From: Thermodesulfobacteriota bacterium
GTDB lineage: Bacteria > Desulfobacterota > BSN033 > UBA1163
Length of the DNA: 64,000 nt
Direction of reading: 5' to 3'
NCBI GenBank assembly: GCA_030017685.1
Contig: JASEHH010000007.1
Location: 1,824 to 65,823 of the forward strand
A model generated the notes under the pieces. That model made no database searches. It saw only the letters and a program-made list of their open reading frames with translations, and was not told where the DNA came from. Position numbers and translations under genes: made by a program. Each line of letters starts with the position of its first letter. Position 1 is the stretch's first letter. Positions 1-64,000 of the stretch are shown piece by piece.

Positions 1-588
1 CTAAAATAGGGGTACGAACAACACCAGGGCATAAGACACTAACACGGGCTCCCATCTGGGCGGCTTCGGCCCGTAGTGATAGTGAAAGGCCTACGACTCC
101 ATACTTGGTTGTCGCATAGGCAACCGCTCCTGGTGAGACCATAAGTCCAGCCATTGAAGCAGTATTTACAATATGTCCGAATCCCTGGGCCATCATAATC
201 TTATAGGCTGCTTGGACACCATTTATCACCCCACGGAGATTGACATCTACAATTTGATTCCAATCTTCGATGCCGTAATGGCAAACGTTGCCACCGATTG
301 CAATTCCCGCATTGTTGAAAATGTAGTCTAATCGACCAGTACGATTGATGGTTTCTTGGACGAGCTGTTCCATCGCAGAGAAATCCGTTACCTCTATTTT
401 CACCGCCGTTGCTTTGCCTCCGGAAAGGCGGATTTCTGAGGCGACTTCTTCTGCCAATTCAATCTGAAGATCAGCCAATACCACCTCGCAGCCACGCTTC
501 GCTAATTCCTCAGCAAGGGCGCGACCAATTCCTGATGCTCCACCGGTGACAATCCCAGTGGCACCATCAAAAATACGAATCGTTTTAC
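1..588 (-). CDS. short-chain dehydrogenase/reductase (SDR), 3'-truncated by window edge
   Basis: Minus-strand translation starts MESSKTIRIFDGATGIVTGGASGIGRALAEEL with the TGxxxGxG NAD(P)-binding motif. The ATG is at 586-588. The ORF runs off the window start. Confidence 0.85.
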
Positions 589-837
589 TTGATTCCATAG
601 TACCCCCTGAAAAGTATTAAGAAATAAACGCATCCACAAGGTGAAGAGATCGGTTAACATTAAGGGTTGAGCTGTCTCCCGCCTGCCCCGGTGGGGAAAC
701 GACTTTTTCTCCAGAGATGGTCTCATCGACGTCAGCAACCTTTTCCAGTAAGGTTGTTAAATGTGATATACACCAATTCTGATTATTAAGGAAGCGGAAA
801 TTTAAAGCACTTATGCTCACTCCTATCATCTGCGACA

Positions 838-912
838 GTTTACCCCGATAGAAATAATGGCCCGCTCGGTTTCGAGTCGCAACGACTGGAATTTCTAACG
901 GGGTAAACTTGG
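838..912. repeat. small MITE-like element, family A (CCCCGWTAGAAAT ... ATTTCTAACGGGG ends)
   Basis: CCCCGATAGAAATAATGGCCCGCTCGG ... GACTGGAATTTCTAACGGGG. Both ends match the ends of the 127-bp element at 39766-39892. Confidence 0.45.
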
Positions 913-983
913 ATCTTCCTCGATTTTTCTGGTAACCCCAATTATTATCTCAGCCCCTCTGGAGTTAAAGGTGAGATTTTTCT

Positions 984-1018
984 TGACAAATAAATTTAGT
1001 ATGCTAAAGTTTAGCACA
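984..1018 (+). promoter_or_regulatory. putative sigma70-like promoter (TTGACA, 17 nt, TAAAGT) with a palindromic MarR-type operator TGCTAAAgTTTAGCA over the -10
   Basis: The hexamers and a perfect 7-bp inverted repeat were read directly upstream of the MarR gene start at 1041. Confidence 0.35.
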
Positions 1019-1040
1019 TAAAATATCATCCGAGGAGTTA

Positions 1041-1466
1041 ATGATGGCTGTTGAAGACCGGCTCATATTTTTAATTTCCAAGGTATATCAAAAGGTTATC
1101 ATAAATCTTCAAAAGGCTTTCTCAGAGGCTAATCTTGAGGTGACGCCGGTTCAGGCCATGGTACTCTTCTACCTTCAAAAGAAAGACGGTTCAAGTCTTA
1201 CGGAGATTAGCTCTGGTTTAATGTTAGAGAATCCGACTGTCACAGGCTTGATCGACCGATTGGAAAAATCAGGTTATGTGAAACGATCGGATCACCCCAG
1301 TGATCGACGTGTCTACCTGGTTTATCTCACTGAGAAAGGAAGCAGGGTAGCCAAGAGGGCATTGCCCATCATTAAGAGGTTAAACGAGCAAATAAAAGAA
1401 GGATACTCAGAGGAAGAGATTGAAAGCTTCAAAAAGGTATTGATCGGAGCATTTAATAAATTCTGA
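1041..1466 (+). CDS. MarR family transcriptional regulator
   Basis: A 141-aa winged-helix protein with the typical MarR core (TPVQAMVLFYL...DRR.YLV.LTEKG). Confidence 0.85.
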   Translation: MMAVEDRLIFLISKVYQKVIINLQKAFSEANLEVTPVQAMVLFYLQKKDGSSLTEISSGLMLENPTVTGLIDRLEKSGYVKRSDHPSDRRVYLVYLTEKGSRVAKRALPIIKRLNEQIKEGYSEEEIESFKKVLIGAFNKF

Positions 1467-1480
1467 TCGGGAGGATCTAT

Positions 1481-2233
1481 ATGGAGAAGATATTCGAAGA
1501 GATGACGAATTTGTTCGCTCGAAATAATATTCCTATTTTCGGCATTACCAGCGCTAAGTCACTCGAAAACGAGCCTTCAGGTTACAGACCGTCAGATATG
1601 CTTGCTTCAGGAAAAAGCGTCCTCTGCCTGGGGATACCCGTTCCTAAAGGAATATTCAAATGTCAGGAAAAATCAGAATGGATGTATTGGAGGGCTGCCA
1701 ATATTTACTATCGAAACATAGATATGGTTTTGATGCAGGTTGCACGTATCATCGAAGAAAGAGGTGAAACGGCCGTCCCTGTCTTCGGGTGATTTCCTTA
1801 CGACGTCCTTGGTAAGGGCGATTTTTGGGAGTATATGAGTTTGGTCAGAATGGCTGAGGTGACGGGTATTGGGAAGATAGGAAAAAATGGATTGCTCTTC
1901 AATTCCAGATATGGCCCCAGGTTAATGCTGGGAGGAATTGTCACAACAGCATCCTTACCCGCAATAGCCTGGCCGGAGAAGGATGAGAAAGGATGTCCTG
2001 AAGATTGCTACATTTGCCAAGAACAGTGTCCGATTCAGGCTATTGATAAAAGTGGAAAGGTGGATAGAGTGGCGTGCATTAAGTATTCAATGAAAAGCCC
2101 TATCTTTACAAATTTCATGGAGACCGCCAGCGCCGGTTCAGAAGACATTCAGATGATCAACCACCTGACAGCAGTGGATGACCACTCCATGTATCGTTGT
2201 ATTCGATGCGTCTCGGTCTGCCCTTATCTGTGA
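1481..2233 (+). CDS. QueG / reductive-dehalogenase-like Fe-S protein (DUF1730-like N-terminus plus two 4Fe-4S motifs), with one in-frame TGA at 1790-1792 (candidate selenocysteine, or pseudogene)
   Basis: ORFs 1481..1792 and 1835..2233 are in the same frame and separated only by a TGA. The similarity runs across it (..AVPVFG-TGA-FPYDVLGKGDFWEYMSLVRMAEVTGIGKIG..). A hairpin CCTTAC-N10-GTAAGG begins 4 nt after the TGA. The C-terminus has CPEDCYICQEQCP and CIRCVSVCP ferredoxin motifs. A good RBS (GGGAGGA) precedes 1481. Confidence 0.5.
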
Positions 2234-2259
2234 ATCTTTTTTATTAAGGAGAACGTGCT

Positions 2260-4488
2260 ATGAGCGAATGGCAAAAAACATCTTGTGTGCTGTGTTGTAA
2301 TAATTGCGGCCTTGAAGTCATCACCGAGGGCAGCAAGATTGTAAAGGTCAGGGGCGAAAAAGAAAATCCACGGTCACAGGGTTATCTTTGTAGAAAAGGA
2401 GTGAACATCGCCTATTTTCAAAATAACCCGGAGAGACTGAGATTTCCTCTGAAACGTGTTGGAGACCACTTTGAACGTATTTCTTGGGATCAGGCTCTGG
2501 ATGAAATAGCGGATAGACTCAGAGAAATGGTCCAAACCCATGGACCCCGCTCCATAGCTTACATGGGTGGAGGCGGCCAGGGTTGCCATTTTGAAGCAGC
2601 CTTCGGGGTTCGTTTTTTGAATGGGTTAGGTTCAAAAAATCATTATAGCCCCCTGGCCCAGGAGCTTACCGGGTTTTTCTGGGTGAGTGGCAAAGCATTT
2701 GGCCGCCAGAATATGCATTCCTTCCCCGATATCAACGGTTCAGACTTCCTTGTCTTCTGGGGAGCCAATCCCATGGTAAGCCACGATATACCCAATGCGC
2801 CGTCGGTGCTTCGCAACAAGAAAAAGGATCCTAGTTTCTTAATGGCTGTCATCGACCCGAGAGTGTCGGAGACAGCCAAACTTGCCGACATCCATCTACG
2901 GCTCAGGCCAGGGACAGACGCCCTGTTGTTCAAAGCAATGATCAAGATTTTGCTGACCGAGGGGCTTGTGGCCAAAGAATATCTATCAACTCAAGTCAAT
3001 GGTTTTGAAGCGATTCGAAGCTGGTTTGATGATGTAGAGGTTGAAGAAAACTGCCGTGTTTGTGGATTGGATTCAAATGCTGTCCGGGAATTCGCTCGGC
3101 TCTTTGCCACTCGGAAGACTGCCATGCGCAGTGACCTTGGCATCCTGATGGGACGGCACAGCACTCTTAATTCTTATTTGGAATTGATTTTGCTTACATT
3201 AACAGGCCGCATAGGAGCCAAAGGTGGCAACGTCTTTTTGGGTCATCTGATGCCAATGGGATCCCATACGCCGGAAGAAGATCCCAAAACATGGAAAACC
3301 CTCATGACAAATATTCCATTAATCATGGGGGTCTTCCCGCCCAACGTCATGCCTGAAGAGATCGATAACGATCACCCTCAGCGCATCCGCGGACTGATCG
3401 TCAGCGGCTCAAATCCCTTACGGTCTTACGCTGACACAAAGGCCTATGAGAAGGCTTTTGCAAAACTGGATCTCCTGGTCACCATCGAGGTCGCCATGAG
3501 TGAAACGGCTCTGCTATCCCATTATGTTTTGCCGGCCAGGTCAGGCTATGAGAAATGGGACGGCACATTTTTCCAATGGGGGTATCCGGACTACTATTTT
3601 GATATGCGCCGTCCTGTTGTGCAACCCGATGGAGAGCAGGTGGAGGAAGCGACCATCTTCGTAGAGCTCGCTCAAAAGTTGGGAATGATCCCGGATTATC
3701 CATCCAAACTTCGAGACCTGGCCAAGGACCGACTAAGTTTCGGCCTTGCGTTGATGGAATATATTCATGCTAATCCAAATGCGGAGCCGTGGTTACCTTA
3801 CATTTTGGCGAAGACCCTTGGGGAGGAATTGGGATCTAAAAATCTGTCTGCACTCTGGGGACTACTGGCACGATTTCCGATGATGCATCAAGAGGATGTT
3901 GCCCGCGCCGGTTACAAGGTGAGTCCTCTCACAGGAGAAGAAATATTTAGAAAGATCCTGAACACCCCGGGAGGCGTTAAGATCGGAGCAGTAGATTCGG
4001 AAAACAACCTTTCCGTGCTGAAGACCCCTGATAAGAAAATCCACGTCCATTTCCCTGAGATGGAATCATGGTTAAAAGAGGTAACACCTTCAGCCGAGGA
4101 GGCCCAATTGTTGAACAAAGATTATCCCATGGTTCTGATAGCCGGAAACCACATGGAGATGGTGGCTAATACCATCATGCGTGACCCGGCCTGGAATGAA
4201 GGAAGGCGTCCCTGCACCCTGCGGATACACCCAAAAGATGCAAAGGAGTTAGGAATTGACGATGGGGATTTCGCCCTTGTTGAGACCGAAGCAGGATCCA
4301 TCAGGATTGAAGCGGAGGTGACAGAGAGTTCATTCCAAGGCCAGGTTGTCATACCCCATGGCTTCGGGCTTGTGCACGGCGGAGAGGTACACGGAGTCAA
4401 TGTGAACCAGTTAGCTCCAGCGAAACACCGGGACCGTCTGGCAGCCACACCGCTCCATCGTTATATTCCCTGTCGAGTGACCAAATAA
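2260..4488 (+). CDS. molybdopterin oxidoreductase catalytic subunit (formate-dehydrogenase/BisC-like family)
   Basis: 742 aa. The N-terminal Cys cluster CVLCCNNCG...YLCRKG fits the 4Fe-4S domain of this family. There is no in-frame stop codon. Confidence 0.8.
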   Translation: MSEWQKTSCVLCCNNCGLEVITEGSKIVKVRGEKENPRSQGYLCRKGVNIAYFQNNPERLRFPLKRVGDHFERISWDQALDEIADRLREMVQTHGPRSIAYMGGGGQGCHFEAAFGVRFLNGLGSKNHYSPLAQELTGFFWVSGKAFGRQNMHSFPDINGSDFLVFWGANPMVSHDIPNAPSVLRNKKKDPSFLMAVIDPRVSETAKLADIHLRLRPGTDALLFKAMIKILLTEGLVAKEYLSTQVNGFEAIRSWFDDVEVEENCRVCGLDSNAVREFARLFATRKTAMRSDLGILMGRHSTLNSYLELILLTLTGRIGAKGGNVFLGHLMPMGSHTPEEDPKTWKTLMTNIPLIMGVFPPNVMPEEIDNDHPQRIRGLIVSGSNPLRSYADTKAYEKAFAKLDLLVTIEVAMSETALLSHYVLPARSGYEKWDGTFFQWGYPDYYFDMRRPVVQPDGEQVEEATIFVELAQKLGMIPDYPSKLRDLAKDRLSFGLALMEYIHANPNAEPWLPYILAKTLGEELGSKNLSALWGLLARFPMMHQEDVARAGYKVSPLTGEEIFRKILNTPGGVKIGAVDSENNLSVLKTPDKKIHVHFPEMESWLKEVTPSAEEAQLLNKDYPMVLIAGNHMEMVANTIMRDPAWNEGRRPCTLRIHPKDAKELGIDDGDFALVETEAGSIRIEAEVTESSFQGQVVIPHGFGLVHGGEVHGVNVNQLAPAKHRDRLAATPLHRYIPCRVTK

Positions 4489-4762
4489 GTGAAGGGCTTT
4501 ACAGGTTAGCGTAGGGTCTCAATAATCACTTTACAATCCGTTCGTGGTGAGCATGTCGAACCATGAACGGAACCCCTCGATATAGTTCACCCTTCGACGA
4601 ACTCAGGGCGAACGGGATATGTAAAGAAGTGTTAGACGCACTACACCAGTCATCATGGCAGAATGAACAAGTTGTGCCCCCTTTTTTATGATTGACACCT
4701 TCTTTGGGATTAGGTAGATTCCAGTCAGAAAATTTGTTCAATAAGAAATGAGGAGGGCCAAC

Positions 4763-5083
4763 ATGACAATAAAGGAGATCTTTGCCGAAATGCAGAAGAG
4801 GATGGATGCCAACCCTGGGAAGCTTGGAGGAATCAAGGCTGTGTTTCAGTTCGAGATCAGTGGAGCTGACCCCGGGAACTACTTTGTGGCTATTGGTGAT
4901 GGCAGTGCTAAGGTCAATGAGGGCGCTTCGGTTTCGCCAAACGTCACAGTTACCATGGCTTCCAACGACTTTGCTGACATGGTTGAGGGCAGGCTCGACA
5001 GCGTCGCCGCCTTTATGGGGGGGAAGCTTAAGGTGAAGGGCGATACGATGTTGGCGATGCAGCTGCAGAGCTTGCTCAAGTAA
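4763..5083 (+). CDS. SCP2 sterol-binding domain protein
   Basis: A small protein with the SCP2 fold signature (KAVFQFEISGADPGNYFVAIGDG...DFADMVEGRLDSVAAFMGGKLKVKGD). RBS GAGGAGGG precedes the ATG at 4763. Confidence 0.75.
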   Translation: MTIKEIFAEMQKRMDANPGKLGGIKAVFQFEISGADPGNYFVAIGDGSAKVNEGASVSPNVTVTMASNDFADMVEGRLDSVAAFMGGKLKVKGDTMLAMQLQSLLK

Positions 5084-5149
5084 AGTCGCTTGCAATAAGA
5101 AAAAAGGTTCTTCCGGCTTTTGTGTGGGTGCTTTCCCCCTCTTAAGTGT

Positions 5150-5198
5150 AACCCCCCTCTATTCCCCCCTTAAATTAAGGGGGGAATAGAGGGGGGTT
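5150..5198. repeat. perfect GC-rich palindrome (20-bp arms AACCCCCCTCTATTCCCCCC / GGGGGGAATAGAGGGGGGTT, 9-nt spacer)
   Basis: Read directly. It lies 12 bp upstream of the DUF559 gene. Confidence 0.8.
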
Positions 5199-5209
5199 AA
5201 TGGGGAGTT

Positions 5210-5587
5210 ATGAAATTCCTTCGGAATGATCCAACATTAAAGCAACGGAGACAGGAGTTGAGGCGTAATCAGACTGAAGCAGAGAAGGCCCTTTGGGCAC
5301 ACCTGCGAAACAAGCAGTTCTATGGAATAAAATTTTTTCGCCAATACAGCATCGGGTATTATATTTTAGACTTCTACTGTCCGACCATGAAACTCGCAGT
5401 AGAATTGGACGGTGGACAACACAACCAGTCCGAGAGTAAGGAGTATGAGGCAGTTCGTTCAGAATATCTGAGGGCGCAAGGAATTGAGGTAATGCGGTTT
5501 TGGAACCATGAGGTATTGCTTGATATGGAAAGCGTCCTGTCTGAACTGGGGCTGAAAGTAACCCCTCCACACCTCCCCTTAACATAA
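5210..5587 (+). CDS. DUF559 (Vsr-like PD-(D/E)xK) endonuclease-domain protein
   Basis: 125 aa. Motifs AEKALWAHLRNKQFYGIKFFRQYSIGYYILDFYCP...VELDGGQH...R.EYL...GI.V.RFWN are typical of DUF559. Confidence 0.8.
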   Translation: MKFLRNDPTLKQRRQELRRNQTEAEKALWAHLRNKQFYGIKFFRQYSIGYYILDFYCPTMKLAVELDGGQHNQSESKEYEAVRSEYLRAQGIEVMRFWNHEVLLDMESVLSELGLKVTPPHLPLT

Positions 5588-5924
5588 AGGGAGGTTACCC
5601 ACTCAATACACGGATGAACCAGAAGCAACAGCTTTTCTTGATTCTTCCTGAAATTCACAATCGGCGATTTTGCAAAGCATGTTTGATTTAAATCAATCAT
5701 GATGGGTACCTCTTTTTCTTGACACACAACCCTCTTTTTCATAAACTCAACTCACCACAAAGTGAGGTCTTTTCAGCATTCGTGAAAAGTTCGGACGAAG
5801 CATTACGGACACGGTTGCAAGAGATCATGATGGTAAGTCATCAGAAGGTGTGAAAAAATTGGTGCACTGTGCCTCGGCCTACAGGGTTGGGAGTGAAGAC
5901 GATTGAAGAGAAGGAGGCGCTAAT

Positions 5925-7160
5925 ATGGCGAGATTGAAGGAAGTGGTGGTTGTGGATGCGGTGCGGTCTGCTATTGGCAAATCGGGGTGGAAGGGAATGG
6001 AGAAAGGCGGCCAGCTCTGCCAGGCATCCGCTCAGGATCTCATGGCCAACACCCTCCGGGGATTACTGGGAAGGGTCCATTCTCGGTGCCCCAAATTCAA
6101 TGAAGCGGAGATTGAAAACGTGATCATTGGATGCCTGAGCCAAATCGGGGAGCAAGGCTCCAATATTGGGCGCATCGCATCACTCCTTGCCGGGATCCCC
6201 AAGGAGGCGGCGGGCTGCACAGTAAACCAGTACTGCAATGGCGGCCTCAAGGCTATCACCATCGCTGCGCACGAGATCATGGTGGGGGAAGGGGACATCA
6301 TGATCTGCGGGGGCGTGGAGATCATGTCCCACTACGGCATGATGTCCGACATTCAGGCAGCGATGCAGGCAAATTATCCAGTGCGAATGTCTTCTCGCCT
6401 CATGGAGAGCGGCATGACCGTGCCCCAGGGAGTCTGCGCCGAAATGATCTCTGCGGACCAAGGGCACACCCGGGAGGACCTGGAGCGCTTTGGCATGTGG
6501 AGTATGCAGAAGGCTGTCGAGGCCGAGCAAAAGGGGTGGTACTCAGATCATATAGTTCCATTCGAGTTCACCTGGGAGGGTATGACCCGTAAAGTGGAAA
6601 AGGACGAAGTCCTTCGGCCAAAGGCGGTTACGGACCCGGAAGCCTATCTCCAAAACCTCATGACGCTTCCTACGCCGTTCAAGGATAACGGGCTCGTCAG
6701 CCCGGGCAGTTCTTCGCAAATCGTGGATGGGGCTTCTGCGGTTCTACTCATGAGCGGTGCCAAGGCCGAGGCATTGGGACTCGACCCCCTATGCAGAATC
6801 GTAGCTTGTGCCGTAGCAGGAGGTGCGCCCGTGCCAATGCTTCTGGCGCCTATTCCGGCCGTGAGGAAAGCCCTCGAGCGGGCTGGCAAGACCATTGATG
6901 ACATGGACATTATCGAGCCCAACGAGGCATTCGCCTCCCCGTTGCTCCAGTTTGCAGACGAGCTGGGCTACGACCGATTAGATCCAAGAGTGAATCCGAC
7001 GGGTGGCGCCATTGCTCTGGGCCATCCCATTGGTGCGACCGGGGCCATATTCTTCGGAGAGATGGTCCACCACCTTAAGCGCACGGGCGGGAAAGCCGGC
7101 ATCCAGATGCTCTGCGGTGGTGGAGGAGTGGGTATTGCCGCCGTGGTAGAAGCCGTTTGA
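5925..7160 (+). CDS. thiolase-family acetyl-CoA C-acyltransferase (divergent)
   Basis: The N-terminus VVVDAVRSAIGK, the C-terminus NPTGGAIALGHPIGATGA and the CGGGGVGIAAVVE motif match the thiolase fold. Confidence 0.8.
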   Translation: MARLKEVVVVDAVRSAIGKSGWKGMEKGGQLCQASAQDLMANTLRGLLGRVHSRCPKFNEAEIENVIIGCLSQIGEQGSNIGRIASLLAGIPKEAAGCTVNQYCNGGLKAITIAAHEIMVGEGDIMICGGVEIMSHYGMMSDIQAAMQANYPVRMSSRLMESGMTVPQGVCAEMISADQGHTREDLERFGMWSMQKAVEAEQKGWYSDHIVPFEFTWEGMTRKVEKDEVLRPKAVTDPEAYLQNLMTLPTPFKDNGLVSPGSSSQIVDGASAVLLMSGAKAEALGLDPLCRIVACAVAGGAPVPMLLAPIPAVRKALERAGKTIDDMDIIEPNEAFASPLLQFADELGYDRLDPRVNPTGGAIALGHPIGATGAIFFGEMVHHLKRTGGKAGIQMLCGGGGVGIAAVVEAV

Positions 7161-7334
7161 TAGCCGGAAGACAACTTCTTGTGGTCTTTTATCTTTGTGT
7201 CACCGCTGGCTATTTCTACTCTCCGGTCTGACATCTGCCCGCAGCGCTTGCGCGGCGTGAGGTCTATAGTCTTACTGTCTGAATCACAGATTACTTCGCC
7301 AGATGATTAGAAAAGATGAAGGAGATGAGATAAA

Positions 7335-7835
7335 TTGAAAGAATTGTCCTTCAGCGAACAGAAAGACCTTCTGATCAAAGGTTGGATGTCTCATGATGCC
7401 AGGTGGTTTATGGCCGTGGCAGAGCGTTTCGGCACCGAAGAGGCGAATCGATTGAATCAGAAAGTGTGCAGGGAATTGGGAAAAGTAGAGATGAAACGAT
7501 TCATGAAGGCTTTTGGATTATTACCCCCTCAGACCGTTCATGAACATGTGAGGATGAATGATGCAGCGATCTCCCTCTATGGGCCAGATCTCATCGAATA
7601 CGACATCAAGGTTCTGGATCATCAATCCTATGAGATGCGTATCAAGAGATGCTTTGCTCATGAAAATGTGGTGCAGGCAGGAATTAAGGATCAATATCAA
7701 TGTGGCATCCTCGCAAGGGTCCAGGGGTGGATTGACGCCCAGGGGTTAGAGCACGAACTTACTCCATCCTTGGGCAAATGCATGAAAGTCTTAAGGAAGG
7801 AATGCAGTTATACGATCACACTTCGTTTTCATTAG
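7335..7835 (+). CDS. hypothetical protein (TTG start)
   Basis: A 166-aa ORF preceded by RBS AAGGAGATGAG. No family was recognised with confidence. Confidence 0.45.
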   Translation: MKELSFSEQKDLLIKGWMSHDARWFMAVAERFGTEEANRLNQKVCRELGKVEMKRFMKAFGLLPPQTVHEHVRMNDAAISLYGPDLIEYDIKVLDHQSYEMRIKRCFAHENVVQAGIKDQYQCGILARVQGWIDAQGLEHELTPSLGKCMKVLRKECSYTITLRFH

Positions 7836-7909
7836 ATGAGAAGTGGAATGGTGTAACCTTTCGGGGGTCATTTCCGTCTTATATACAAAAATAAAAGGAG
7901 GAAAGGACC

Positions 7910-8170
7910 ATGGACGAAAAATCAAAACTCTTGATCTGTTTAGGAGCAGCCACAGCAGCGAACTGTACCCCTTGTTTTGAGCACTACTTTGGAAAGGCCA
8001 AAGCTGGAGGTCTAAAAAATGAGGAAATTCAAGAGGCCGTCGATCTTGCCAGTCAGGTCAAAAAAGGAGCCCATTTGGCCATAAAGAATTGTATCAATGG
8101 TCTCATGGGTGAAGAAAAGGAGTATGCCTTGCCATGCGATAAGCAGGCCAGCAAATCATGCTGCGGATAA
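7910..8170 (+). CDS. carboxymuconolactone decarboxylase (AhpD-like) family small protein
   Basis: 86 aa with the CxxC-containing AhpD-like core (ANCTPCFEHY). Confidence 0.65.
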   Translation: MDEKSKLLICLGAATAANCTPCFEHYFGKAKAGGLKNEEIQEAVDLASQVKKGAHLAIKNCINGLMGEEKEYALPCDKQASKSCCG

Positions 8171-8312
8171 TTTATTAAGGGGAGCGTAATATTGCTTAGA
8201 TAAAATCAATCTTCCTGTAGGGCAGGTCTTTAGGCCTGCTCAAAGCAAGGCTAAAGCCTTGCCCTACAAGATGTAATCTATTTTATGATCCGAGCGGAAA
8301 GCAGGACTTAAG

Positions 8313-8882
8313 ATGAAATTTTGGGATATTTATGACCAGTTTTATACAAAGGTAAGAAAGTTTATCCTGGCCCTGGTGAAGGATGAATGTGTGGCCGATG
8401 ACTTAATCCAGGAGACCTTTTTAAGAGTACAGCAAAAAAGCAAAAGTCTGAGGGACCCCTCCAAATTGTCTTCCTGGATCTTTCGAATCGCATATAATCT
8501 TTGCCAGGACCATTTCCGTCAGTCAAAAAAATCAGCAAAGGAAGAAAGCATTGATCAAGACGAGAAAGAGGATTTTAATGAGGCTCTTATTCAAAAGGAA
8601 TTGGGTATTCAGAAAAAGTTGGAACAACGACAAATGGGGGAGTGCGTTCAGAACCAGATCCTCCTGCCCCCTAAATCCTTACGGGAAGTGATTATCTTTT
8701 CCGATATTATGGAGTTCAGCCAACAGGAGATGGCAGAGATCCTGGGAATCACCGTTGAAAATGTGAAGGTGCGGCTTCACAGGGCCCGCAGGAAGCTGGG
8801 GACTATTCTGGAAGAGAAATGCACGTTTGAAACGGATGAGAGAAATGTTTTGGTCTGTGAACCTAAAAAGGAGTGTCGATGA
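8313..8882 (+). CDS. sigma-70 family (ECF-type) RNA polymerase sigma factor with a Cys-containing C-terminal tail
   Basis: Region 2 (DLIQETFLRV...) and region 4 (MEFSQQEMAEILGITVENVKVRLHRARRKL) were recognised. Confidence 0.8.
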   Translation: MKFWDIYDQFYTKVRKFILALVKDECVADDLIQETFLRVQQKSKSLRDPSKLSSWIFRIAYNLCQDHFRQSKKSAKEESIDQDEKEDFNEALIQKELGIQKKLEQRQMGECVQNQILLPPKSLREVIIFSDIMEFSQQEMAEILGITVENVKVRLHRARRKLGTILEEKCTFETDERNVLVCEPKKECR

Positions 8883-9099
8883 CGAACGGTTCAGAGGGAC
8901 CAATTACTGTAGGTAAGGGAGCCCATTAGGGACACTTCCCATATTTTATTTATCAAATGGCCAATTGCTGAAATAATAAGAAAAAATTATTGCTGAATAC
9001 AAAAACATAGGTTTTAATTTAGGGAATAAAAAATATGGGGAAGTGGAAAGTGTTCCTTATTACCCTTGATTGCCCTGGTTACCCAGACAGGAGGAAAAT

Positions 9100-9699
9100 A
9101 TGAATGGGGTGAATCGATCGATCGTCTATTTTAATAAATCCGGGATTGGCAACACCGATGCGGTTGTAGACATCGTTTACAACCGCTTGAAAGAGAAAGA
9201 TATCAAGAGCGTGGTTGTGGCAAGCTCCCGGGGAGTCACAGGTCTCAAGTTTGCAAAAAAGATGGCCCGGGAGACGAACTTAGTGTTGGTAAGTTCCCAC
9301 CCGGGATTTTCTGCTCCTGGTGTCTGGAAGTTTGATCTGAAAATTTTGAAAGAAGTGGAATCTATGGGATGCAAGGTGGTGAAGCAAAGTCATATCCTCT
9401 CCGGTCTTGAGCGGTCCTTCAGTAATAAATTCTCCGGGGCCTCTCATACAGAGGTGCTTGCCGAGTCCCTTCGGTGTCTCTTCGGTGTGGGGATCAAAGT
9501 GGCGATCGAATGTGCCATCATGGCTGCGGACAGCGGCGCCATCCCCCTTGACAAGACGATTGCGGTGGCAGGCACTTCGTCATCAAAAGGAGGAGGGGCA
9601 GATTGTGCGATTGTCGTCTGGCCATCACACTGCAACAATTTTTTTGACTTCCGGGTCCTTGAGATCCTTGCCAAGCCCTTCAGGCGAGAAGCTGAGTAG
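9100..9699 (+). CDS. pyruvate-kinase C-terminal alpha/beta domain-like protein
   Basis: ATG at 9100 after RBS GAGGAAAA. Resemblance to PK_C-type domain proteins is weak and was judged from memory. Confidence 0.45.
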   Translation: MNGVNRSIVYFNKSGIGNTDAVVDIVYNRLKEKDIKSVVVASSRGVTGLKFAKKMARETNLVLVSSHPGFSAPGVWKFDLKILKEVESMGCKVVKQSHILSGLERSFSNKFSGASHTEVLAESLRCLFGVGIKVAIECAIMAADSGAIPLDKTIAVAGTSSSKGGGADCAIVVWPSHCNNFFDFRVLEILAKPFRREAE

Positions 9700-9714
9700 G
9701 TTTTCAACCAACCC

Positions 9715-9775
9715 ATTTTCGTTCACCGGTCGGTATCCATCCCCATCTCTTACCCCCGAGTTTGTTTATAGCCTT
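9715..9775. repeat. repeat family C, copy 1 (CCATCTCTTACCC ... CCTTRGGGAKGAT)
   Basis: Shares the CCATCTCTTACCC block and the CCTTAGGGATGAT block with copies at 10377-10432 and 11240-11295. Confidence 0.45.
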
Positions 9776-9975
9776 AGGGATGATCCTCCCCTCTATAGAG
9801 CAATTTGCACTACGTCCGCTGTGTTTGAGGGTAGGGGAATTCGCTTGGTGTGGTGACCTGGGCAAGTCAGGCAAACGTTACTTCCTGTAACTTTCTCTTC
9901 CCTAAATTGTGAATTGGGTGTATATTACAACCATAAGTGGACAACGGATAGCCCCAAAGTTAAAGAGAATAACAA

Positions 9976-10374
9976 ATGTCAGAATTAATAGCTAATTGCC
10001 CGCGCTGTGGAGCGAAGGAAATGACCTTTGACCTTTTGCACCAGGTCCCGATATATGTGAAATACAATTGGCAGTATTGGTTTGAAACATTTTGTATTTG
10101 CCGTGGCTGCAATAAGTCAACAACATTTGTCCTTAGTCAAAGCAGTCCGCTGCAATTCAAACGTTACTCACTCTTTCAACTCGTAATCTTCAATCCTTGG
10201 ATACGGTTCCCAGTAATGACTTGTGAGGTGAACTCGTTAGCCAGGACTTTGGTTGATAGTATCTGCGGACTTGAGTATCGTTCGGAACGGATAAGTGAAA
10301 TGGGTTTTTTGATCACTTGTACCGAGCGTTCTGAGATCTTAAAAGCTTCTGGCATACATCCTACGATGACGTAG
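9976..10374 (+). CDS. hypothetical Cys-rich (zinc-ribbon-like) protein
   Basis: 132-aa ORF with CPRCG...CICRGC. No family call. Confidence 0.4.
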   Translation: MSELIANCPRCGAKEMTFDLLHQVPIYVKYNWQYWFETFCICRGCNKSTTFVLSQSSPLQFKRYSLFQLVIFNPWIRFPVMTCEVNSLARTLVDSICGLEYRSERISEMGFLITCTERSEILKASGIHPTMT

Positions 10375-10376
10375 GC

Positions 10377-10432
10377 ATCCCTCCATTTACTCTCTTGAAA
10401 ACATGATCGCCTTGGGGAGGATGTAGCCCTTC
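10377..10432. repeat. repeat family C, copy 2
   Basis: CATCCCTCCATTTACTCTCTTGAAAACATGATCGCCTTGGGGAGGATG. About 80% identical to copy 3. It has imperfect inverted ends CATCCCTCC / GGAGGATG. Confidence 0.5.
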
Positions 10433-10512
10433 TCTCATAAAATAATTGACATGACAAACATAATTTTGTACAATGACGTACAGAATGATATTTGGTTGGA
10501 GGTTACCCAGTT

Positions 10513-10746
10513 ATGAAAATGGTTACATTCACGGAGTTCCGTCAGAACGCAGCAAGTTATTTCGATGCTGTTGAGGAAGGAGAAACAATAAAGGTTCTCC
10601 GCCATGGTAAACCCATTGCAGAGGTCGTTCCTGCCTCAGCTGAAGAAAGAGCCCTTTCCTGGAAACAATCCGGCTTAAGGTTATCTGTAAAAGGAGCCTC
10701 CTTAAGCAAGGAGATTCTTAGGGAAAGGAAACAATCTAAAAGATGA
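10513..10746 (+). CDS. type II antitoxin, Phd/YefM family
   Basis: MKMVTFTEFRQNAASYFDAVEEGETIKVLRHGKPIAEVVPA is a typical Phd/YefM N-terminus. The gene overlaps the downstream PIN gene by 4 nt (ATGA). Confidence 0.8.
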   Translation: MKMVTFTEFRQNAASYFDAVEEGETIKVLRHGKPIAEVVPASAEERALSWKQSGLRLSVKGASLSKEILRERKQSKR

Positions 10747-11156
10747 GGATTTTTTTCGACTCTTCAGCCTTTGCTAAAAGGTACATTGAAGAACCTGGCA
10801 GTGATAAAATAGAAGATCTTTGTGTTCAGGCTACTCTGTTAGGGATTAGCTCTGTTTGTTTGCCTGAAGTTATTTCTGGCTTATGCAGATTGAGCCGGGA
10901 TTCTATCCTAACGAAAAATCAATATGAGGTTACAAAGGGAGCCTTGTTGAAAGATTTTGAGGATATAACGGTTTGTAACATCACCCCAGCAGTGATTGGG
11001 AAAACAATTCACATCCTTGAAACAAATACGCTCCGGACCTTGGACGCATTACATATAGGCTGCGCCTTGGAGTGGAAAGCGGAAGTTTTTGTATCTTCCG
11101 ACCTTAGACAGATTTCAACTGCGAAAAAGATGGGTTTGAAAGTGGTGAAAGTGTAG
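10743..11156 (+). CDS. vapC: PIN-domain toxin VapC
   Basis: MRIFFDSSAFAKRY.. start with a conserved D, and a later ..SSD motif. Paired with the upstream antitoxin. Confidence 0.85.
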   Translation: MRIFFDSSAFAKRYIEEPGSDKIEDLCVQATLLGISSVCLPEVISGLCRLSRDSILTKNQYEVTKGALLKDFEDITVCNITPAVIGKTIHILETNTLRTLDALHIGCALEWKAEVFVSSDLRQISTAKKMGLKVVKV

Positions 11157-11239
11157 TAAACTCTTCAACCTCTAAGAGGGGTTCATCGTCTGGGCCTCGG
11201 AGCCGAAACTTGACCGCCACATCGTTTACGGACATGGTG

Positions 11240-11295
11240 AACATTTTTACCTCACCCATCTCTTACCCTCTTGAAATAGTGATCACCTTGGGGAG
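11240..11295. repeat. repeat family C, copy 3
   Basis: CTCACCCATCTCTTACCCTCTTGAAATAGTGATCACCTTGGGGAGGATATCC. It overlaps the stop of the minus-strand Fe-S subunit gene. Confidence 0.5.
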
Positions 11296-11808
11296 GATAT
11301 CCCCCCAACCGCCTCTTGCCTTTCTCTTTTCGAGAATCTTTTGCTCAATCTCGGCGGGGTCACCGAAGTAGATGCAGTGGGCGAGGCAGATATTATCCGC
11401 ACAGGCCGGATAGAGTCCCTTATCCACCCGGTGATGGCAGAGATTGCACTTAGTCACCGTCTTTTTTTCTTCGTCAAACCTAATGGCATGGTAAGGGCAT
11501 TCATCGATGCAAAGCTGACACCCGTTGCATTTATCGTAGTCAAGGATGACGATCCCGTCTTCTCTTTTTGTTATGGCTTCCACTGGGCATGCTTGTGCAC
11601 AGGGAGGGTCATCGCAGTGCTTGCAGACGTTCACACGCCACACGAAATCGAGCTTCCCGTTCATCAGTTTGGGGCCGTCCGGCCAGACAGACAGATACTT
11701 GATCCCATTGTCTGCATCGACGGAATTGTACTCCTGTTTGCAAGCCACTTCACAAGCCCTGCATCCCCAGCAGGCAAACTCTTCGATAATAATTGCGTGC
11801 TTACTCAT
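11263..11808 (-). CDS. 4Fe-4S dicluster electron-transfer subunit of molybdopterin oxidoreductase
   Basis: 181 aa with several CxxCxxCxxxCP ferredoxin motifs. Located immediately downstream of the minus-strand catalytic subunit. Confidence 0.85.
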   Translation of the reverse strand: MSKHAIIIEEFACWGCRACEVACKQEYNSVDADNGIKYLSVWPDGPKLMNGKLDFVWRVNVCKHCDDPPCAQACPVEAITKREDGIVILDYDKCNGCQLCIDECPYHAIRFDEEKKTVTKCNLCHHRVDKGLYPACADNICLAHCIYFGDPAEIEQKILEKRKARGGWGDILPKVITISRG

Positions 11809-11877
11809 GGTTGGCCCCCTGGTATAATCTTAAATAAAATTACGAATTATACCTGATTACTAAGATTATCAGACATC

Positions 11878-14046
11878 CTATTCTTTTTTTTCATAAGATG
11901 CTTTCTTTTCGGGATAGATCCTGCACAGAAGCGTCCTGATATTCGACGCACCCATTGCGGGGTCACAGCTTTCTAAGGCATTGTCAGTGAGGATATTGAT
12001 GTTGGATTCATGCCAGCCGTGACCTGGATCTTTCTTCTCGGGAAACCACCATCCATGCTGGGCTGCAACGATCCGGGGATCGCGGCCGAGGCTGAGCCTT
12101 ACCCGCTGTCTCACGATTCCTCGACGGGATTCAATGATGACCCAATCGCCCTCATGGATGCCTTCCTTTGCTGCTGCGTCGGGATGGATTTCAACGATTG
12201 GATCCCGATGAAGCTCTCTGAGCCGTCCGATCTGCCTGTTTTCTGTATGAAAGAATCCGGGCTGTCGCGCACCCGTAATCAGGATATAGGGATATTCCTT
12301 ATAGAGTTCCGGCGTACTGACCGGGCTTTCGGAGGGCTCCCTGTGCTGAGGGAGGGGATCGTATCCCATCTTTTCGAGCGTGGTGGAATAGAGCTCAAAT
12401 TTCCTTGTGGGAGTGGAGAATCCCCCTTCCTTATACTTGTAGTATTTCACCTCTCCTCTGATGTAATTCATCTTCTTAAAATCCTTCCAGGTGGTGTTCA
12501 TCGGATGGAGGATATAATCGAGGGCCTCTTCAAAGTTGTTCCACCAGTATTGGCCTTGGCCGATCCGGTGGGCGAGATCGTTCAGCATCTCATGGTCTGA
12601 GCGGCATTCGCCGACCTGGATGACCTTCCGGCGTGGCAGGATATAGCCGTGACGCTTCCAGAAGTCGCCGACGTAGTCCATCTCAAGCCAGGTGGCAGCA
12701 GGAAGAACGATGTCTGCAAGTTCTGCGGTGGGAGTGAGGAAGAAGTCAGCTACGGCCATGAAGTCGACCTTTTCAAGAGCACGGTAAACTTCTTTCGCAT
12801 TGGCACGGGTGATCACGGGGTTGGAGCTAATCAGAAATAGCATTTTGACCGGGTAGGGTTTTTCCTCGAGGATTGCATCCCAGACGCATTTCGGTTGAAG
12901 GATGGCGAATCGAGAAGCAAGACGAAAACGCTCCCCTCCCAATCGCTTTGCAAATTGGTCTTTCGGGAGCATGCCATGGGCGCCGAATTGACCTACGTTG
13001 ACGACATTTGGTGTCCGGTTGAGAACCTGACCACCGGGGGCGTCAATGTTGCCGGTTATCCCCATGAGGAACATGAGCAACCGGTCATTGTCAGCGCAGT
13101 TCGTCTGCTGCTCGATGGCCACACCCCACTGAATGGCCGCAGGTTTGGTTGTCGCAAAGAGCCGTGCTGCCTCTCTGATCTTTTCTTTGGGAACCCAGGT
13201 GATCTCCTGAACTCTCTCGAGGGGGTATTCATTCACCCTCTGGACAAATGGATCCCAGCCATGGGTATATTTTTCGACGAATTCTCTGTCGTAAAGCTCC
13301 TCATTGACGATCACATTGAGCATGCCGAGGGCGAGGGCAGCGTCTGTGCCAGGTCTGAGCTGGAGCCAGACATTCGCCCGTGCTGCGGGACGGGTGAGCC
13401 TTGGATCAACGACAATGAGCTTGGCGCCCTTGTCGAGAGCCACTGAAAAAGGTTCCCCTTTGTATTCGTCTGGATTACTGATCGTCACGTTGTTTCCCCA
13501 CATGATGATGCACTTGGGGAAATTCTCGTAGTCGACGATCGGATTCGTGCCGCAGGTGATGATGCTTGTACAGATACGGGGGCCGTAACAGAAGTGGCCT
13601 GCCGTGATCACATTGGGTGAACCAAGGACGTTGGCGATGCGATAGATCACTGCCTCATTTTCCCTGCCGGTCCCATAGCCGAATACGACAGATTCAGGCC
13701 CGTACTTTTCTTTATAGGTGAGGATTCGCTCCGCAATCGTGTCCAGGGCCTCATCCCATGAGATCCGTTCCCATTTGCCGCTTGCTTTGGGGCCGATCCT
13801 TTTGACAGGGTAGGTAAGTCTGTCTTTATGGTAGGCAAGCTGTGCCGAGGCAAGCCCTTTGGTGCACAGCGTCCCATGGGCAATGGGGCAATCCGGATCG
13901 CCGGCAATTTTTGCAACTTTGCCGTCTTTCACATAGACGATGACTCCGCAACCCCCATGGCACATTCGGCAGTGGCTTTTGACGAATGAATCGTATCCAT
14001 AGACTTCCATCTCGCGCTCTATGTTCGAGTGTCGAAACTCAGGCAT
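11878..14046 (-). CDS. molybdopterin/tungstopterin oxidoreductase catalytic subunit
   Basis: 722 aa. The N-terminal motif CRMCHGGCG...CTKG is the 4Fe-4S motif of the DMSO-reductase superfamily. Confidence 0.85.
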   Translation of the reverse strand: MPEFRHSNIEREMEVYGYDSFVKSHCRMCHGGCGVIVYVKDGKVAKIAGDPDCPIAHGTLCTKGLASAQLAYHKDRLTYPVKRIGPKASGKWERISWDEALDTIAERILTYKEKYGPESVVFGYGTGRENEAVIYRIANVLGSPNVITAGHFCYGPRICTSIITCGTNPIVDYENFPKCIIMWGNNVTISNPDEYKGEPFSVALDKGAKLIVVDPRLTRPAARANVWLQLRPGTDAALALGMLNVIVNEELYDREFVEKYTHGWDPFVQRVNEYPLERVQEITWVPKEKIREAARLFATTKPAAIQWGVAIEQQTNCADNDRLLMFLMGITGNIDAPGGQVLNRTPNVVNVGQFGAHGMLPKDQFAKRLGGERFRLASRFAILQPKCVWDAILEEKPYPVKMLFLISSNPVITRANAKEVYRALEKVDFMAVADFFLTPTAELADIVLPAATWLEMDYVGDFWKRHGYILPRRKVIQVGECRSDHEMLNDLAHRIGQGQYWWNNFEEALDYILHPMNTTWKDFKKMNYIRGEVKYYKYKEGGFSTPTRKFELYSTTLEKMGYDPLPQHREPSESPVSTPELYKEYPYILITGARQPGFFHTENRQIGRLRELHRDPIVEIHPDAAAKEGIHEGDWVIIESRRGIVRQRVRLSLGRDPRIVAAQHGWWFPEKKDPGHGWHESNINILTDNALESCDPAMGASNIRTLLCRIYPEKKASYEKKE

Positions 14047-14264
14047 TCTTCCCTCCTGACGATTCTTTCAAAGCGAAATAATAACCCATAAGTCTGATTT
14101 AGTGAAGCGAACAGATAAAGGGGGAGGCGTAAAGAGAAGGTTAGAAATGCTCCTCATATGGGATTTTCTTGATGAATTGACCTCGGGGGTATTTTCTTTT
14201 ATAAAGATGTCAAATGTCAACGAAAAAGAAAGGGTGTCTTAAAAAAATATCTTAAAAAATCCTC

Positions 14265-14293
14265 TTGACAACAAATTTGGGTTGTGTTACATA
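14265..14293 (+). promoter_or_regulatory. putative promoter of the aro operon (TTGACA, 17 nt, TACATA) with conserved spacer AAATTTGGGTTG shared with the trp promoter
   Basis: TCTTGACAACAAATTTGGGTTGTGTTACATA here versus TCTTGACAAGAAATTTGGGATGAGTTAAAGA at 25809-25840. Confidence 0.4.
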
Positions 14294-14428
14294 ACACCTC
14301 CAGAAGGTGAAAAATGGATCAGCTTCATCATCTTAATTTTAGCAGTGGGTTTTATTTTTATTGGTTCTTCTATGCCGGGATCTGCCCACTGCCTCGCGCT
14401 GATCATTAATAAATAAAAAAACAGTTAA

Positions 14429-14506
14429 GGCCGTGGGTAGATTAAATTCTACCCACGGCCTTTTTTATTTTCAGCCGTGGGAAAATCCTTCTCACGGCTT
14501 TTTTTA
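14429..14506 (+). terminator. two tandem intrinsic-terminator hairpins in the 5' leader of the aro operon (candidate attenuator)
   Basis: GGCCGTGGGTAG-ATTAAATT-CTACCCACGGCC then TTTTTTATTTT. Then AGCCGTGGG-AAAATCCTT-CTCACGGCT then TTTTTTTAT. The 3' arm of hairpin 1 is complementary to the 5' arm of hairpin 2. Confidence 0.55.
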
Positions 14507-14531
14507 TCCTGGAAAAGGAGGTCAGAGTCTC

Positions 14532-15332
14532 ATGATTGGGAAAAGGATTCGTCTGGAACGCATCATAGACCGGAACTCCGGCAAGACAGTGATCATACCC
14601 ATGGATCACGGAGTGACGGTAGGGCCAATGGCCGGGTTGATCAGAATCCAAGAGACGATCAATGCCGTCGCAATGGGCGGAGCGAGCGCCATCGTTATCC
14701 ATAAGGGACTGGTAGAGACCGGCCACCGGCGAGGCGGAAAGGATGTGGGGTTGGTCGTTCATCTTTCGGCGAGCACCCGGATCGCCCCTAATCCAAACTC
14801 CAAAACTATGGTATGCACGGTGGAGGAGGCGATCAAGTTAGGGGCGGATGGAGTTTCCATACATGTGAATCTTGGAGCTGAGGATGAAAGATCCATGCTG
14901 AATGATCTGGGTAATGTAGGGAGGGTGGCTATGGAATGGGGAATGCCGCTTTTAGCCATGATGTACACGCGAGGTCCCAAGATAAAGAATGAATATGATG
15001 TTGAGTTGGTAAAACATGCGGCTCGAGTAGGAGCTGAGCTCGGAGCAGATATCGTCAAGGTCCCCTATACGGGTTCTGTGGAGAGCTTTAGCGAAGTGGT
15101 GGAAGGTTGTCCTATTCCAGTGGTTATTGCCGGCGGGGAGAAGATGGGAAATGATCGGGATATTTTAAACATGGTTAAGGGAGCGATGGATGCAGGAGGG
15201 GCTGGAGTTTCCATCGGCAGAAATGTTTTCCAGCATAAGGACCCGAGGAGGGTCGTTCAGGCCATTTTCAAGATCGTTCACCATGGCTGCACGGTCGAGG
15301 AGGGACTGAAGGGTTTGGAGGAGGGAATATGA
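14532..15332 (+). CDS. aroA': 2-amino-3,7-dideoxy-D-threo-hept-6-ulosonate (ADH) synthase, class I aldolase DhnA family (archaeal-type first step of the shikimate pathway)
   Basis: ATG at 14532 after RBS AAGGAGG. IIPMDHG...[12 protein letters not shown]...ADIVKVPY is typical of the MJ0400-type aldolase. The next gene is DHQ synthase II. Confidence 0.75.
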
Positions 15333-16321
15333 AAAAGATCTGGGTAAAGTCGATTCCCTGGAACCAGGAGATCGCTCTCACGGCAATGGAGAGTGGGGCA
15401 GATGGACTCTGGATCCCGGCAGGGATGAGGGAAGAGGTGCGAAAGATAGGCATCATTTCTATCATCGCCGAGGATGGGGATTTGAAATTAGGCCATGATG
15501 TGGTGGAGAAAGAGATTCGGGAGAAGAGAGACGAAGAAGAGATTGTGACCTTAACCCTCTCGAAGAAAGTGGTGGTGAAAAATGGAGACTGGAGGATCAT
15601 CCCTCTGGAGAATTTATTAAGCAGGACCAATAACCTCTTCGTTGAGATCGACAACTTTTTGGAGGGGGAAACGGCACTGGGTATCCTTGAAAAGGGGGTA
15701 GATGGGGTGGTGATCAACAGTCCCGATCCAAATGTGGTGCGGGAGATCATCCACTCCCTCAAGAGAGAGGCCGAAAGATTTGAACTCCTTACGGCCAGGA
15801 TCAAGCAGATTAAACCCCTCGGCCTGGGAGACCGGGTCTGTATCGATACCTGTTCTTCAATGCTCCTGGGCGAAGGGATGTTGGTGGGCAATAGCAGCCA
15901 GGCCCTCTTTCTCGTTCATTCCGAGAGCATTGAGAACCCTTTTGTCAATACGAGACCTTTCCGGGTCAATGCCGGTCCTCTGCATTCCTATATTCGCTTG
16001 GCCGATGGCCAGACGAAGTATCTCTCAGAGATCTGTTCAGGCGATCGGGTTCTGATCGTCAATTTCGAAGGGAAGAGTTTCCCTGCAGTGGTGGGGAGGG
16101 CCAAGATAGAGAGGCGTCCTTTGGTCCTGGTGGAGGCCGAGGAAAACGACCAGGTCATTTCAATTATTCTGCAGAATGCAGAAACGATCAGGCTCACTCA
16201 GCCTTGTGGAAAAGCGATATCCCTGGTCGATCTCAAAGAGGGGAGCGAGGTCCTGGTCTATCGGGAGACATTCGCCAGACATTTCGGGGTCAAGATCGAC
16301 GAGACCATCGTGGAAAGGTGA
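15329..16321 (+). CDS. aroB': 3-dehydroquinate synthase II (archaeal type)
   Basis: 330 aa starting [30 protein letters not shown], characteristic of DHQ synthase II (MJ1249 family). Overlaps neighbouring genes. Confidence 0.75.
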
Positions 16322-16324
16322 GCC

Positions 16325-16996
16325 ATGCTCAAAATCTGCATCCCCATTATCGAGACCACTGTGGAGAAGGCTCGTCGCTCCATTGGAGAGGCTCACCAAT
16401 GGGCTGACCTCATTGAGCTTCGGGTCGATTATTTGAAAAAACCTGAACTCAAGCCACTCATGGACCATGGAGGAAAGTCTTTCATCGTTACGAACCGACG
16501 AAAGGAGGAGGGGGGAAGATACGAAGGGGACGAGAGGAGGAGATTCAGGATCTTGAGGGAGGCCGTGGAATTAGGCGCTCAATATGTGGATATCGAAGTG
16601 AAAAGCAGCCCCTTTTTTCTCCAGGACATGATTTCAAATAAAAAGAGGACACGAATGATTCTCTCCTTCCACAATTTTCAGGGAACCCCCTCCCCAGGAG
16701 AGTTGAGAAGGCTTTACGATCGTATGGTTCGATGGAGACCGGATGTCGTAAAGGTGGCAACCCTTGCCACGTCATGGGAGGATAATTTCAAGGTCCTGTC
16801 GCTTATCCCCTATGCGAGAAAAGAGAAGCAGAAGATCGTAGCCTTTTGTATGGGGGAGAAGGGAAGGATGAGCCGCATTTTTGCTCCCATGATGGGAGCC
16901 GGCTGGACCTATGCCTCTTTGAACAGGAATCGGATTTCAGCCCCCGGCCAATTGACCGTAACAGAATTGAGGGAAATCTGGGAGAGGTTGAGATGA
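16325..16996 (+). CDS. aroD: 3-dehydroquinate dehydratase, type I
   Basis: Ligand-binding motifs ELRVDYL and DIEVK, and about 220 aa in length. Confidence 0.85.
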   Translation: MLKICIPIIETTVEKARRSIGEAHQWADLIELRVDYLKKPELKPLMDHGGKSFIVTNRRKEEGGRYEGDERRRFRILREAVELGAQYVDIEVKSSPFFLQDMISNKKRTRMILSFHNFQGTPSPGELRRLYDRMVRWRPDVVKVATLATSWEDNFKVLSLIPYARKEKQKIVAFCMGEKGRMSRIFAPMMGAGWTYASLNRNRISAPGQLTVTELREIWERLR

Positions 16997-17862
16997 TCGA
17001 TGCTCAAACCGAGCTTTACGGAATCATCGGAAATCCGGTCCGGCACAGTCTGAGTCCGATCCTCCATAATGGGGTTTTTCGAAGGATGGAAATCAACGCC
17101 GTCTATCTGGCCTTGGAAGTCAAACATCTTAAAGAAGCCCTGAGTGGGATCAAAGCGTTGGGCCTACGGGGGGTGAGCGTGACGATCCCGTTTAAGACCG
17201 AGGTTTTCTCCCTGCTCGATGAAGTGGATGAGGTATCGGGAAAAATCAAATCGGTAAATACGATTGTCAATAAAGAGGGAAATTTGATCGGCTACAACAC
17301 CGATTGGCAGGGGGCAATGGAAGCCCTGGAGGAAAAGGTGAATTTAAAGGAAAAGAAGGTCCTTCTCCTCGGAGCCGGAGGTTCAGCTCGTGCCATAGGC
17401 TTTGGCCTGAAAGAGAAAATGTCCCAGATAATCGTATACAACCGATCACAGAATAGGGCTGAGGCATTGGCGAAGGAACTGGGATGCAACCATTGCCCGC
17501 TTTCATCGGTTGAGGAGATGGAGTGGGATATTATCGTCAATGCCACCTCTGTCGGTATGTATCCCCATGATGCGGAGAGCCCTATCCCGAAAGAGGTCTT
17601 GAAGAAAGGGATGGTTGTGATGGACATTGTCTATCAACCGCTACGGACGAGGCTCCTTCAGGAAGCTGAAGAACAGGGGTGTGTGACGATCGATGGGCTC
17701 GAAATGCTTGCCCGCCAGGGAGCGGCCCAGCTTGAAATCTGGATAGGTAGAAGACCTGATCTCAAGGAGATCAGGGAAGATCTGTGGCGAGCACTGGGGA
17801 GAGTTCCCCTCACCCCATCCCTCTCCCCAGCGGGGAGAGGGGAAGTCGCCGACGCGTCATAG
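16993..17862 (+). CDS. aroE: shikimate dehydrogenase
   Basis: MIDAQTELYGIIGNPVRHSLSPILHN and GAGGSARA Rossmann motif. The ATG at 16993 overlaps the aroD stop. Confidence 0.85.
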   Translation: MIDAQTELYGIIGNPVRHSLSPILHNGVFRRMEINAVYLALEVKHLKEALSGIKALGLRGVSVTIPFKTEVFSLLDEVDEVSGKIKSVNTIVNKEGNLIGYNTDWQGAMEALEEKVNLKEKKVLLLGAGGSARAIGFGLKEKMSQIIVYNRSQNRAEALAKELGCNHCPLSSVEEMEWDIIVNATSVGMYPHDAESPIPKEVLKKGMVVMDIVYQPLRTRLLQEAEEQGCVTIDGLEMLARQGAAQLEIWIGRRPDLKEIREDLWRALGRVPLTPSLSPAGRGEVADAS

Positions 17863-17902
17863 CTGCTTTGGCAACGGCGCGGATGAGGGAGTGATAAAAG
17901 GA

Positions 17903-19162
17903 ATGATTCAAATCAGACCGCTTGCTGATCTTGATGCAACCGTGACTATTCCGGGGTCAAAAAGCTTTACCCACCGGGCTCTCATCGTCTCTGCTTTGGG
18001 AGAGGGGGAGTCTGTTTTGATCCATGCCCTAAGAAGTGAGGATACGGAATATACAGTCCAAGCATTGAAAAGACTCGGAATTCAAATCTTCCTGGAAGGA
18101 GACCGGTTACATGTTCTTGGAGAAGGGGGGAGGCTGAAGCAAGAGGAAGGGGAAATTTTTATCGGTAACTCCGGGACCTCCATGAGGTTTTTAACGGCGT
18201 TGGTTGCCCTTAAGAAGGGGACCACTCTGCTGGATGGGAACGAACGGATGAGAAAACGACCCATGGCAGACCTCTTAGAGGGTTTGAGGGCATTAGGGGT
18301 CAAGGCCTATTTCAGAGAGGGGAATGACTGCCCTCCAGTGATGATCGAATCACAGGGACTCCTTGGAGGAAAGGCGACCATCCGGGGAGAAGAGAGCAGT
18401 CAGTTTCTATCCGGCCTCCTCATGGTGGCTCCCTATGCCCAGGAGGATGTTACCCTGGAAGTAACGGGTCACTTGGCTTCCAGGCCATATGTGGACATCA
18501 CCTGTGAGGTGATGAGAGACTTTGGCGTGAGAGTTCATCGCGATGGGAATCGATTTTTTTCTGTAAAGGCAGGACAGAGATATCATCCCCGGCGATACTT
18601 CGTCGAGGGAGATGCCTCCCACGCCTCCTATTTTTTTTCAGCAGCGGCGGTGACGAGAGGCAAGGTCAGGGTTAAAAACTTTCGTCCAGATTCGATCCAG
18701 GGAGATTCAGGCTTTCTCAATATCCTTGAAAGGATGGGGTGCGAAGTCCTCCGGGGAGATGAGTGGGCCGAAGTTCACGGCAAGGAACTGAAAGGAATAG
18801 AGGTTGATATGAATGAGATGCCTGATCTGGTTCCAACCCTTGCAGTCACCTCGGCATTTGCTTGTGGAAAGACGTTGATCAAGAATATCGGCCATCTCCG
18901 TCTCAAGGAATCGGATCGTATCGGGGTGTTGGCCAGGGAGCTGAGCCGGATTGGAATTCAAGTAGAAGAGGGAGAGGACTGGCTGAAGATCGAAGGCGGA
19001 AGAGGTCATGGAGCGGAGATCGACCCCCATAACGACCACCGCATCGCCATGAGCTTTGCCATCGCAGGACTGGTCATCCCTGGAATAAGGATTAAAGAAC
19101 CCCAATGTGTGAAGAAATCTTTTCCAGATTTTTGGGAAGTTTTTGGGAGGCTTTACCTATGA
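17903..19162 (+). CDS. aroA: 3-phosphoshikimate 1-carboxyvinyltransferase (EPSP synthase)
   Basis: TVTIPGSKSFTHRALIVSAL and LGNSGTSMRFL motifs. An alternative GTG start lies at 17891. Confidence 0.9.
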   Translation: MIQIRPLADLDATVTIPGSKSFTHRALIVSALGEGESVLIHALRSEDTEYTVQALKRLGIQIFLEGDRLHVLGEGGRLKQEEGEIFIGNSGTSMRFLTALVALKKGTTLLDGNERMRKRPMADLLEGLRALGVKAYFREGNDCPPVMIESQGLLGGKATIRGEESSQFLSGLLMVAPYAQEDVTLEVTGHLASRPYVDITCEVMRDFGVRVHRDGNRFFSVKAGQRYHPRRYFVEGDASHASYFFSAAAVTRGKVRVKNFRPDSIQGDSGFLNILERMGCEVLRGDEWAEVHGKELKGIEVDMNEMPDLVPTLAVTSAFACGKTLIKNIGHLRLKESDRIGVLARELSRIGIQVEEGEDWLKIEGGRGHGAEIDPHNDHRIAMSFAIAGLVIPGIRIKEPQCVKKSFPDFWEVFGRLYL

Positions 19163-19689
19163 ACCTTGTCTTAATCGGATTCAGGGCCGCAGGGAAAACC
19201 ACGGTGGGCAGAAGACTGTCGGCTTACCTGCGAAGGGTGTTTGTGGATTCAGATGATATGATTGAGAAACACCAGGGGACGACTATCAAAGATATTGTGG
19301 AAGGTCATGGATGGGACTATTTCAGAGCTATTGAGAGAGAAGTCATTTCGGAAGTTTCAAACGATGACAATCTGATTATTTCTGCAGGTGGAGGCGTGGT
19401 CATCGATCCCAAGAATGTAAATGCCCTAAGAAAGAAGGGCTTCATCATCTGGTTAAAGGCAGATGTTGAAGTCCTCCTGAGACGAATGGCTCAAGATCAT
19501 CGGACAATGACAGGAAGACCCAGTCTTACAGGAAAGGATTGCTTAAAAGAGTTCAGGGAGGTGCTCATCCAACGGGAACCACTCTACGAAAGGGCTTCAG
19601 AAGTCCAGGTGGATACATCGCTGTTGGATGTGGATGGGGTGGTCCATCAGGTTCTCTCTATCTTTGAGGAAAGGCTGGTGAGGGTTTAA
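19159..19689 (+). CDS. aroK: shikimate kinase
   Basis: MNLVLIGFRAAGKTTVGRRLS carries the P-loop. Confidence 0.85.
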   Translation: MNLVLIGFRAAGKTTVGRRLSAYLRRVFVDSDDMIEKHQGTTIKDIVEGHGWDYFRAIEREVISEVSNDDNLIISAGGGVVIDPKNVNALRKKGFIIWLKADVEVLLRRMAQDHRTMTGRPSLTGKDCLKEFREVLIQREPLYERASEVQVDTSLLDVDGVVHQVLSIFEERLVRV

Positions 19690-19690
19690 T

Positions 19691-20749
19691 TTGGGAGGAA
19701 ATTCATTCGGAAATCTTTTTAGGATCACGACCTGGGGGGAGTCCCATGGAAAGGCATTGGGTGTGGTCATTGACGGGTGCCCGTCTGGAATGGAACTTTC
19801 TGAAGAAGAGATTCAGAAAGAGATGGATAGAAGACGCCCGGGCCAGGGCCTGGGATCAAGTTCCAGAAAGGAGAGAGATCGGATTGAGATCCTCTCCGGT
19901 GTCTTCAAAGGAAAGACGACGGGAACGCCCATTTTTCTTCTGGTGAGAAATGAGGATGTGGATTCCAGTCCTTATGAGGAATGGAAAGAGGTCTTCAGGC
20001 CCGGTCATGCTGATTTTACCTATCAGGCCAAATACGGAATCAGGGACTATCGGGGGGGAGGCAGGGCTTCGGCGAGGGAGACCGTAGGAAGGGTGGCGGC
20101 TGGAGCGATCGCCAAGAAAATCTTAGCCCAAGAGAAGATCAACATCCTTGCTTACACGTTAGAACTCGGGGGAATCCGTGCTGACAAGGTCAATCTTGGT
20201 GAGGTGGAGAAGAATTTGCTCCGTTGTCCTGACCCACAGGCCGCTCTCGCAATGGAACGGAAGATTGAAGAAGCGAAACTCGAGGGCGATACGCTCGGAG
20301 GCATTGTAGAGATTCTTGTCCTTGGATGTCCTCCCGGGTTGGGGGAGCCTGTCTTCGATAAATTGGAAGCCGATCTGGCCAAAGGGTTGCTGAGCATCGG
20401 AGCCATACGAGGCGTGGAAATAGGAGCCGGATTTAAGGCTGCCCGGATGCTTGGATCAGAGTGTAATGATCCCCTGGGGCCGGACGGGTTCGAAAAAAAC
20501 GATTCGGGTGGAATTTTAGGAGGAATATCGAATGGAGAGGATATCCTGCTCCGAGTAGCCGTGAAGCCCATTCCCTCTATCTCGATGAAGCAAAAAACTG
20601 TGGATCATTCCATGAAGCCTGTGTCACTGCAAATCAAGGGGCGGCATGATGTTTCAGCCATCCCACGAATTAATTCTGTCTGTGAGGCCATGGTGGCCAT
20701 TGTTCTGGTCGATCATTTACTCCGGCAGAAAGCAATCGGGAGGACATGA
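19691..20749 (+). CDS. aroC: chorismate synthase (TTG start)
   Basis: FGNLFRITTWGESHG and RPGHADFTYQAKYG signature motifs. Confidence 0.9.
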   Translation: MGGNSFGNLFRITTWGESHGKALGVVIDGCPSGMELSEEEIQKEMDRRRPGQGLGSSSRKERDRIEILSGVFKGKTTGTPIFLLVRNEDVDSSPYEEWKEVFRPGHADFTYQAKYGIRDYRGGGRASARETVGRVAAGAIAKKILAQEKINILAYTLELGGIRADKVNLGEVEKNLLRCPDPQAALAMERKIEEAKLEGDTLGGIVEILVLGCPPGLGEPVFDKLEADLAKGLLSIGAIRGVEIGAGFKAARMLGSECNDPLGPDGFEKNDSGGILGGISNGEDILLRVAVKPIPSISMKQKTVDHSMKPVSLQIKGRHDVSAIPRINSVCEAMVAIVLVDHLLRQKAIGRT

Positions 20750-21828
20750 AGATGGGAAGGCAAGATAGGATTCAAGACCTTCGACAGAGGATTGATGCTT
20801 TAGACAGACAAATCCTCCACCTTTTGAATGAGCGGGCAGAGATAGTATTGGAGGTGGGGAAGGTGAAATTAGAAGAAAAAATAGGCTCCTATGACCCTGA
20901 TCGGGAGGCGGAGATTCTGCGACACCTCATTCAAGAACATTCCGGACCCTTTCCGAAGCAGGCCATTGTTCCAGTCTTTCGAGAGATCGTCTCAGCCTGT
21001 CGCCTCCTTGAAAGGAAATTAGCAGTTATCTATCTGGGGCCTCCTGCCAGCCATACCCATCAGGCCTGTGTCAAACATTTCGGGATCTCTATAGAGGCGA
21101 TCTCCAGTGAGAACATTTGGGACATCTTTGAAAGCGTGGAAAAGGAGAAAGTGGATTTTGGTATAGTGCCCATTGAAAATTCCACCGAAGGGGTCGTGAA
21201 CCAGACCTTAGACATGTTTATTGGATCTGAGGTTAAAATCTGGGGTGAGATCATGGTTCAGATTTCCCACGACCTTCTCTCAAAAAGCGGGAGGTGCCAA
21301 GACATTCGAAAAATAGTTTCCCATCCTTCAGCCCTCGCACAGTGCAGGGAATGGTTGAGAAAAAACTTTCCCGAGGTTGAGAAGGTGGAAACGGCCAGCA
21401 CGGCAAAGGCTGCCCAACTCGCCGTGCAGGACAAGGCTGTTGCAGCGGTTGCCGGTTCCCTTGCCGCCCGACTCTATGGCCTAAAGGTGATTGAATCAAA
21501 AATTGAAGATCACCTCCAGAATTATACGCGCTTCCTGATTCTCAGCCACCAGTTCAGGGAGAAGACAGGAAGGGATAGGACATCGATTCTTTTTTCGATT
21601 CCACATTCTCCGGGCTCCCTCTTCCGGGTGCTTAAACCCTTTGATGAGAGGAAGATTAATCTGACCAAGATCGAATCGCGACCTGTCAAAAATAAGCCAT
21701 GGGAATATATCTTCTTTTTAGATTTTGAGGGCCATGTCTCAGACGCTCACATTCACGAGACCTTGAAGGAGATGGAAGATAAAGTCCTTTTTATGAAGTT
21801 TCTGGGCTCTTACCCCAGGAACGCATAA
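20746..21828 (+). CDS. pheA: bifunctional chorismate mutase / prephenate dehydratase (P-protein) with C-terminal ACT domain
   Basis: N-terminal chorismate-mutase helix (LRQRIDALDRQILHLLNERAEI), PDT domain (AVIYLGPPASHTHQA...TRF) and ACT domain (TSILFSIPHSPGSLFRVL). Confidence 0.85.
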   Translation: MKMGRQDRIQDLRQRIDALDRQILHLLNERAEIVLEVGKVKLEEKIGSYDPDREAEILRHLIQEHSGPFPKQAIVPVFREIVSACRLLERKLAVIYLGPPASHTHQACVKHFGISIEAISSENIWDIFESVEKEKVDFGIVPIENSTEGVVNQTLDMFIGSEVKIWGEIMVQISHDLLSKSGRCQDIRKIVSHPSALAQCREWLRKNFPEVEKVETASTAKAAQLAVQDKAVAAVAGSLAARLYGLKVIESKIEDHLQNYTRFLILSHQFREKTGRDRTSILFSIPHSPGSLFRVLKPFDERKINLTKIESRPVKNKPWEYIFFLDFEGHVSDAHIHETLKEMEDKVLFMKFLGSYPRNA

Positions 21829-21865
21829 GAGCGAAAAGGGTGAGAGCCAATTTCGTGATGACAGA

Positions 21866-23551
21866 ATGGACTCCACCCTAAATCTTCCTCCGCTGGCCCG
21901 CCTGCCCCTGTGGATTTGGGATTCCCATGGATTTCTATCACAGGAAAAAAGATGTCTACGGAGGTCGAAAACGGTGAAATCAGAAGTTACGGGGATGGGG
22001 GAAAGGGTTAAGAGGGCGCGAATCGGCCTCAAGGATATGCTGACACTTGTGGATGTGACCCTTGAAGATCAGTTATGGGGTTCTGAGCACCTCTTCCCTT
22101 ATGATGTCTTCGAAGGGCTCCATGAGTTAATGGCGAGGACGATCCATGGAACGAAGATAGAGCGTTCCAGGCCAAAAAGCGGTAGTCAACCCTTTCACAC
22201 CTTCGAGATCCATACGGAAGAAGGGGATACCCTTGGCTATCTCAATATGATTTTTCTCAGAAAACCCATCCCCTGTTATTATTTGGTTTATGTGGAGGTC
22301 CTGGCTTCCTTTCGTGGCCGGGGACTGGGCAATAAGATCCTCAAGGCCTTCAAGGAGTTTGTGGAGAATAAAGAGGCCATGGGGCTTCTGGATAACATCA
22401 TTCCGAACGATGAACCGACCTACGATATTTATTCAAAACTCGGCTGGAAGGATATCGAAGAATGGATCGGCGAAAGCGTGGTCAATGGCGAGAGACACTA
22501 CATGGTCTTCATCCCAGCCTCCCTGGAATCCCTTGACCTGAGAGGCAGGTTGATCAAACTCCTGTTCAAAGTGAAGAAGAAGAGACCGATCATCGACATG
22601 CATGATAACGAGTCCATGGTCAGACGAACGATCTCCGAATTTCGATCGGTGTACGAAACCCTAAAGCACCTCTTCGATTTAGAGCTCTCAACCGGGACCC
22701 CAACACCATTTATGCGTTTCATGTTTACCAAGTTCATCACGAAAGTGCTTGGGTTCAGAAGGCGGATTACCACACTCCTCGGCTATACTGGCGGAGAGTC
22801 CCTTGATCAGATCTCCCTCTCGGAGCAAATCAAATCTCTTCCCCTTCAATCCTATTCTCTGTGGAGTTCGAAGGAAGGGCAGGCTGACCTATGGGGAGAG
22901 GAAAGAGTCATTCGGAACCTGCCCGAGGAGCTAAAAAGGGAACCTACCCTTTATATCGAGAGTCTCTTCTTCTATCGGAGGCCTTATCTCTCTTCCTGGT
23001 TTAGGGAAAAAGAAAAAGGAGAATCTCTTAACTTGAAGATTGCCGATATCCTTGATCTAGGATTCGATCCCACAAGGTTAAGGGAGTTCCAGCATGAAGG
23101 GGTGGAGTATATCTTCGAAAGATCAACTCCTCTTTTTCTATCCTCTATTGAAAAAAGAAGGGGCTTTCTGCCTAAAATCGCCGGGCATACCTCAGGGATG
23201 CGTTTTCGCCATGCCACGGTTCAGGTCAATCCACCCCTTGTCATTCTACAGGACAAAGGGAACGTTTACATCCTCCGCAGGAAATTGGAGGGAATACACT
23301 TCGAGGAAGCACTGGATCAGTTGAGAACTTCCACCCATTTGAAAGAGATGAATCGTACAGGAAGGATCGACCAGGCGATGATCCTGACCGTCCAGGAGAT
23401 TAAAAAAGAACTGAGGAAAAGGTTTGGATCGAACTTCTATGAGGAAATTGAGGATTTAACCTTCTTCATCCCCTGGAATCTTGAAAGTAATATGCCGAGG
23501 GTCACCGTGGATACCGCAAGTATCTTTCTGGATACCCTATGGATTGCTTGA
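21866..23551 (+). CDS. hypothetical protein with a GNAT-acetyltransferase-like segment (FRGRGLGNKIL) plus a large uncharacterised C-terminal region; start uncertain
   Basis: A 561-aa ORF. Only the acetyl-CoA-binding R-x-x-G-x-G motif was recognised. Confidence 0.45.
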   Translation: MDSTLNLPPLARLPLWIWDSHGFLSQEKRCLRRSKTVKSEVTGMGERVKRARIGLKDMLTLVDVTLEDQLWGSEHLFPYDVFEGLHELMARTIHGTKIERSRPKSGSQPFHTFEIHTEEGDTLGYLNMIFLRKPIPCYYLVYVEVLASFRGRGLGNKILKAFKEFVENKEAMGLLDNIIPNDEPTYDIYSKLGWKDIEEWIGESVVNGERHYMVFIPASLESLDLRGRLIKLLFKVKKKRPIIDMHDNESMVRRTISEFRSVYETLKHLFDLELSTGTPTPFMRFMFTKFITKVLGFRRRITTLLGYTGGESLDQISLSEQIKSLPLQSYSLWSSKEGQADLWGEERVIRNLPEELKREPTLYIESLFFYRRPYLSSWFREKEKGESLNLKIADILDLGFDPTRLREFQHEGVEYIFERSTPLFLSSIEKRRGFLPKIAGHTSGMRFRHATVQVNPPLVILQDKGNVYILRRKLEGIHFEEALDQLRTSTHLKEMNRTGRIDQAMILTVQEIKKELRKRFGSNFYEEIEDLTFFIPWNLESNMPRVTVDTASIFLDTLWIA

Positions 23552-23603
23552 AGGTTAACCTGCCAGTTGACCGAAAATTGAAGCAATAATAAGGTTAAAT
23601 CGA

Positions 23604-24767
23604 ATGGATTCAGTCGTCATCGTTTTAAAAGGAAAGGATCCGTATCTCACGACAAAAAAGGCACTTCAACAATTCCCCTTGCCGAATTTGAAGGGAAGAA
23701 GGGCCTTGATAAAACCGAATGCGGCTCGGTTGGCCGTCCCCGGTGAAGGAGTGACAACACATCCCGGGGTGGTTGAAGCCACGATCGATCATCTGAAAGA
23801 AAAAGGAGCAGGTGAGATTGCGATCGGTGAGAGTTGTATCTTTGGAGTGGATCCAGAGCAGGCCTTCCGGGCAACCGGCATGAAGGAGGTTTCGGAAAAA
23901 AAGAGGGTTGAACTCATACATTTAGACCGGGTTGCCCCGATGGAAATCAAAATCCCTGGAGGAAAGGTTCTAAAGAGCATTAGAGTGCCTGCCATCTTAA
24001 AAAAATTCGATTTCATCATCTCAATCCCTGTGATGAAAACCCACATGCATACCCGGGTTACATTAAGCATTAAAAATATGAAGGGGTTATTATGGCGAAG
24101 GGAGAAGGCAAGGCTACATCAACTCCGATGCAATGGGAAAGTTGCTCAAGGGGATAAGGCCCTGGATATTGCCATATCCGATATGGCCTCGGTCTTATTT
24201 CCCCATTTGGCCATCATCGATGGGACAACAGGACTGGAGGGAATGGGACCTGCTTATGGAAGAAAGAAAGAGGCGGGGCTTATCGTTTTAGGGAATGACC
24301 CCGTTTCCGCAGATGCTGTAGCCACACGACTGATGGGGTTTCCCCCGGAAGAAGTACCTCATCTAAGATTGTTAGCAGAAAGGGGACTGGGTGAAATCCA
24401 ATTTTCAAACATTTCAATCAAACCGGGGGATTTTTTAAAGTGGGAGACACATTTTGAGCTTCCACCTTCCAAACTCTCTTTCTCCTTTCCCGATGTCGTG
24501 ATTCACGATGAAGGATCATGCAGTGCCTGTCTTTCAACATTATTTGTTCTTCTTCATCGTTACAAGGATTTGCTTACTCCCCACCGCTTAGGGGATAATA
24601 AAATTCACATTGGCATTGGAAAACATCTGGAGAATATTTCCAGAGGGACGATCTTGATAGGTAACTGTACCCATAAGATGAAAAAGAGGGGCACCTTTGT
24701 CAAGGGATGCCCTCCTGTGGCTTCCGAGGTCCTGAGGTTATTATCCTCATTGGGTGTTTATGTTTAA
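23604..24767 (+). CDS. DUF362 domain protein
   Basis: 387 aa. Its layout (IKPNA...G..THP.VV...KTH....T...KN.KG) is typical of DUF362. Confidence 0.6.
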   Translation: MDSVVIVLKGKDPYLTTKKALQQFPLPNLKGRRALIKPNAARLAVPGEGVTTHPGVVEATIDHLKEKGAGEIAIGESCIFGVDPEQAFRATGMKEVSEKKRVELIHLDRVAPMEIKIPGGKVLKSIRVPAILKKFDFIISIPVMKTHMHTRVTLSIKNMKGLLWRREKARLHQLRCNGKVAQGDKALDIAISDMASVLFPHLAIIDGTTGLEGMGPAYGRKKEAGLIVLGNDPVSADAVATRLMGFPPEEVPHLRLLAERGLGEIQFSNISIKPGDFLKWETHFELPPSKLSFSFPDVVIHDEGSCSACLSTLFVLLHRYKDLLTPHRLGDNKIHIGIGKHLENISRGTILIGNCTHKMKKRGTFVKGCPPVASEVLRLLSSLGVYV

Positions 24768-24780
24768 GGAGGTGCCCTTT

Positions 24781-25815
24781 ATGATTTTTGATAGGCTTTC
24801 CGAGCGGGGGACAAGGTTCCTGAATGTAAAATACCCGATCATTTCAGGAGGGATGACCTGGGTGAGCAATGTGGCTCTCGTGAAGGCTGTTAGCCAGCAT
24901 GGGGTTTTCCCCGTTCTTGCAGGAGGGAATTTGCCACCTGATGCTTTTGAAAAGGAGGTGGATCAATGTCTTCAGGAACTGACCGGACCGTTCGCTGTGA
25001 ATCTGATCACCATTGCCCCAAATTATAAGACGCAGTTTGAAATTCTCCTTTCAAAAAAAGTTCCTTTTGTTGTTTTCGCTGGAGGTATTCCGCGGAAGGT
25101 GGATATCGAGCGAATGAAAAAGGTTGGCAAAAAAACCATGTCCTTTGCCTCGGATGAATCCATTGCCTCACAACAAATCCGTTTCGGTATCGATGCGCTC
25201 CTTCTCGAAGGAAGCGAGGCAGGAGGCCACATTGGCCATGTCTCACTGGTCATCCTTTTACAGCAGGTGCTTTTCCGATTCGATCAGGTTCCGGTTTTCG
25301 TTGCCGGCGGAATTGCGATAGGCAGGATGGTCGCCCATCTTTTGCTGATGGGTGCGGCGGGTTGCCAGCTCGGAACGAGATTTGCGATGAGTGAGGAGTG
25401 CACCGCACACCCGGATTTCAAAAAGACTCTCATGAGGGCCCGCGCCCGACAAGCCATCGCCACACCGCAATATGATTCCAAACTTCCTGTTGTCGCCGTC
25501 CGGGCCATCAAGAACAAAGGGACAGAGGATTTCGGGAGGCTCCAGTTGAGACTCCTCAGAGAACTTGAAGAAGGAAAGATCAGCCGGGAAAAAGCCCAGT
25601 ATGAGGTTGAAAATTTCTGGATGGGTGCGCTTCGGCGGGCAGTGGTCGAAGGAGATGTTGACCATGGATCATTAATGGTGGGACAGAGTGTGGGGTTGAT
25701 TCGCGAAATCTTGCCCATGAGAGATATCGTCGAAAACCTTGTCAGAGAGGCCGAAGAAGAATTGATAAGAATAAAGGAAGGGTTGGATGGAAAATTAGCC
25801 CACGAAACTTCTTGA
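24781..25815 (+). CDS. nitronate monooxygenase / FabK-like (NPD family) FMN oxidoreductase
   Basis: ATG after RBS AAGGAGG. YPIISGGMTWVSNVALVKAVSQHG and GSEAGGHIG motifs. Confidence 0.7.
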   Translation: MIFDRLSERGTRFLNVKYPIISGGMTWVSNVALVKAVSQHGVFPVLAGGNLPPDAFEKEVDQCLQELTGPFAVNLITIAPNYKTQFEILLSKKVPFVVFAGGIPRKVDIERMKKVGKKTMSFASDESIASQQIRFGIDALLLEGSEAGGHIGHVSLVILLQQVLFRFDQVPVFVAGGIAIGRMVAHLLLMGAAGCQLGTRFAMSEECTAHPDFKKTLMRARARQAIATPQYDSKLPVVAVRAIKNKGTEDFGRLQLRLLRELEEGKISREKAQYEVENFWMGALRRAVVEGDVDHGSLMVGQSVGLIREILPMRDIVENLVREAEEELIRIKEGLDGKLAHETS

Positions 25816-25840
25816 CAAGAAATTTGGGATGAGTTAAAGA
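25812..25840 (+). promoter_or_regulatory. putative trp operon promoter (TTGACA, 17 nt, TAAAGA) sharing spacer motif AAATTTGGG with the aro promoter
   Basis: See the 14265-14293 entry. The -35 hexamer overlaps the stop codon of the upstream gene. Confidence 0.4.
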
Positions 25841-25887
25841 AGTACTACTTTAATGGAGCATGTAACGTGAAGACTACCTTTGGATTG

Positions 25888-25950
25888 ATGAATAATAGCT
25901 GGTGGTGCTGGGCGAAAAAAGAGGAGGAGGTCTGTCCGGTGCCACAATAA
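25888..25950 (+). CDS. trpL: trp leader peptide MNNSWWCWAKKEEEVCPVPQ (three Trp codons)
   Basis: A 20-codon ORF located between the putative promoter and a terminator hairpin, 130 nt upstream of trpE. Weak SD (GGA). Confidence 0.5.
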   Translation: MNNSWWCWAKKEEEVCPVPQ

Positions 25951-25979
25951 CCATTTGAATCGAAAGTAAAGGCCATGGA

Positions 25980-26027
25980 CAGCTTCTCTCTTGCTCCCAT
26001 GGCCTTTTTTGTTTTTTAGGGAATATC
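25980..26027 (+). terminator. intrinsic terminator / attenuator hairpin (GGCCATGG..CCATGGCC then TTTTTTGTTTTTT)
   Basis: An 8-9 bp GC-rich stem followed by two U-runs. Confidence 0.6.
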
Positions 26028-26036
26028 AACCTTAAC

Positions 26037-26066
26037 CTCAACCTCAACCTCAACCTTTTTATTCAT
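26037..26066. repeat. hexanucleotide tandem repeat (CAACCT)x5 with one TAACCT variant, followed by TTTTT
   Basis: Read directly, 16 bp upstream of the trpE start. Confidence 0.8.
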
Positions 26067-26081
26067 CCTGGAGGATTAACC

Positions 26082-27560
26082 GTGGCGACTCCATCTTTAG
26101 AAGATTTTAAGAGACTGGCTGCTCAGGGCAACCTCATTCCCATCTTTAAGGAGGTTCACTTTGACTGGGAGACACCCCTCTCAGCATTCCGGAAGATCGA
26201 CGATGGAAAGTTTTCTTTCCTCCTCGAAAGCGCAGAAGGAGGGGAGAAATGGGGCCGATACAGTTTTCTTGGCTCAGGACCCTCTCTTCTCTTCCGAACA
26301 AAAGGAGAGGAGTTCGAAATCCTTAAGAATGGAGAGGTTCTTCGAGAGGGGAAGGATAAGGATCCGCTCCGTGCGCTGGAGGGTCTCCTGAAGCATTACC
26401 GTCCTGTTCTTCATGATTCCCTTCCACGTTTTTTCGGAGGAGCAGTTGGGTATGTCAATTATGATGTGGTCAGGTCTTTTGAGAAACTTCCGGAACAGCT
26501 CCCTCAGGACATAGGTCTTTATGACTCCTATTTCATGGTCACCGATACCCTGCTCGTCTTCGACAATGTGAAGCAGAAGGTCAAGGTGATTTCCAATACA
26601 TTCTTAGATGGCCAAAAACCCTTGGAAGAGGTCTACCGAGAAGCTCAGGAGAAGATTAAAAACATCATTGTCAAGATCCAAAGCCCAGCGCCCACTTCTC
26701 CCGTGCAAAAATTTTTCTCTCTCTCTTCTCTTCACTCAAACTTCAGCCGGGAAGATTTTATGAAAGGGGTGGAAAGGGCTAAGGAATATATTAAAGCGGG
26801 TGATGTTATTCAGGTGGTCCTCTCACAACGGTTCTCTACAGAGATCCATTGTCAGCCCTTTGATATCTATCGTGCCCTGAGGTCAATCAACCCTTCCCCT
26901 TATCTTTTTTATTTGAAGATGGATGATATTGTCCTTCTGGGGGCTTCACCCGAGGTGATGGTCCGTCTGGAAGACAGGCAGATTGAGCTCCGGCCACTCG
27001 CTGGAACTCGCAGAAGAGGAAGGACTGAGGAGGAAGATAGATCGATGGAAAGGGACCTACTGGCGGATGAGAAGGAAAGGGCGGAGCACATCATGCTGGT
27101 TGACCTTGGCCGAAATGACGTGGGCCGAGTAGCCGAGATCGGCTCGGTTGAAGTTACGGAATTGATGGGTGTGGAACGCTACTCCCACGTCATGCATATC
27201 GTCTCTCATATCCGTGGATCTCTGGCACAAGATAAAAACGCTTTCGACGTCTTCAGGGCAGCTTTTCCTGCCGGGACGGTATCCGGTTCCCCTAAGATTC
27301 GGGCCATGGAGATCATCGAGGAGCTGGAACCTGTCCGGCGCGGGCCTTACGCCGGAGCGGTGGGTTACTTCAGTTTTTCCGGAAACATGGACACCTGTAT
27401 CACGATTCGTTCCATTCTCATCAAAGACGGCAAGGCTTACGTCCAGGCAGGCGCAGGGATTGTCGCTGACTCGGATCCGGAGAAAGAATACGACGAGACC
27501 CTGAATAAGGCGCAGGCCGTCTTCAAGGCCATTCAACTTGCCGAGGAGGGATTGAGATGA
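26082..27560 (+). CDS. trpE: anthranilate synthase component I
   Basis: 492 aa with chorismate-binding domain motifs (LESAEGGEKWGRYSF, GAVGYFSFSGNMDTCITIR). Confidence 0.9.
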   Translation: MATPSLEDFKRLAAQGNLIPIFKEVHFDWETPLSAFRKIDDGKFSFLLESAEGGEKWGRYSFLGSGPSLLFRTKGEEFEILKNGEVLREGKDKDPLRALEGLLKHYRPVLHDSLPRFFGGAVGYVNYDVVRSFEKLPEQLPQDIGLYDSYFMVTDTLLVFDNVKQKVKVISNTFLDGQKPLEEVYREAQEKIKNIIVKIQSPAPTSPVQKFFSLSSLHSNFSREDFMKGVERAKEYIKAGDVIQVVLSQRFSTEIHCQPFDIYRALRSINPSPYLFYLKMDDIVLLGASPEVMVRLEDRQIELRPLAGTRRRGRTEEEDRSMERDLLADEKERAEHIMLVDLGRNDVGRVAEIGSVEVTELMGVERYSHVMHIVSHIRGSLAQDKNAFDVFRAAFPAGTVSGSPKIRAMEIIEELEPVRRGPYAGAVGYFSFSGNMDTCITIRSILIKDGKAYVQAGAGIVADSDPEKEYDETLNKAQAVFKAIQLAEEGLR

Positions 27561-28120
27561 TTCTGGTTATCGATAATTATGACTCCTTTACATATAACCT
27601 GGTTCAATACCTCGGTGAACTGGGATCAACATGCGTAGTCTATCGGAACGATGAGATCGATCTTCAGACCATCGAAGAGAAGAATCCGAACCATCTGGTC
27701 ATCTCCCCGGGCCCTTGCACCCCAAGAGAAGCGGGCATCTCCGTACAGGCAATCCTCCGGATGGCCGGGAAGATTCCCATTCTCGGAGTCTGCCTGGGAC
27801 ATCAGTGTTTGGGGGCTGCTTTCGGAGGAGAGATCGTTCAGGCCAAACGCCTGATGCATGGGAAAGGTTCTCTAATCTATCATGATGGAAAGACGATCTA
27901 TAAAGACCTTCCTAACCCTTTTCAGGCCATCCGGTATCACTCGCTTCTCATTGAGCGAAAGAGCCTGCCAGATTGCCTGGAGATTTCTGCGGAGACTCAA
28001 GAAGGGGAGATTATGGGCGTGAGGCACAAACGATTTTCCATCGAAGGGGTCCAATTCCACCCCGAATCAATCATGACGGAAGGAGGAAAAATCCTTCTTA
28101 AGAATTTCTTAGAAATATAA
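27557..28120 (+). CDS. trpG: anthranilate synthase component II (glutamine amidotransferase)
   Basis: MILVIDNYDSFTYNLVQYL, GVCLGHQ and HPES triad. Confidence 0.9.
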   Translation: MILVIDNYDSFTYNLVQYLGELGSTCVVYRNDEIDLQTIEEKNPNHLVISPGPCTPREAGISVQAILRMAGKIPILGVCLGHQCLGAAFGGEIVQAKRLMHGKGSLIYHDGKTIYKDLPNPFQAIRYHSLLIERKSLPDCLEISAETQEGEIMGVRHKRFSIEGVQFHPESIMTEGGKILLKNFLEI

Positions 28121-28393
28121 TCCCCCCATCCCCCCCTTTCGGAGAGGGTGTCGTAATGGAGTTAATGGGCAACTCTTGGCAGAGCAGGTGGTCGGGTTCC
28201 TCACCTTTAGAATGCGGGTCTTTTAAGTTAGAGGGAAGAGGACTTTTAGATAATTCAATGTTTTCATAAGTTTGGAGCGACAGAGCTTAACAACGAAAGG
28301 TTTCCGCTCTAAAGGTTCGTCACCCAACCACCCGCTCCGCCTCTTATATAGGTGGCTTTTGGTGGATTATGACACAGTCTCCAAAGGGGGGGA
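28121..28393. repeat. MITE-like element, family B, copy 1 (inverted ends CCCCCCCTTTCGGAGAGGGTGTCGTAAT / ATTATGACACAGTCTCCAAAGGGGGGG)
   Basis: Fills the entire trpG-trpD intergenic spacer. Its terminal inverted repeats match those of the element at 30219-30454. Confidence 0.5.
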
Positions 28394-28409
28394 TTAGAAT
28401 TAGAGGAGG

Positions 28410-29435
28410 ATGGCCATGTTTAAAGAGCTCATTAAACGATTGGTGGAAGGGAAGGACTTAAGGGAAGATGAGGCTTATGAGGCCATGTCATCCATCATGG
28501 ACGGGAAAGCCCTGCCCACCCAGATCGCTTCGTTTCTCACTGCCCTGAGGATGAAGGGGGAGACGGTCCCGGAGATTACCGGATTCGCACGGGCGATGAG
28601 AGCCCGAGCTCTCCCGATCCGATCAGCGAACGGGGAATATGTTGTGGACACTTGTGGTACCGGTGGGGATGGAAACAACACCTTTAACATTTCCACTGCT
28701 GTGGCTTTCGTTGCCGCTGGCAGTGGGTTAACCGTGGCCAAACATGGGAACCGTTCGGTGTCGAGCCAGTGCGGAAGCGCTGATGTTTTGGAGGCTTTAG
28801 GGGTTAACATCAATCTCGTCCCTGAGAGGGTGGAGCGTTGTTTGCTGGAGGTCGGCATGGCTTTTCTCTTTGCCCCTCTTTTTCATCCCGCCATGATGTA
28901 CGCCATCGGCCCACGAAGGGAGATGGGATTCCGCACGGTCTTCAACCTCCTCGGCCCCCTGACCAATCCAGCCGGAGCCAACGTTCAGGTTATAGGGGTT
29001 TACCGTAAGGATCTCGTTGGGCCAATCGCGGAGGTATTGAGAAATCTCGGATGCAAAGGAGCCCTGGTCGTCCATGGAGAGGATCATTGCGATGAGATCA
29101 GCATTACGGGGAAAACATTCATTGTCCAGCTTCAGAGGGGGAGGATTGAAAGTTATGAGGTTGAGCCCGAAGATATCGGCCTGAAGAGGAGGACCTTAGA
29201 GCAGATCCGGGGGGGAGGAGCGCAGGAGAATAAAAATATTCTCCTGGAGATTTTGGAGGGAGTCCATGGCCCCAGGCGGGAGGTTGTCCTTTTAAATGCA
29301 TCGGCTGTCTTTATGGCCGCAGAAAGGGTTTCAAACTTAAGGGACGGAATGGAAATGGCTGAAGAGTCCATTGACTCGGGCCGGGCAATGAGAAAACTTA
29401 AAGAGCTCATCCAATTTACGAATCGTGAGGGGTGA
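28410..29435 (+). CDS. trpD: anthranilate phosphoribosyltransferase
   Basis: GTGGDG and HGNRSVSS motifs, and about 340 aa. Confidence 0.9.
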   Translation: MAMFKELIKRLVEGKDLREDEAYEAMSSIMDGKALPTQIASFLTALRMKGETVPEITGFARAMRARALPIRSANGEYVVDTCGTGGDGNNTFNISTAVAFVAAGSGLTVAKHGNRSVSSQCGSADVLEALGVNINLVPERVERCLLEVGMAFLFAPLFHPAMMYAIGPRREMGFRTVFNLLGPLTNPAGANVQVIGVYRKDLVGPIAEVLRNLGCKGALVVHGEDHCDEISITGKTFIVQLQRGRIESYEVEPEDIGLKRRTLEQIRGGGAQENKNILLEILEGVHGPRREVVLLNASAVFMAAERVSNLRDGMEMAEESIDSGRAMRKLKELIQFTNREG

Positions 29436-30217
29436 TGAAGATGTTTCTAAGAAAAATCGTCGAGAAAAAAAAGGAAGAGGTCGAAGTGAGAAAAAAGATC
29501 TTCTCCATTAGGGAGAGGGAGGAAGGGATTTCAAACCTTTCCCTTCCCCGGGATTTGATGGAGGCGATCTCTCAACATGCCCCCATGGCACTCATTGCTG
29601 AAATTAAGTTTGCCTCCCCCTCTGCCGGAGTGATCAAGACGGATGGAGATCCTCGCCAAATCGCAAGCGAATATGAGTCGGCAGGAGCCTCAGCCATTTC
29701 GGTTCTCACAGAACCCAATTTTTTCAAAGGGGATCTTTCCTATCTGGGCTTGGTGAAAGAGAAAACCTCCCTCCCCGTCCTTCAAAAGGATTTCATCATC
29801 GATCCTTTCCAGATTTTTGAAGGAAGGGCCGCGGGGGCGGATGCAGTCCTTCTCATCGCTGCCATTCTCGATCGAGAACAACTCAACGATTTTGTGGACC
29901 TGGCAACAAGCCTCCGGATGGTCCCTCTGGTTGAAATTCACGATGAGGACGATCTTGAAAAGATATCAACTCTCTCTCTTCCTCTGATAGGGATTAATAA
30001 CAGGAACTTGAAAACGTTTGAAGTTGACCTAAGGACGACCCTTCGGCTAAAGAAGGAGATTTCCTCGAGATCAAAAGTGATCAGTGAGAGCGGAATTAAG
30101 AGTTCCCATGAGGTGAGAGTACTTAGAGAAGCAGGAGTGGATGGCATTCTGGTGGGAGAGATTTTGATGAGAAGTTCCGATCCCACCTCAAAAATTAAGG
30201 AGCTTCTCAAGGGATGA
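29435..30217 (+). CDS. trpC: indole-3-glycerol phosphate synthase
   Basis: ALIAEIKFASPSAG and LLIAAIL motifs. Its start overlaps the trpD stop. Confidence 0.85.
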   Translation: MKMFLRKIVEKKKEEVEVRKKIFSIREREEGISNLSLPRDLMEAISQHAPMALIAEIKFASPSAGVIKTDGDPRQIASEYESAGASAISVLTEPNFFKGDLSYLGLVKEKTSLPVLQKDFIIDPFQIFEGRAAGADAVLLIAAILDREQLNDFVDLATSLRMVPLVEIHDEDDLEKISTLSLPLIGINNRNLKTFEVDLRTTLRLKKEISSRSKVISESGIKSSHEVRVLREAGVDGILVGEILMRSSDPTSKIKELLKG

Positions 30218-30218
30218 C

Positions 30219-30454
30219 CACCCCCACCCATCCCTCCCCCCTCGGGAGACTGTGTCGCAATTGGGGAAATGGTCAAAAATGTCATGCTTTGAACCAGGTG
30301 CTGAACTTGTTTCAGTATTGTTTCAGCATCTCATAGAATCAACTACTTACGAGACCCTGAAATAAATTCAGGGTGACAAAATAATTATTACGACACAGTC
30401 TCTCGGAAGGGGAGGGTGAGCCTGCCTGCCGCAGGCAGGGGTGGGGGAGGAGAA
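30219..30454. repeat. MITE-like element, family B, copy 2, inserted at the trpC/trpF junction and flanked by direct repeat GATGA(CC)
   Basis: Left end CCACCCCCACCCATCCCTCCCCCCTCGGGAGACTGTGTCGCAAT. The right end is its inverted complement. The left flanking repeat contains the trpC TGA stop and the right one contains the trpF ATG. Confidence 0.55.
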
Positions 30455-30455
30455 G

Positions 30456-31088
30456 ATGACCTGGATTAAGATCTGCGGGATCACTAATATTGAAGACGGC
30501 TTAGAGGCTGTTTCGCTGGGAGTTAATGCACTGGGCTTTATCTTCGCTCCCAGCCCGAGAAGGGTTGAGCCTTCTGTAGCGAAGGAGATCATTTCGGTTC
30601 TTCCTGAAACGCTTTTAAAAGTGGGAGTCTTTGTGAATGAAGATCCGGAAGAAGTCCTGCGAGTTGCTGAATATTGTGGCCTCAATGTCCTTCAATTTCA
30701 TGGACAGGAGTCACAGGAGTATTGTCAGAAATTTTTTATTCCGGTCTTCAAGGCCATTCGCATAAAGAATTTGGAAAGCTTAAAAGATATTGAGAATTAT
30801 CACGATGTGACCATCCTTCTTGATACCTACAGTCCTGTACAAGCGGGTGGAACGGGGAATCCCTTTCCAGGGGAGATCGCACTAAAAGCGAAAGAGGAAA
30901 GAGACTTTATCCTCTCCGGAGGACTGAGCCCATCGAATGTGGGAGAAGCCATCAAGAAAGTGAGGCCCATGGGAGTGGATGTTTGCTCAGGTGTGGAGGT
31001 AACTCCGGGAAAGAAAGATCCATTAAAAATGAGGGATTTTATAAAGGAGGTCAGAAAAGCGGATGAGCAGGATCGATCAAACATTTAA
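30456..31088 (+). CDS. trpF: phosphoribosylanthranilate isomerase
   Basis: MTWIKICGITNIEDGLEAVSLGVNALGFIF is typical of PRAI. Confidence 0.85.
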   Translation: MTWIKICGITNIEDGLEAVSLGVNALGFIFAPSPRRVEPSVAKEIISVLPETLLKVGVFVNEDPEEVLRVAEYCGLNVLQFHGQESQEYCQKFFIPVFKAIRIKNLESLKDIENYHDVTILLDTYSPVQAGGTGNPFPGEIALKAKEERDFILSGGLSPSNVGEAIKKVRPMGVDVCSGVEVTPGKKDPLKMRDFIKEVRKADEQDRSNI

Positions 31089-31878
31089 AAAATTGAAAAA
31101 TAAATTTCGGGCGGCTTTGATCCCTTTTATCGTTGCCGGTGATCCGGATCTCGGTACAACAGAGGCGCTCATATTCAAAATGGTCGAAAACGGAGCGGAT
31201 ATGATCGAACTGGGCGTCCCTTTTCCAGAGCCGATTGCAGATGGCCCCACCATTCAGGCGACACACAAGCGAGCCCTCCAAAATGGAATCGGTCTAAAAG
31301 AGATACTCCGTATGACAGAGAGATTAAGAGACAGAATCCCACCTCTGATCCTGATGACCTACTTAAACCCTGTCTTAGAGTATGGCCTAAGAGATTTTGC
31401 AAAGGACTGCAAAGAGAATGGCGTCGATGGAGTCATTATCCCTGATCTAACTCCTGAAGAAGCAATGAAATGGGTCCGGGAAGCCCGAAGAACCGATTTA
31501 GACACTATTTTTCTTATTAACCCGGACAGTCCACTAGAACTTGTGAGATGGGCGAGCCGATCCAGTCGTGGATTTATTTACTATGCCACGGTGGCCGGTG
31601 CCACCGGTATAAGAGAGACTTTGCCAGAAGATCTCGAACGGTCTGTCAAGCGAATAAAAGAACAGAGTCAGAAGCCGGTGGCCGTCGGCTTCGGCATTTC
31701 CACTCCGGAACAGGCGAAGACGATCAGCCGTTTTGCTGATGGAGTTGTTGTGGGAAGCGCGATTGTGAAGATCATCGAGGAGAACCTCAAAAATCCGAAT
31801 ATGGTTAAAAGAGTAGGAGATTTCCTTGCCTCTTTTGCCAGGGCATTAAAAGGAAGTGGAAGGGAAATTAAATCATGA
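31063..31878 (+). CDS. trpA: tryptophan synthase alpha chain
   Basis: ALIPFIVAGDPDLGTT..ADMIELGVPFPEPIADGP motif. Confidence 0.9.
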   Translation: MSRIDQTFKKLKNKFRAALIPFIVAGDPDLGTTEALIFKMVENGADMIELGVPFPEPIADGPTIQATHKRALQNGIGLKEILRMTERLRDRIPPLILMTYLNPVLEYGLRDFAKDCKENGVDGVIIPDLTPEEAMKWVREARRTDLDTIFLINPDSPLELVRWASRSSRGFIYYATVAGATGIRETLPEDLERSVKRIKEQSQKPVAVGFGISTPEQAKTISRFADGVVVGSAIVKIIEENLKNPNMVKRVGDFLASFARALKGSGREIKS

Positions 31879-32528
31879 TCCTATCTTTAGCAACGATTGG
31901 AGGCATCTCATTTGTATTGGCCCTATCCGGGGCTCTTACACCTGGGCCCCTTTTGACGATCACTATTAGTGAGTCAATGAGAAGAGGATTTATCACGGGT
32001 CCCTTACTCATTTTAGGCCATGGGATTTTGGAATTGACCTTGATCGTAGCCATTGTGAATGGGTTAGGGACTTTTTTAAAGAAAGGTCCTGTCATGGGCA
32101 CTGTGGCCATCATCGGTGGGCTGGTCCTTCTTTGGATGGGTTGGAAAATGGTTAAAGAGACTAAAGGAGTTTACCTTTCCTTTAAAGAACGGCCAGTTGA
32201 AAGATCGAAAACCTTACATCCGGTTTGGAGTGGCATTCTTGTCAGTCTCTCTAACCCTTACTGGTCCCTTTGGTGGGCCACTGTGGGGCTGAGCTATATG
32301 ATGACCGCCATGGAATATGGATTAATGGGTTTGATTGTCTTTTTTGTGGGTCACATATCGGCTGATTTCCTCTGGTTCAGTTTGGTCTCCTATGGAGTTA
32401 GCACCGGACGGAAAGTATTCAGTGAGAAATTATATCAGAGGATAGTGGAGGGCTGCGGACTTTTTCTACTCCTATTTGGAGTCTGGTTTCTTGTGGTGGG
32501 ATTGAGATATTTTTTTCGCTTAGGATAG
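31875..32528 (+). CDS. LysE/RhtB family amino-acid exporter
   Basis: A 217-aa polytopic membrane protein with the LysE-type N-terminus (TPGP). Confidence 0.7.
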   Translation: MILSLATIGGISFVLALSGALTPGPLLTITISESMRRGFITGPLLILGHGILELTLIVAIVNGLGTFLKKGPVMGTVAIIGGLVLLWMGWKMVKETKGVYLSFKERPVERSKTLHPVWSGILVSLSNPYWSLWWATVGLSYMMTAMEYGLMGLIVFFVGHISADFLWFSLVSYGVSTGRKVFSEKLYQRIVEGCGLFLLLFGVWFLVVGLRYFFRLG

Positions 32529-32744
32529 AAGCTACAGAGTAAAAAGAAAAGATCCTCCTATGGGTATGGTCATTTAATAGTATTTTTCAAGACAAAAAAT
32601 GTCACTATTTTGCATCCCGTAAAATTTTAATTTTTAATTTAGCCAATAGAAATCAAAGGGTTTCCTTATTTTATCTCTTTTGGTATTAAAGTTGCTAATA
32701 TATTAACCAGGATAAATTTTTTTACATTATAGATTTGTCGATAA

Positions 32745-33010
32745 AGCCAAACCACGAGCAATCGTGGGGCGCCTGCCGCCGTAACGGTGGGGGGGCCCGC
32801 CGCTCCAGAAATGTGGAGGCGGGGAAAGCCACGCCTGCGTGCCGAAACGCCTGGCTACCGCAGGCAGGCAAATCAGCATGCGGGAGTGCTTGTAAGCCGA
32901 TACGCCAACCTAACATTGGCAGCACTACGGCATGCAGGCACGGGTCCCTCAGGGAAGCCGGGTTGCCGAAGCGAAAGGAATTTTGCGGCCCGTGGTCTAT
33001 ATTGACACGG
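32745..33010. ncRNA. GC-rich, highly self-complementary intergenic element of unknown class (candidate structured RNA)
   Basis: About 62% GC and roughly 265 nt, sitting in an AT-rich spacer. It contains several nested hairpins (CCACGAgcaaTCGTGG, GCCTGCG..CGCAGGC, GCATGCGGGAGTGC..GCACTACGGCATGC, GCCAA..TTGGC, CCGTGG..CACGGG). There is no credible ORF here. The overlapping ORFs on both strands are artefacts of the GC-rich sequence. Confidence 0.3.
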
Positions 33011-33082
33011 GCTTTTCTCTTTAAGAAACTCTTCAAACAAGAAGCAAATGAAGCAGAATGAACTTCACAAAAGGGGGATAAG

Positions 33083-34192
33083 ATGGCAGAGAATAACGTA
33101 GAAAAAAAAATATCCGTTTTAGAAAATTTTCTACCTGAGCTTGTCCACAGATTAAATAACCATCTGGGGTCTATACTCGGATATGGCCAGCTTTTACTGC
33201 CTAAAATGACTGATTCAGAGTCGAAGAAATATCTGGAGAGGATCATTGAGGAAGCTCATCGCTCATCTCACGTCATTAAAGACCTCGTGGACTTTATAAG
33301 AAAAAGAAAACCACAAAAAGAAGTTATTGATCTTAACGAGTTAATTGAGTCTGTACTTAAAATGAAAATCCGGGAATTAGATGCCAGGAGGATTGAAGTG
33401 GTAAAGGAATTGTCCCCATCTATTCCCCTTACTCTGGTTGATCCGAAACAAATCCAGGTGGCTTTAGCCAATCTTATTAACAATGCTGAAGAGACGATAA
33501 CGGAATTCCACGGATTTGGTGAAATCAGAGTAAAAACCTGTGAGATGGAGGGTCAGATAGAGATAGTTATCTCGGATGACGGACCTGGAATACCAGCAGA
33601 AAACATTTCTAAAATCTTCGACCCCTTTTGTATGACGATTAAGGGTAGAGGGACTGGACTTGAGCTTACGATTTCTCATGACACGGTCATCGAACATGGT
33701 GGCACAATGATTGTGGAAAGTGAATGGGGAAAGGGAACAACCTTCATTATTACCCTTCCGATCGCTGAAGGTGAAAAGAAAAAGGGGGAGGGGAAACGTA
33801 CTGAAATGAATCTAAGGGGACTGAAAGGGTTAGTGATCGATGATGAACGCACATTTCTCGATGTCGTTTCTAAATATTCGGAACTTATGGGATGTAAGAT
33901 CACTACGGCCTTGGATGCCAAGACAGCTTTAGCAAGCATTGAGAGTGAGGACTTTGACTTTGTGATCTGCGATATAAGAATGCCGAAGATGAGTGGAATC
34001 GAATTTTACGGCATTATAAAAGAAAAGAAACCCTCTTTAAAGGACCGAATCATCTTTTCTACAGGCGATGTCCTGAGTGATACGACACGTGAATTCATGG
34101 AATCGATCGACAATCCCTGCATAGAAAAGCCTTTTGACATGAGTGCACTTAAGGAGGTTATTATTAAAATTGTTGGAAACAACAGAAATTAA
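33083..34192 (+). CDS. cytoplasmic hybrid histidine kinase (HisKA + HATPase_c + C-terminal receiver)
   Basis: An H-box (LNNHLGSILGY), ATPase G-boxes (DDGPGIP, GTGLEL) and a receiver domain with a conserved D (DFVICDIRMPKMSG). Confidence 0.8.
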   Translation: MAENNVEKKISVLENFLPELVHRLNNHLGSILGYGQLLLPKMTDSESKKYLERIIEEAHRSSHVIKDLVDFIRKRKPQKEVIDLNELIESVLKMKIRELDARRIEVVKELSPSIPLTLVDPKQIQVALANLINNAEETITEFHGFGEIRVKTCEMEGQIEIVISDDGPGIPAENISKIFDPFCMTIKGRGTGLELTISHDTVIEHGGTMIVESEWGKGTTFIITLPIAEGEKKKGEGKRTEMNLRGLKGLVIDDERTFLDVVSKYSELMGCKITTALDAKTALASIESEDFDFVICDIRMPKMSGIEFYGIIKEKKPSLKDRIIFSTGDVLSDTTREFMESIDNPCIEKPFDMSALKEVIIKIVGNNRN

Positions 34193-34463
34193 GCGAACTC
34201 TTACCAAATCATTCTTATCAGTTAAGGGTATCCTGGCCGTCTTTTTCCTACCAAAATTGTAAACTTTAAAACAAAAATGTCTTTTCCCAGAATAATTTCG
34301 ATTTTTAATTCTTATCCAAAAATTGGATTTTTACTTAGAAATTAAATACTTACGCAATCGAAACCATTAAACCTATTAATTTGGCATATATTTTGCTTTC
34401 AATTAAAGTAAGATAAAACAAATTATAACAAAATGGGGTGAGTTAATGGCGGCAATGTCGGCA

Positions 34464-34667
34464 ATGAAAGATGATAACGTTTTAACCACAGATGAGGCAG
34501 CCCAATACCTGAAAATCTCAAAAGCAACTTTATTAAACCATATCCATCAGAGGAAGATAAAGGCTAAGAAAGTAGGAAGGAGTTGGAGAGTTCTCCAATC
34601 AGAAATATACCGATTTTTAAAGGAAGAGGAAGGAAAATCATATCATAGAAGTGACTTTCGAGATTAG
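34464..34667 (+). CDS. excisionase-family helix-turn-helix DNA-binding protein (start 34446 or 34464)
   Basis: LTTDEAAQYLKISKATLLNHIHQRKIKAKKVGRSWRV fits the MerR/excisionase-type HTH_17 pattern. Confidence 0.55.
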   Translation: MKDDNVLTTDEAAQYLKISKATLLNHIHQRKIKAKKVGRSWRVLQSEIYRFLKEEEGKSYHRSDFRD

Positions 34668-35183
34668 CTTGGGAGTACAAGAATGCAATCGACTATAAAA
34701 GGTATTTAGGGGGACTAAATGCTCTTAAGATTAGCGGCACAAAACTTGCTTCTCTCTCCCTCCTCTCTCTTCTCTTGTTGCCTGCCTAAAACGCACGATC
34801 TCTCTCACCTTAATTGGAATTAAGGGGGTGAGCGAGGAGTTGGAACTATCTGTTTTCATTATATCTAAAAAATTGCTTCATACCTTAAACCTTAATATAA
34901 CAGAAAAAAATAAGACAGTTTTTGTGGAGGAATTCATGGATCGCTTTTTCACCGGGCATTTTTGAACAGATGGGGCAAGATCAGTATTGCTTTGCTTATA
35001 ATCTGAATTGTGATTGTGGCTGGTTTAAGGATTGTTATTTCAGTGAGAAACTATCTATAAGGAAAGAATTCCAAAACAGGACATTCAAGTAAGGCGGCTG
35101 CCTGCCTGAGTTGATCAAAAGATTTTTGGGATGAGACACTTAATCTGTGTAATCAGATAATCTTTTCCCATGGAGAAGACAAA

Positions 35184-36215
35184 ATGAGCGGCGAAGTTAA
35201 AACAAAAAAGTTATTCCAATATACATATCTTCTTTTGATAGGGGGAGTCATAGCGCTACTGGTTGGTTATTTTTGGCTCAGTCAGAAACAACAAAGACCA
35301 GGTGAGCCGCTTGAAAAAGTAACCCTTGCTGAACCAACCCAACCAAGTGCGGGACCTGTATATATCGCTTACATAAAAGGCTACTTCAAAGATGAAGGGC
35401 TTGATGTAACGCTTCAACCTCACACATCAGGAAAGGCCGCCCTCAATGCAGTATTGGAGGGAAAAGCAGATTTAGCAGTTGTTGCAGAAACCCCGATCAT
35501 GTTTGCTGTGATGAGGGGAGAGAAAATATACGCGATAGCTACACTATTTACCTCGGAGAAAAATATGGCGATTATTGCGAGAAAGGATAGGAAAATTTCT
35601 CTACCCGCCGACCTTAAAGGCAAAAGAATTGGAGTGAGTATCGGGACAAATGGAGAGTTCTTCATGGATGCGCTCTTAGTGATGCATGGAATACCTGTGA
35701 AAGAAGTTAAAGCAGTTAGTTTGACACCGGAGGAAATGTTTGACTCTTTAGTAAAAGGTGAAGTTGATGCCGTATCAACCTGGCACCCCCACCTGATCCG
35801 CTTACAAAAGAAATTTGGTGAAAGGGCAATAACATTCTACGGCGATGGGATATATACCTGGACATTTAACGTCGCTGTCATGCAAGAGTTTGCTCATAAA
35901 AATCCAGAAGTTATTCAAAGGGTTCTCCGGACTCTGATTAAGGCGGTAGAATTTATTAGAGAAAATCCAGATGAATCGCGCAAGATCATAGCAGACTATA
36001 TCAGGATGGATGAATCCCTGCTTCGTGAACTATGGGGCATCTATAACTTCGGCATAACGCTGGAACAATCTCTTTTAATAAACTTAGAGAATCAAACGCG
36101 ATGGGCAATAAAGAACAAGTTAACCGATAAAACAAAGGTTCCAAACTACCTTAATTTTATCTATCTTGACGGGTTGAAGGCGGTGAAACCTGAAGCGGTG
36201 ACAATTATCAGGTGA
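35184..36215 (+). CDS. membrane-anchored NMT1/THI5/SsuA-like periplasmic substrate-binding protein (copy 1)
   Basis: N-terminal transmembrane helix followed by an ABC-type substrate-binding fold. It is 100% identical at the protein level to the ORF at 62762..63793 on the minus strand. Confidence 0.7.
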   Translation: MSGEVKTKKLFQYTYLLLIGGVIALLVGYFWLSQKQQRPGEPLEKVTLAEPTQPSAGPVYIAYIKGYFKDEGLDVTLQPHTSGKAALNAVLEGKADLAVVAETPIMFAVMRGEKIYAIATLFTSEKNMAIIARKDRKISLPADLKGKRIGVSIGTNGEFFMDALLVMHGIPVKEVKAVSLTPEEMFDSLVKGEVDAVSTWHPHLIRLQKKFGERAITFYGDGIYTWTFNVAVMQEFAHKNPEVIQRVLRTLIKAVEFIRENPDESRKIIADYIRMDESLLRELWGIYNFGITLEQSLLINLENQTRWAIKNKLTDKTKVPNYLNFIYLDGLKAVKPEAVTIIR

Positions 36216-36221
36216 TGAATT

Positions 36222-38618
36222 ATGAAGATTAGGACCAGACTACAAATTATCGCAATCTTTTCTTTAGCAATAGCCCTTGTAATCGGCTTAGTTCTCTTTC
36301 TGACAGCTCAGAGGGTGAATAAAGAAATTAGTGGGCTAAAAATAGCAGATGAGATAGCAAAAGGGGTATTTGAGCTGAATATCATAACTTATGAATATTT
36401 ATTACACCATGAAGAGCGGATGCAGACACAGTGGCAGTTAAGGCATGACTCTCTAACGAAGTTGCTAACAGGGGAAGAATTCAAAAGTCCCGAAAGGCGA
36501 CTTATTTTAGACAGGATGCATCAGAATCTTGAGAGCCTTAAAGCTCTTTTTTCCCAACTGGTCGAAAATTACAAAAGGCGTGGGAGAAAAGAATCTGCTC
36601 TGTCACGGGAATTAGAAGAGAGATTGGCGGGCCAGTTATTGGTGAAGTCTCAAGCTATGGTTTCTGATGCCTCGCAGTTGGCCGAGGCAAGTCGGGCAGA
36701 GGTAGCAATTGCTCAACAAAGGTCCAGTCTGCTTGTTATGGTGTTTGTTGCAATCATGGCAGCAATTATTGCAGCGGTTTCATTTATGTTTGGCAGAAGT
36801 GTTGTAAAGCCGATCAGGAAGCTCCACGAGGGAACCGAAATCATCGGCGCTGGCAATCTGGATTACAGGGTGGGCACAACCGCAAAGGATGAGATCGGCC
36901 AGCTTTCCAGGGCATTTGATGAGATGATCGGAAAGCGCAAGCGTGCAGAGGAAGAAGTTCGACTCCTCCAAACCATCACATTTGCGATCAGCGAAACCGG
37001 AGATGTTCATTCCGCATTGAAGATTGTGCTCCAGAAGGTGTGTGAAGCTACAGGGTGGATCATGGGGGAGGCATGGGTTCCCAATTCTGATGGGACAAAC
37101 CTCGAATGCAGTCCAGCGTGGTATAGCAGGGTGGAAGGTCTGGAGAAATTTAGAAAGGAATCAGAGAAGTTTACATTCCCTCTCGGGATCGGACTTCCTG
37201 GCAGGGCCTGGTCTTCTAAGAAACCCGTATGGGTGGGAAATGTTACTCTGGATTCGAATTTTCCGAGAGCGGAGATTGCGAAAGGAGTTGGTCTCAAAAC
37301 AGCGATGGCCATTCCTGTTCTCATCGGCGACGAGATTGTTGCAGTGATGGATTTTTTTGTTTTCGAAGCCCGGAAAGAGGATGAACGACTCCTTGAAATC
37401 ATTTCATCGGTTGCCAGTCAATTGGGGTCCCTCATTCAGAGAAAGCGAGCGGAACAAGAGGTAAGAGTCCTGGAAGAACAACTTCGGCAGTCTCAGAAGA
37501 TGGAGGCCATTGGTCGTTTGGCGGGCGGCATTGCCCATGACTTCAATAATCTCCTGACCATTATAAAGGGTTATAGCCAGCTCTCCTTCGGTGAACTCAA
37601 AGAGGGCGATCCCCTGAGAGAAAACATCGAAGAGATCAGAAAAGCGGCGGATCGGGCCGCAGACCTGACCCGGCAACTGCTTGCCTTCAGTCGCCGCCAG
37701 GTGATGGAGGTGCAAGTTCTTGATCTGAACACCGTCTTAAAGAACCTGGATAAGATGCTCCGTCGGATGATCGGTGAAGACATCGAACTGACGACTTTAT
37801 TATTTGAGGATTTGGGAAGAGTCAAAGCCGATCCCGGACAGATTGAGCAGGTGATCATGAACCTTATAGTCAATGCAAGGGATGCGATGCCCCGGGGAGG
37901 AAAACTCACCATTGAGACGGCCAATGTGGAATTGGATAAGGAGTATGCCCGTACTCATGTCGCAGTGACTCCGGGTCCACATGTGATGCTTGCGGTAAGT
38001 GATACAGGGGTGGGAATGACTCCAGAAATCAAGGCAAAGATCTTTGAACCATTCTTTACGACCAAAGAGAAGGGAAGGGGGACAGGGTTGGGTCTTTCGA
38101 CCGTCTATGGGATTGTGAAACAGAGTGGGGGAAATATCTGGGTTTACAGTGAGCCTGGAAGAGGAACAACATTTAAGATTTATCTGCCGAGAGTGGATGA
38201 GCTTGCTGAGGAATTAAGAGTGAAGGTTGAGGGACCAGAACTTCCCAGAGGTAGTGAGACCATTCTCATCGTTGAGGATGATGAAAAGGTCCGGAAACTG
38301 GCTCTAAAGATATTGGAGAAGCAAGGATATGAGGTATTGGAGGCGGGAGGCGGAAATGAGGCTCTTGAGATTTGTAGGGGTTTGGAAAAGCCTATTCATG
38401 TTGTCCTCGCCGATGTGGTAATGCCCGGCATGGATGGTCGCCAGTTTGCGGAGAAACTGAGGGAAGTTTGTCAGGGGTTTAAGGTCCTTTATATGTCGGG
38501 CTATACGGATAATACCATTGCCCACCACGGGATTCTTGATGAGGGGTTGGATTTTATTCAGAAGCCTTTGTCCGTGGATGGACTGGTGAGAAAAGTCAGA
38601 GAGGTGTTGGATAAATAA
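36222..38618 (+). CDS. hybrid sensor histidine kinase (transmembrane - HAMP - GAF - HisKA - HATPase_c - receiver), copy 1
   Basis: 798 aa. The first roughly 240 aa and last roughly 400 aa are near-identical to the 60494..62755 protein. The central GAF-like segment ([15 protein letters not shown]...GIGLPGRAW...[17 protein letters not shown]) is unique to this copy. Confidence 0.85.
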
Positions 38619-38737
38619 TTCTTGAGGGTTTCAACCTAAGCTTTTTTATCATCAGATCAACCTCGATCAACGAGCCCCTATTTGAATTATGGTTTTTCAC
38701 GGTTAGGTTTAGATATTTTTAGCCACGGACATCCGAA

Positions 38738-39097
38738 TCATTTTTTAGAATTTAAAATTTCCTCCACCAAAATCTTCATACTCGAGAGATCTAAGGGTTT
38801 TGCCAGAAAGGCATCGGCTCCTGCTTCTCTGAAAAAAGGTTCTCCCACCCCGGACCCAGAAATTATCAAAATCGATAAGGAAGGGTCGTACCCCTTTAGG
38901 CGTCTTATTAATTCAATTCCATCCATTTTGGGCATCATATAATCTGTTACCACCAGATCGTATCCCTTTTCCTTCACCTTTTTCATCGCCGTCTCACCAT
39001 CTTCAACGGTATCCACCTCATATCCATTTAAAAGAAAATATTTCGATAAAAGATTTCTTATCTCTTTATGATCCCCGACGACCAAAATTCTTTTCAT
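38738..39097 (-). CDS. single-domain response regulator (CheY-like receiver)
   Basis: MKRILVVGDHKEIRNLL...DLVVTDYMMPKMDG. The acidic pocket and the phospho-accepting D were recognised. Confidence 0.8.
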   Translation of the reverse strand: MKRILVVGDHKEIRNLLSKYFLLNGYEVDTVEDGETAMKKVKEKGYDLVVTDYMMPKMDGIELIRRLKGYDPSLSILIISGSGVGEPFFREAGADAFLAKPLDLSSMKILVEEILNSKK

Positions 39098-39238
39098 CAC
39101 GTTAACTCCATTTAACAGATATCTTAAAATTACAACCAATAATTGTAATTGTCAAGAACAAAATACAACCATAGGTTTATGGACATTCTCCTCATGTCCA
39201 CTATAAATGGTGAATGAAATCGTTTAGGGTGATATATT

Positions 39239-39667
39239 ATGATAAAAACTCATAAGGAAATAGGCAGCGAGATCAAGAGAATACGAAAAGCCTTGGGGAT
39301 GTCTCAGATGAAGTTGGCTGAAGGGGTAGGGGTTTCCTTTCAGCAGATCCAGAAATATGAAAAGGGTGTAAATAAAATTTCCATGGAGATGATCCAGCAT
39401 ATAGCGAGGGCTTTGGGTATTTCAGTAAACACATTTTTTGAGAAAGAAAAGGCGCCCGTCATATCAGAACCTCCCATGAAATATTACTCTAAAAAGAAGA
39501 ATTTAATAGATGAGATTTCTTTACCATTAAATCAAGAGGAAATCACGCTGCTCCAACTTTTTCGAAAGATTGAAAACAAGAAAATCAGGGAAGGGCTGAT
39601 CAAGCAATTGAGTGGGATCGTAGAATTAGAAAGGGAAAAAAGCGTATCAAATCATTTAACCAGGTAA
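39239..39667 (+). CDS. XRE-family helix-turn-helix transcriptional regulator
   Basis: IKRIRKALGMSQMKLAEGVGVSFQQIQKYEKG is a canonical Cro/C1 HTH. Confidence 0.8.
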   Translation: MIKTHKEIGSEIKRIRKALGMSQMKLAEGVGVSFQQIQKYEKGVNKISMEMIQHIARALGISVNTFFEKEKAPVISEPPMKYYSKKKNLIDEISLPLNQEEITLLQLFRKIENKKIREGLIKQLSGIVELEREKSVSNHLTR

Positions 39668-39765
39668 CCCAAATTGTCTCTGTTGAATCGTCAAAAATGT
39701 AACCGCAGAGGGTAACAGTCTTTTATAGGGGTTAACTATAGGGGTTAACCCTTTCCGTTCTTTTA

Positions 39766-39892
39766 CCCCGTTAGAAATAATGCCCCGCTGCTCCCTCCGG
39801 GCCAGAGGCCCTCTGGGCCGGCGGCTGTAGTGGGGTTACATTTCAGATTAATTCCGGTGGGGTTTAATGTCCCGCTGGAATTTCTAACGGGG
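39766..39892. repeat. MITE-like element, family A (ends CCCCGTTAGAAAT / ATTTCTAACGGGG, internal palindrome CCGGGCCAGAGGCCCTCTGGGCCGG)
   Basis: 127 bp. Both ends match the 75-bp element at 838-912. Related modules occur at 41703-41810. Confidence 0.5.
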
Positions 39893-40341
39893 TTTACTCT
39901 TCTTTTCGTATACCTCCTCCCACCTACCGCTCTTCTAAGGCCTCAGGAGCCTGTCAATCGTTGCCGAACCTATATCAAACAACTTCTTTGCAAGAGCATC
40001 CGATATCCTCAGCTCACCCATACCTCTTAAACCCTCTCTAACTCCGCCTCAATGATTGGCCTCAGTCTCTGCTCGCAGGAATGGCCAAAGACTTTCCACA
40101 GATTGAATGCATATCCACCCTCCACCTGTCCATGTAAACCAACTTCCATCGAAAGGATTTGGATTACATTTTAGATGATTTAATGCGGTTTGTTGACAAA
40201 TTATTTGAATTCCATTATTATTGGTCAAAATAATTTGGGTTAAAAATGGTTTAAGTTTTTTTTACTGTAGAGTGAAAGCTACAAACTATGCAGAACTACC
40301 CGATTTTTAAAGATTATCATAACTGTATCTAAAAGAGAAAC

Positions 40342-40569
40342 GTGTACCGCAACTTTGAAGAAATCTTGACAAAGGCAAAAGAACGAGGCCCTTGTAGGGT
40401 TTCCATCCTCTTCCCTGATGACCCGGATATTATGCGGGTGGCAGTAGACGGAATGAGGGAGGGACTGATTGAGCCTGTTTTGGTGGGCCATTATAAGCGG
40501 ATCAAGGCAATAGCCCAGGAGGCAAATTTACCCCTAAAAAATAGGTGCTTCCTGTTTTTGAATGGGTGA
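40342..40569 (+). pseudogene. duplicated 5' fragment (about 65 codons plus upstream region) of the phosphate butyryltransferase gene at 49630
   Basis: 40300-40545 is about 93% identical at nucleotide level to 49588-49830, including about 45 nt upstream of the start. The reading frame ends after 75 codons (...NRCFLFLNG). Confidence 0.6.
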
Positions 40570-40795
40570 CCCCTATTATATAATAGTGGTTGAAGTTAGG
40601 CGGCTGCTCTGACGGGCTATGTGGGAGCCCATTTTCGCAGCCAAAATCTGAAAAGGATAAAGAATTCGTAAATGTTATTTTGCCGTCTTAACTGTCTCCA
40701 CCAGTTTGGACCATTTGGAAATTTGGTATCGTAATTTATTTCGTATCTTGTATTTTGTGCTTCTGATTTATTCTTGTCCGGGTTAGGAGGGAAAA

Positions 40796-41656
40796 ATGGA
40801 GATGAAAAGAGTGTGTGTCGTGGGTATGGGAACCATGGGGAGTCAAATCGGTATTGTCTGCGCCAGGGCTGGATTTCAGACCTTCATGGTAGATATCTTA
40901 GAGGAGCAGGTAGGAAAAGGACTACAAAGTATAGAGTCCTTTTTAAAAACCCAAGAGAAAAAGGGGAAAGTGGATAGGGAGGCAATTGATAGGATCTCAT
41001 CTTTTATTAAGACCGGCATAGATATGGGAGAGGCCCTCTCTGATGCTGACCTTGTAATTGAGGCAGTATACGAGGACATAAAAGTGAAAAAGGAGGTTTT
41101 TAAAAAAATGGATGAGGTGAGCCCGAGCCGAACAATTTTTGCCAGTAATACCTCGACCCTTTGGATTGCCGAACTGGGTGCGGTGACAGATCGTCCAGAA
41201 AAGTGCATCGGTACTCACTTTTTGATCCCTGCAGCACTCACGCCCCTTGTAGAAGTTGTCCGGAGCATTGAAACCTCAGACGAAACCCACGAGACAGTGT
41301 TAGAGTTTCTTCGAAAGTGTGGAAAGGAGACTGTAACAGTTGCAGACTCCCCTGGTTTTGTCATCAATAGACTCTACCTGCCAATGGTGAACGAGGCATT
41401 TTTTGCGCTTGAAACAGGTCTTGCCAGTGCCGAAGAGATTGACAGGAGCTGCACGAGAGGTCTCGCGTTTCCGCTAGGTCCCTTGGCGGCTGCAGATGCC
41501 TTTGGCTTAGATATACTGCTTGCCTCCATGGAGACTTTCCATAGGGAACTGGGGGAGAAATATCGGCCTGCTCCCCTGCTTGTAAAACTGGTCAAGGCCG
41601 GTCGTCTGGGAAGGAAGACAGGACGAGGCGTTTATAACTACAGTAAACCCCATTAG
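40796..41656 (+). CDS. 3-hydroxybutyryl-CoA / 3-hydroxyacyl-CoA dehydrogenase (NAD-binding)
   Basis: VCVVGMGTMGSQIG Rossmann motif, plus the conserved FASNTS and HF.P motifs. Confidence 0.85.
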   Translation: MEMKRVCVVGMGTMGSQIGIVCARAGFQTFMVDILEEQVGKGLQSIESFLKTQEKKGKVDREAIDRISSFIKTGIDMGEALSDADLVIEAVYEDIKVKKEVFKKMDEVSPSRTIFASNTSTLWIAELGAVTDRPEKCIGTHFLIPAALTPLVEVVRSIETSDETHETVLEFLRKCGKETVTVADSPGFVINRLYLPMVNEAFFALETGLASAEEIDRSCTRGLAFPLGPLAAADAFGLDILLASMETFHRELGEKYRPAPLLVKLVKAGRLGRKTGRGVYNYSKPH

Positions 41657-41702
41657 AAAGTCTTCGACTTTCCAACGGGGAGGCTCATTCACCCCTTTAG
41701 AG

Positions 41703-41810
41703 AAAGTCTCTAACGGGGCAAGCGGGGTATTAAACCCCTTGTTCGGTCTAAAAGGAATTATACCTTTATCCCCGCTGCAAGTAATGGGGCTTTCTAACGG
41801 GGTAAATAGG
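41703..41810. repeat. composite family-A-related repeat (TCTAACGGGG-CAAGCGGGG ... CCCCGCTGCAAG-...-TTTCTAACGGGG)
   Basis: The terminal modules are shared with the elements at 838 and 39766. It has internal inverted symmetry. Confidence 0.4.
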
Positions 41811-41830
41811 GTAGTGGAGGAAGATTTAAA

Positions 41831-42979
41831 ATGTCTCATTTCAATGAAGAACAGAGGATGATTCAGGAGATGGTCAGCAGATTGATGCGAGATAAAATAG
41901 TTCCTTTAGCCAAAGAGGCTGACCTCTCCGGCCATTCATCACCTGAGATTGTAAGACTTCTAAGCAAAAATGGGCTGTTGAAGATGGCCCTGCCTGAGCA
42001 GTACGGAGGGATCGGCGCTAACTACACCACCATTGCCTTAGTGGTAGAAGAGATGGCACGGGTAGATGCCTCAACAGCCATGATCTTTTTTGTGACCCAA
42101 TCACTCACTCAGATCCTGAAACAGTGGGGGAGTGAAGAGCAGAAGGGGCGTTTCTTTGGGGAGATGTCTGTTGGTGACAAGATAAACGCCTTTTCTCTCA
42201 CTGAACCTAATTATGGGTCTGAATCCGCCTCCATTCAAACAAGGGCCATCCTGGATGGAGATCATTTCATAATCAATGGCACTAAGATCTTTGTCACCAA
42301 TGCCGACATAGCCGATTTTATACTGGTTTTTGTACGAACAGGAGGGGGAGAAAGGCAAAAGGGACTTTCGGCGCTGGTCGTGGAGAAAGATACCCCTGGC
42401 CTTTCATTAGGAAAGCATGAGGATAAGCTGGGGCTGAGAGGGTCAGATTTATCAGAATTGATTTTTGAAAATGCGGAGGTACCAAGAGAGAATCTATTGG
42501 GGAAACTGGATCAGGGGTTTGATATCCTCACGAGTGGTGGGGCGGACATGAGGGCTTACGGACCGGGGGCCATGGCGGTAGGTCTGGCTCAAGGTGCTCT
42601 GGACTATGCCGTCTCTTACGCCAGACAGAGGGTCCAGTTCGGGGGGCCTATCGCCAATCTCCAGGCTATCCGGTTCATGCTGGCCGATATGTCCATACAG
42701 GTTGAAGCGGCTCGAGCCCTCCTTTATAGGACTACAGTACTCCTGGACTCAAGTTCTGAAGACAAAAGGATGCGGGACCGCTTCGTTTCAGCGACAAAGT
42801 GCTTTGCCTCAGATACTGCCATGAGAGTGACCACCGATGCAGTGCAGATCCTTGGTGGATACGGGGTCATGAAGGACTATCCTGTTGAAAGGATGATGCG
42901 GGACGCCAAGATGATCCAGATCTTTGATGGCACCAATCAGATACAGCGGGTTATTGTAGCCAGGAGTTTATTGTCATGA
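41831..42979 (+). CDS. acyl-CoA dehydrogenase
   Basis: 382 aa with a full three-domain ACAD layout (FSLTEPNYGSE...GTKIFVTNA...QIFDGTNQIQR). Confidence 0.85.
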   Translation: MSHFNEEQRMIQEMVSRLMRDKIVPLAKEADLSGHSSPEIVRLLSKNGLLKMALPEQYGGIGANYTTIALVVEEMARVDASTAMIFFVTQSLTQILKQWGSEEQKGRFFGEMSVGDKINAFSLTEPNYGSESASIQTRAILDGDHFIINGTKIFVTNADIADFILVFVRTGGGERQKGLSALVVEKDTPGLSLGKHEDKLGLRGSDLSELIFENAEVPRENLLGKLDQGFDILTSGGADMRAYGPGAMAVGLAQGALDYAVSYARQRVQFGGPIANLQAIRFMLADMSIQVEAARALLYRTTVLLDSSSEDKRMRDRFVSATKCFASDTAMRVTTDAVQILGGYGVMKDYPVERMMRDAKMIQIFDGTNQIQRVIVARSLLS

Positions 42980-43013
42980 AAAATGGAAATCAATTAATTA
43001 GCAGGGAGGAAAA

Positions 43014-43874
43014 ATGAAAGCAATTGATGTTCATGTCCATCCGAGTACAGCTCTTTTCTCCTATGAGCGAAGGTGGGGGAAAGAAGTGGCTGAGTTTATG
43101 CCCAGGTATTACCGAATGGAAGAGAGGATCAGGACCGATGAAGAGATGGCCGAAGAATTCAGGGATCTGGATCTAAAGGCCCTTTTAGTTGGATGGGATG
43201 CCCAGGCAGAGAGTGGTCATGAAACTTCGGCTTTAAATGATGAAGTGGCCCGGCTCATCAAAAAATTCCCGGATGTTTTCATCGGGGGATGGGCCATGAT
43301 CGATCCATGGAAAGGGAAATGGGCGGTTAAGGAATTGGAAAGGTGCATTAAAAAACTGGGACTCACGGGTTTAAAATTCCAGCCTTCCGCTCAAGGATTT
43401 TTCCCAAATGATCGAAAATTCTACCCCCTCTATGAAAAGTGTCTCGAATTAAATGTTCCAGTTAGCTTTCATACAGGGACAACTGGCCTCGGAGCCGGGA
43501 TGCCGGGAGGATATGGTTACCGATTAAAATATGTCAGACCCCTTTATATCGACGATGTGGCGGCTGACTTTCCTGACTTGACCATCATCATGATCCATCC
43601 TGCCTGGCCGTGGATTGATGAACAAATCGCCATTTTGCTTCACAAGGCCAATGTCTATTGCGACCTTTCTGGTTGGGCACCCAAATATTTTCCAGAAAAT
43701 CTCAAAAGGGAGATCAATGGCAGGCTTCAGGATAAATTTATGTATGCCTCTGATTATCCGGAAATCCCTCCCAGACGCTGGCTTGAGGAGTTTAAGGCAG
43801 GGGGCTACAGAGATGAGGTGATGGAGAAAGTTTTATATAAAAATGCCCAGAGGATATTGAAATTGAAGATATGA
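43014..43874 (+). CDS. amidohydrolase-2 family (TIM-barrel metal-dependent hydrolase/decarboxylase)
   Basis: MKAIDVHVHP...IMIHPAWPW fits the PF04909-type pattern. Confidence 0.7.
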   Translation: MKAIDVHVHPSTALFSYERRWGKEVAEFMPRYYRMEERIRTDEEMAEEFRDLDLKALLVGWDAQAESGHETSALNDEVARLIKKFPDVFIGGWAMIDPWKGKWAVKELERCIKKLGLTGLKFQPSAQGFFPNDRKFYPLYEKCLELNVPVSFHTGTTGLGAGMPGGYGYRLKYVRPLYIDDVAADFPDLTIIMIHPAWPWIDEQIAILLHKANVYCDLSGWAPKYFPENLKREINGRLQDKFMYASDYPEIPPRRWLEEFKAGGYRDEVMEKVLYKNAQRILKLKI

Positions 43875-43964
43875 ATCGTTAAGTCGATAGTTATTTAACT
43901 GCAAATCTTAAAAATATGAATAAGGGTGGTTAGTGAATTCTAGACCCTGTTCTTGGAGAATGAG

Positions 43965-44840
43965 ATGAAGATTGGCAATATATTGATTATTGGAGCAGGT
44001 CTAATGGGGAGCGGCATTGCTCAGGTCTGTGCTCAGGCCGGAATCCAGGTCTTCATGAACGATGTCAGTCAGGAGATTCTCAACCATGCCTTGAAGGGTA
44101 TCCGCTGGTCAGTGGGGAAATTGATTGAGAAAGGGAAATTGAAAGAAGATCTGGAGAAGATCATGGCACGGATTTCCCCGGTAACCGATTTTAACCAGAC
44201 CTCTCAAGTGGACCTGGCCATTGAAGCGGTCTTTGAAAAGCTCGAACTGAAACAGGAGATCTTCAAAAAGCTGGATCAATTCGGTCGGCCAGAAACCCTC
44301 TTTGCCAGCAACACCTCTGCCATTCCCACTACAGAAATTGCAGCGGTAACCCAGCGGCCAGAGAGGGTCCTCGGTCTCCATTTCTTCAACCCTGTCCCCA
44401 TGATGGAAGTGGTCGAAGTCGTCAAGGGGATGAAGACTTCCGAAGAGACGATGCGGGCAGGAGTAGAGTTTGTCAGGAGTATCGGTAAGGAGCCCATCCG
44501 GGTCGAAAGCGATGTGCCAGGTTTTTTGCTCAATCGGATCAATCTCGTAGGCTATATTGAGGCCATTCGTCTGTTAGAACAGGGAATAGGGACTGTGGAG
44601 GATATTGACAAAGGGGTTCGGCTCGCTTTTGGTAGGAGAATGGGGCCTTTTGAGACAGGAGACTTGGTGGGATTGGATGTGTCTTATGGGGCGTTGACAG
44701 CCATCTATGAAGAAAGTAAGGATGCGCGATATTACCCCCCACAACTTTTAAGGCGCAAGGCCAAGGCTGGAGAGCTTGGTCGTAAGACCGGTCGAGGCTG
44801 GTATGAGTATAACCGGAATGGAAGCAAGAAGGAGAAGTAG
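43965..44840 (+). CDS. 3-hydroxyacyl-CoA dehydrogenase (second paralog)
   Basis: IGNILIIGAGLMGSGIA motif, and paralogous to 40796..41656. Confidence 0.85.
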   Translation: MKIGNILIIGAGLMGSGIAQVCAQAGIQVFMNDVSQEILNHALKGIRWSVGKLIEKGKLKEDLEKIMARISPVTDFNQTSQVDLAIEAVFEKLELKQEIFKKLDQFGRPETLFASNTSAIPTTEIAAVTQRPERVLGLHFFNPVPMMEVVEVVKGMKTSEETMRAGVEFVRSIGKEPIRVESDVPGFLLNRINLVGYIEAIRLLEQGIGTVEDIDKGVRLAFGRRMGPFETGDLVGLDVSYGALTAIYEESKDARYYPPQLLRRKAKAGELGRKTGRGWYEYNRNGSKKEK

Positions 44841-45799
44841 ATGGAGCAGAAACTTGCATATTATGAGATTAGGGATCAAATCGCTATTGTCACCATCGAT
44901 CATCCTCCCATGAATGCCTTGGATGCGGCCACGAAAGAGGCCATTGTCGATGTATTCAAGGAGCTTGATGACCGGAGACAAGAAATCAGAGCAGTCATAT
45001 TACACGGGGCAGGAGAGAAAGCGTTTGCCGCGGGGGCTGATATCAAGACATTTTTGGAATTAAAACCCGGCACGGCCAAGAGACGTATTTCCCGTACTCA
45101 TCAAATTTATTCCATGGTCAGAGCCGTCCAAATTAGCTCGAATTCTTATGACTACCCCTTGAAATTATTACCTTTTTGGACAAGTTTTGGCTGTTTTGAA
45201 AATCAGGTTTCCTTTTTCTTTTTTTATGTATCCATTATGCTGTCCAAAATAGGCCGTTTTTAAAAACCTAATTTGGACAAGAGTGTTCCATGGTAGAAAA
45301 TTTTGAGTGGCCTGTGATCGCTGCGATCCATGGTTTTTGTTTAGGTGGGGGTCTGGAACTGGCACTCTGTTGCGATATCCGTTACGTGGAAGAGACTGCC
45401 AAATTAGGTTTTCCTGAAGTCAATCTATCCGTTTTTCCGGGAAACGGAGGGATATGGCGCTCTATGTATCATATCCCTCTGGGGAAATTGAAGGAATTGG
45501 TTTACAGCGGCGAGATGATCGATGCGATGGAGGCATTCAGGCTCGGTTTGGTGGAAAAGGTTGTTCCACCGGGGCAGGTGATGGTCGCTGCCATGGAGCG
45601 TGCCGCCAAGATTATGGAGAAAGGTCCTTTGGCCGTGGCAGCGGCTAAGAAAGTGATCAATCGGGGCAGAGACCTCTCACTTCAACATGGACTGGAACTT
45701 GAGTCTGAACTCTGGGCCAATCTAACAGCCACAGAAGATATGAAAGAGGGCGCCCGGGCCTTTATCGAGAAGAGAAAACCAGAATATAGAAATCGATAA
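44841..45799 (+). pseudogene. enoyl-CoA hydratase/isomerase (crotonase) gene interrupted by a 167-bp MITE
   Basis: The two ORFs (44841..45263 and 45290..45799) together encode one crotonase-fold protein. The fold appears when 45119-45294 is removed: ...THQIYSMV|ENFEWPVIAAIHGFCLGGGLELAL.... Confidence 0.7.
45119..45285. mobile_element. 167-bp MITE (ends CAGAGCCGTCCAAATTAG / CTAATTTGGACAAGAGTG) with 9-bp target-site duplication TTCCATGGT
   Basis: Direct repeats TTCCATGGT sit at 45110-45118 and 45286-45294. Imperfect terminal inverted repeats with an 11-bp perfect core GTCCAAATTAG. There is no ORF of useful size inside. Confidence 0.7.
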
Positions 45800-45810
45800 G
45801 GAGAAAGGCA

Positions 45811-47055
45811 TTGAAAGAGGCAGTCATTATTAGTGCAATCCGTACCCCTGTAGGGAGTTACATGGGAGCTTTTAAAGAAGTCCCGGCCTATGATCTGGCA
45901 GCTCTCGTTTTGAATGAAGCTGTGAAGAAAGCAAGAGTGAATTCAGCTGATGTGGATGAGGTCATTTTAGGCCAGTCCTATCAGAATGGTGAGTATGTCA
46001 ATATTGCCCGCATGGCACTATTGAAGGCTGGGTGGCCCGATTCCATTCCTGGTGTGGTCATGGATCGACGCTGTTGCACCGGACTGGATGTTGTCTGTTT
46101 TGCTGCGATGAAGATCCAATCCGGAAATGCGGATATTGTTGTGGCCGGGGGTGTTGAGAGCATGAGCACGGCTGAATTTTATGTCCCCGGAGATATCAAA
46201 TGGGGGATCGGAGGTAAAAGGGGGATGCCGAGAGGACACGGAGACCTCTCTCTCTGGGGCATACCCTTTTACGATCGAATTCAGAGAGCCCGGGTCATGT
46301 CCCAGCCTGAAGAGCGGTATGGGGTTCTCCCTTCCATGATGTCCTGGGCAGAGACGGCTGCAAAGGAGGAGGGGATCTCACGAGAAGAGTGTGACCAATG
46401 GTCTCTGGCGAGCCACCAAAAAGCCTGCGCAGCCATTAAGGCTGGCAAATTCAAAGAAGAGATTGTTCCCGTTCCAGTTTCCCGGGGCAAAGGGGATGTT
46501 GTGATCGTGGATCAAGATGAAGGCCCCAGGCCAGATACTTCATTGGAAAAACTATCTCAGCTTAAACCTGTGTTAGGAGGGGTCTGCACGGCGGGGAATT
46601 CATCATCCGAAAACGATGGAGCGGCTGCAGTGGTTGTGACATCGAAGGAGAAGGCAAAAGAACTCGGCCTTGAGCCACTCGGCAAGTTGAGATCCTTTGC
46701 TGTGGTCGGGGACGATCCCAGGCGGACATATAAAACCATACCGAAGGCAGTCATCAAAGCGCTTCAAAAGGCTAATCTTACCCCTGATCAGATGGACCTC
46801 ATTGAGATTCAGGAGACATTTGCCGCACAGGTGCTGGCTGATTTAAAGGAAATGGGTATGACAAAAAAGGATTATCCTAAGATAAATGTAAATGGTTCAG
46901 GCATCTCCTTAGGCCATCCCATTGCCTGTACAGGGACCAGGGTATTGGTCACCTTGCTGAATGAGATGAAGAGAAGAGACATTAGATTTGGCTTAGAATG
47001 TATCTGTGGCGGAGGCGGACTGGGTATAGCAGCGATCTTTGAAAGAAGTCAATGA
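45811..47055 (+). CDS. acetyl-CoA C-acyltransferase (thiolase), TTG start
   Basis: AVIISAIRTPVGSY, NGSGISLGHPIACTG and CGGGGLGIAAIFE motifs. Confidence 0.85.
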   Translation: MKEAVIISAIRTPVGSYMGAFKEVPAYDLAALVLNEAVKKARVNSADVDEVILGQSYQNGEYVNIARMALLKAGWPDSIPGVVMDRRCCTGLDVVCFAAMKIQSGNADIVVAGGVESMSTAEFYVPGDIKWGIGGKRGMPRGHGDLSLWGIPFYDRIQRARVMSQPEERYGVLPSMMSWAETAAKEEGISREECDQWSLASHQKACAAIKAGKFKEEIVPVPVSRGKGDVVIVDQDEGPRPDTSLEKLSQLKPVLGGVCTAGNSSSENDGAAAVVVTSKEKAKELGLEPLGKLRSFAVVGDDPRRTYKTIPKAVIKALQKANLTPDQMDLIEIQETFAAQVLADLKEMGMTKKDYPKINVNGSGISLGHPIACTGTRVLVTLLNEMKRRDIRFGLECICGGGGLGIAAIFERSQ

Positions 47056-47124
47056 TAGAAATTTAAGATCGAATCGATCAAGAAAAGCCCTGGTCGATTG
47101 ATCAGCAGGAAAAGTGAGTGGATT

Positions 47125-47358
47125 ATGTTCTTCGAACTGAATGATGAGCAGAAGGAGTTTCAAAGAAAGGTTCGGGAAATTTACGAGAGAGAAGTAGGCC
47201 CTCTGGTCGAGGAGTACGGGAAAAAGGAGGCCTTCCCGATTCAACTCTTCCGAATACTGGGGGAAGAAAGACTTCTGTGTCTCCGGTGTCCCGAGAAATA
47301 TGGCGGGCCTGGTTTGGAAAAGATTTCTGAATGTATCTCGAGGGAGTTGGGGCTTTAG
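47125..47358 (+). pseudogene. N-terminal remnant (about 75 aa) of an acyl-CoA dehydrogenase gene
   Basis: MFFELNDEQKEFQRKVREIYEREVGPLVEEYGKKEAFP is a typical ACAD N-terminal domain start. The ORF stops after 77 codons. Confidence 0.5.
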
Positions 47359-47368
47359 GGGGAAGAGG

Positions 47369-48217
47369 ATGGATTTTGAATTATCCGATGAGCAGAAGGA
47401 TGTTCAAAAAGCGGCGATGGAGTTTTCCAAAGGGGAGTTCGATCCGGATCTTGCCCTGGAACTGGATCGGAACGGGCAGTTCCCAGAATTGATATGGAAG
47501 AAGGCCTGCCAGTTAGGATTCATTGGGATTCATTATCCTGAGGAGTTTGGAGGTCAGGGGTTGGGCCTCTTTGAGACTCTTCTGGTCATCGAAGCATTCT
47601 GCAGGGTTGACTCTGGAATTGGGGGCGCTCTGAGCACTGTAGATTTGGGCTCAGAGGTCATTCTAAAATTCGGTTCCCATGAACAGAAAAAAGATTTTCT
47701 TCTTCCCTTGGCAAGAGGAGAGAAAAGGTTGAGCGTTGCCTTTGCCGAATCGGAAGATGGGAAAGACCTCTCCTCCGTCTCCACTGTTGCAGAGAGAAGG
47801 GGTGAGGGGTACCTCATCCATGGGAGAAAAAGGTTTGTGCTCAATGTTTCTTTATCAGATGCCTTCATCAATCGTTGCAAGGAGCCCAAAGAAGGGTGGA
47901 TCACTTTGATTGTAAAGAAAGAAAATGGTGGGATGGAAGTCCATCCTATTGAGAAGATGGGGTTGAGGATGATTCCATTTGGAGATCTTCACTTCAAAGA
48001 AGTACGGGTGCCCCTTGAGAGTCGGGTGGGACGTGAAGATGAAGGGAGGGTCCATGCTCACCACTGCCATCAGGCGATGGAACTCAAAAGCGTTGCTAAA
48101 TCTTTCTCCTTCCCGCCCTACTCTAAATTATTTGGGGGGAAGTGTCTCACTTTCATTGGCACAGAGGGTAAGCGGCGGGGAATAAGCCCTAAAGTGATTC
48201 AAGGAGGTACAAGATGA
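47369..48217 (+). pseudogene. acyl-CoA dehydrogenase lacking a recognisable C-terminal catalytic domain (truncated or degenerate)
   Basis: It starts MDFELSDEQKDVQKAAMEF with good N-terminal and middle domains (GFIGIHYPEEFGGQG...AFAESEDGKD). After about 230 aa the sequence loses ACAD character (..GRVHAHHCHQAMELKS..) and ends at 283 aa. Confidence 0.45.
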
Positions 48218-49344
48218 TTGATTTTTCGTTTACTAAAGAGCAAGAGGAGTTCAGGGAAAAGGTAAGGGAGTTTGCCCAGAAAGAGGTAGAGCCAAGAAGG
48301 AAAGAATGGGATAGAGAGGGAAAATCGGCCCTGCCCATAAACGAGAGGCTTGCAGCATGGGGCCTTTTAACAGCGGATATGGACAATATCACCAGGGGCA
48401 TCCTTACGGAAGAGGTCGCTTATGTGGACTTTAACAGCGCCATGCCCTTAGTGTGGGCTACCATGCCATTTGTTTTACATCAACTCCCCGGAGTGCCGGA
48501 AGAGGTTAAAAAGCCGATCCAGGAAGGGATACTGAGTGGCAAGAGCTTTCTTGCGCTCTGTTTCGCTGAGTCGGGTGCGGGTACGGATATGGCCGGAATC
48601 AAGACCTCGGCAGTGAGGGATGATGAAGGATGGGTCATAAACGGCACCAAGAATACCATTAGCTGGGTGAATGCCGATTACTATTTTGTCTGTGCCAAGA
48701 CGGGAGATGAGGAAGAAGGGATATGGGCCCTAACCAATTTTCTGGTGCCTGCCTCTTTTCCCGGTGTCAGCAAACCCAAGATATGGAAGGATATGGGATC
48801 TAAGGGGGCGGTTCGAGGTACGGTCAATTTTACGAATGTGAGGGTCCCGTTGAACTATATGATCGGGGAGATGGGCAAGGGTTATCTTTTGGCTGCAGAG
48901 TTCTTTGACACCAATCGTGCGTTTATCGGCCTAAAATGCATTGGAGCGGCCCAGGCCTCTGTGGACGAGTCATGTCTATATGCCAAAAAGAGGGGAGTTA
49001 TGGGGAAGCCTATCGCCGGATATCAGGCCATCAGTTTCCCCCTTGCCGAGGCCCAAACCCTGCTCGAAGCAGCCAGGTTGTTGTGCTACAAGACACTCTG
49101 GATGGCGGATAAGGGAGTACGGCACACCACCGAAGGGGCTATGTGCAAGTGGTGGATTCCGGAGATCACCTTTGAGATCGTGCGCAAGGGCCTCCTTACA
49201 CATGGTCAGTATGGCTATACCGAAGAACTTCCTTTTGAACAGAGGCTGAGGGACATCCTCGGCTGGCAGATAGGTGATGGCACGGCGGAACCGTCCAAAC
49301 TCCTGATTGCCAGGAGTATGATGGGCAAAGAGTATGTGGGCTAA
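48214..49344 (+). CDS. acyl-CoA dehydrogenase (intact)
   Basis: 376 aa and complete through the C-terminal domain (...ILGWQIGDGTAE). Confidence 0.85.
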   Translation: MIDFSFTKEQEEFREKVREFAQKEVEPRRKEWDREGKSALPINERLAAWGLLTADMDNITRGILTEEVAYVDFNSAMPLVWATMPFVLHQLPGVPEEVKKPIQEGILSGKSFLALCFAESGAGTDMAGIKTSAVRDDEGWVINGTKNTISWVNADYYFVCAKTGDEEEGIWALTNFLVPASFPGVSKPKIWKDMGSKGAVRGTVNFTNVRVPLNYMIGEMGKGYLLAAEFFDTNRAFIGLKCIGAAQASVDESCLYAKKRGVMGKPIAGYQAISFPLAEAQTLLEAARLLCYKTLWMADKGVRHTTEGAMCKWWIPEITFEIVRKGLLTHGQYGYTEELPFEQRLRDILGWQIGDGTAEPSKLLIARSMMGKEYVG

Positions 49345-49629
49345 ATAAAAGGATAAGGAATGACCGTTTTTGGCTACGTAGTGGAATTAAGTTAAGCAGA
49401 TTTTGTGTGGGGTTTTTTTCATCCTGATTTAATCTAATCCTAATTAATGCCAAAAACTAAAAATTGAGGGAAAGGGGGTTATTGTCCCCCTGGAGATTTA
49501 TTCAACTAACATTTGGACAGTAGTGGTATTCCATTATTATTGAATAAAATCATTTTAGAGTAAAACTTGCCAAGTTACCAGAACTATTTAATTTTTAAAG
49601 ATTATCATAACAGGATCTAAAAGAGAAAC

Positions 49630-50511
49630 ATGTACCGCAACTTTGAAGAAATCTTGACAAAGGCAAAAGAACGAGGCCCTTGTAGGGTTTCCATCCTCTT
49701 CCCTGATGACCCGGATATCATGCGGGTGGCAGTAGATGGAATGAGGGAGAAACTGATTGAACCGGTTTTGGTGGGCCATTATAATCGGATCAAGGCAATA
49801 GCCCAGGAGGCAAATTTGCCTCTAAGCAAAATAGAGATTCGGGAAAAGAAAGATCCTCAGGAAGCGGCCAATTTATGTTTGGATATGGCGAAGAAAGGGG
49901 AAGTTACCTTCGTGGTCAAGGGCAATATTTTGACGACATATCTTTATAAGGCATTGATCAGGATTACCAAGAAGTTCTCGCTTGATCAGATACCTTGCGC
50001 ACTCTGTTTCCATCACATCGCGGGTATTGAGAAGATCTTTGTCATTACTGACGGTGGAGTAAACATCCACCCCAATCTCGAAACGAAAAAGAAGATTCTC
50101 GCCAACGCCATAAGCGTATTACAGAGGCTGGGTTGTAAACGACCTCGAATAATGATCCTTGCCGCCCCTCGCTTCCTTGATGAAGCCTCTTCTTATTCTC
50201 GGGATGCTGACATTCTTCGAAGACTGAGCCTGGGGGGAGACCTGGGCCAGTGTGAGATAGATATTGCTAAAAATCTCCACGAGGCCTTCCCTGACAGGTC
50301 CATACGAACGGAGACATTCCCTGACGTTTTTCTGGTTCCCAATATCGAAACTGGAAACATCCTGGTCAAGAGTATTGATCATCTGGGCATAGGCATACGC
50401 CAATGTGTGACGGTCGGAGCAGGTATATTTGTCCTTACCCCCTCACGATCAGATGGATATGAGGCCCGTATGATGAATTTATCACTGGGAATCGTCCTTG
50501 CCACATCATGA
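49630..50511 (+). CDS. ptb: phosphate butyryltransferase / phosphotransacylase (PTA_PTB family)
   Basis: 293 aa in the PTA_PTB fold, followed by a second ptb-like gene and a butyrate kinase. Confidence 0.75.
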   Translation: MYRNFEEILTKAKERGPCRVSILFPDDPDIMRVAVDGMREKLIEPVLVGHYNRIKAIAQEANLPLSKIEIREKKDPQEAANLCLDMAKKGEVTFVVKGNILTTYLYKALIRITKKFSLDQIPCALCFHHIAGIEKIFVITDGGVNIHPNLETKKKILANAISVLQRLGCKRPRIMILAAPRFLDEASSYSRDADILRRLSLGGDLGQCEIDIAKNLHEAFPDRSIRTETFPDVFLVPNIETGNILVKSIDHLGIGIRQCVTVGAGIFVLTPSRSDGYEARMMNLSLGIVLATS

Positions 50512-50518
50512 GAGGTAG

Positions 50519-51400
50519 TTGGAGATGGATCTCGATTTTAATGCCGTGATAGGGTTTGCCAGGCAAGGTGGAAAGAAGAAGGTAGTGATCTCCGGTCAAA
50601 AAGATCTGGCAGCTCTGGCTTCTCTCTCTGAGGCGAAAAGAGAAGGTTGGGTAGAACCCCTTGCAATCGGTCGCTCCTTTGCAGATATGGATGGGGAGAT
50701 GGAGATTGCTTTCTCTTCGGTCGATGTTGATGAGGCAAGGCTTAGGGCCCTGAACCTCATTCAATCCGGTAAAGCAGAAATCCTCATGGACACGGGTCCA
50801 TTGGAGAAAAGATTTTTCTCATTACTCTTTGATCAAATCAAGGGAATCGGTGGAGGTGAGATAATAAGCTATGTAAGCCTTTTGATACCTCCAGGAACAG
50901 GTCGACTCACTTTATTCACCGATACCCTGATCCACCGCTCTCCCAGGCTGAAAGATAAGGTGGGTATTGTGGAGAATGTCATAAAGTTTGCGGGGAGACT
51001 GGGAATTGAGAGGCCCAAGGTCGCGGCCCTGGCTCCCCTGGAGCTGGTTAATCCGGCTTTGGAATCGACCCTGGATGCAGCCATTCTATCAAAGATGTCA
51101 GAACGGGGCCAGTTTGGTCAGGCTATCGTTGAGGGGCCACTGGCGATGGACAACGCAGCCTCTGCTTCTGCAGCCCGCCACAAAGGGATCATGAGCGTGG
51201 TGCCAGGGAATGTGGATATCTACCTCTTCCCCGATCTGGAATCGGCTCACCTGACAGCCCAATTTTTGGCCTGGGTGGGGCGTCTCCAATTTGGGGGAAT
51301 ACTCCTTGGAACACCATTTCCCATTGCTATTCGATCTCCTTTGGAGCGACCTGACTCCTGGCTTATCAACCTGGCCTTGGCCTGCTCCTCGAAGGGATGA
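50519..51400 (+). CDS. second phosphotransacylase paralog (PTA_PTB family)
   Basis: 293 aa and distantly similar to the preceding gene. Confidence 0.7.
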   Translation: MEMDLDFNAVIGFARQGGKKKVVISGQKDLAALASLSEAKREGWVEPLAIGRSFADMDGEMEIAFSSVDVDEARLRALNLIQSGKAEILMDTGPLEKRFFSLLFDQIKGIGGGEIISYVSLLIPPGTGRLTLFTDTLIHRSPRLKDKVGIVENVIKFAGRLGIERPKVAALAPLELVNPALESTLDAAILSKMSERGQFGQAIVEGPLAMDNAASASAARHKGIMSVVPGNVDIYLFPDLESAHLTAQFLAWVGRLQFGGILLGTPFPIAIRSPLERPDSWLINLALACSSKG

Positions 51401-51403
51401 GGA

Positions 51404-52474
51404 ATGTTTCGAATCCTTGTGATCAATGTCGGCTCAACCTCCCTGAAGATAGGGGTCTTTTCTAATAATAAACCTCTCTTTAAAGAGACTGTAGATTGTG
51501 GAGGGAAAGAATCGAAAAAAACGGAGGAGATAAATGAGCAAATTCTCTATTACCGGAAGGTGATTGACAAAATTTTATCCAGTCACAGTGAGATTGAAAA
51601 TAAGTTTGATCTGATCGTAAGCCGAGGAGGCTTAACCCGTCCTCTTAAGAGTGGAGCCTACCTCATTAATGAGGCCATGTGCAGGGATTTGAGGACAGGG
51701 AGGTATGGCTTTCATCCAAGCAACTTTGGACCCCTATTGGCCCATGAGATCGCTTCGAGAATGGGCACCCAGGCCATCATCTTTGATTCACCGGTGACAG
51801 ATGAAATGAAACCCATTGCCAGGATATCGGGATTAAAAGGGATCGAGCGGAGGGCTGGATTTCATGTTCTCAGTCAAAAGGCAGCCGGAAGGAAAGCGGC
51901 CAGAGAATTAAGGGCCCTCTATGAGAATCTGAATCTCGTCATTGCCCATTTAGGGGGAGGAATTACCATCTGCGCCCATCAAAAAGGTAGAATCATCGAT
52001 GGGACACATGGTCTCAGTGAGGGGCCTTTTACTCCCCAGCGAACAGGGGCCCTTCCTCTGGAAGCTGTGATTGAGCTCTCTTTTTCAGGCCGATTTGCAA
52101 CGGAAGGAGAGTTAGGGGCCTATCTTTTGGGCAATGGGGGCCTGATATCTTATCTGGGCACATATGATATACCCGAGATTGAGGCACAGATCAGATCCGG
52201 AGATAAAGAGGCGGATCTGATACTCCGGGCGATGTGCTATCAAATAGGAAAAGAGATTGGAGCAATGGCTGCGGTTCTAAAGGGAAGGGCAGATGCGATC
52301 GTCCTGACAGGAAATATGTGTTATTCGTCATTCATCGTGAATGAGATTAAATCTTATATCGATTTTCTTGCCCCTGTTTATGTATTTCCCGGTGATGATG
52401 AGCTCGAAAATTTAGCCCTTGGAGGCTTAGCGGTTTTGAAGTCTGGGGATTTTCCCTCTATTCAAAAATATTAA
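51404..52474 (+). CDS. buk: butyrate kinase (acetate/butyrate kinase family)
   Basis: MFRILVINVGSTSLKIGVF, HLGGGITICAH and the C-terminal glycine-rich motif. Confidence 0.85.
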   Translation: MFRILVINVGSTSLKIGVFSNNKPLFKETVDCGGKESKKTEEINEQILYYRKVIDKILSSHSEIENKFDLIVSRGGLTRPLKSGAYLINEAMCRDLRTGRYGFHPSNFGPLLAHEIASRMGTQAIIFDSPVTDEMKPIARISGLKGIERRAGFHVLSQKAAGRKAARELRALYENLNLVIAHLGGGITICAHQKGRIIDGTHGLSEGPFTPQRTGALPLEAVIELSFSGRFATEGELGAYLLGNGGLISYLGTYDIPEIEAQIRSGDKEADLILRAMCYQIGKEIGAMAAVLKGRADAIVLTGNMCYSSFIVNEIKSYIDFLAPVYVFPGDDELENLALGGLAVLKSGDFPSIQKY

Positions 52475-52500
52475 GTCATCATTCATTGAGGGGGTAAAAA

Positions 52501-52938
52501 ATGCTATTTCAGGAATGTCTCTGTTTTATTGTTGGGAAGGCTTCAAGAAACATGGTTAAGATCGTGAGGGATAAGGTTTCACCCTATGGCCTTACCCCTA
52601 CCCAGTTCTTCTTATTAATCGCCCTCTATGAAGAAAATGGAATCCTCATTACCGCACTGGCAAAGAAGGTAGCCCTGGACAAATCCACGCTGACCAGTCT
52701 CTTAGATCATTTGGAACGGAATGAGCTGATCCAGAGGAGCGCCCATCCCACGGACAGGAGGATCATACAGATTTATCTGACTCCGAAGGCAGAAGCCATG
52801 AGGGAAGATCTAATCCGAATTTATCACGAAATCAATGGACTCTTTCTCTCTCGATTGGCACCAGAAGAGCTGAAAATTTTTGAAGGGATTATTAATAAAC
52901 TCGAAATCGGGAAACAGGAGAGTGAAGAAGAGATTTAA
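52501..52938 (+). CDS. MarR family transcriptional regulator
   Basis: LTPTQFFLLIALYEENGILITALAKKVALDKSTLTSLLDHLERNELIQRSAHPTDRR. Confidence 0.8.
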   Translation: MLFQECLCFIVGKASRNMVKIVRDKVSPYGLTPTQFFLLIALYEENGILITALAKKVALDKSTLTSLLDHLERNELIQRSAHPTDRRIIQIYLTPKAEAMREDLIRIYHEINGLFLSRLAPEELKIFEGIINKLEIGKQESEEEI

Positions 52939-53370
52939 ATGCATCCCAACTCATTCTTATTTTTTGGAAGGGATTTAAGCAAGTTTAGAGAGGTGATGGA
53001 AGGGTCAATCCTTCCCCCCAATGCTTTACTTCTGGGTTTAGATGGGGCTGTGCTTTTATCGATACCGGAGTGGAAAGGGTTTCCCAATTTTTTTGAAGAA
53101 GGGAATAAGGGTTTTGACCATCTTGCCCACTGGGAAAACCATTTCCTGGGTGGAGAGCTCTTCTGCATAGTGCTTGATATCAAATGGAGTAATGGCCATC
53201 ATTTGAAATTGGGTTTCATCTATCCCCACTACAGAAGGATTCTGTTTCACATCTGGAAAAATAAGAGGATAGGCCTTCTGGATAAGCCTTTGAAGAATGG
53301 GACCCCGGATCCTAAATCAAGGTGTATCCTTGTAAAAAACCTTCCGGCCTGGAGCACCGAGGTGGTTTGA
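52939..53370 (+). CDS. hypothetical protein
   Basis: A 143-aa ORF with no recognised family. Confidence 0.35.
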   Translation: MHPNSFLFFGRDLSKFREVMEGSILPPNALLLGLDGAVLLSIPEWKGFPNFFEEGNKGFDHLAHWENHFLGGELFCIVLDIKWSNGHHLKLGFIYPHYRRILFHIWKNKRIGLLDKPLKNGTPDPKSRCILVKNLPAWSTEVV

Positions 53371-53422
53371 TCGATGAGGGATAGGACCTTGGCAAGGTTG
53401 AGAATTTGGAGGATTAATTTTT

Positions 53423-55507
53423 ATGGATAAATTGTTTTCTCCCCAAAGGGTAGCAGTGATTGGAGTTTCAGACCAGCCGGAAAACTTGGCAAGGCACATC
53501 GTTGAAAATCTCTTCAAATTTGGTTTTCCGGGAGAAGTCTACATGGTGGGGAAGTCTCAAGGAGTCATTTTCGGGCAGAGAATTCTCTCCTCTGTCAGTG
53601 AGCTACCCTTAGGTTTGGATTTGGCCATTGTCCTCACCCCCGCCCATACTGTCCCAGGAATTATAGAAGAATGTGGGTTAAAGGAAATACCATGGGTTGT
53701 CGTAGAGAGTGGTGGTTTTGGTGAATACTCTGAGGAAGGAAAGAAAATCGAGGAGGACCTCCTAACCGCTGCTCGAAAATGGGGGATGAGGATTGTGGGG
53801 CCCAATGGCATCGGAGTAATGAACCCAGGTTATGGCCTGGTCTGCCCCTTCTTTCCCATCCATAACGAAGCGCTCAAACCGGGCAAAGTGGCTGTACTCT
53901 CCCAAAGCGGAGGCGCCCTTTTGGCCCTTCTCAACCTCCTCGGAAGTGGGAATATCGGGATCAGCAAAGCCATAAGCATGGGAAACAAACTGGACTTGAA
54001 TGAAGTGGACTACCTAAAATATCTCATAGAGGATCGAGAGACCGAAATTATAGCGATCTATCTCGAAAGCATCGCCGATGGCCGCAGATTCATGGAAATT
54101 GCCCGAGGATGCCAAAAACCTATTATTCTTCAAAAGGTCAATACCTCATCATCAAGCGCCGAGATTGCCCGGTTTCATACCTCGGCCTTAGCAGGGGATG
54201 ACAGGGTATTGGATGCGGTGATGAGGCAGTGTGGGGTCATAAGGGTAAAGGACTTTCGAAGCATGGTGAACCATGTCAAGGTCTTCAGCCTCCCTCCGAT
54301 GAAGGGGAATCGGTTGGTCATCATCTCCCGTTCCGGTGGAATGGCCATTGTTGCTGCCGATCTGGCAGAGGAGTGTGGATTTCATCTGGCACCCCTTTCC
54401 AATGCCTTTCTTGAGAAGGTCCAGAGTTCTTTCCGAGCCAAGGTGATTCGACCGACCAATCCATTGGATTTGGGAGACCTATTTGATTTTAAATTTTACA
54501 CCGAGATTGCGGAGGAAGTTTTGAGAGGGCCGGGTGTGGATGGCATTCTCTTTCAGCATGCCTTTGCGCCAGGCCAGGAGACGGAGAAGTCCATCAAACT
54601 GGCAAATGCTCTTCACCACCTTTCAGAAACTTATAAAAAACCTCTCGCCATCTGTTATCTTTCTGATGAGCGGGGCATGGCCTTTGTGAAGAAGTCTGTG
54701 ACATTTCCACTCTTCACCGAGCCAGGGGAGGCCCTTCCAGCCCTGGCTTCGTATTATAGACATTGTCAGAGAATAAAGAGTTCCGAGGACTCTAAACATC
54801 CATCTTTAAGGAATGATAAAATTCAATCCCTCATTGAGAATCTATCCCAATGTGAAGGCAGACTCCTGCTCCACGAAGCCTTAGAGATTGTGGCAGCTTC
54901 TGGGATCGACGTTGCTCCATATTCCCTTGCAAACGATCCGGAGGAAGCCCTGAGAAAGGCTCGTGAGTTGGGTTATCCAGTGGTATTAAAGCTCAATCTT
55001 CCCAGTATTCTCCATAAGACGGAATTGAATGGTTTAATATTAAACATCCAGGATGAAGATCAACTGCGGATTGGATTTCACGAGATGATGGAGAGGTCAA
55101 AGAAAGGACGATCAGATCACTCCTCTTCAGGTCTTCTCATACAGAAGATGGTCACGGGTGGAAAGGAATTGATCCTGGGAGGGAAACACGATCCAAGTTT
55201 TGGACCAATCGTTCTCATTGGGCTGGGAGGAATTTACGCTGAGATCTTCAAGGATATTTCCCTTCGAGCAGCCCCTATTACTGAAAGAGAGGCCATCGAG
55301 ATGATCGAAGAGTTAAAGGGGATCGAAATCCTCCAGGGAACGAGGGGGAGTTTCCCCTCGGATTTGGGATCTATTAAAGAAGCCCTTTTAAAGCTCTCCC
55401 AACTGATGGTTGGTTTCCCCCAGATCAAAGGGATCGATATTAATCCTCTGATTGTATTGGAAAAAGGGGATGGATCCATGGCTGTGGACGCCCGAATCAT
55501 CTTTTAG
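53423..55507 (+). CDS. ADP-forming acyl-CoA synthetase (fused CoA-binding, ligase and ATP-grasp domains)
   Basis: RVAVIGVSDQPENLARHI (CoA-binding), GPNGIGVMNP...VAVLSQSGG and a C-terminal ATP-grasp (YPVVLKL). Confidence 0.85.
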   Translation: MDKLFSPQRVAVIGVSDQPENLARHIVENLFKFGFPGEVYMVGKSQGVIFGQRILSSVSELPLGLDLAIVLTPAHTVPGIIEECGLKEIPWVVVESGGFGEYSEEGKKIEEDLLTAARKWGMRIVGPNGIGVMNPGYGLVCPFFPIHNEALKPGKVAVLSQSGGALLALLNLLGSGNIGISKAISMGNKLDLNEVDYLKYLIEDRETEIIAIYLESIADGRRFMEIARGCQKPIILQKVNTSSSSAEIARFHTSALAGDDRVLDAVMRQCGVIRVKDFRSMVNHVKVFSLPPMKGNRLVIISRSGGMAIVAADLAEECGFHLAPLSNAFLEKVQSSFRAKVIRPTNPLDLGDLFDFKFYTEIAEEVLRGPGVDGILFQHAFAPGQETEKSIKLANALHHLSETYKKPLAICYLSDERGMAFVKKSVTFPLFTEPGEALPALASYYRHCQRIKSSEDSKHPSLRNDKIQSLIENLSQCEGRLLLHEALEIVAASGIDVAPYSLANDPEEALRKARELGYPVVLKLNLPSILHKTELNGLILNIQDEDQLRIGFHEMMERSKKGRSDHSSSGLLIQKMVTGGKELILGGKHDPSFGPIVLIGLGGIYAEIFKDISLRAAPITEREAIEMIEELKGIEILQGTRGSFPSDLGSIKEALLKLSQLMVGFPQIKGIDINPLIVLEKGDGSMAVDARIIF

Positions 55508-55583
55508 ATGAGTACTTGGGGAAAGGTGTCCAATCTAACGAGAATGGAGGAATTTACTTTTACACCCTAAAGGAGGTGATATC

Positions 55584-55988
55584 ATGGCCAGGATGCCAAG
55601 GGAGGTTATGGATGTTTTCAATGATCCCAGAAGTGCAAAGGTTTTAGCCACAGCAGGCACTATTTTAGAAATCAATGTGGTTCCGAAGGGAAGTCTGAGG
55701 GCAATAGATGAAGAGACCTTAGCCTTTGCTGACATTTTTGGGGACAAAACAAACAAGAATCTGGAGGTCAATAAAAAGGTGGCGGTTCTTGCCTTTAAGA
55801 TGGATCCCGTTTCGGGTTATCAGATAAAGGGTACCCTTCAGGGATTTCAGACCTCGGGTGAACTGTTTGATAAATTTGCGAAGGAGATAAGAGGGAGGAT
55901 AAAGTTGGATATGAGGGCGGTAGGCACCATAAGGGTTGATGAGGTTTATGCCGTAGCCCCGCCCCATCCAGGCAGAAAGATTGCCTGA
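55584..55988 (+). CDS. pyridoxamine-5'-phosphate-oxidase-like FMN-binding split-barrel protein
   Basis: Only the overall pattern was recognised. Low specificity. Confidence 0.5.
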   Translation: MARMPREVMDVFNDPRSAKVLATAGTILEINVVPKGSLRAIDEETLAFADIFGDKTNKNLEVNKKVAVLAFKMDPVSGYQIKGTLQGFQTSGELFDKFAKEIRGRIKLDMRAVGTIRVDEVYAVAPPHPGRKIA

Positions 55989-56031
55989 TGGTTATACGTG
56001 ACAGGAAAAAATTTCTTTTGAGAGGGAAAAG

Positions 56032-57072
56032 TTGAAGAGAATCTCTTATAAAGATGCGGGTGTGGATATTGAGAAAGGAAACTCATTTGTCCAGGCAATC
56101 AAGCCGATGGTAGAGTCGACCTTTCGACCTAAGGTATTGACTAAGATCGGTGGGTTTGCTGGTTGCGTATCCCTCAACATGGAACGTTATAAAAAACCGA
56201 TCTTGGTCTCCTCTACCGATGGCGTGGGCACGAAACTGGAGATTGCCTTCCTCATGGATCGCCATGATACCGTGGGGGTCGATCTGGTGGCAATGTGTGT
56301 CAATGACATCGTGGTCAGTGGAGCCAAGCCCCTCTTCCTTTTGGATTATTTAGCCACTTCTCAACTGGACCCAGAAAAGGCGAAGGAGATCGTTTCAGGC
56401 ATTGTCAAAGGATGTGTGGAGGCGGAATGCTCCCTCATCGGAGGGGAGACCGCGGAGATGCCGGGTTTTTATAAAAAAGGGGAGTACGATCTGGCTGGAT
56501 TTGTCGTTGGAATTGTGGAGGATGCTCAATTGATCGATGGGTCGAGTGTGACCGTGGGCGATAAATTGATAGGGATTGCCTCCAGCGGCCTTCACAGCAA
56601 CGGTTATTCCTTAGTGAGGAAGGTGCTCATTGAACATCACAAATTGGATCTTGGGAAAAGAGTTGAAGGGATCGGAGAGATATTAGGAGAAGAACTCCTC
56701 CGGCCAACTAAGATCTATGTCAAGACCATCCTCAACCTTGTCAGAGACTTCACCATTGGAGGAATAGCTCATATCACGGGTAGGGGCATCACGGGAAATC
56801 TTCCAAGGGTTATTCCAAAGGGTTGTAAAGCCATCGTGCGAAAAGGGTCATGGGATATTCCTCCCATCTTCTCCTTCCTGAAGGAGATGGGGAATATTTC
56901 TGAGGATGAAATGCTTCGGACTTTTAACAACGGAATTGGGATGATCCTCATCGTCAGGGCAAAAGAGGCGGAGGACATCCTGGCAAGGCTTCGCTCCATG
57001 GGTGAGAAGGTTTTTATGATCGGCGAGATCGTGAAATCGGAGAAGGAACAAGAGAGAATCGAATTTGTCTGA
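56032..57072 (+). CDS. purM: phosphoribosylformylglycinamidine cyclo-ligase (AIR synthetase), TTG start
   Basis: YKDAGVDIEKGN, GGFAG and DGVGTKL motifs. Confidence 0.9.
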   Translation: MKRISYKDAGVDIEKGNSFVQAIKPMVESTFRPKVLTKIGGFAGCVSLNMERYKKPILVSSTDGVGTKLEIAFLMDRHDTVGVDLVAMCVNDIVVSGAKPLFLLDYLATSQLDPEKAKEIVSGIVKGCVEAECSLIGGETAEMPGFYKKGEYDLAGFVVGIVEDAQLIDGSSVTVGDKLIGIASSGLHSNGYSLVRKVLIEHHKLDLGKRVEGIGEILGEELLRPTKIYVKTILNLVRDFTIGGIAHITGRGITGNLPRVIPKGCKAIVRKGSWDIPPIFSFLKEMGNISEDEMLRTFNNGIGMILIVRAKEAEDILARLRSMGEKVFMIGEIVKSEKEQERIEFV

Positions 57073-57241
57073 CCCCCTTTGGGTCACTCCTTTTTCTACA
57101 AAAATTTTTAGTGGGACAAACTTCTACTTATAATGTTTCTTGAAATACCCCAACCAACTATCAACAGCGGCACGCAACATCAATGTGTCTTGCTTTTCTT
57201 ACTACCGCAGCACAGCTATTTTGAAAGGTGGTTAACAAGTC

Positions 57242-58216
57242 ATGGAAGTGAATTCTAAGAGGTCCATACAAATACCAGCGAGAGATACCAGGTCAAGAGG
57301 CAAAACCATCAAAGGATGGATCCAACTATCCCGCCCCCCATTTCATCTGGTGGGTCTGCTTCCGTTTGTCCTGGGTGCGCTGTTAGCCTGGTATATATAT
57401 GGGGTGTTCAACTGGACTGTTTTTGTTTGGAGCACAGCCGCCGTACTCTTAATTATGCTTTCTACCTACTATAGCGGAGAGTATCACGACCTTAAAGAGG
57501 ACAAACTCTCTGCCGAGATTGAGAGGAATGTTTTTTCTGGTGGAAGTCAGGCTATAGTAAAGAATCTGATGTCCCATAAACAGGCTAAAATCGCCGGATA
57601 CGTAACACTGGTTCTGGCAGGAATAATCGGGCTCATCCTTCATTTCTATTACAAGACTGGCTTTTGGACAATTCCGCTAGGGGTTATTGGCATGACCGCC
57701 GGATTTTTCTATTCCACCCCGCCGCTACGTTGGGTAAAGAGAGGAGTCGGGGAGATTATCATTGGGTTCTGTTACGGATGGCTTCCGGTGGCTACTGCCT
57801 TCTATCTACAGACTGGCACGATAGACAATATTGTCCACTGGATTTCCATCCCCATCGCCTGCACTATCTTCAATGTAATCCTCATAAACGAGTTTCCGGA
57901 CTATCCCGCTGATATGAGTGAGGGGAAAAGGAATCTGGCGGTAAGGCTGGGGAAAGACACCGCCGCCTTCCTTTATATCGCGATGACAGTCATCGCCTGG
58001 ATCGCGTTCGGATTGGCGGTGAGTCAGGGGTTGCCAGCGGTGGGCTTACTATTCTACCTTCCGGTTTTCTTAATTGCCTTGTGGTTAGTTTTTTTGATAT
58101 CTAAAAAGGATTACCTCAATAAAAAGCGGCTGGAGTTGATTTGCGGACTCACTATAGTTGTCAATCTGGGGACCGCACTGGCATATATTCTGGCTCTCTG
58201 GTTGGGAGGTTTTTAA
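57242..58216 (+). CDS. UbiA-family aromatic prenyltransferase
   Basis: A polytopic membrane protein with the UbiA-type Asp-rich motif region (YYSGEYHDLKED). Confidence 0.75.
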   Translation: MEVNSKRSIQIPARDTRSRGKTIKGWIQLSRPPFHLVGLLPFVLGALLAWYIYGVFNWTVFVWSTAAVLLIMLSTYYSGEYHDLKEDKLSAEIERNVFSGGSQAIVKNLMSHKQAKIAGYVTLVLAGIIGLILHFYYKTGFWTIPLGVIGMTAGFFYSTPPLRWVKRGVGEIIIGFCYGWLPVATAFYLQTGTIDNIVHWISIPIACTIFNVILINEFPDYPADMSEGKRNLAVRLGKDTAAFLYIAMTVIAWIAFGLAVSQGLPAVGLLFYLPVFLIALWLVFLISKKDYLNKKRLELICGLTIVVNLGTALAYILALWLGGF

Positions 58217-58222
58217 GTCAAA

Positions 58223-59449
58223 ATGCAAAGACCCTCCATATTCAATTGGCCGCTAAAATCAATATTCTGGCCCCCAAGTTTAATAGCAAAACAACTGGGA
58301 AGCGTGCTCTATTTGAAACATCTGCTCAAATGGAACAAATTCCCATCCTGGTTCCTCAATCATAGTATTAAGTCCTTACCTGTGGCTGCCGGTTCCCTCG
58401 GTATGGGCTGCATTGGTTTCCCGCCGCATCCAGCCTGGGAGGTGACGGCCGCCTGCAATCTGCGCTGTATACATTGCCATGCAGCGAGCAGCAAACCAGC
58501 CAGAGACGAACTGACAACCGATGAAGCTAAAAGATTCATAGACGAGTTGGCCAGGATAGATGAATTTCGGACGCTGGTCTATACCGGCGGAGAGCCTTTG
58601 GTGCGCCCCGACCTGCTCGAACTTCTGCAGTATTCCCAAAAGGCTGGCCTGACCAATGTTATCGCTACCAACGGCACCTTGATAAACGAGGAGGTCGCCT
58701 TTAAGCTCAGGGAGGTTGGCGTCGTCGGGGCAGCAGTCAGCCTCGATTCCTCACAGAGTGCAATCCATAATCATATCCGTAGAAACGATAATGCTTTTGA
58801 ACTGGCCATGCGAGGCATACAAGCATTAAAAAAGGCGGGCATTCTCTTGCAGATAAACGTTACGGCGATGGAGTACAACTTCTCCAGTCTTGACGAATTG
58901 ATTGAGCTAACTGATAGAGAGGGGGCAGGGATTATGCTGATGTATCAATTGGTGCCAGTGGGGCGAGGAAGCTCTATTGAAGAGGCCACGCTCGATGTCA
59001 ACCAAAACGAGAAATTGCTGAAATTCTTAGCCCGCAAGCAGAGAGAGGTTTCCACCATCATCGAACCTGTGGCTGGCCCTCAGTACTGGCCCTATTTAAT
59101 CGAGCAGCGTGGCAAGTCGAATGGCATCTGGTTCAAACTTGCCGAGCAATTATTCCACGGCTGTGCCGCAGGCCGAGGATTCGTTTACATTAAAGCCAAT
59201 GGCGATGTGTGGCCCTGTCCCTTTGTGGGAATAAATGCTGGGAATGTTAGAATGAAATCTTTCGAGAACATCTGGCAGCATGGCGAGGTGTTTGTCAATT
59301 TGAGAAAACGAGAGCATATACTGAAAGGGGACTGTGGCAAGTGCAAATATCGAACGATATGTGGCGGGTGCCGCGGGCGGGCCTTAGCCTATCATGGGGA
59401 CTATCTGGCTGAAGACCCCTCGTGTTTTCTGCATTCCAAATCCTGTTAG
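58223..59449 (+). CDS. radical SAM protein with C-terminal SPASM-like Cys cluster (true start probably near 58403)
   Basis: CNLRCIHC (CxxxCxxC), then a C-terminal cluster CPFVG...CGKCKYRTICGGCRGRA. Confidence 0.75.
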   Translation: MQRPSIFNWPLKSIFWPPSLIAKQLGSVLYLKHLLKWNKFPSWFLNHSIKSLPVAAGSLGMGCIGFPPHPAWEVTAACNLRCIHCHAASSKPARDELTTDEAKRFIDELARIDEFRTLVYTGGEPLVRPDLLELLQYSQKAGLTNVIATNGTLINEEVAFKLREVGVVGAAVSLDSSQSAIHNHIRRNDNAFELAMRGIQALKKAGILLQINVTAMEYNFSSLDELIELTDREGAGIMLMYQLVPVGRGSSIEEATLDVNQNEKLLKFLARKQREVSTIIEPVAGPQYWPYLIEQRGKSNGIWFKLAEQLFHGCAAGRGFVYIKANGDVWPCPFVGINAGNVRMKSFENIWQHGEVFVNLRKREHILKGDCGKCKYRTICGGCRGRALAYHGDYLAEDPSCFLHSKSC

Positions 59450-59610
59450 ATTCTAATCATCCCAATTTGATCACAAAGGTAGGAAAGTTCGTTTCAAGTA
59501 TAAACGACTCCTTAAAATCATAAAGGGTTTACTATAGGCTTGACATTGGGGAGGGGAATTGGGTATCTCTAAAGCATGGGCAGCAAAATACTTTTTACCC
59601 TGAAGGAGAA

Positions 59611-60471
59611 ATGATGGAACTCGTGCGCAAGGTATCCGGGATGCAGGGAATATCTGATAGGCTGATGAAGGAAGGAAAAAAAATTGGGTTCGTCCCGACC
59701 ATGGGGTATCTCCACGAGGGACACCTATCTTTGGTCAGAAAGGCAAAAGAGTTATGCGATTCTGTGGTGGTCTCAATATTCGTTAATCCCACTCAATTTG
59801 TACCGGGAGAAGATTATGAACGATATCCCCGTGATGAAGAAAGAGACAGGGTGTTACTTGATGCGGCAGGCGTTGACTTCCTTTTTATCCCAGAAGTGAT
59901 GGAGGTGTATCCCTCCGGATATCAGACCTATGCGGAGGTGACAGAAGTTTCAAAAGGACTCTGTGGCAATTTTAGACCGGGGCATTTCAGGGGTGTCGCT
60001 ACGGTCGTGGCCAAGCTTTTTAATATGGTGAAACCACACCTGGCCGTTTTTGGAGAGAAGGATTTCCAGCAGCTCCTTGTGATTAAAAGGATGGTTGAGG
60101 ATCTGAATTTTGATATTGAAATCATCCCAGGAGTCACCGTGAGAGAAGAGGACGGCATTGCGATGAGCTCAAGAAATGCCTATCTTTCTCCTGAAGATAG
60201 GAAAAAGGCTGCGGTTCTCTATCGATCTCTTATGAAAGGGAAAGAGTCTTTTGAATCCGGTGAGAGGCATGCCTCCATCCTATGCAGAACTGTTAAAGAT
60301 AGCCTGGAATCGGTGAGTGGGATTTCTTTTCAATATGTGGAGATTCGGGACGCTGGAACACTCGAGAAAATCGAGGTAGTTAATCGGCCTACCGTGATTG
60401 CCCTTGCTTCAATCGTGGGAGGTGTGAGGCTCATCGATAATATCATCATTGGCAGGGAGAAACCTTTCTGA
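59611..60471 (+). CDS. panC: pantoate--beta-alanine ligase
   Basis: VPTMGYLHEGHLSLV HIGH motif and FGEKDFQQL. Confidence 0.9.
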   Translation: MMELVRKVSGMQGISDRLMKEGKKIGFVPTMGYLHEGHLSLVRKAKELCDSVVVSIFVNPTQFVPGEDYERYPRDEERDRVLLDAAGVDFLFIPEVMEVYPSGYQTYAEVTEVSKGLCGNFRPGHFRGVATVVAKLFNMVKPHLAVFGEKDFQQLLVIKRMVEDLNFDIEIIPGVTVREEDGIAMSSRNAYLSPEDRKKAAVLYRSLMKGKESFESGERHASILCRTVKDSLESVSGISFQYVEIRDAGTLEKIEVVNRPTVIALASIVGGVRLIDNIIIGREKPF

Positions 60472-60493
60472 TATTTGTTGCCTTGAATTAGGA

Positions 60494-62755
60494 TTATTTA
60501 TCCATTACTTCCCTCACTTTTCTGACCAGTCCTTCCACAGATAGGGGCTTCTGGATAAAGTTCAACCCGCTTTCAAGAATACCGTGATGGGAAATGGCAT
60601 TATCCGTATAACCCGACATATAAAGAACCTTAAAACCATGACAGACTTCCTTAAGCTTCTCAACCAGTCGGCGACCATCCATTCCAGGCATCACCACATC
60701 GGTCAGGACAAGATGTATAGGCTTTTTCCCCTCCTTACCAATCTCAAGGGCCTCATCTCCGCTTCCCGCTCCCAGCACCTCATATCCATGCTTCTCCAAT
60801 ATCTTCATGGCGAGTTTCTGGACCTTCTCGTCGTCCTCAACGAGAAGGATGGTCTCACTGCCACGGGGAAGCTCCCTTTGAACCACCTTCTCACCCACCT
60901 CCTCCGGAGGCTCATCCACTCGCGGAAGGTAAATTTTAAAGGTCGTCCCTTTCCCCGGCTCACTATAGACCCAGATGTTTCCGTCACTCTGTTTCACGAT
61001 TCCATAGACAGTCGAAAGACCCAATCCCGTTCCTTTCCCCTTTTCTCTAGTCGTAAAGAAGGGCTCAAAGATCTTTTCCTTGACTTCCGGAGTCATCCCC
61101 ACTCCGGTATCGCTTACGGAGAGCATCACGTAAGGTCCCGGCTTCACTGCAATATGATTGCGGGCATAATTCTCATCCAGTTCCACATTGGATGTCTCAA
61201 TGGTGAGTTTCCCTCCCTTCTGCATCGCATCTCTCGCATTGACCGCAAGGTTCATCACCACCTGCTCGATCTGTCCGGGATCGGCCTTCACCATTCCTAA
61301 ATCATCTGCCAATAGAGTAACCAGCCCGATATCCTCACCAATGACCCGTTGTAACATCTTATCCAGATCTCGTAAAATGGTGTTGAGATCTAACACTCTC
61401 ATCTCCAACACCTGGCGCCGGCTGAAGGCCAAAAGTTGTCGGGTGAGAGCGGCTGCCCGGTCAGCCGCATTCTGAACCACCTCGATATTTTCTCGCAAAG
61501 GATCACCTGCTTTCATTTCCATGAGGGAGAGCTGACTGTTTCCCTTGATGATGGTGAGAAGATTGTTAAAATCATGGGCCACCCCACCGGCTAACTGGCC
61601 AATGGCCTCCATCTTCTGAGACTGACGAAACTGTTCTTGAAGGACACGCTTTTCTTCTTCCGCACGCTTGCGTTCGGTAATATCACGGACAATATGGACA
61701 ACGCCTTTCATCGCTCCGGAGTTATCGTGGATTGGATCTACCGTTACCTGAAGCCAGATCCCTCGCTCTCCATCGTAGAATTCAAAATCTTCACGGATAT
61801 TGGTTTGTCTCACCCGTTTAAAGGGACATCCCTCAATAAAATCAGATGTGCAATGAGCAATTCTGTAACAATGTTTGCCTAATACGTCTTCGGTTTTTAT
61901 TCCCAATAAACGTTCATAAACTCCGTTTGATTGTATGACTCTTCCTCCTGAGTCAAGAAGCCATATGCCATCTGATATTGCATTGAAAGTATTTTTCCAG
62001 TTTTCCAATGCTATTCCTAATGCCTCCTCGGCCTGCTTGCGCTTTCCGATCATCTCATCAAAAGCCCTCGAAAGCTGTCCAACCTCATCCTTTGCGGTTG
62101 TGCCCACCCTGTAATCCAGGTTGCCAGCGCCGATGATTTCGGTTCCCTCGTGAAGCTTCCTGATCGGCTTTACAACACTTCTGCCAAACATAAATGAAAC
62201 CGCTGCAATAATTGCTGCCATGATTGCAACAAACACCATAACAAGCAGACTGGACCTTTGTTGAGCAATTGCTACCTCTGCCCGACTTGCCTCGGCCAAC
62301 TGCGAGGCATCAGAAACCATAGCTTGAGACTTCACCAATAACTGGCCCGCCAATCTCTCTTCTAATTCCCGTGACAGAGCAGATTCTTTTCTCCCACGCC
62401 TTTTGTAATTTTCGACCAGTTGGGAAAAAAGATCTTTAAGGCTCTCAAGATTCTGATGCATCCTGTCTAAAATAAGTCGCCTTTCCAGACTTTTGAATTC
62501 TTCCCCTGTTAGCAACTTTGTTAGAGAGTCATGCCTTAATTGCCACTGTGTCTGCATCCGCTCTTCGCGGTGCAATAAATATTCATAAGTTATGATATTC
62601 AGCTCAAATACACCCTTGGCTATCTCATCTGCTATTTTGAGTCCAATAATTCCTTTATTCACCCTCTGAGATGTCAGAAAGAGAACTAAGCCGATTGCAA
62701 GGGCTATTGCTACAGAAAAGATTGTGATCATTTGTAGTCTGGTCTTAATCTTCAT
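60494..62755 (-). CDS. hybrid sensor histidine kinase (transmembrane - HAMP - PAS - HisKA - HATPase_c - receiver), copy 2
   Basis: 753 aa. It is the paralog of 36222..38618 but carries a PAS-like segment ([31 protein letters not shown]...) in place of the GAF segment. Confidence 0.85.
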
Positions 62756-62761
62756 AATTCA

Positions 62762-63793
62762 TCACCTGATAATTGTCACTGCTTCAGGTTTCACAGCCTT
62801 CAGCCCGTCAAGATAGATAAAATTAAGGTAGTTTGGAACCTTTGTTTTATCGGTTAACTTGTTCTTTATTGCCCATCGCGTTTGATTCTCTAAGTTTATT
62901 AAAAGAGATTGTTCCAGCGTTATGCCGAAGTTATAGATGCCCCATAGTTCACGAAGCAGGGATTCATCCATCCTGATATAGTCTGCTATGATCTTGCGCG
63001 ATTCATCTGGATTTTCTCTAATAAATTCTACCGCCTTAATCAGAGTCCGGAGAACCCTTTGAATAACTTCTGGATTTTTATGAGCAAACTCTTGCATGAC
63101 AGCGACGTTAAATGTCCAGGTATATATCCCATCGCCGTAGAATGTTATTGCCCTTTCACCAAATTTCTTTTGTAAGCGGATCAGGTGGGGGTGCCAGGTT
63201 GATACGGCATCAACTTCACCTTTTACTAAAGAGTCAAACATTTCCTCCGGTGTCAAACTAACTGCTTTAACTTCTTTCACAGGTATTCCATGCATCACTA
63301 AGAGCGCATCCATGAAGAACTCTCCATTTGTCCCGATACTCACTCCAATTCTTTTGCCTTTAAGGTCGGCGGGTAGAGAAATTTTCCTATCCTTTCTCGC
63401 AATAATCGCCATATTTTTCTCCGAGGTAAATAGTGTAGCTATCGCGTATATTTTCTCTCCCCTCATCACAGCAAACATGATCGGGGTTTCTGCAACAACT
63501 GCTAAATCTGCTTTTCCCTCCAATACTGCATTGAGGGCGGCCTTTCCTGATGTGTGAGGTTGAAGCGTTACATCAAGCCCTTCATCTTTGAAGTAGCCTT
63601 TTATGTAAGCGATATATACAGGTCCCGCACTTGGTTGGGTTGGTTCAGCAAGGGTTACTTTTTCAAGCGGCTCACCTGGTCTTTGTTGTTTCTGACTGAG
63701 CCAAAAATAACCAACCAGTAGCGCTATGACTCCCCCTATCAAAAGAAGATATGTATATTGGAATAACTTTTTTGTTTTAACTTCGCCGCTCAT
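62762..63793 (-). CDS. membrane-anchored NMT1/THI5/SsuA-like periplasmic substrate-binding protein (copy 2)
   Basis: Protein identical to 35184..36215, and the nucleotide sequence is identical where spot-checked. Confidence 0.7.
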   Translation of the reverse strand: MSGEVKTKKLFQYTYLLLIGGVIALLVGYFWLSQKQQRPGEPLEKVTLAEPTQPSAGPVYIAYIKGYFKDEGLDVTLQPHTSGKAALNAVLEGKADLAVVAETPIMFAVMRGEKIYAIATLFTSEKNMAIIARKDRKISLPADLKGKRIGVSIGTNGEFFMDALLVMHGIPVKEVKAVSLTPEEMFDSLVKGEVDAVSTWHPHLIRLQKKFGERAITFYGDGIYTWTFNVAVMQEFAHKNPEVIQRVLRTLIKAVEFIRENPDESRKIIADYIRMDESLLRELWGIYNFGITLEQSLLINLENQTRWAIKNKLTDKTKVPNYLNFIYLDGLKAVKPEAVTIIR

Positions 63794-64000
63794 TTTGTCT
63801 TCTCCATGGGAAAAGATTATCTGATTACACAGATTAAGTGTCTCATCCCAAAAATCTTTTGATCATCTCAGGCAGCCGCTTTCCTTGAATGTCCTATTTT
63901 GGAATCCTTTCCTTATAGATTGTTTCTCACTTTTTTCGATATAATGAAAACAGATAGCTCCCAATCCTCGCTCCCCCCCTTAATTCCAGTTTAGATGAGT

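Follow-up and report, generated by a model that had tools for sequence, protein, structure and literature searches.

How does one genome come to carry two histidine kinases that are almost the same in their N-terminal regions, unrelated in their centers and recognizably alike again toward their C-termini? The two genes lie in a 64,000-nucleotide stretch of DNA from an uncultured Thermodesulfobacteriota bacterium of the sulfate-reducer type (hereafter, the window) and encode proteins of 798 aa (HK1, 36222-38618, forward strand) and 753 aa (HK2, 60494-62755, reverse strand). An earlier note, which placed both genes correctly, explained them as paralogues on a near-identical scaffold in which the central sensor domain had been swapped. 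We asked which parts of the two genes share a recent history and which do not.

Architecture of the two kinases and their binding proteins

Profile matches indicate that HK1 and HK2 are hybrid histidine kinases, with HisKA (PF00512; 43.7 and 41.4 bits, cut-off 26.9), HATPase_c (PF02518; 91.1 and 88.4 bits) and receiver (REC; PF00072; 72.5 and 67.0 bits) domains. The H-box reads 'AHDFNNLL' in both, and the receivers show the acidic pocket and phospho-Asp in the motifs 'VEDDE' and 'L(A/T)DVVMPGMDG'. Domain order is also the same in the two proteins: a transmembrane (TM) segment, a predicted periplasmic four-helix bundle, a second TM segment, HAMP, a GAF or PAS domain, HisKA, HATPase and REC. A binding-protein gene lies upstream of each kinase, with a spacing of 6 nt in both copies.

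Codons 1-243 encode the input module, comprising TM1, the periplasmic bundle, TM2 and HAMP (36222..36950, forward strand, in HK1; 62027..62755, reverse strand, in HK2). The earlier description of the first ~240 residues as near-identical holds well, as 230 of 243 residues are the same (95%) and synonymous divergence (dS) is about 0.11. Within the HK1 module, Pfam places HAMP at residues 190-236, and hydrophobic windows start at 3-15 and 161-178. A sequence search of solved structures with this module returned HAMP-level matches only, so fold comparison was needed. The AlphaFold model (pLDDT 86.8) contains helices at residues 3-62, 65-84, 90-120 and 126-209; its top Foldseek match is the sensor-TM-HAMP structure of NarQ (5jgp; E = 7.8e-6, TM-score 0.57-0.60), and further matches include LytS-N from the XylFII complex, QseE from QseG-QseE, and Adeh_2942. 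Both LytS (in XylFII-LytS) and QseE (in QseG-QseE) are four-helix-bundle sensors that have been solved bound to partner proteins. The modeled fold thus identifies the input module as a putative helical periplasmic sensor of the four-helix-bundle type.

The segments that follow HAMP are unrelated, as the earlier note had recognized. HK1 carries a GAF cassette (residues 244-407; 36951..37442, forward strand) between RKRAEE (239) and RKRAEQ (407), and HK2 a PAS cassette (residues 244-362; 61670..62026, reverse strand) between RKQAEE (239) and RKRAEE (362). Pfam assigns them different folds: GAF_2 for HK1 (residues 261-406, E = 7.8e-13, 49.2 bits, cut-off 28.6) and PAS for HK2 (residues 253-359, E = 1.3e-11, 44.9 bits, cut-off 22.6; PAS_9, 44.2 bits; PAS_4, 43.3 bits). 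The two centers cannot be aligned, and neither matches the Pfam family of the other. The HK2 PAS domain contains a conserved Cys/His tetrad (C296, H301, C310 and H354), and its top relative in the retrieved set is just about 40% identical; the nearest relatives of the GAF cassette are found in the kinases P0080 (77%) and P0078 (66%). The motif that borders both cassettes, [RK]K[RQK]A[ED][EQDA], is present in 160 of 201 family members, versus 1 of 201 after shuffling, and stands 31 residues ahead of the H-box in 91 of its 160 carriers.

The transmitter and receiver halves (HisKA, HATPase_c and REC; 37443..38618, forward strand, in HK1 and 60494..61669, reverse strand, in HK2) resemble each other less than had been thought. 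From the H-box onward, identity is 79.2% over 361 aa rather than about 85%, a value reached by the HATPase domain alone. To call the proteins a near-identical scaffold is therefore an overstatement, since their C-terminal halves share 79% of amino acids and 77% of nucleotides and their synonymous sites are saturated (dS about 1.18). With a dN of 0.129, dN/dS is about 0.11, which implies that both cores are under purifying selection.

The binding proteins encoded beside the kinases (copy 1, 35184..36215, forward strand; copy 2, 62762..63793, reverse strand) are NMT1/THI5-like members of the SsuA/TauA/ThiY group. They are the same at 343 of 343 residues, and the 3 nucleotide differences between their genes are all synonymous, in line with the earlier report of identical, membrane-anchored proteins. 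A hydrophobic anchor occupies about residues 9-34, in a helix that looks uncleaved. Family membership is well supported by PF09084 (NMT1/THI5; E = 2e-39, 136.2 bits, cut-off 20.5), and the closest solved structures are 3qsl, TauA, THI5, SsuA and ThiY. Scores against the aliphatic sulfonate family SsuA (TIGR01728; 130.4 bits, curated cut-off 163.5) and the taurine equivalog (68 bits, cut-off 304) both fall under their cut-offs, so a sulfonate ligand should not be assumed. Scanning a genome collection with the binding protein recovered no close relative, the top match being 66-71% identical.

Neighboring genes

The 3' ends of the kinases are separated by 21.9 kb of unique sequence (38623..60489, forward strand) containing an acyl-CoA beta-oxidation/phosphotransacylase-kinase cluster, MarR, an ADP-forming acyl-CoA synthetase, UbiA, a radical SAM/SPASM gene and panC (59611-60471). 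Two regulatory genes in this segment were examined as conserved partners of the kinases at related loci: a stand-alone REC (38738-39139, reverse strand) gave only generic receiver matches of 30-40%, and an XRE-type HTH gene (39239-39667) gave zero matches. Neither an Hpt protein nor a DNA-binding response regulator turned up within the window. The immediate neighbors of the copy 1 binding-protein gene are an HTH gene and the kinase, and ABC transporter domains were not seen in the subset of window open reading frames (ORFs) that was scanned, the far side of copy 2 lying beyond the window end. Around copy 1, a promoter and terminator scan found 12 promoter-like sites, compared with 12.2 in shuffled sequence.

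The left flank of copy 1, which is shared with a related genome (33083..34667, forward strand), includes a sensor-less hybrid kinase (33083-34192) and an excisionase-family HTH gene (34446-34667). We considered whether this kinase might be a third paralogue or the remnant of a displaced kinase and rejected the idea, as it is just 27-28% identical to HK1 and HK2; it is a conserved neighbor. A mobile-element origin for the 'island' was likewise discarded, because searches for tRNA and tmRNA genes, Rfam families, transposases or integrases (among the scanned ORFs of the window) and dispersed short repeats at the breakpoints all came back empty.

Recombination history of the arms and cores

The near identity of the two loci is confined to a pair of inverted arms (arm A, 35102..36952, forward strand; arm B, 62025..63875, reverse strand), each comprising the promoter-proximal region, the binding-protein gene and kinase codons 1-243. 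The arms are 98% identical over 1,851 nt (35 differences), which excludes a chance origin. Their differences are clustered, with 24 at 36174-36544 and 10 at 36824-36947, and none in two perfect tracts at 35112-36173 (1,062 nt) and 36545-36823 (279 nt), although consensus polishing of a metagenome-assembled genome (MAG) contig could exaggerate the perfect identity of repeats. Outside these tracts the arms diverge by ~7% (6-8%), and against such flanking divergence the tracts have probabilities of about 4e-12 (1,062 nt) and 9e-6 (279 nt). The 3 synonymous differences in the binding-protein gene compare with about 32 expected at the neighboring rate (P about 8e-11). Because the tracts of identity are longer than flanking divergence predicts, synonymous sites included, the pattern indicates that gene conversion between the 1.85-kb inverted arms has homogenized both copies. 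Immediately upstream of arm A lies an older, diverged duplication (34804..35101, forward strand) that is 88-92% identical to 63869-63999; a 166-nt insertion (34876-35041) is present in copy A only, and on the B side the homology extends past the end of the window.

A different history is recorded in the kinase cores. Each is closer to the core of P0078 (HK1, 87.0% identity; HK2, 82.7%) than the two are to each other (79.3%), and in a core tree HK1 groups with P0078 in 64 of 100 bootstraps, versus 1 of 100 in which HK1 and HK2 are sisters. The topology of the clade is (HK2,((P0078,HK1),(P0087,P0092,P0081))), and all 4 members from outside the window contain dCache_1. The input module, for its part, recurs in P0079 (83% aa, 91% nt) and P0082, whose cores fall in another clade. 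Taken together, these comparisons argue that the output halves of HK1 and HK2 are old paralogues from an otherwise dCache-bearing clade, and that the recently moved or homogenized unit is the binding-protein gene with the N-terminal input module, not the central domain.

The related genome permits the junction to be placed. There, P0078 (dCache-HAMP-GAF-PAS-core) occupies the syntenic locus (L002/L003; the L003 genome is GCA_018333535.1), whose flanks are 11-17% diverged from the window. The left flank is the same to the end of the HTH gene (window 32591-34635 = L002 5953-7997, 83% nt), and the P0078 core (L002 9967-11121) matches that of HK1 at 86-87% nt. The panC flank of P0078, on the other hand, is collinear with HK2 and not HK1 (L002 9927-12015 = window 61684-59600, spanning the HK2 core and panC, 79%), and P0078 is closer to HK2 in core nt 1-180 and 900-990, giving a mosaic relationship. 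Homology between HK1 and P0078 begins at window 36936, and homology between HK1 and HK2 stops at 36947-36952; the sole recent junction lies at about 36936-36952, within the post-HAMP 'RKxAEE' linker. The N-junction of HK1 and the C-junction of HK2 share an identical stretch of 11 nt, CGCAAGCGTGC. The nucleotide alignment suggested by the earlier note as a means of finding breakpoints therefore yields one recent junction, and the second 'breakpoint' is not recent: it is simply the point at which alignment is regained by every member of this large family of kinases. Whether dCache gave way to the four-helix bundle and its binding protein, or the exchange ran in the opposite direction, is argued by parsimony from five members of the clade and a single comparator genome.

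We consider it probable that HK1 and HK2 are binding-protein-dependent kinases with one extracytoplasmic input and with everything downstream of HAMP different, the module having been copied between loci and then subjected to conversion. The evolutionary part of this account is largely borne out by the sequences: homologous or ectopic recombination copied the binding-protein gene and kinase codons 1-243 between the two kinase loci, the 3' end of the copied module falling in the conserved linker-coding sequence after HAMP, and conversion between the inverted arms followed, leaving the perfect tracts. At least once, the roughly 25 kb in between was probably also inverted through the arms or the cores. 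The linker junction, the conversion tracts and a syntenic relative with another input together support plain homologous recombination at linker-coding sequence as the mechanism of shuffling.

The scenario closest to the earlier note, a recent duplication of the whole pair followed by replacement of the central cassette alone via two breakpoints, we find barely credible. The shared domain order, the gap-free alignment of the C-terminal halves over 392 residues and the bracketing of both cassettes by the same linker motif would all fit it, but gap-free core alignments extend to roughly 180 database proteins and are unspecific, and the core dS (about 1.18 versus 0.11 at the N-terminus), the affinity of each core for P0078 and the single bootstrap in 100 that joins HK1 and HK2 contradict it. 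What endures of the domain-shuffling proposal is a common periplasmic input and partner coupled to different cytoplasmic co-sensors, which is consistent with all of the data; a cassette swap within a near-identical duplicate is not. Another reading, which we regard as unlikely, holds that neither kinase ever possessed dCache, both being old paralogues coupled to binding proteins, that continuing concerted evolution alone keeps their 5' halves alike and that the L002 lineage swapped in dCache-HAMP. Perfect tracts amid 6-8% divergence, along with diverged, indel-bearing homology upstream, do resemble repeated conversion on an older duplication, and distant relatives join the N-module to GAF and PAS chains; yet dCache is found in each of the four remaining members of the core clade, and the closest carriers of the N-module, P0079 and P0082, have cores of a different clade.

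Two further explanations concern the inverted arrangement itself. Mis-joining, strain mixing or polishing could in principle generate the inversion, the orientation of the 25 kb or the perfect tracts: the source is a 66,493-nt MAG contig, an exact look-up of both kinases in public assemblies found neither elsewhere, the 1,062-nt perfect inverted repeat exceeds short reads and inserts, and the flipped orientation would make the locus collinear with L002 on both flanks. We nonetheless judge an artifact to be quite improbable, as the 21.9 kb separating the 3' ends of the kinases is unique sequence, its only internal repeat (270 nt at 91%) is too short for mis-joining, each N-terminal variant is phased to its own center by ten differences located no more than 130 nt from the junction, purifying selection acts on both ORFs, neither of which is interrupted, and a flip alters neither gene. 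It is highly improbable, in turn, that the arms form a functional switch, in which reversible 25-kb inversion would re-pair upstream regions and N-modules with the GAF or PAS half and flip the catabolic cluster. Such a switch would make sense of 1.85-kb inverted repeats of 98% identity inside coding sequence, of a 166-nt indel that distinguishes the two upstream regions, and of the way in which the two copies divide between them the flanks that a single ancestral-type locus (L002) combines, an outcome expected of inversion through repeats; but the synteny is accounted for just as well by one fixed historical inversion or by an arbitrary choice of orientation in assembly, the neighborhood contains no recombinase gene, and N-modules that differ by only 13 residues would give the isomers almost the same protein products. 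A RecA-driven 'kinase shufflon', with the arms as an active, reversible substrate re-pairing two upstream/N-module variants with GAF or PAS output, strikes us as very unlikely; were it true, a single periplasmic signal would exist in both wirings within one population.

A putative signaling pair and its relation to known systems

If the module was copied and converted as we propose, the locus is a clear though unexceptional case from nature of sensor rewiring by recombination. By analogy with characterized receptors, we infer that one periplasmic input is gated by two different cytoplasmic sensors. The anchored NMT1/SsuA-like protein would capture a periplasmic ligand and dock on the NarQ-like bundle of the kinase, and the signal would pass through TM2 and HAMP to the coiled-coil linker. 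Modulation by GAF in HK1, or by the Cys/His-containing PAS in HK2, would then set autophosphorylation in the CckA-like HisKA/HATPase core with its fused receiver.

The gene pair is not peculiar to this genome. A binding-protein gene lies directly upstream of an N-module kinase at 10 further loci (L001, L005, L007, L008, L009, L011, L012, L014, L015 and L016), spanning Nitrospirota, Desulfobacterota, Alphaproteobacteria and Gammaproteobacteria, and about 1,100 clusters match the kinase/binding-protein pair at E <1e-10; a metagenome scan with the N-module returned three loci only (top match, 61%). Among 75 N-module representatives, HAMP occurs in 74, PAS in about 25, GAF in about 9 and REC in 8; four transmitter classes are represented, and one protein each has a SpoIIE or an MCP output. 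A literature search on pairs of a kinase and an NMT1-type binding protein returned nothing relevant, and the pairing of such a protein with a four-helix-bundle kinase appears to be uncharacterized. The locus flags a widespread gene pair that is absent from the catalogue of binding-protein-dependent receptors.

Stimulation of four-helix-bundle kinases by binding proteins is established (PMC8050422). As in TorT-TorS, XylFII-LytS and LuxP-LuxQ, a periplasmic binding protein, here putatively a dedicated one, is encoded beside a membrane kinase (PMC8050422); the periplasmic domain is predicted to be helical and lacks an obvious ligand pocket of its own, like the LytS four-helix bundle and the TorS helical bundle, and HK1 and HK2 share with TorS a hybrid organization. 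The putative pair differs from the TorS, LytS and LuxQ systems in that its binding protein is anchored and its kinases add a cytoplasmic GAF or PAS domain. Moreover, the NMT1/SsuA/TauA family lies outside the thirteen binding-protein families in that review (PMC8050422), and anchored NMT1-type proteins with four-helix-bundle kinases may constitute a widespread fourteenth.

NarQ/NarX, the best structural match to the TM1-bundle-TM2-HAMP module, shares only 13-17% sequence identity with it; in addition, NarQ binds nitrate directly without a binding protein, and has a HisKA_3 transmitter and no receiver. CckA is the top NCBIfam match for the transmitter-receiver half (E = 1e-132 to 1e-135), but HK1 and HK2 score 443 and 453 bits against the CckA equivalogs NF046020 / NF046026, far under the cut-off of 1000, which rules them out as CckA; their N-terminal architecture and genomic context differ as well. 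For engineering, the locus demonstrates from nature that GAF, PAS or no cassette is tolerated between the same HAMP and the same DHp class, in RKxAEE register. The PAS C-terminal linker carries a 'DIT' motif, PAS domains have been swapped by design in proteins such as YF1, and engineered sensor swaps work at the position equivalent to the cassette borders; the exchange here is a natural one. Like the signaling helix (S-helix) and the PAS C-terminal linker described as module boundaries (Anantharaman et al. 2006, PMC1592074), to which we liken them by position, these borders fall within a conserved helical linker, at a constant register relative to the H-box that follows.

The closest precedent is in Desulfovibrio, a genus of a related phylum, where lineage-specific expansion of histidine kinases was accompanied by domain shuffling (Alm et al. 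2006, PMC1630713). There too, a large family combines very similar transmitter cores with varied N-terminal signaling domains, and the upstream domains are conserved between closest paralogues in only 19.9-29.1% of cases (PMC1630713). That protein-level study left unexplained the DNA-level mechanism by which new combinations arise in frame (PMC1630713). The locus described here differs in that the junction is resolved to the nucleotide, conversion tracts are visible and a syntenic relative carries another input module. It captures, at nucleotide resolution, an instance of the domain shuffling among histidine kinases that has been documented for proteins since 2006 or earlier (PMC1630713).

Two hybrid kinases behind one input module

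The kinases HK1 (36222-38618, plus strand, 798 aa) and HK2 (60494-62755, minus strand, 753 aa) lie exactly where the earlier note had placed them, each 6 nt downstream of a 343-aa binding-protein ORF (35184-36215, plus strand; 62762-63793, minus strand). Pfam gives HK1 the domain order HAMP (190-236), GAF_2 (261-406, E 7.8e-13), HisKA, HATPase_c and REC; HK2 follows the same order, except that PAS/PAS_9/PAS_4 (253-364, E about 1e-11) replaces the GAF. The central folds therefore differ, as had been proposed, rather than being one fold in both proteins. In each kinase, two hydrophobic stretches (window starts at approximately residues 3-15 and 161-178) enclose an extracytoplasmic region of about 135 residues. 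The partner binding proteins, also claimed to be identical, match at every amino acid. They belong to NMT1/THI5 (PF09084, E 2e-39; Pfam) and possess a single N-terminal hydrophobic stretch lacking a lipobox cysteine. Because they score below the NCBIfam SsuA and taurine cut-offs, and the solved TauA, SsuA, ThiY and THI5 structures are distant relatives only, their ligand is not assignable to the SsuA/taurine type.

In an AlphaFold model of kinase residues 1-245 (pLDDT 86.8, 21-sequence alignment), TM1 runs into a four-helix periplasmic bundle followed by TM2 and HAMP; we refer to this unit (codons 1-243) as the N-module. An NMT1-family gene lies directly 5' of an N-module kinase in loci L001, L005, L007, L008, L009, L011, L012, L014, L015 and L016 from other genomes, and the MAGs with this pairing are assigned to Nitrospirota, Desulfobacterota, and Alpha- and Gammaproteobacteria. 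At L016 (7762-11467), two tandem NMT1-type genes precede an N-module kinase of 488 aa without central cassette or receiver, an arrangement that shows this input module functioning with a minimal transmitter as well. A query limited to the 190-aa periplasmic module retrieved 1,132 clusters at E <= 1e-10. Among 75 representatives, HAMP is present in 74, PAS in about 25, GAF in about 9 and REC in 8; transmitters are HisKA, HisKA_2, HisKA_3 or HWE, and SpoIIE and MCP outputs occur once each.

Divergence and ancestry of the kinase halves

Compared as DNA, the two loci contain inverted repeats. One pairing (35102-36952 with 62025-63875, inverted) covers 1,851 nt at 98% identity; another (37443-38622 with 60490-61669, inverted) covers 1,180 nt at only 77%, and the intervening 490 and 355 nt (approximate lengths) are unalignable. 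The 35 differences in the first are strongly clustered: 1,062 nt with none (35112-36173) are followed by 371 nt with 24 (36174-36544), 279 nt with none (36545-36823) and 124 nt with 10 (36824-36947). Under uniform divergence, perfect tracts of 1,062 and 279 nt would be improbable (P about 4e-12 and 9e-6). The binding-protein genes carry just three changes, all synonymous and all within the last 42 nt, where the rate of the adjoining kinase codons predicts about 32 synonymous changes (P about 8e-11). 5' of the perfect block, homology of 88-92% surrounds a 166-nt indel and continues up to the window end on the HK2 side. Nei-Gojobori estimates of dS are 0.11 for kinase codons 1-243 and about 1.18 (saturated) for the 392-codon transmitter/receiver, where dN is 0.129 and dN/dS about 0.11; both output halves are under purifying selection. 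The clustered differences, the upstream homology and the dS contrast therefore define three age classes: conversion tracts of very recent date; a duplication, older and about 7% diverged, that spans the upstream region, binding protein and N-terminus; and output halves whose divergence is ancient. Thus, the description of a near-identical scaffold applies to the arm through the N-terminus but not to the transmitter/receiver, and C-terminal similarity had been overstated (from the H-box on, the proteins share 79.2% of residues, against the claimed figure of about 85%).

Database searches place the transmitter core (HisKA, HATPase_c and REC) in a very large, highly conserved family. By module-wise BLAST, core identity is 87.0% between HK1 and the retrieved kinase P0078, 82.7% between HK2 and P0078, 81.1% between HK2 and P0087, and 79.3% between HK1 and HK2. 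A neighbour-joining tree built from 32 cores with bootstrapping groups HK1 with P0078 in 64 of 100 replicates and with HK2 in one; the local clade has the form (HK2,((P0078,HK1),(P0087,P0092,P0081))). Neither output half has the other as its nearest relative. All four outside members of this clade have dCache_1 and HAMP N-termini, and the cores of P0079 and P0082, which share the N-module (P0079 at 83% aa and 91% nt), fall in a different clade; module and core phylogenies therefore conflict. The GAF of HK1 is nearest to that of P0080 (77%), then P0078 (66%); for the PAS of HK2, the retrieved sets contain nothing above about 40%. G+C content is 42% in the binding-protein gene, 45% in the N-module and 41% in the HK2 PAS, against 49% in the GAF, 49-50% in the cores and 47% in the window; the lower values of the first three are a weak hint that they arrived together from one source.

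The history put forward earlier, a central cassette swapped inside a near-identical scaffold, is contradicted by the gap between core and N-terminal dS and by cores that are not sisters. Nucleotide alignment does locate a breakpoint, at a linker junction (36947-36952), but it is a single one and not a two-sided cassette exchange. What was copied recently and homogenised by conversion is the binding-protein gene together with the N-terminal input module; that one junction connects it to two old paralogous output halves.

Linker junctions and a syntenic comparator

The motif RK(R/Q)AE(E/Q) stands at both cassette borders of both proteins (first residue 239 and 407 for HK1, 239 and 362 for HK2); in P0078, three copies flank its GAF and its PAS. 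As [RK]K[RQK]A[ED][EQDA], it occurs in 160 of 201 family members (1 of 201 when shuffled), with a mean of 1.56 and a maximum of 5 copies per member, and it precedes the H-box by exactly 31 residues in 91 of these proteins. The HK1 N-junction and HK2 C-junction have CGCAAGCGTGC exactly in common and agree at 19 of 22 nt positions overall. Register-fixed, conserved linker codons are plausible in-frame recombination sites; domain shuffling of Desulfovibrio kinases has been described, with such a mechanism noted as missing (Alm et al. 2006, PMC1630713).

P0078 (dCache-HAMP-GAF-PAS-core) was found in three independent assemblies (L002-L004) of one related organism, in the order sensor-less hybrid kinase, excisionase-family HTH, P0078, convergent panC. 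The left flank (32591-34635) matches L002 5953-7997 at 83% nt, ending at the HTH stop just before the P0078 start. The GAF match (from 36936; L002 9081-9595, 67% nt) begins where HK2 homology ends, and the HK1 core (37468-38622; L002 9967-11121) matches at 87% nt, within the range of other orthologous matches (83-90% nt). The place of the P0078 dCache-HAMP is taken in the window by about 2.3 kb comprising a spacer, the binding-protein gene and the four-helix bundle/HAMP module, and the PAS cassette situated between two RKRA(D/E)E linkers in P0078 is missing from HK1. The 3' flank of P0078 is collinear with the HK2 core and panC (L002 9927-12015, window 61684-59600, 79%), the P0078 core is nearer HK2 in its first 180 nt and at nt 900-990, and further L002 genes lie in inverted order in the window (NMO at window 24665-25800, a molybdopterin oxidoreductase at window 11901-14107). 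At least one inversion with end-points in the kinase genes, plus recombination between paralogous cores, is the simplest reading. An equally good possibility is that the assembly set the orientation of 36953-62024 arbitrarily, since short reads cannot bridge the 1,062-nt perfect inverted repeat; flipping the segment would make the locus match L002 on both flanks. Each N-terminal variant is tied to its own centre by ten differences within 130 nt of the junction, and both kinase genes are unchanged whichever orientation the segment has.

The sensor-less hybrid kinase (33083-34192; 369 aa, HisKA-HATPase-REC) is conserved as a neighbour of this kinase clade, present beside P0078 in L002 (6443-7579, 81% aa identical) and near the N-module kinase P0082 in L005 (7572-8720, 66%), and could act as a partner in a relay of several kinases. 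The small HTH (34446-34667; TIGR01764, E 6e-13), directly 5' of the kinase locus, keeps its position in L002, and no integrase or other mobile-element gene was seen near it. A GC-rich stretch without a convincing ORF (32591-33083) is conserved with L002 5953-6443 and yielded no Rfam family at gathering threshold and no tRNA/tmRNA. A stand-alone receiver and XRE-type HTH beside HK1 were considered as conserved partners and rejected, as related loci do not conserve them.

Proposed signalling and relation to known systems

Domain make-up, conserved gene pairing, input-module fold, purifying selection on both output halves and mosaic divergence are established. The functional reading in the earlier note, one external input and two internal co-sensors, is probably right and agrees with the findings. 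TorT-TorS and XylFII-LytS (PMC8050422) offer the analogy for a proposed mechanism in which the anchored binding protein would report a ligand in the periplasm to the four-helix bundle and HAMP would relay the signal. The GAF (HK1) or PAS (HK2) would add a cytoplasmic condition ahead of DHp/CA autophosphorylation, and phosphate would then pass to the fused receiver; no Hpt protein was seen in the window. The HK2 PAS (61670-62026, residues 244-362) belongs to a widespread subfamily in which four positions are conserved across 26 relatives. C296 is Cys or His, H301 is His or Tyr, C310 (in a 'CP' pair) is invariant at 26/26, and H354 is kept in 24/26 (92%). This tetrad suggests a candidate metal or cofactor site, and therefore possibly redox or metal gating.

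The kinases are linked to the enclosed acyl-CoA catabolic cluster by position only. Between the kinases, a direct repeat (40202-40537 and 49521-49825) covers 270 nt at 91% identity, with an extension of a further 35 nt. What it duplicates is a promoter-like region (TTGACA-17-TATTAT, 40193-40221) together with the leader and first 65 or so codons of a PTA_PTB-like gene (49630). Its upstream copy, truncated and with a GTG start, precedes a 3-hydroxyacyl-CoA dehydrogenase operon (40796); possibly, a regulatory region has been duplicated here. An enoyl-CoA hydratase falls into two ORFs that lie in different frames (44841-45263 and 45290-45799) and cover positions 2-78 and 85-250 of the ECH_1 profile. 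Some 160 nt of unrelated sequence separate the two parts, and a pseudogene, an insertion and an assembly error are all conceivable. An acyl-CoA dehydrogenase without its C-terminal domain (47300-48217) is immediately followed by a complete one (48214-49344). ORFs 21866-23551 (561 aa) and 52939-53370 (143 aa) have no Pfam or NCBIfam match. A DeoC-family aldolase and 3-dehydroquinate synthase II (14433-16321; archaeal-type shikimate pathway entry), with EPSP synthase, chorismate synthase and a trp operon downstream, mark the region as housekeeping chromosome rather than plasmid or phage.

A 2021 review of binding proteins in signal transduction covers thirteen families and never mentions NMT1 or SsuA (PMC8050422), and our targeted literature search for NMT1-type binding proteins paired with kinases returned nothing relevant. 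Domain shuffling among the kinases of an expanded family is a known phenomenon, of which the locus is a clean, nucleotide-resolved case; through a binding-protein family as yet uncharacterised, it is also a new example of the binding-protein-dependent kinase principle. The best Foldseek matches to the modelled N-module are sensor-TM-HAMP fragments of NarQ (E 7.8e-6), and its matches also include periplasmic four-helix-bundle sensors, among them LytS-N of the XylFII-LytS complex and QseE from the QseG-QseE complex.
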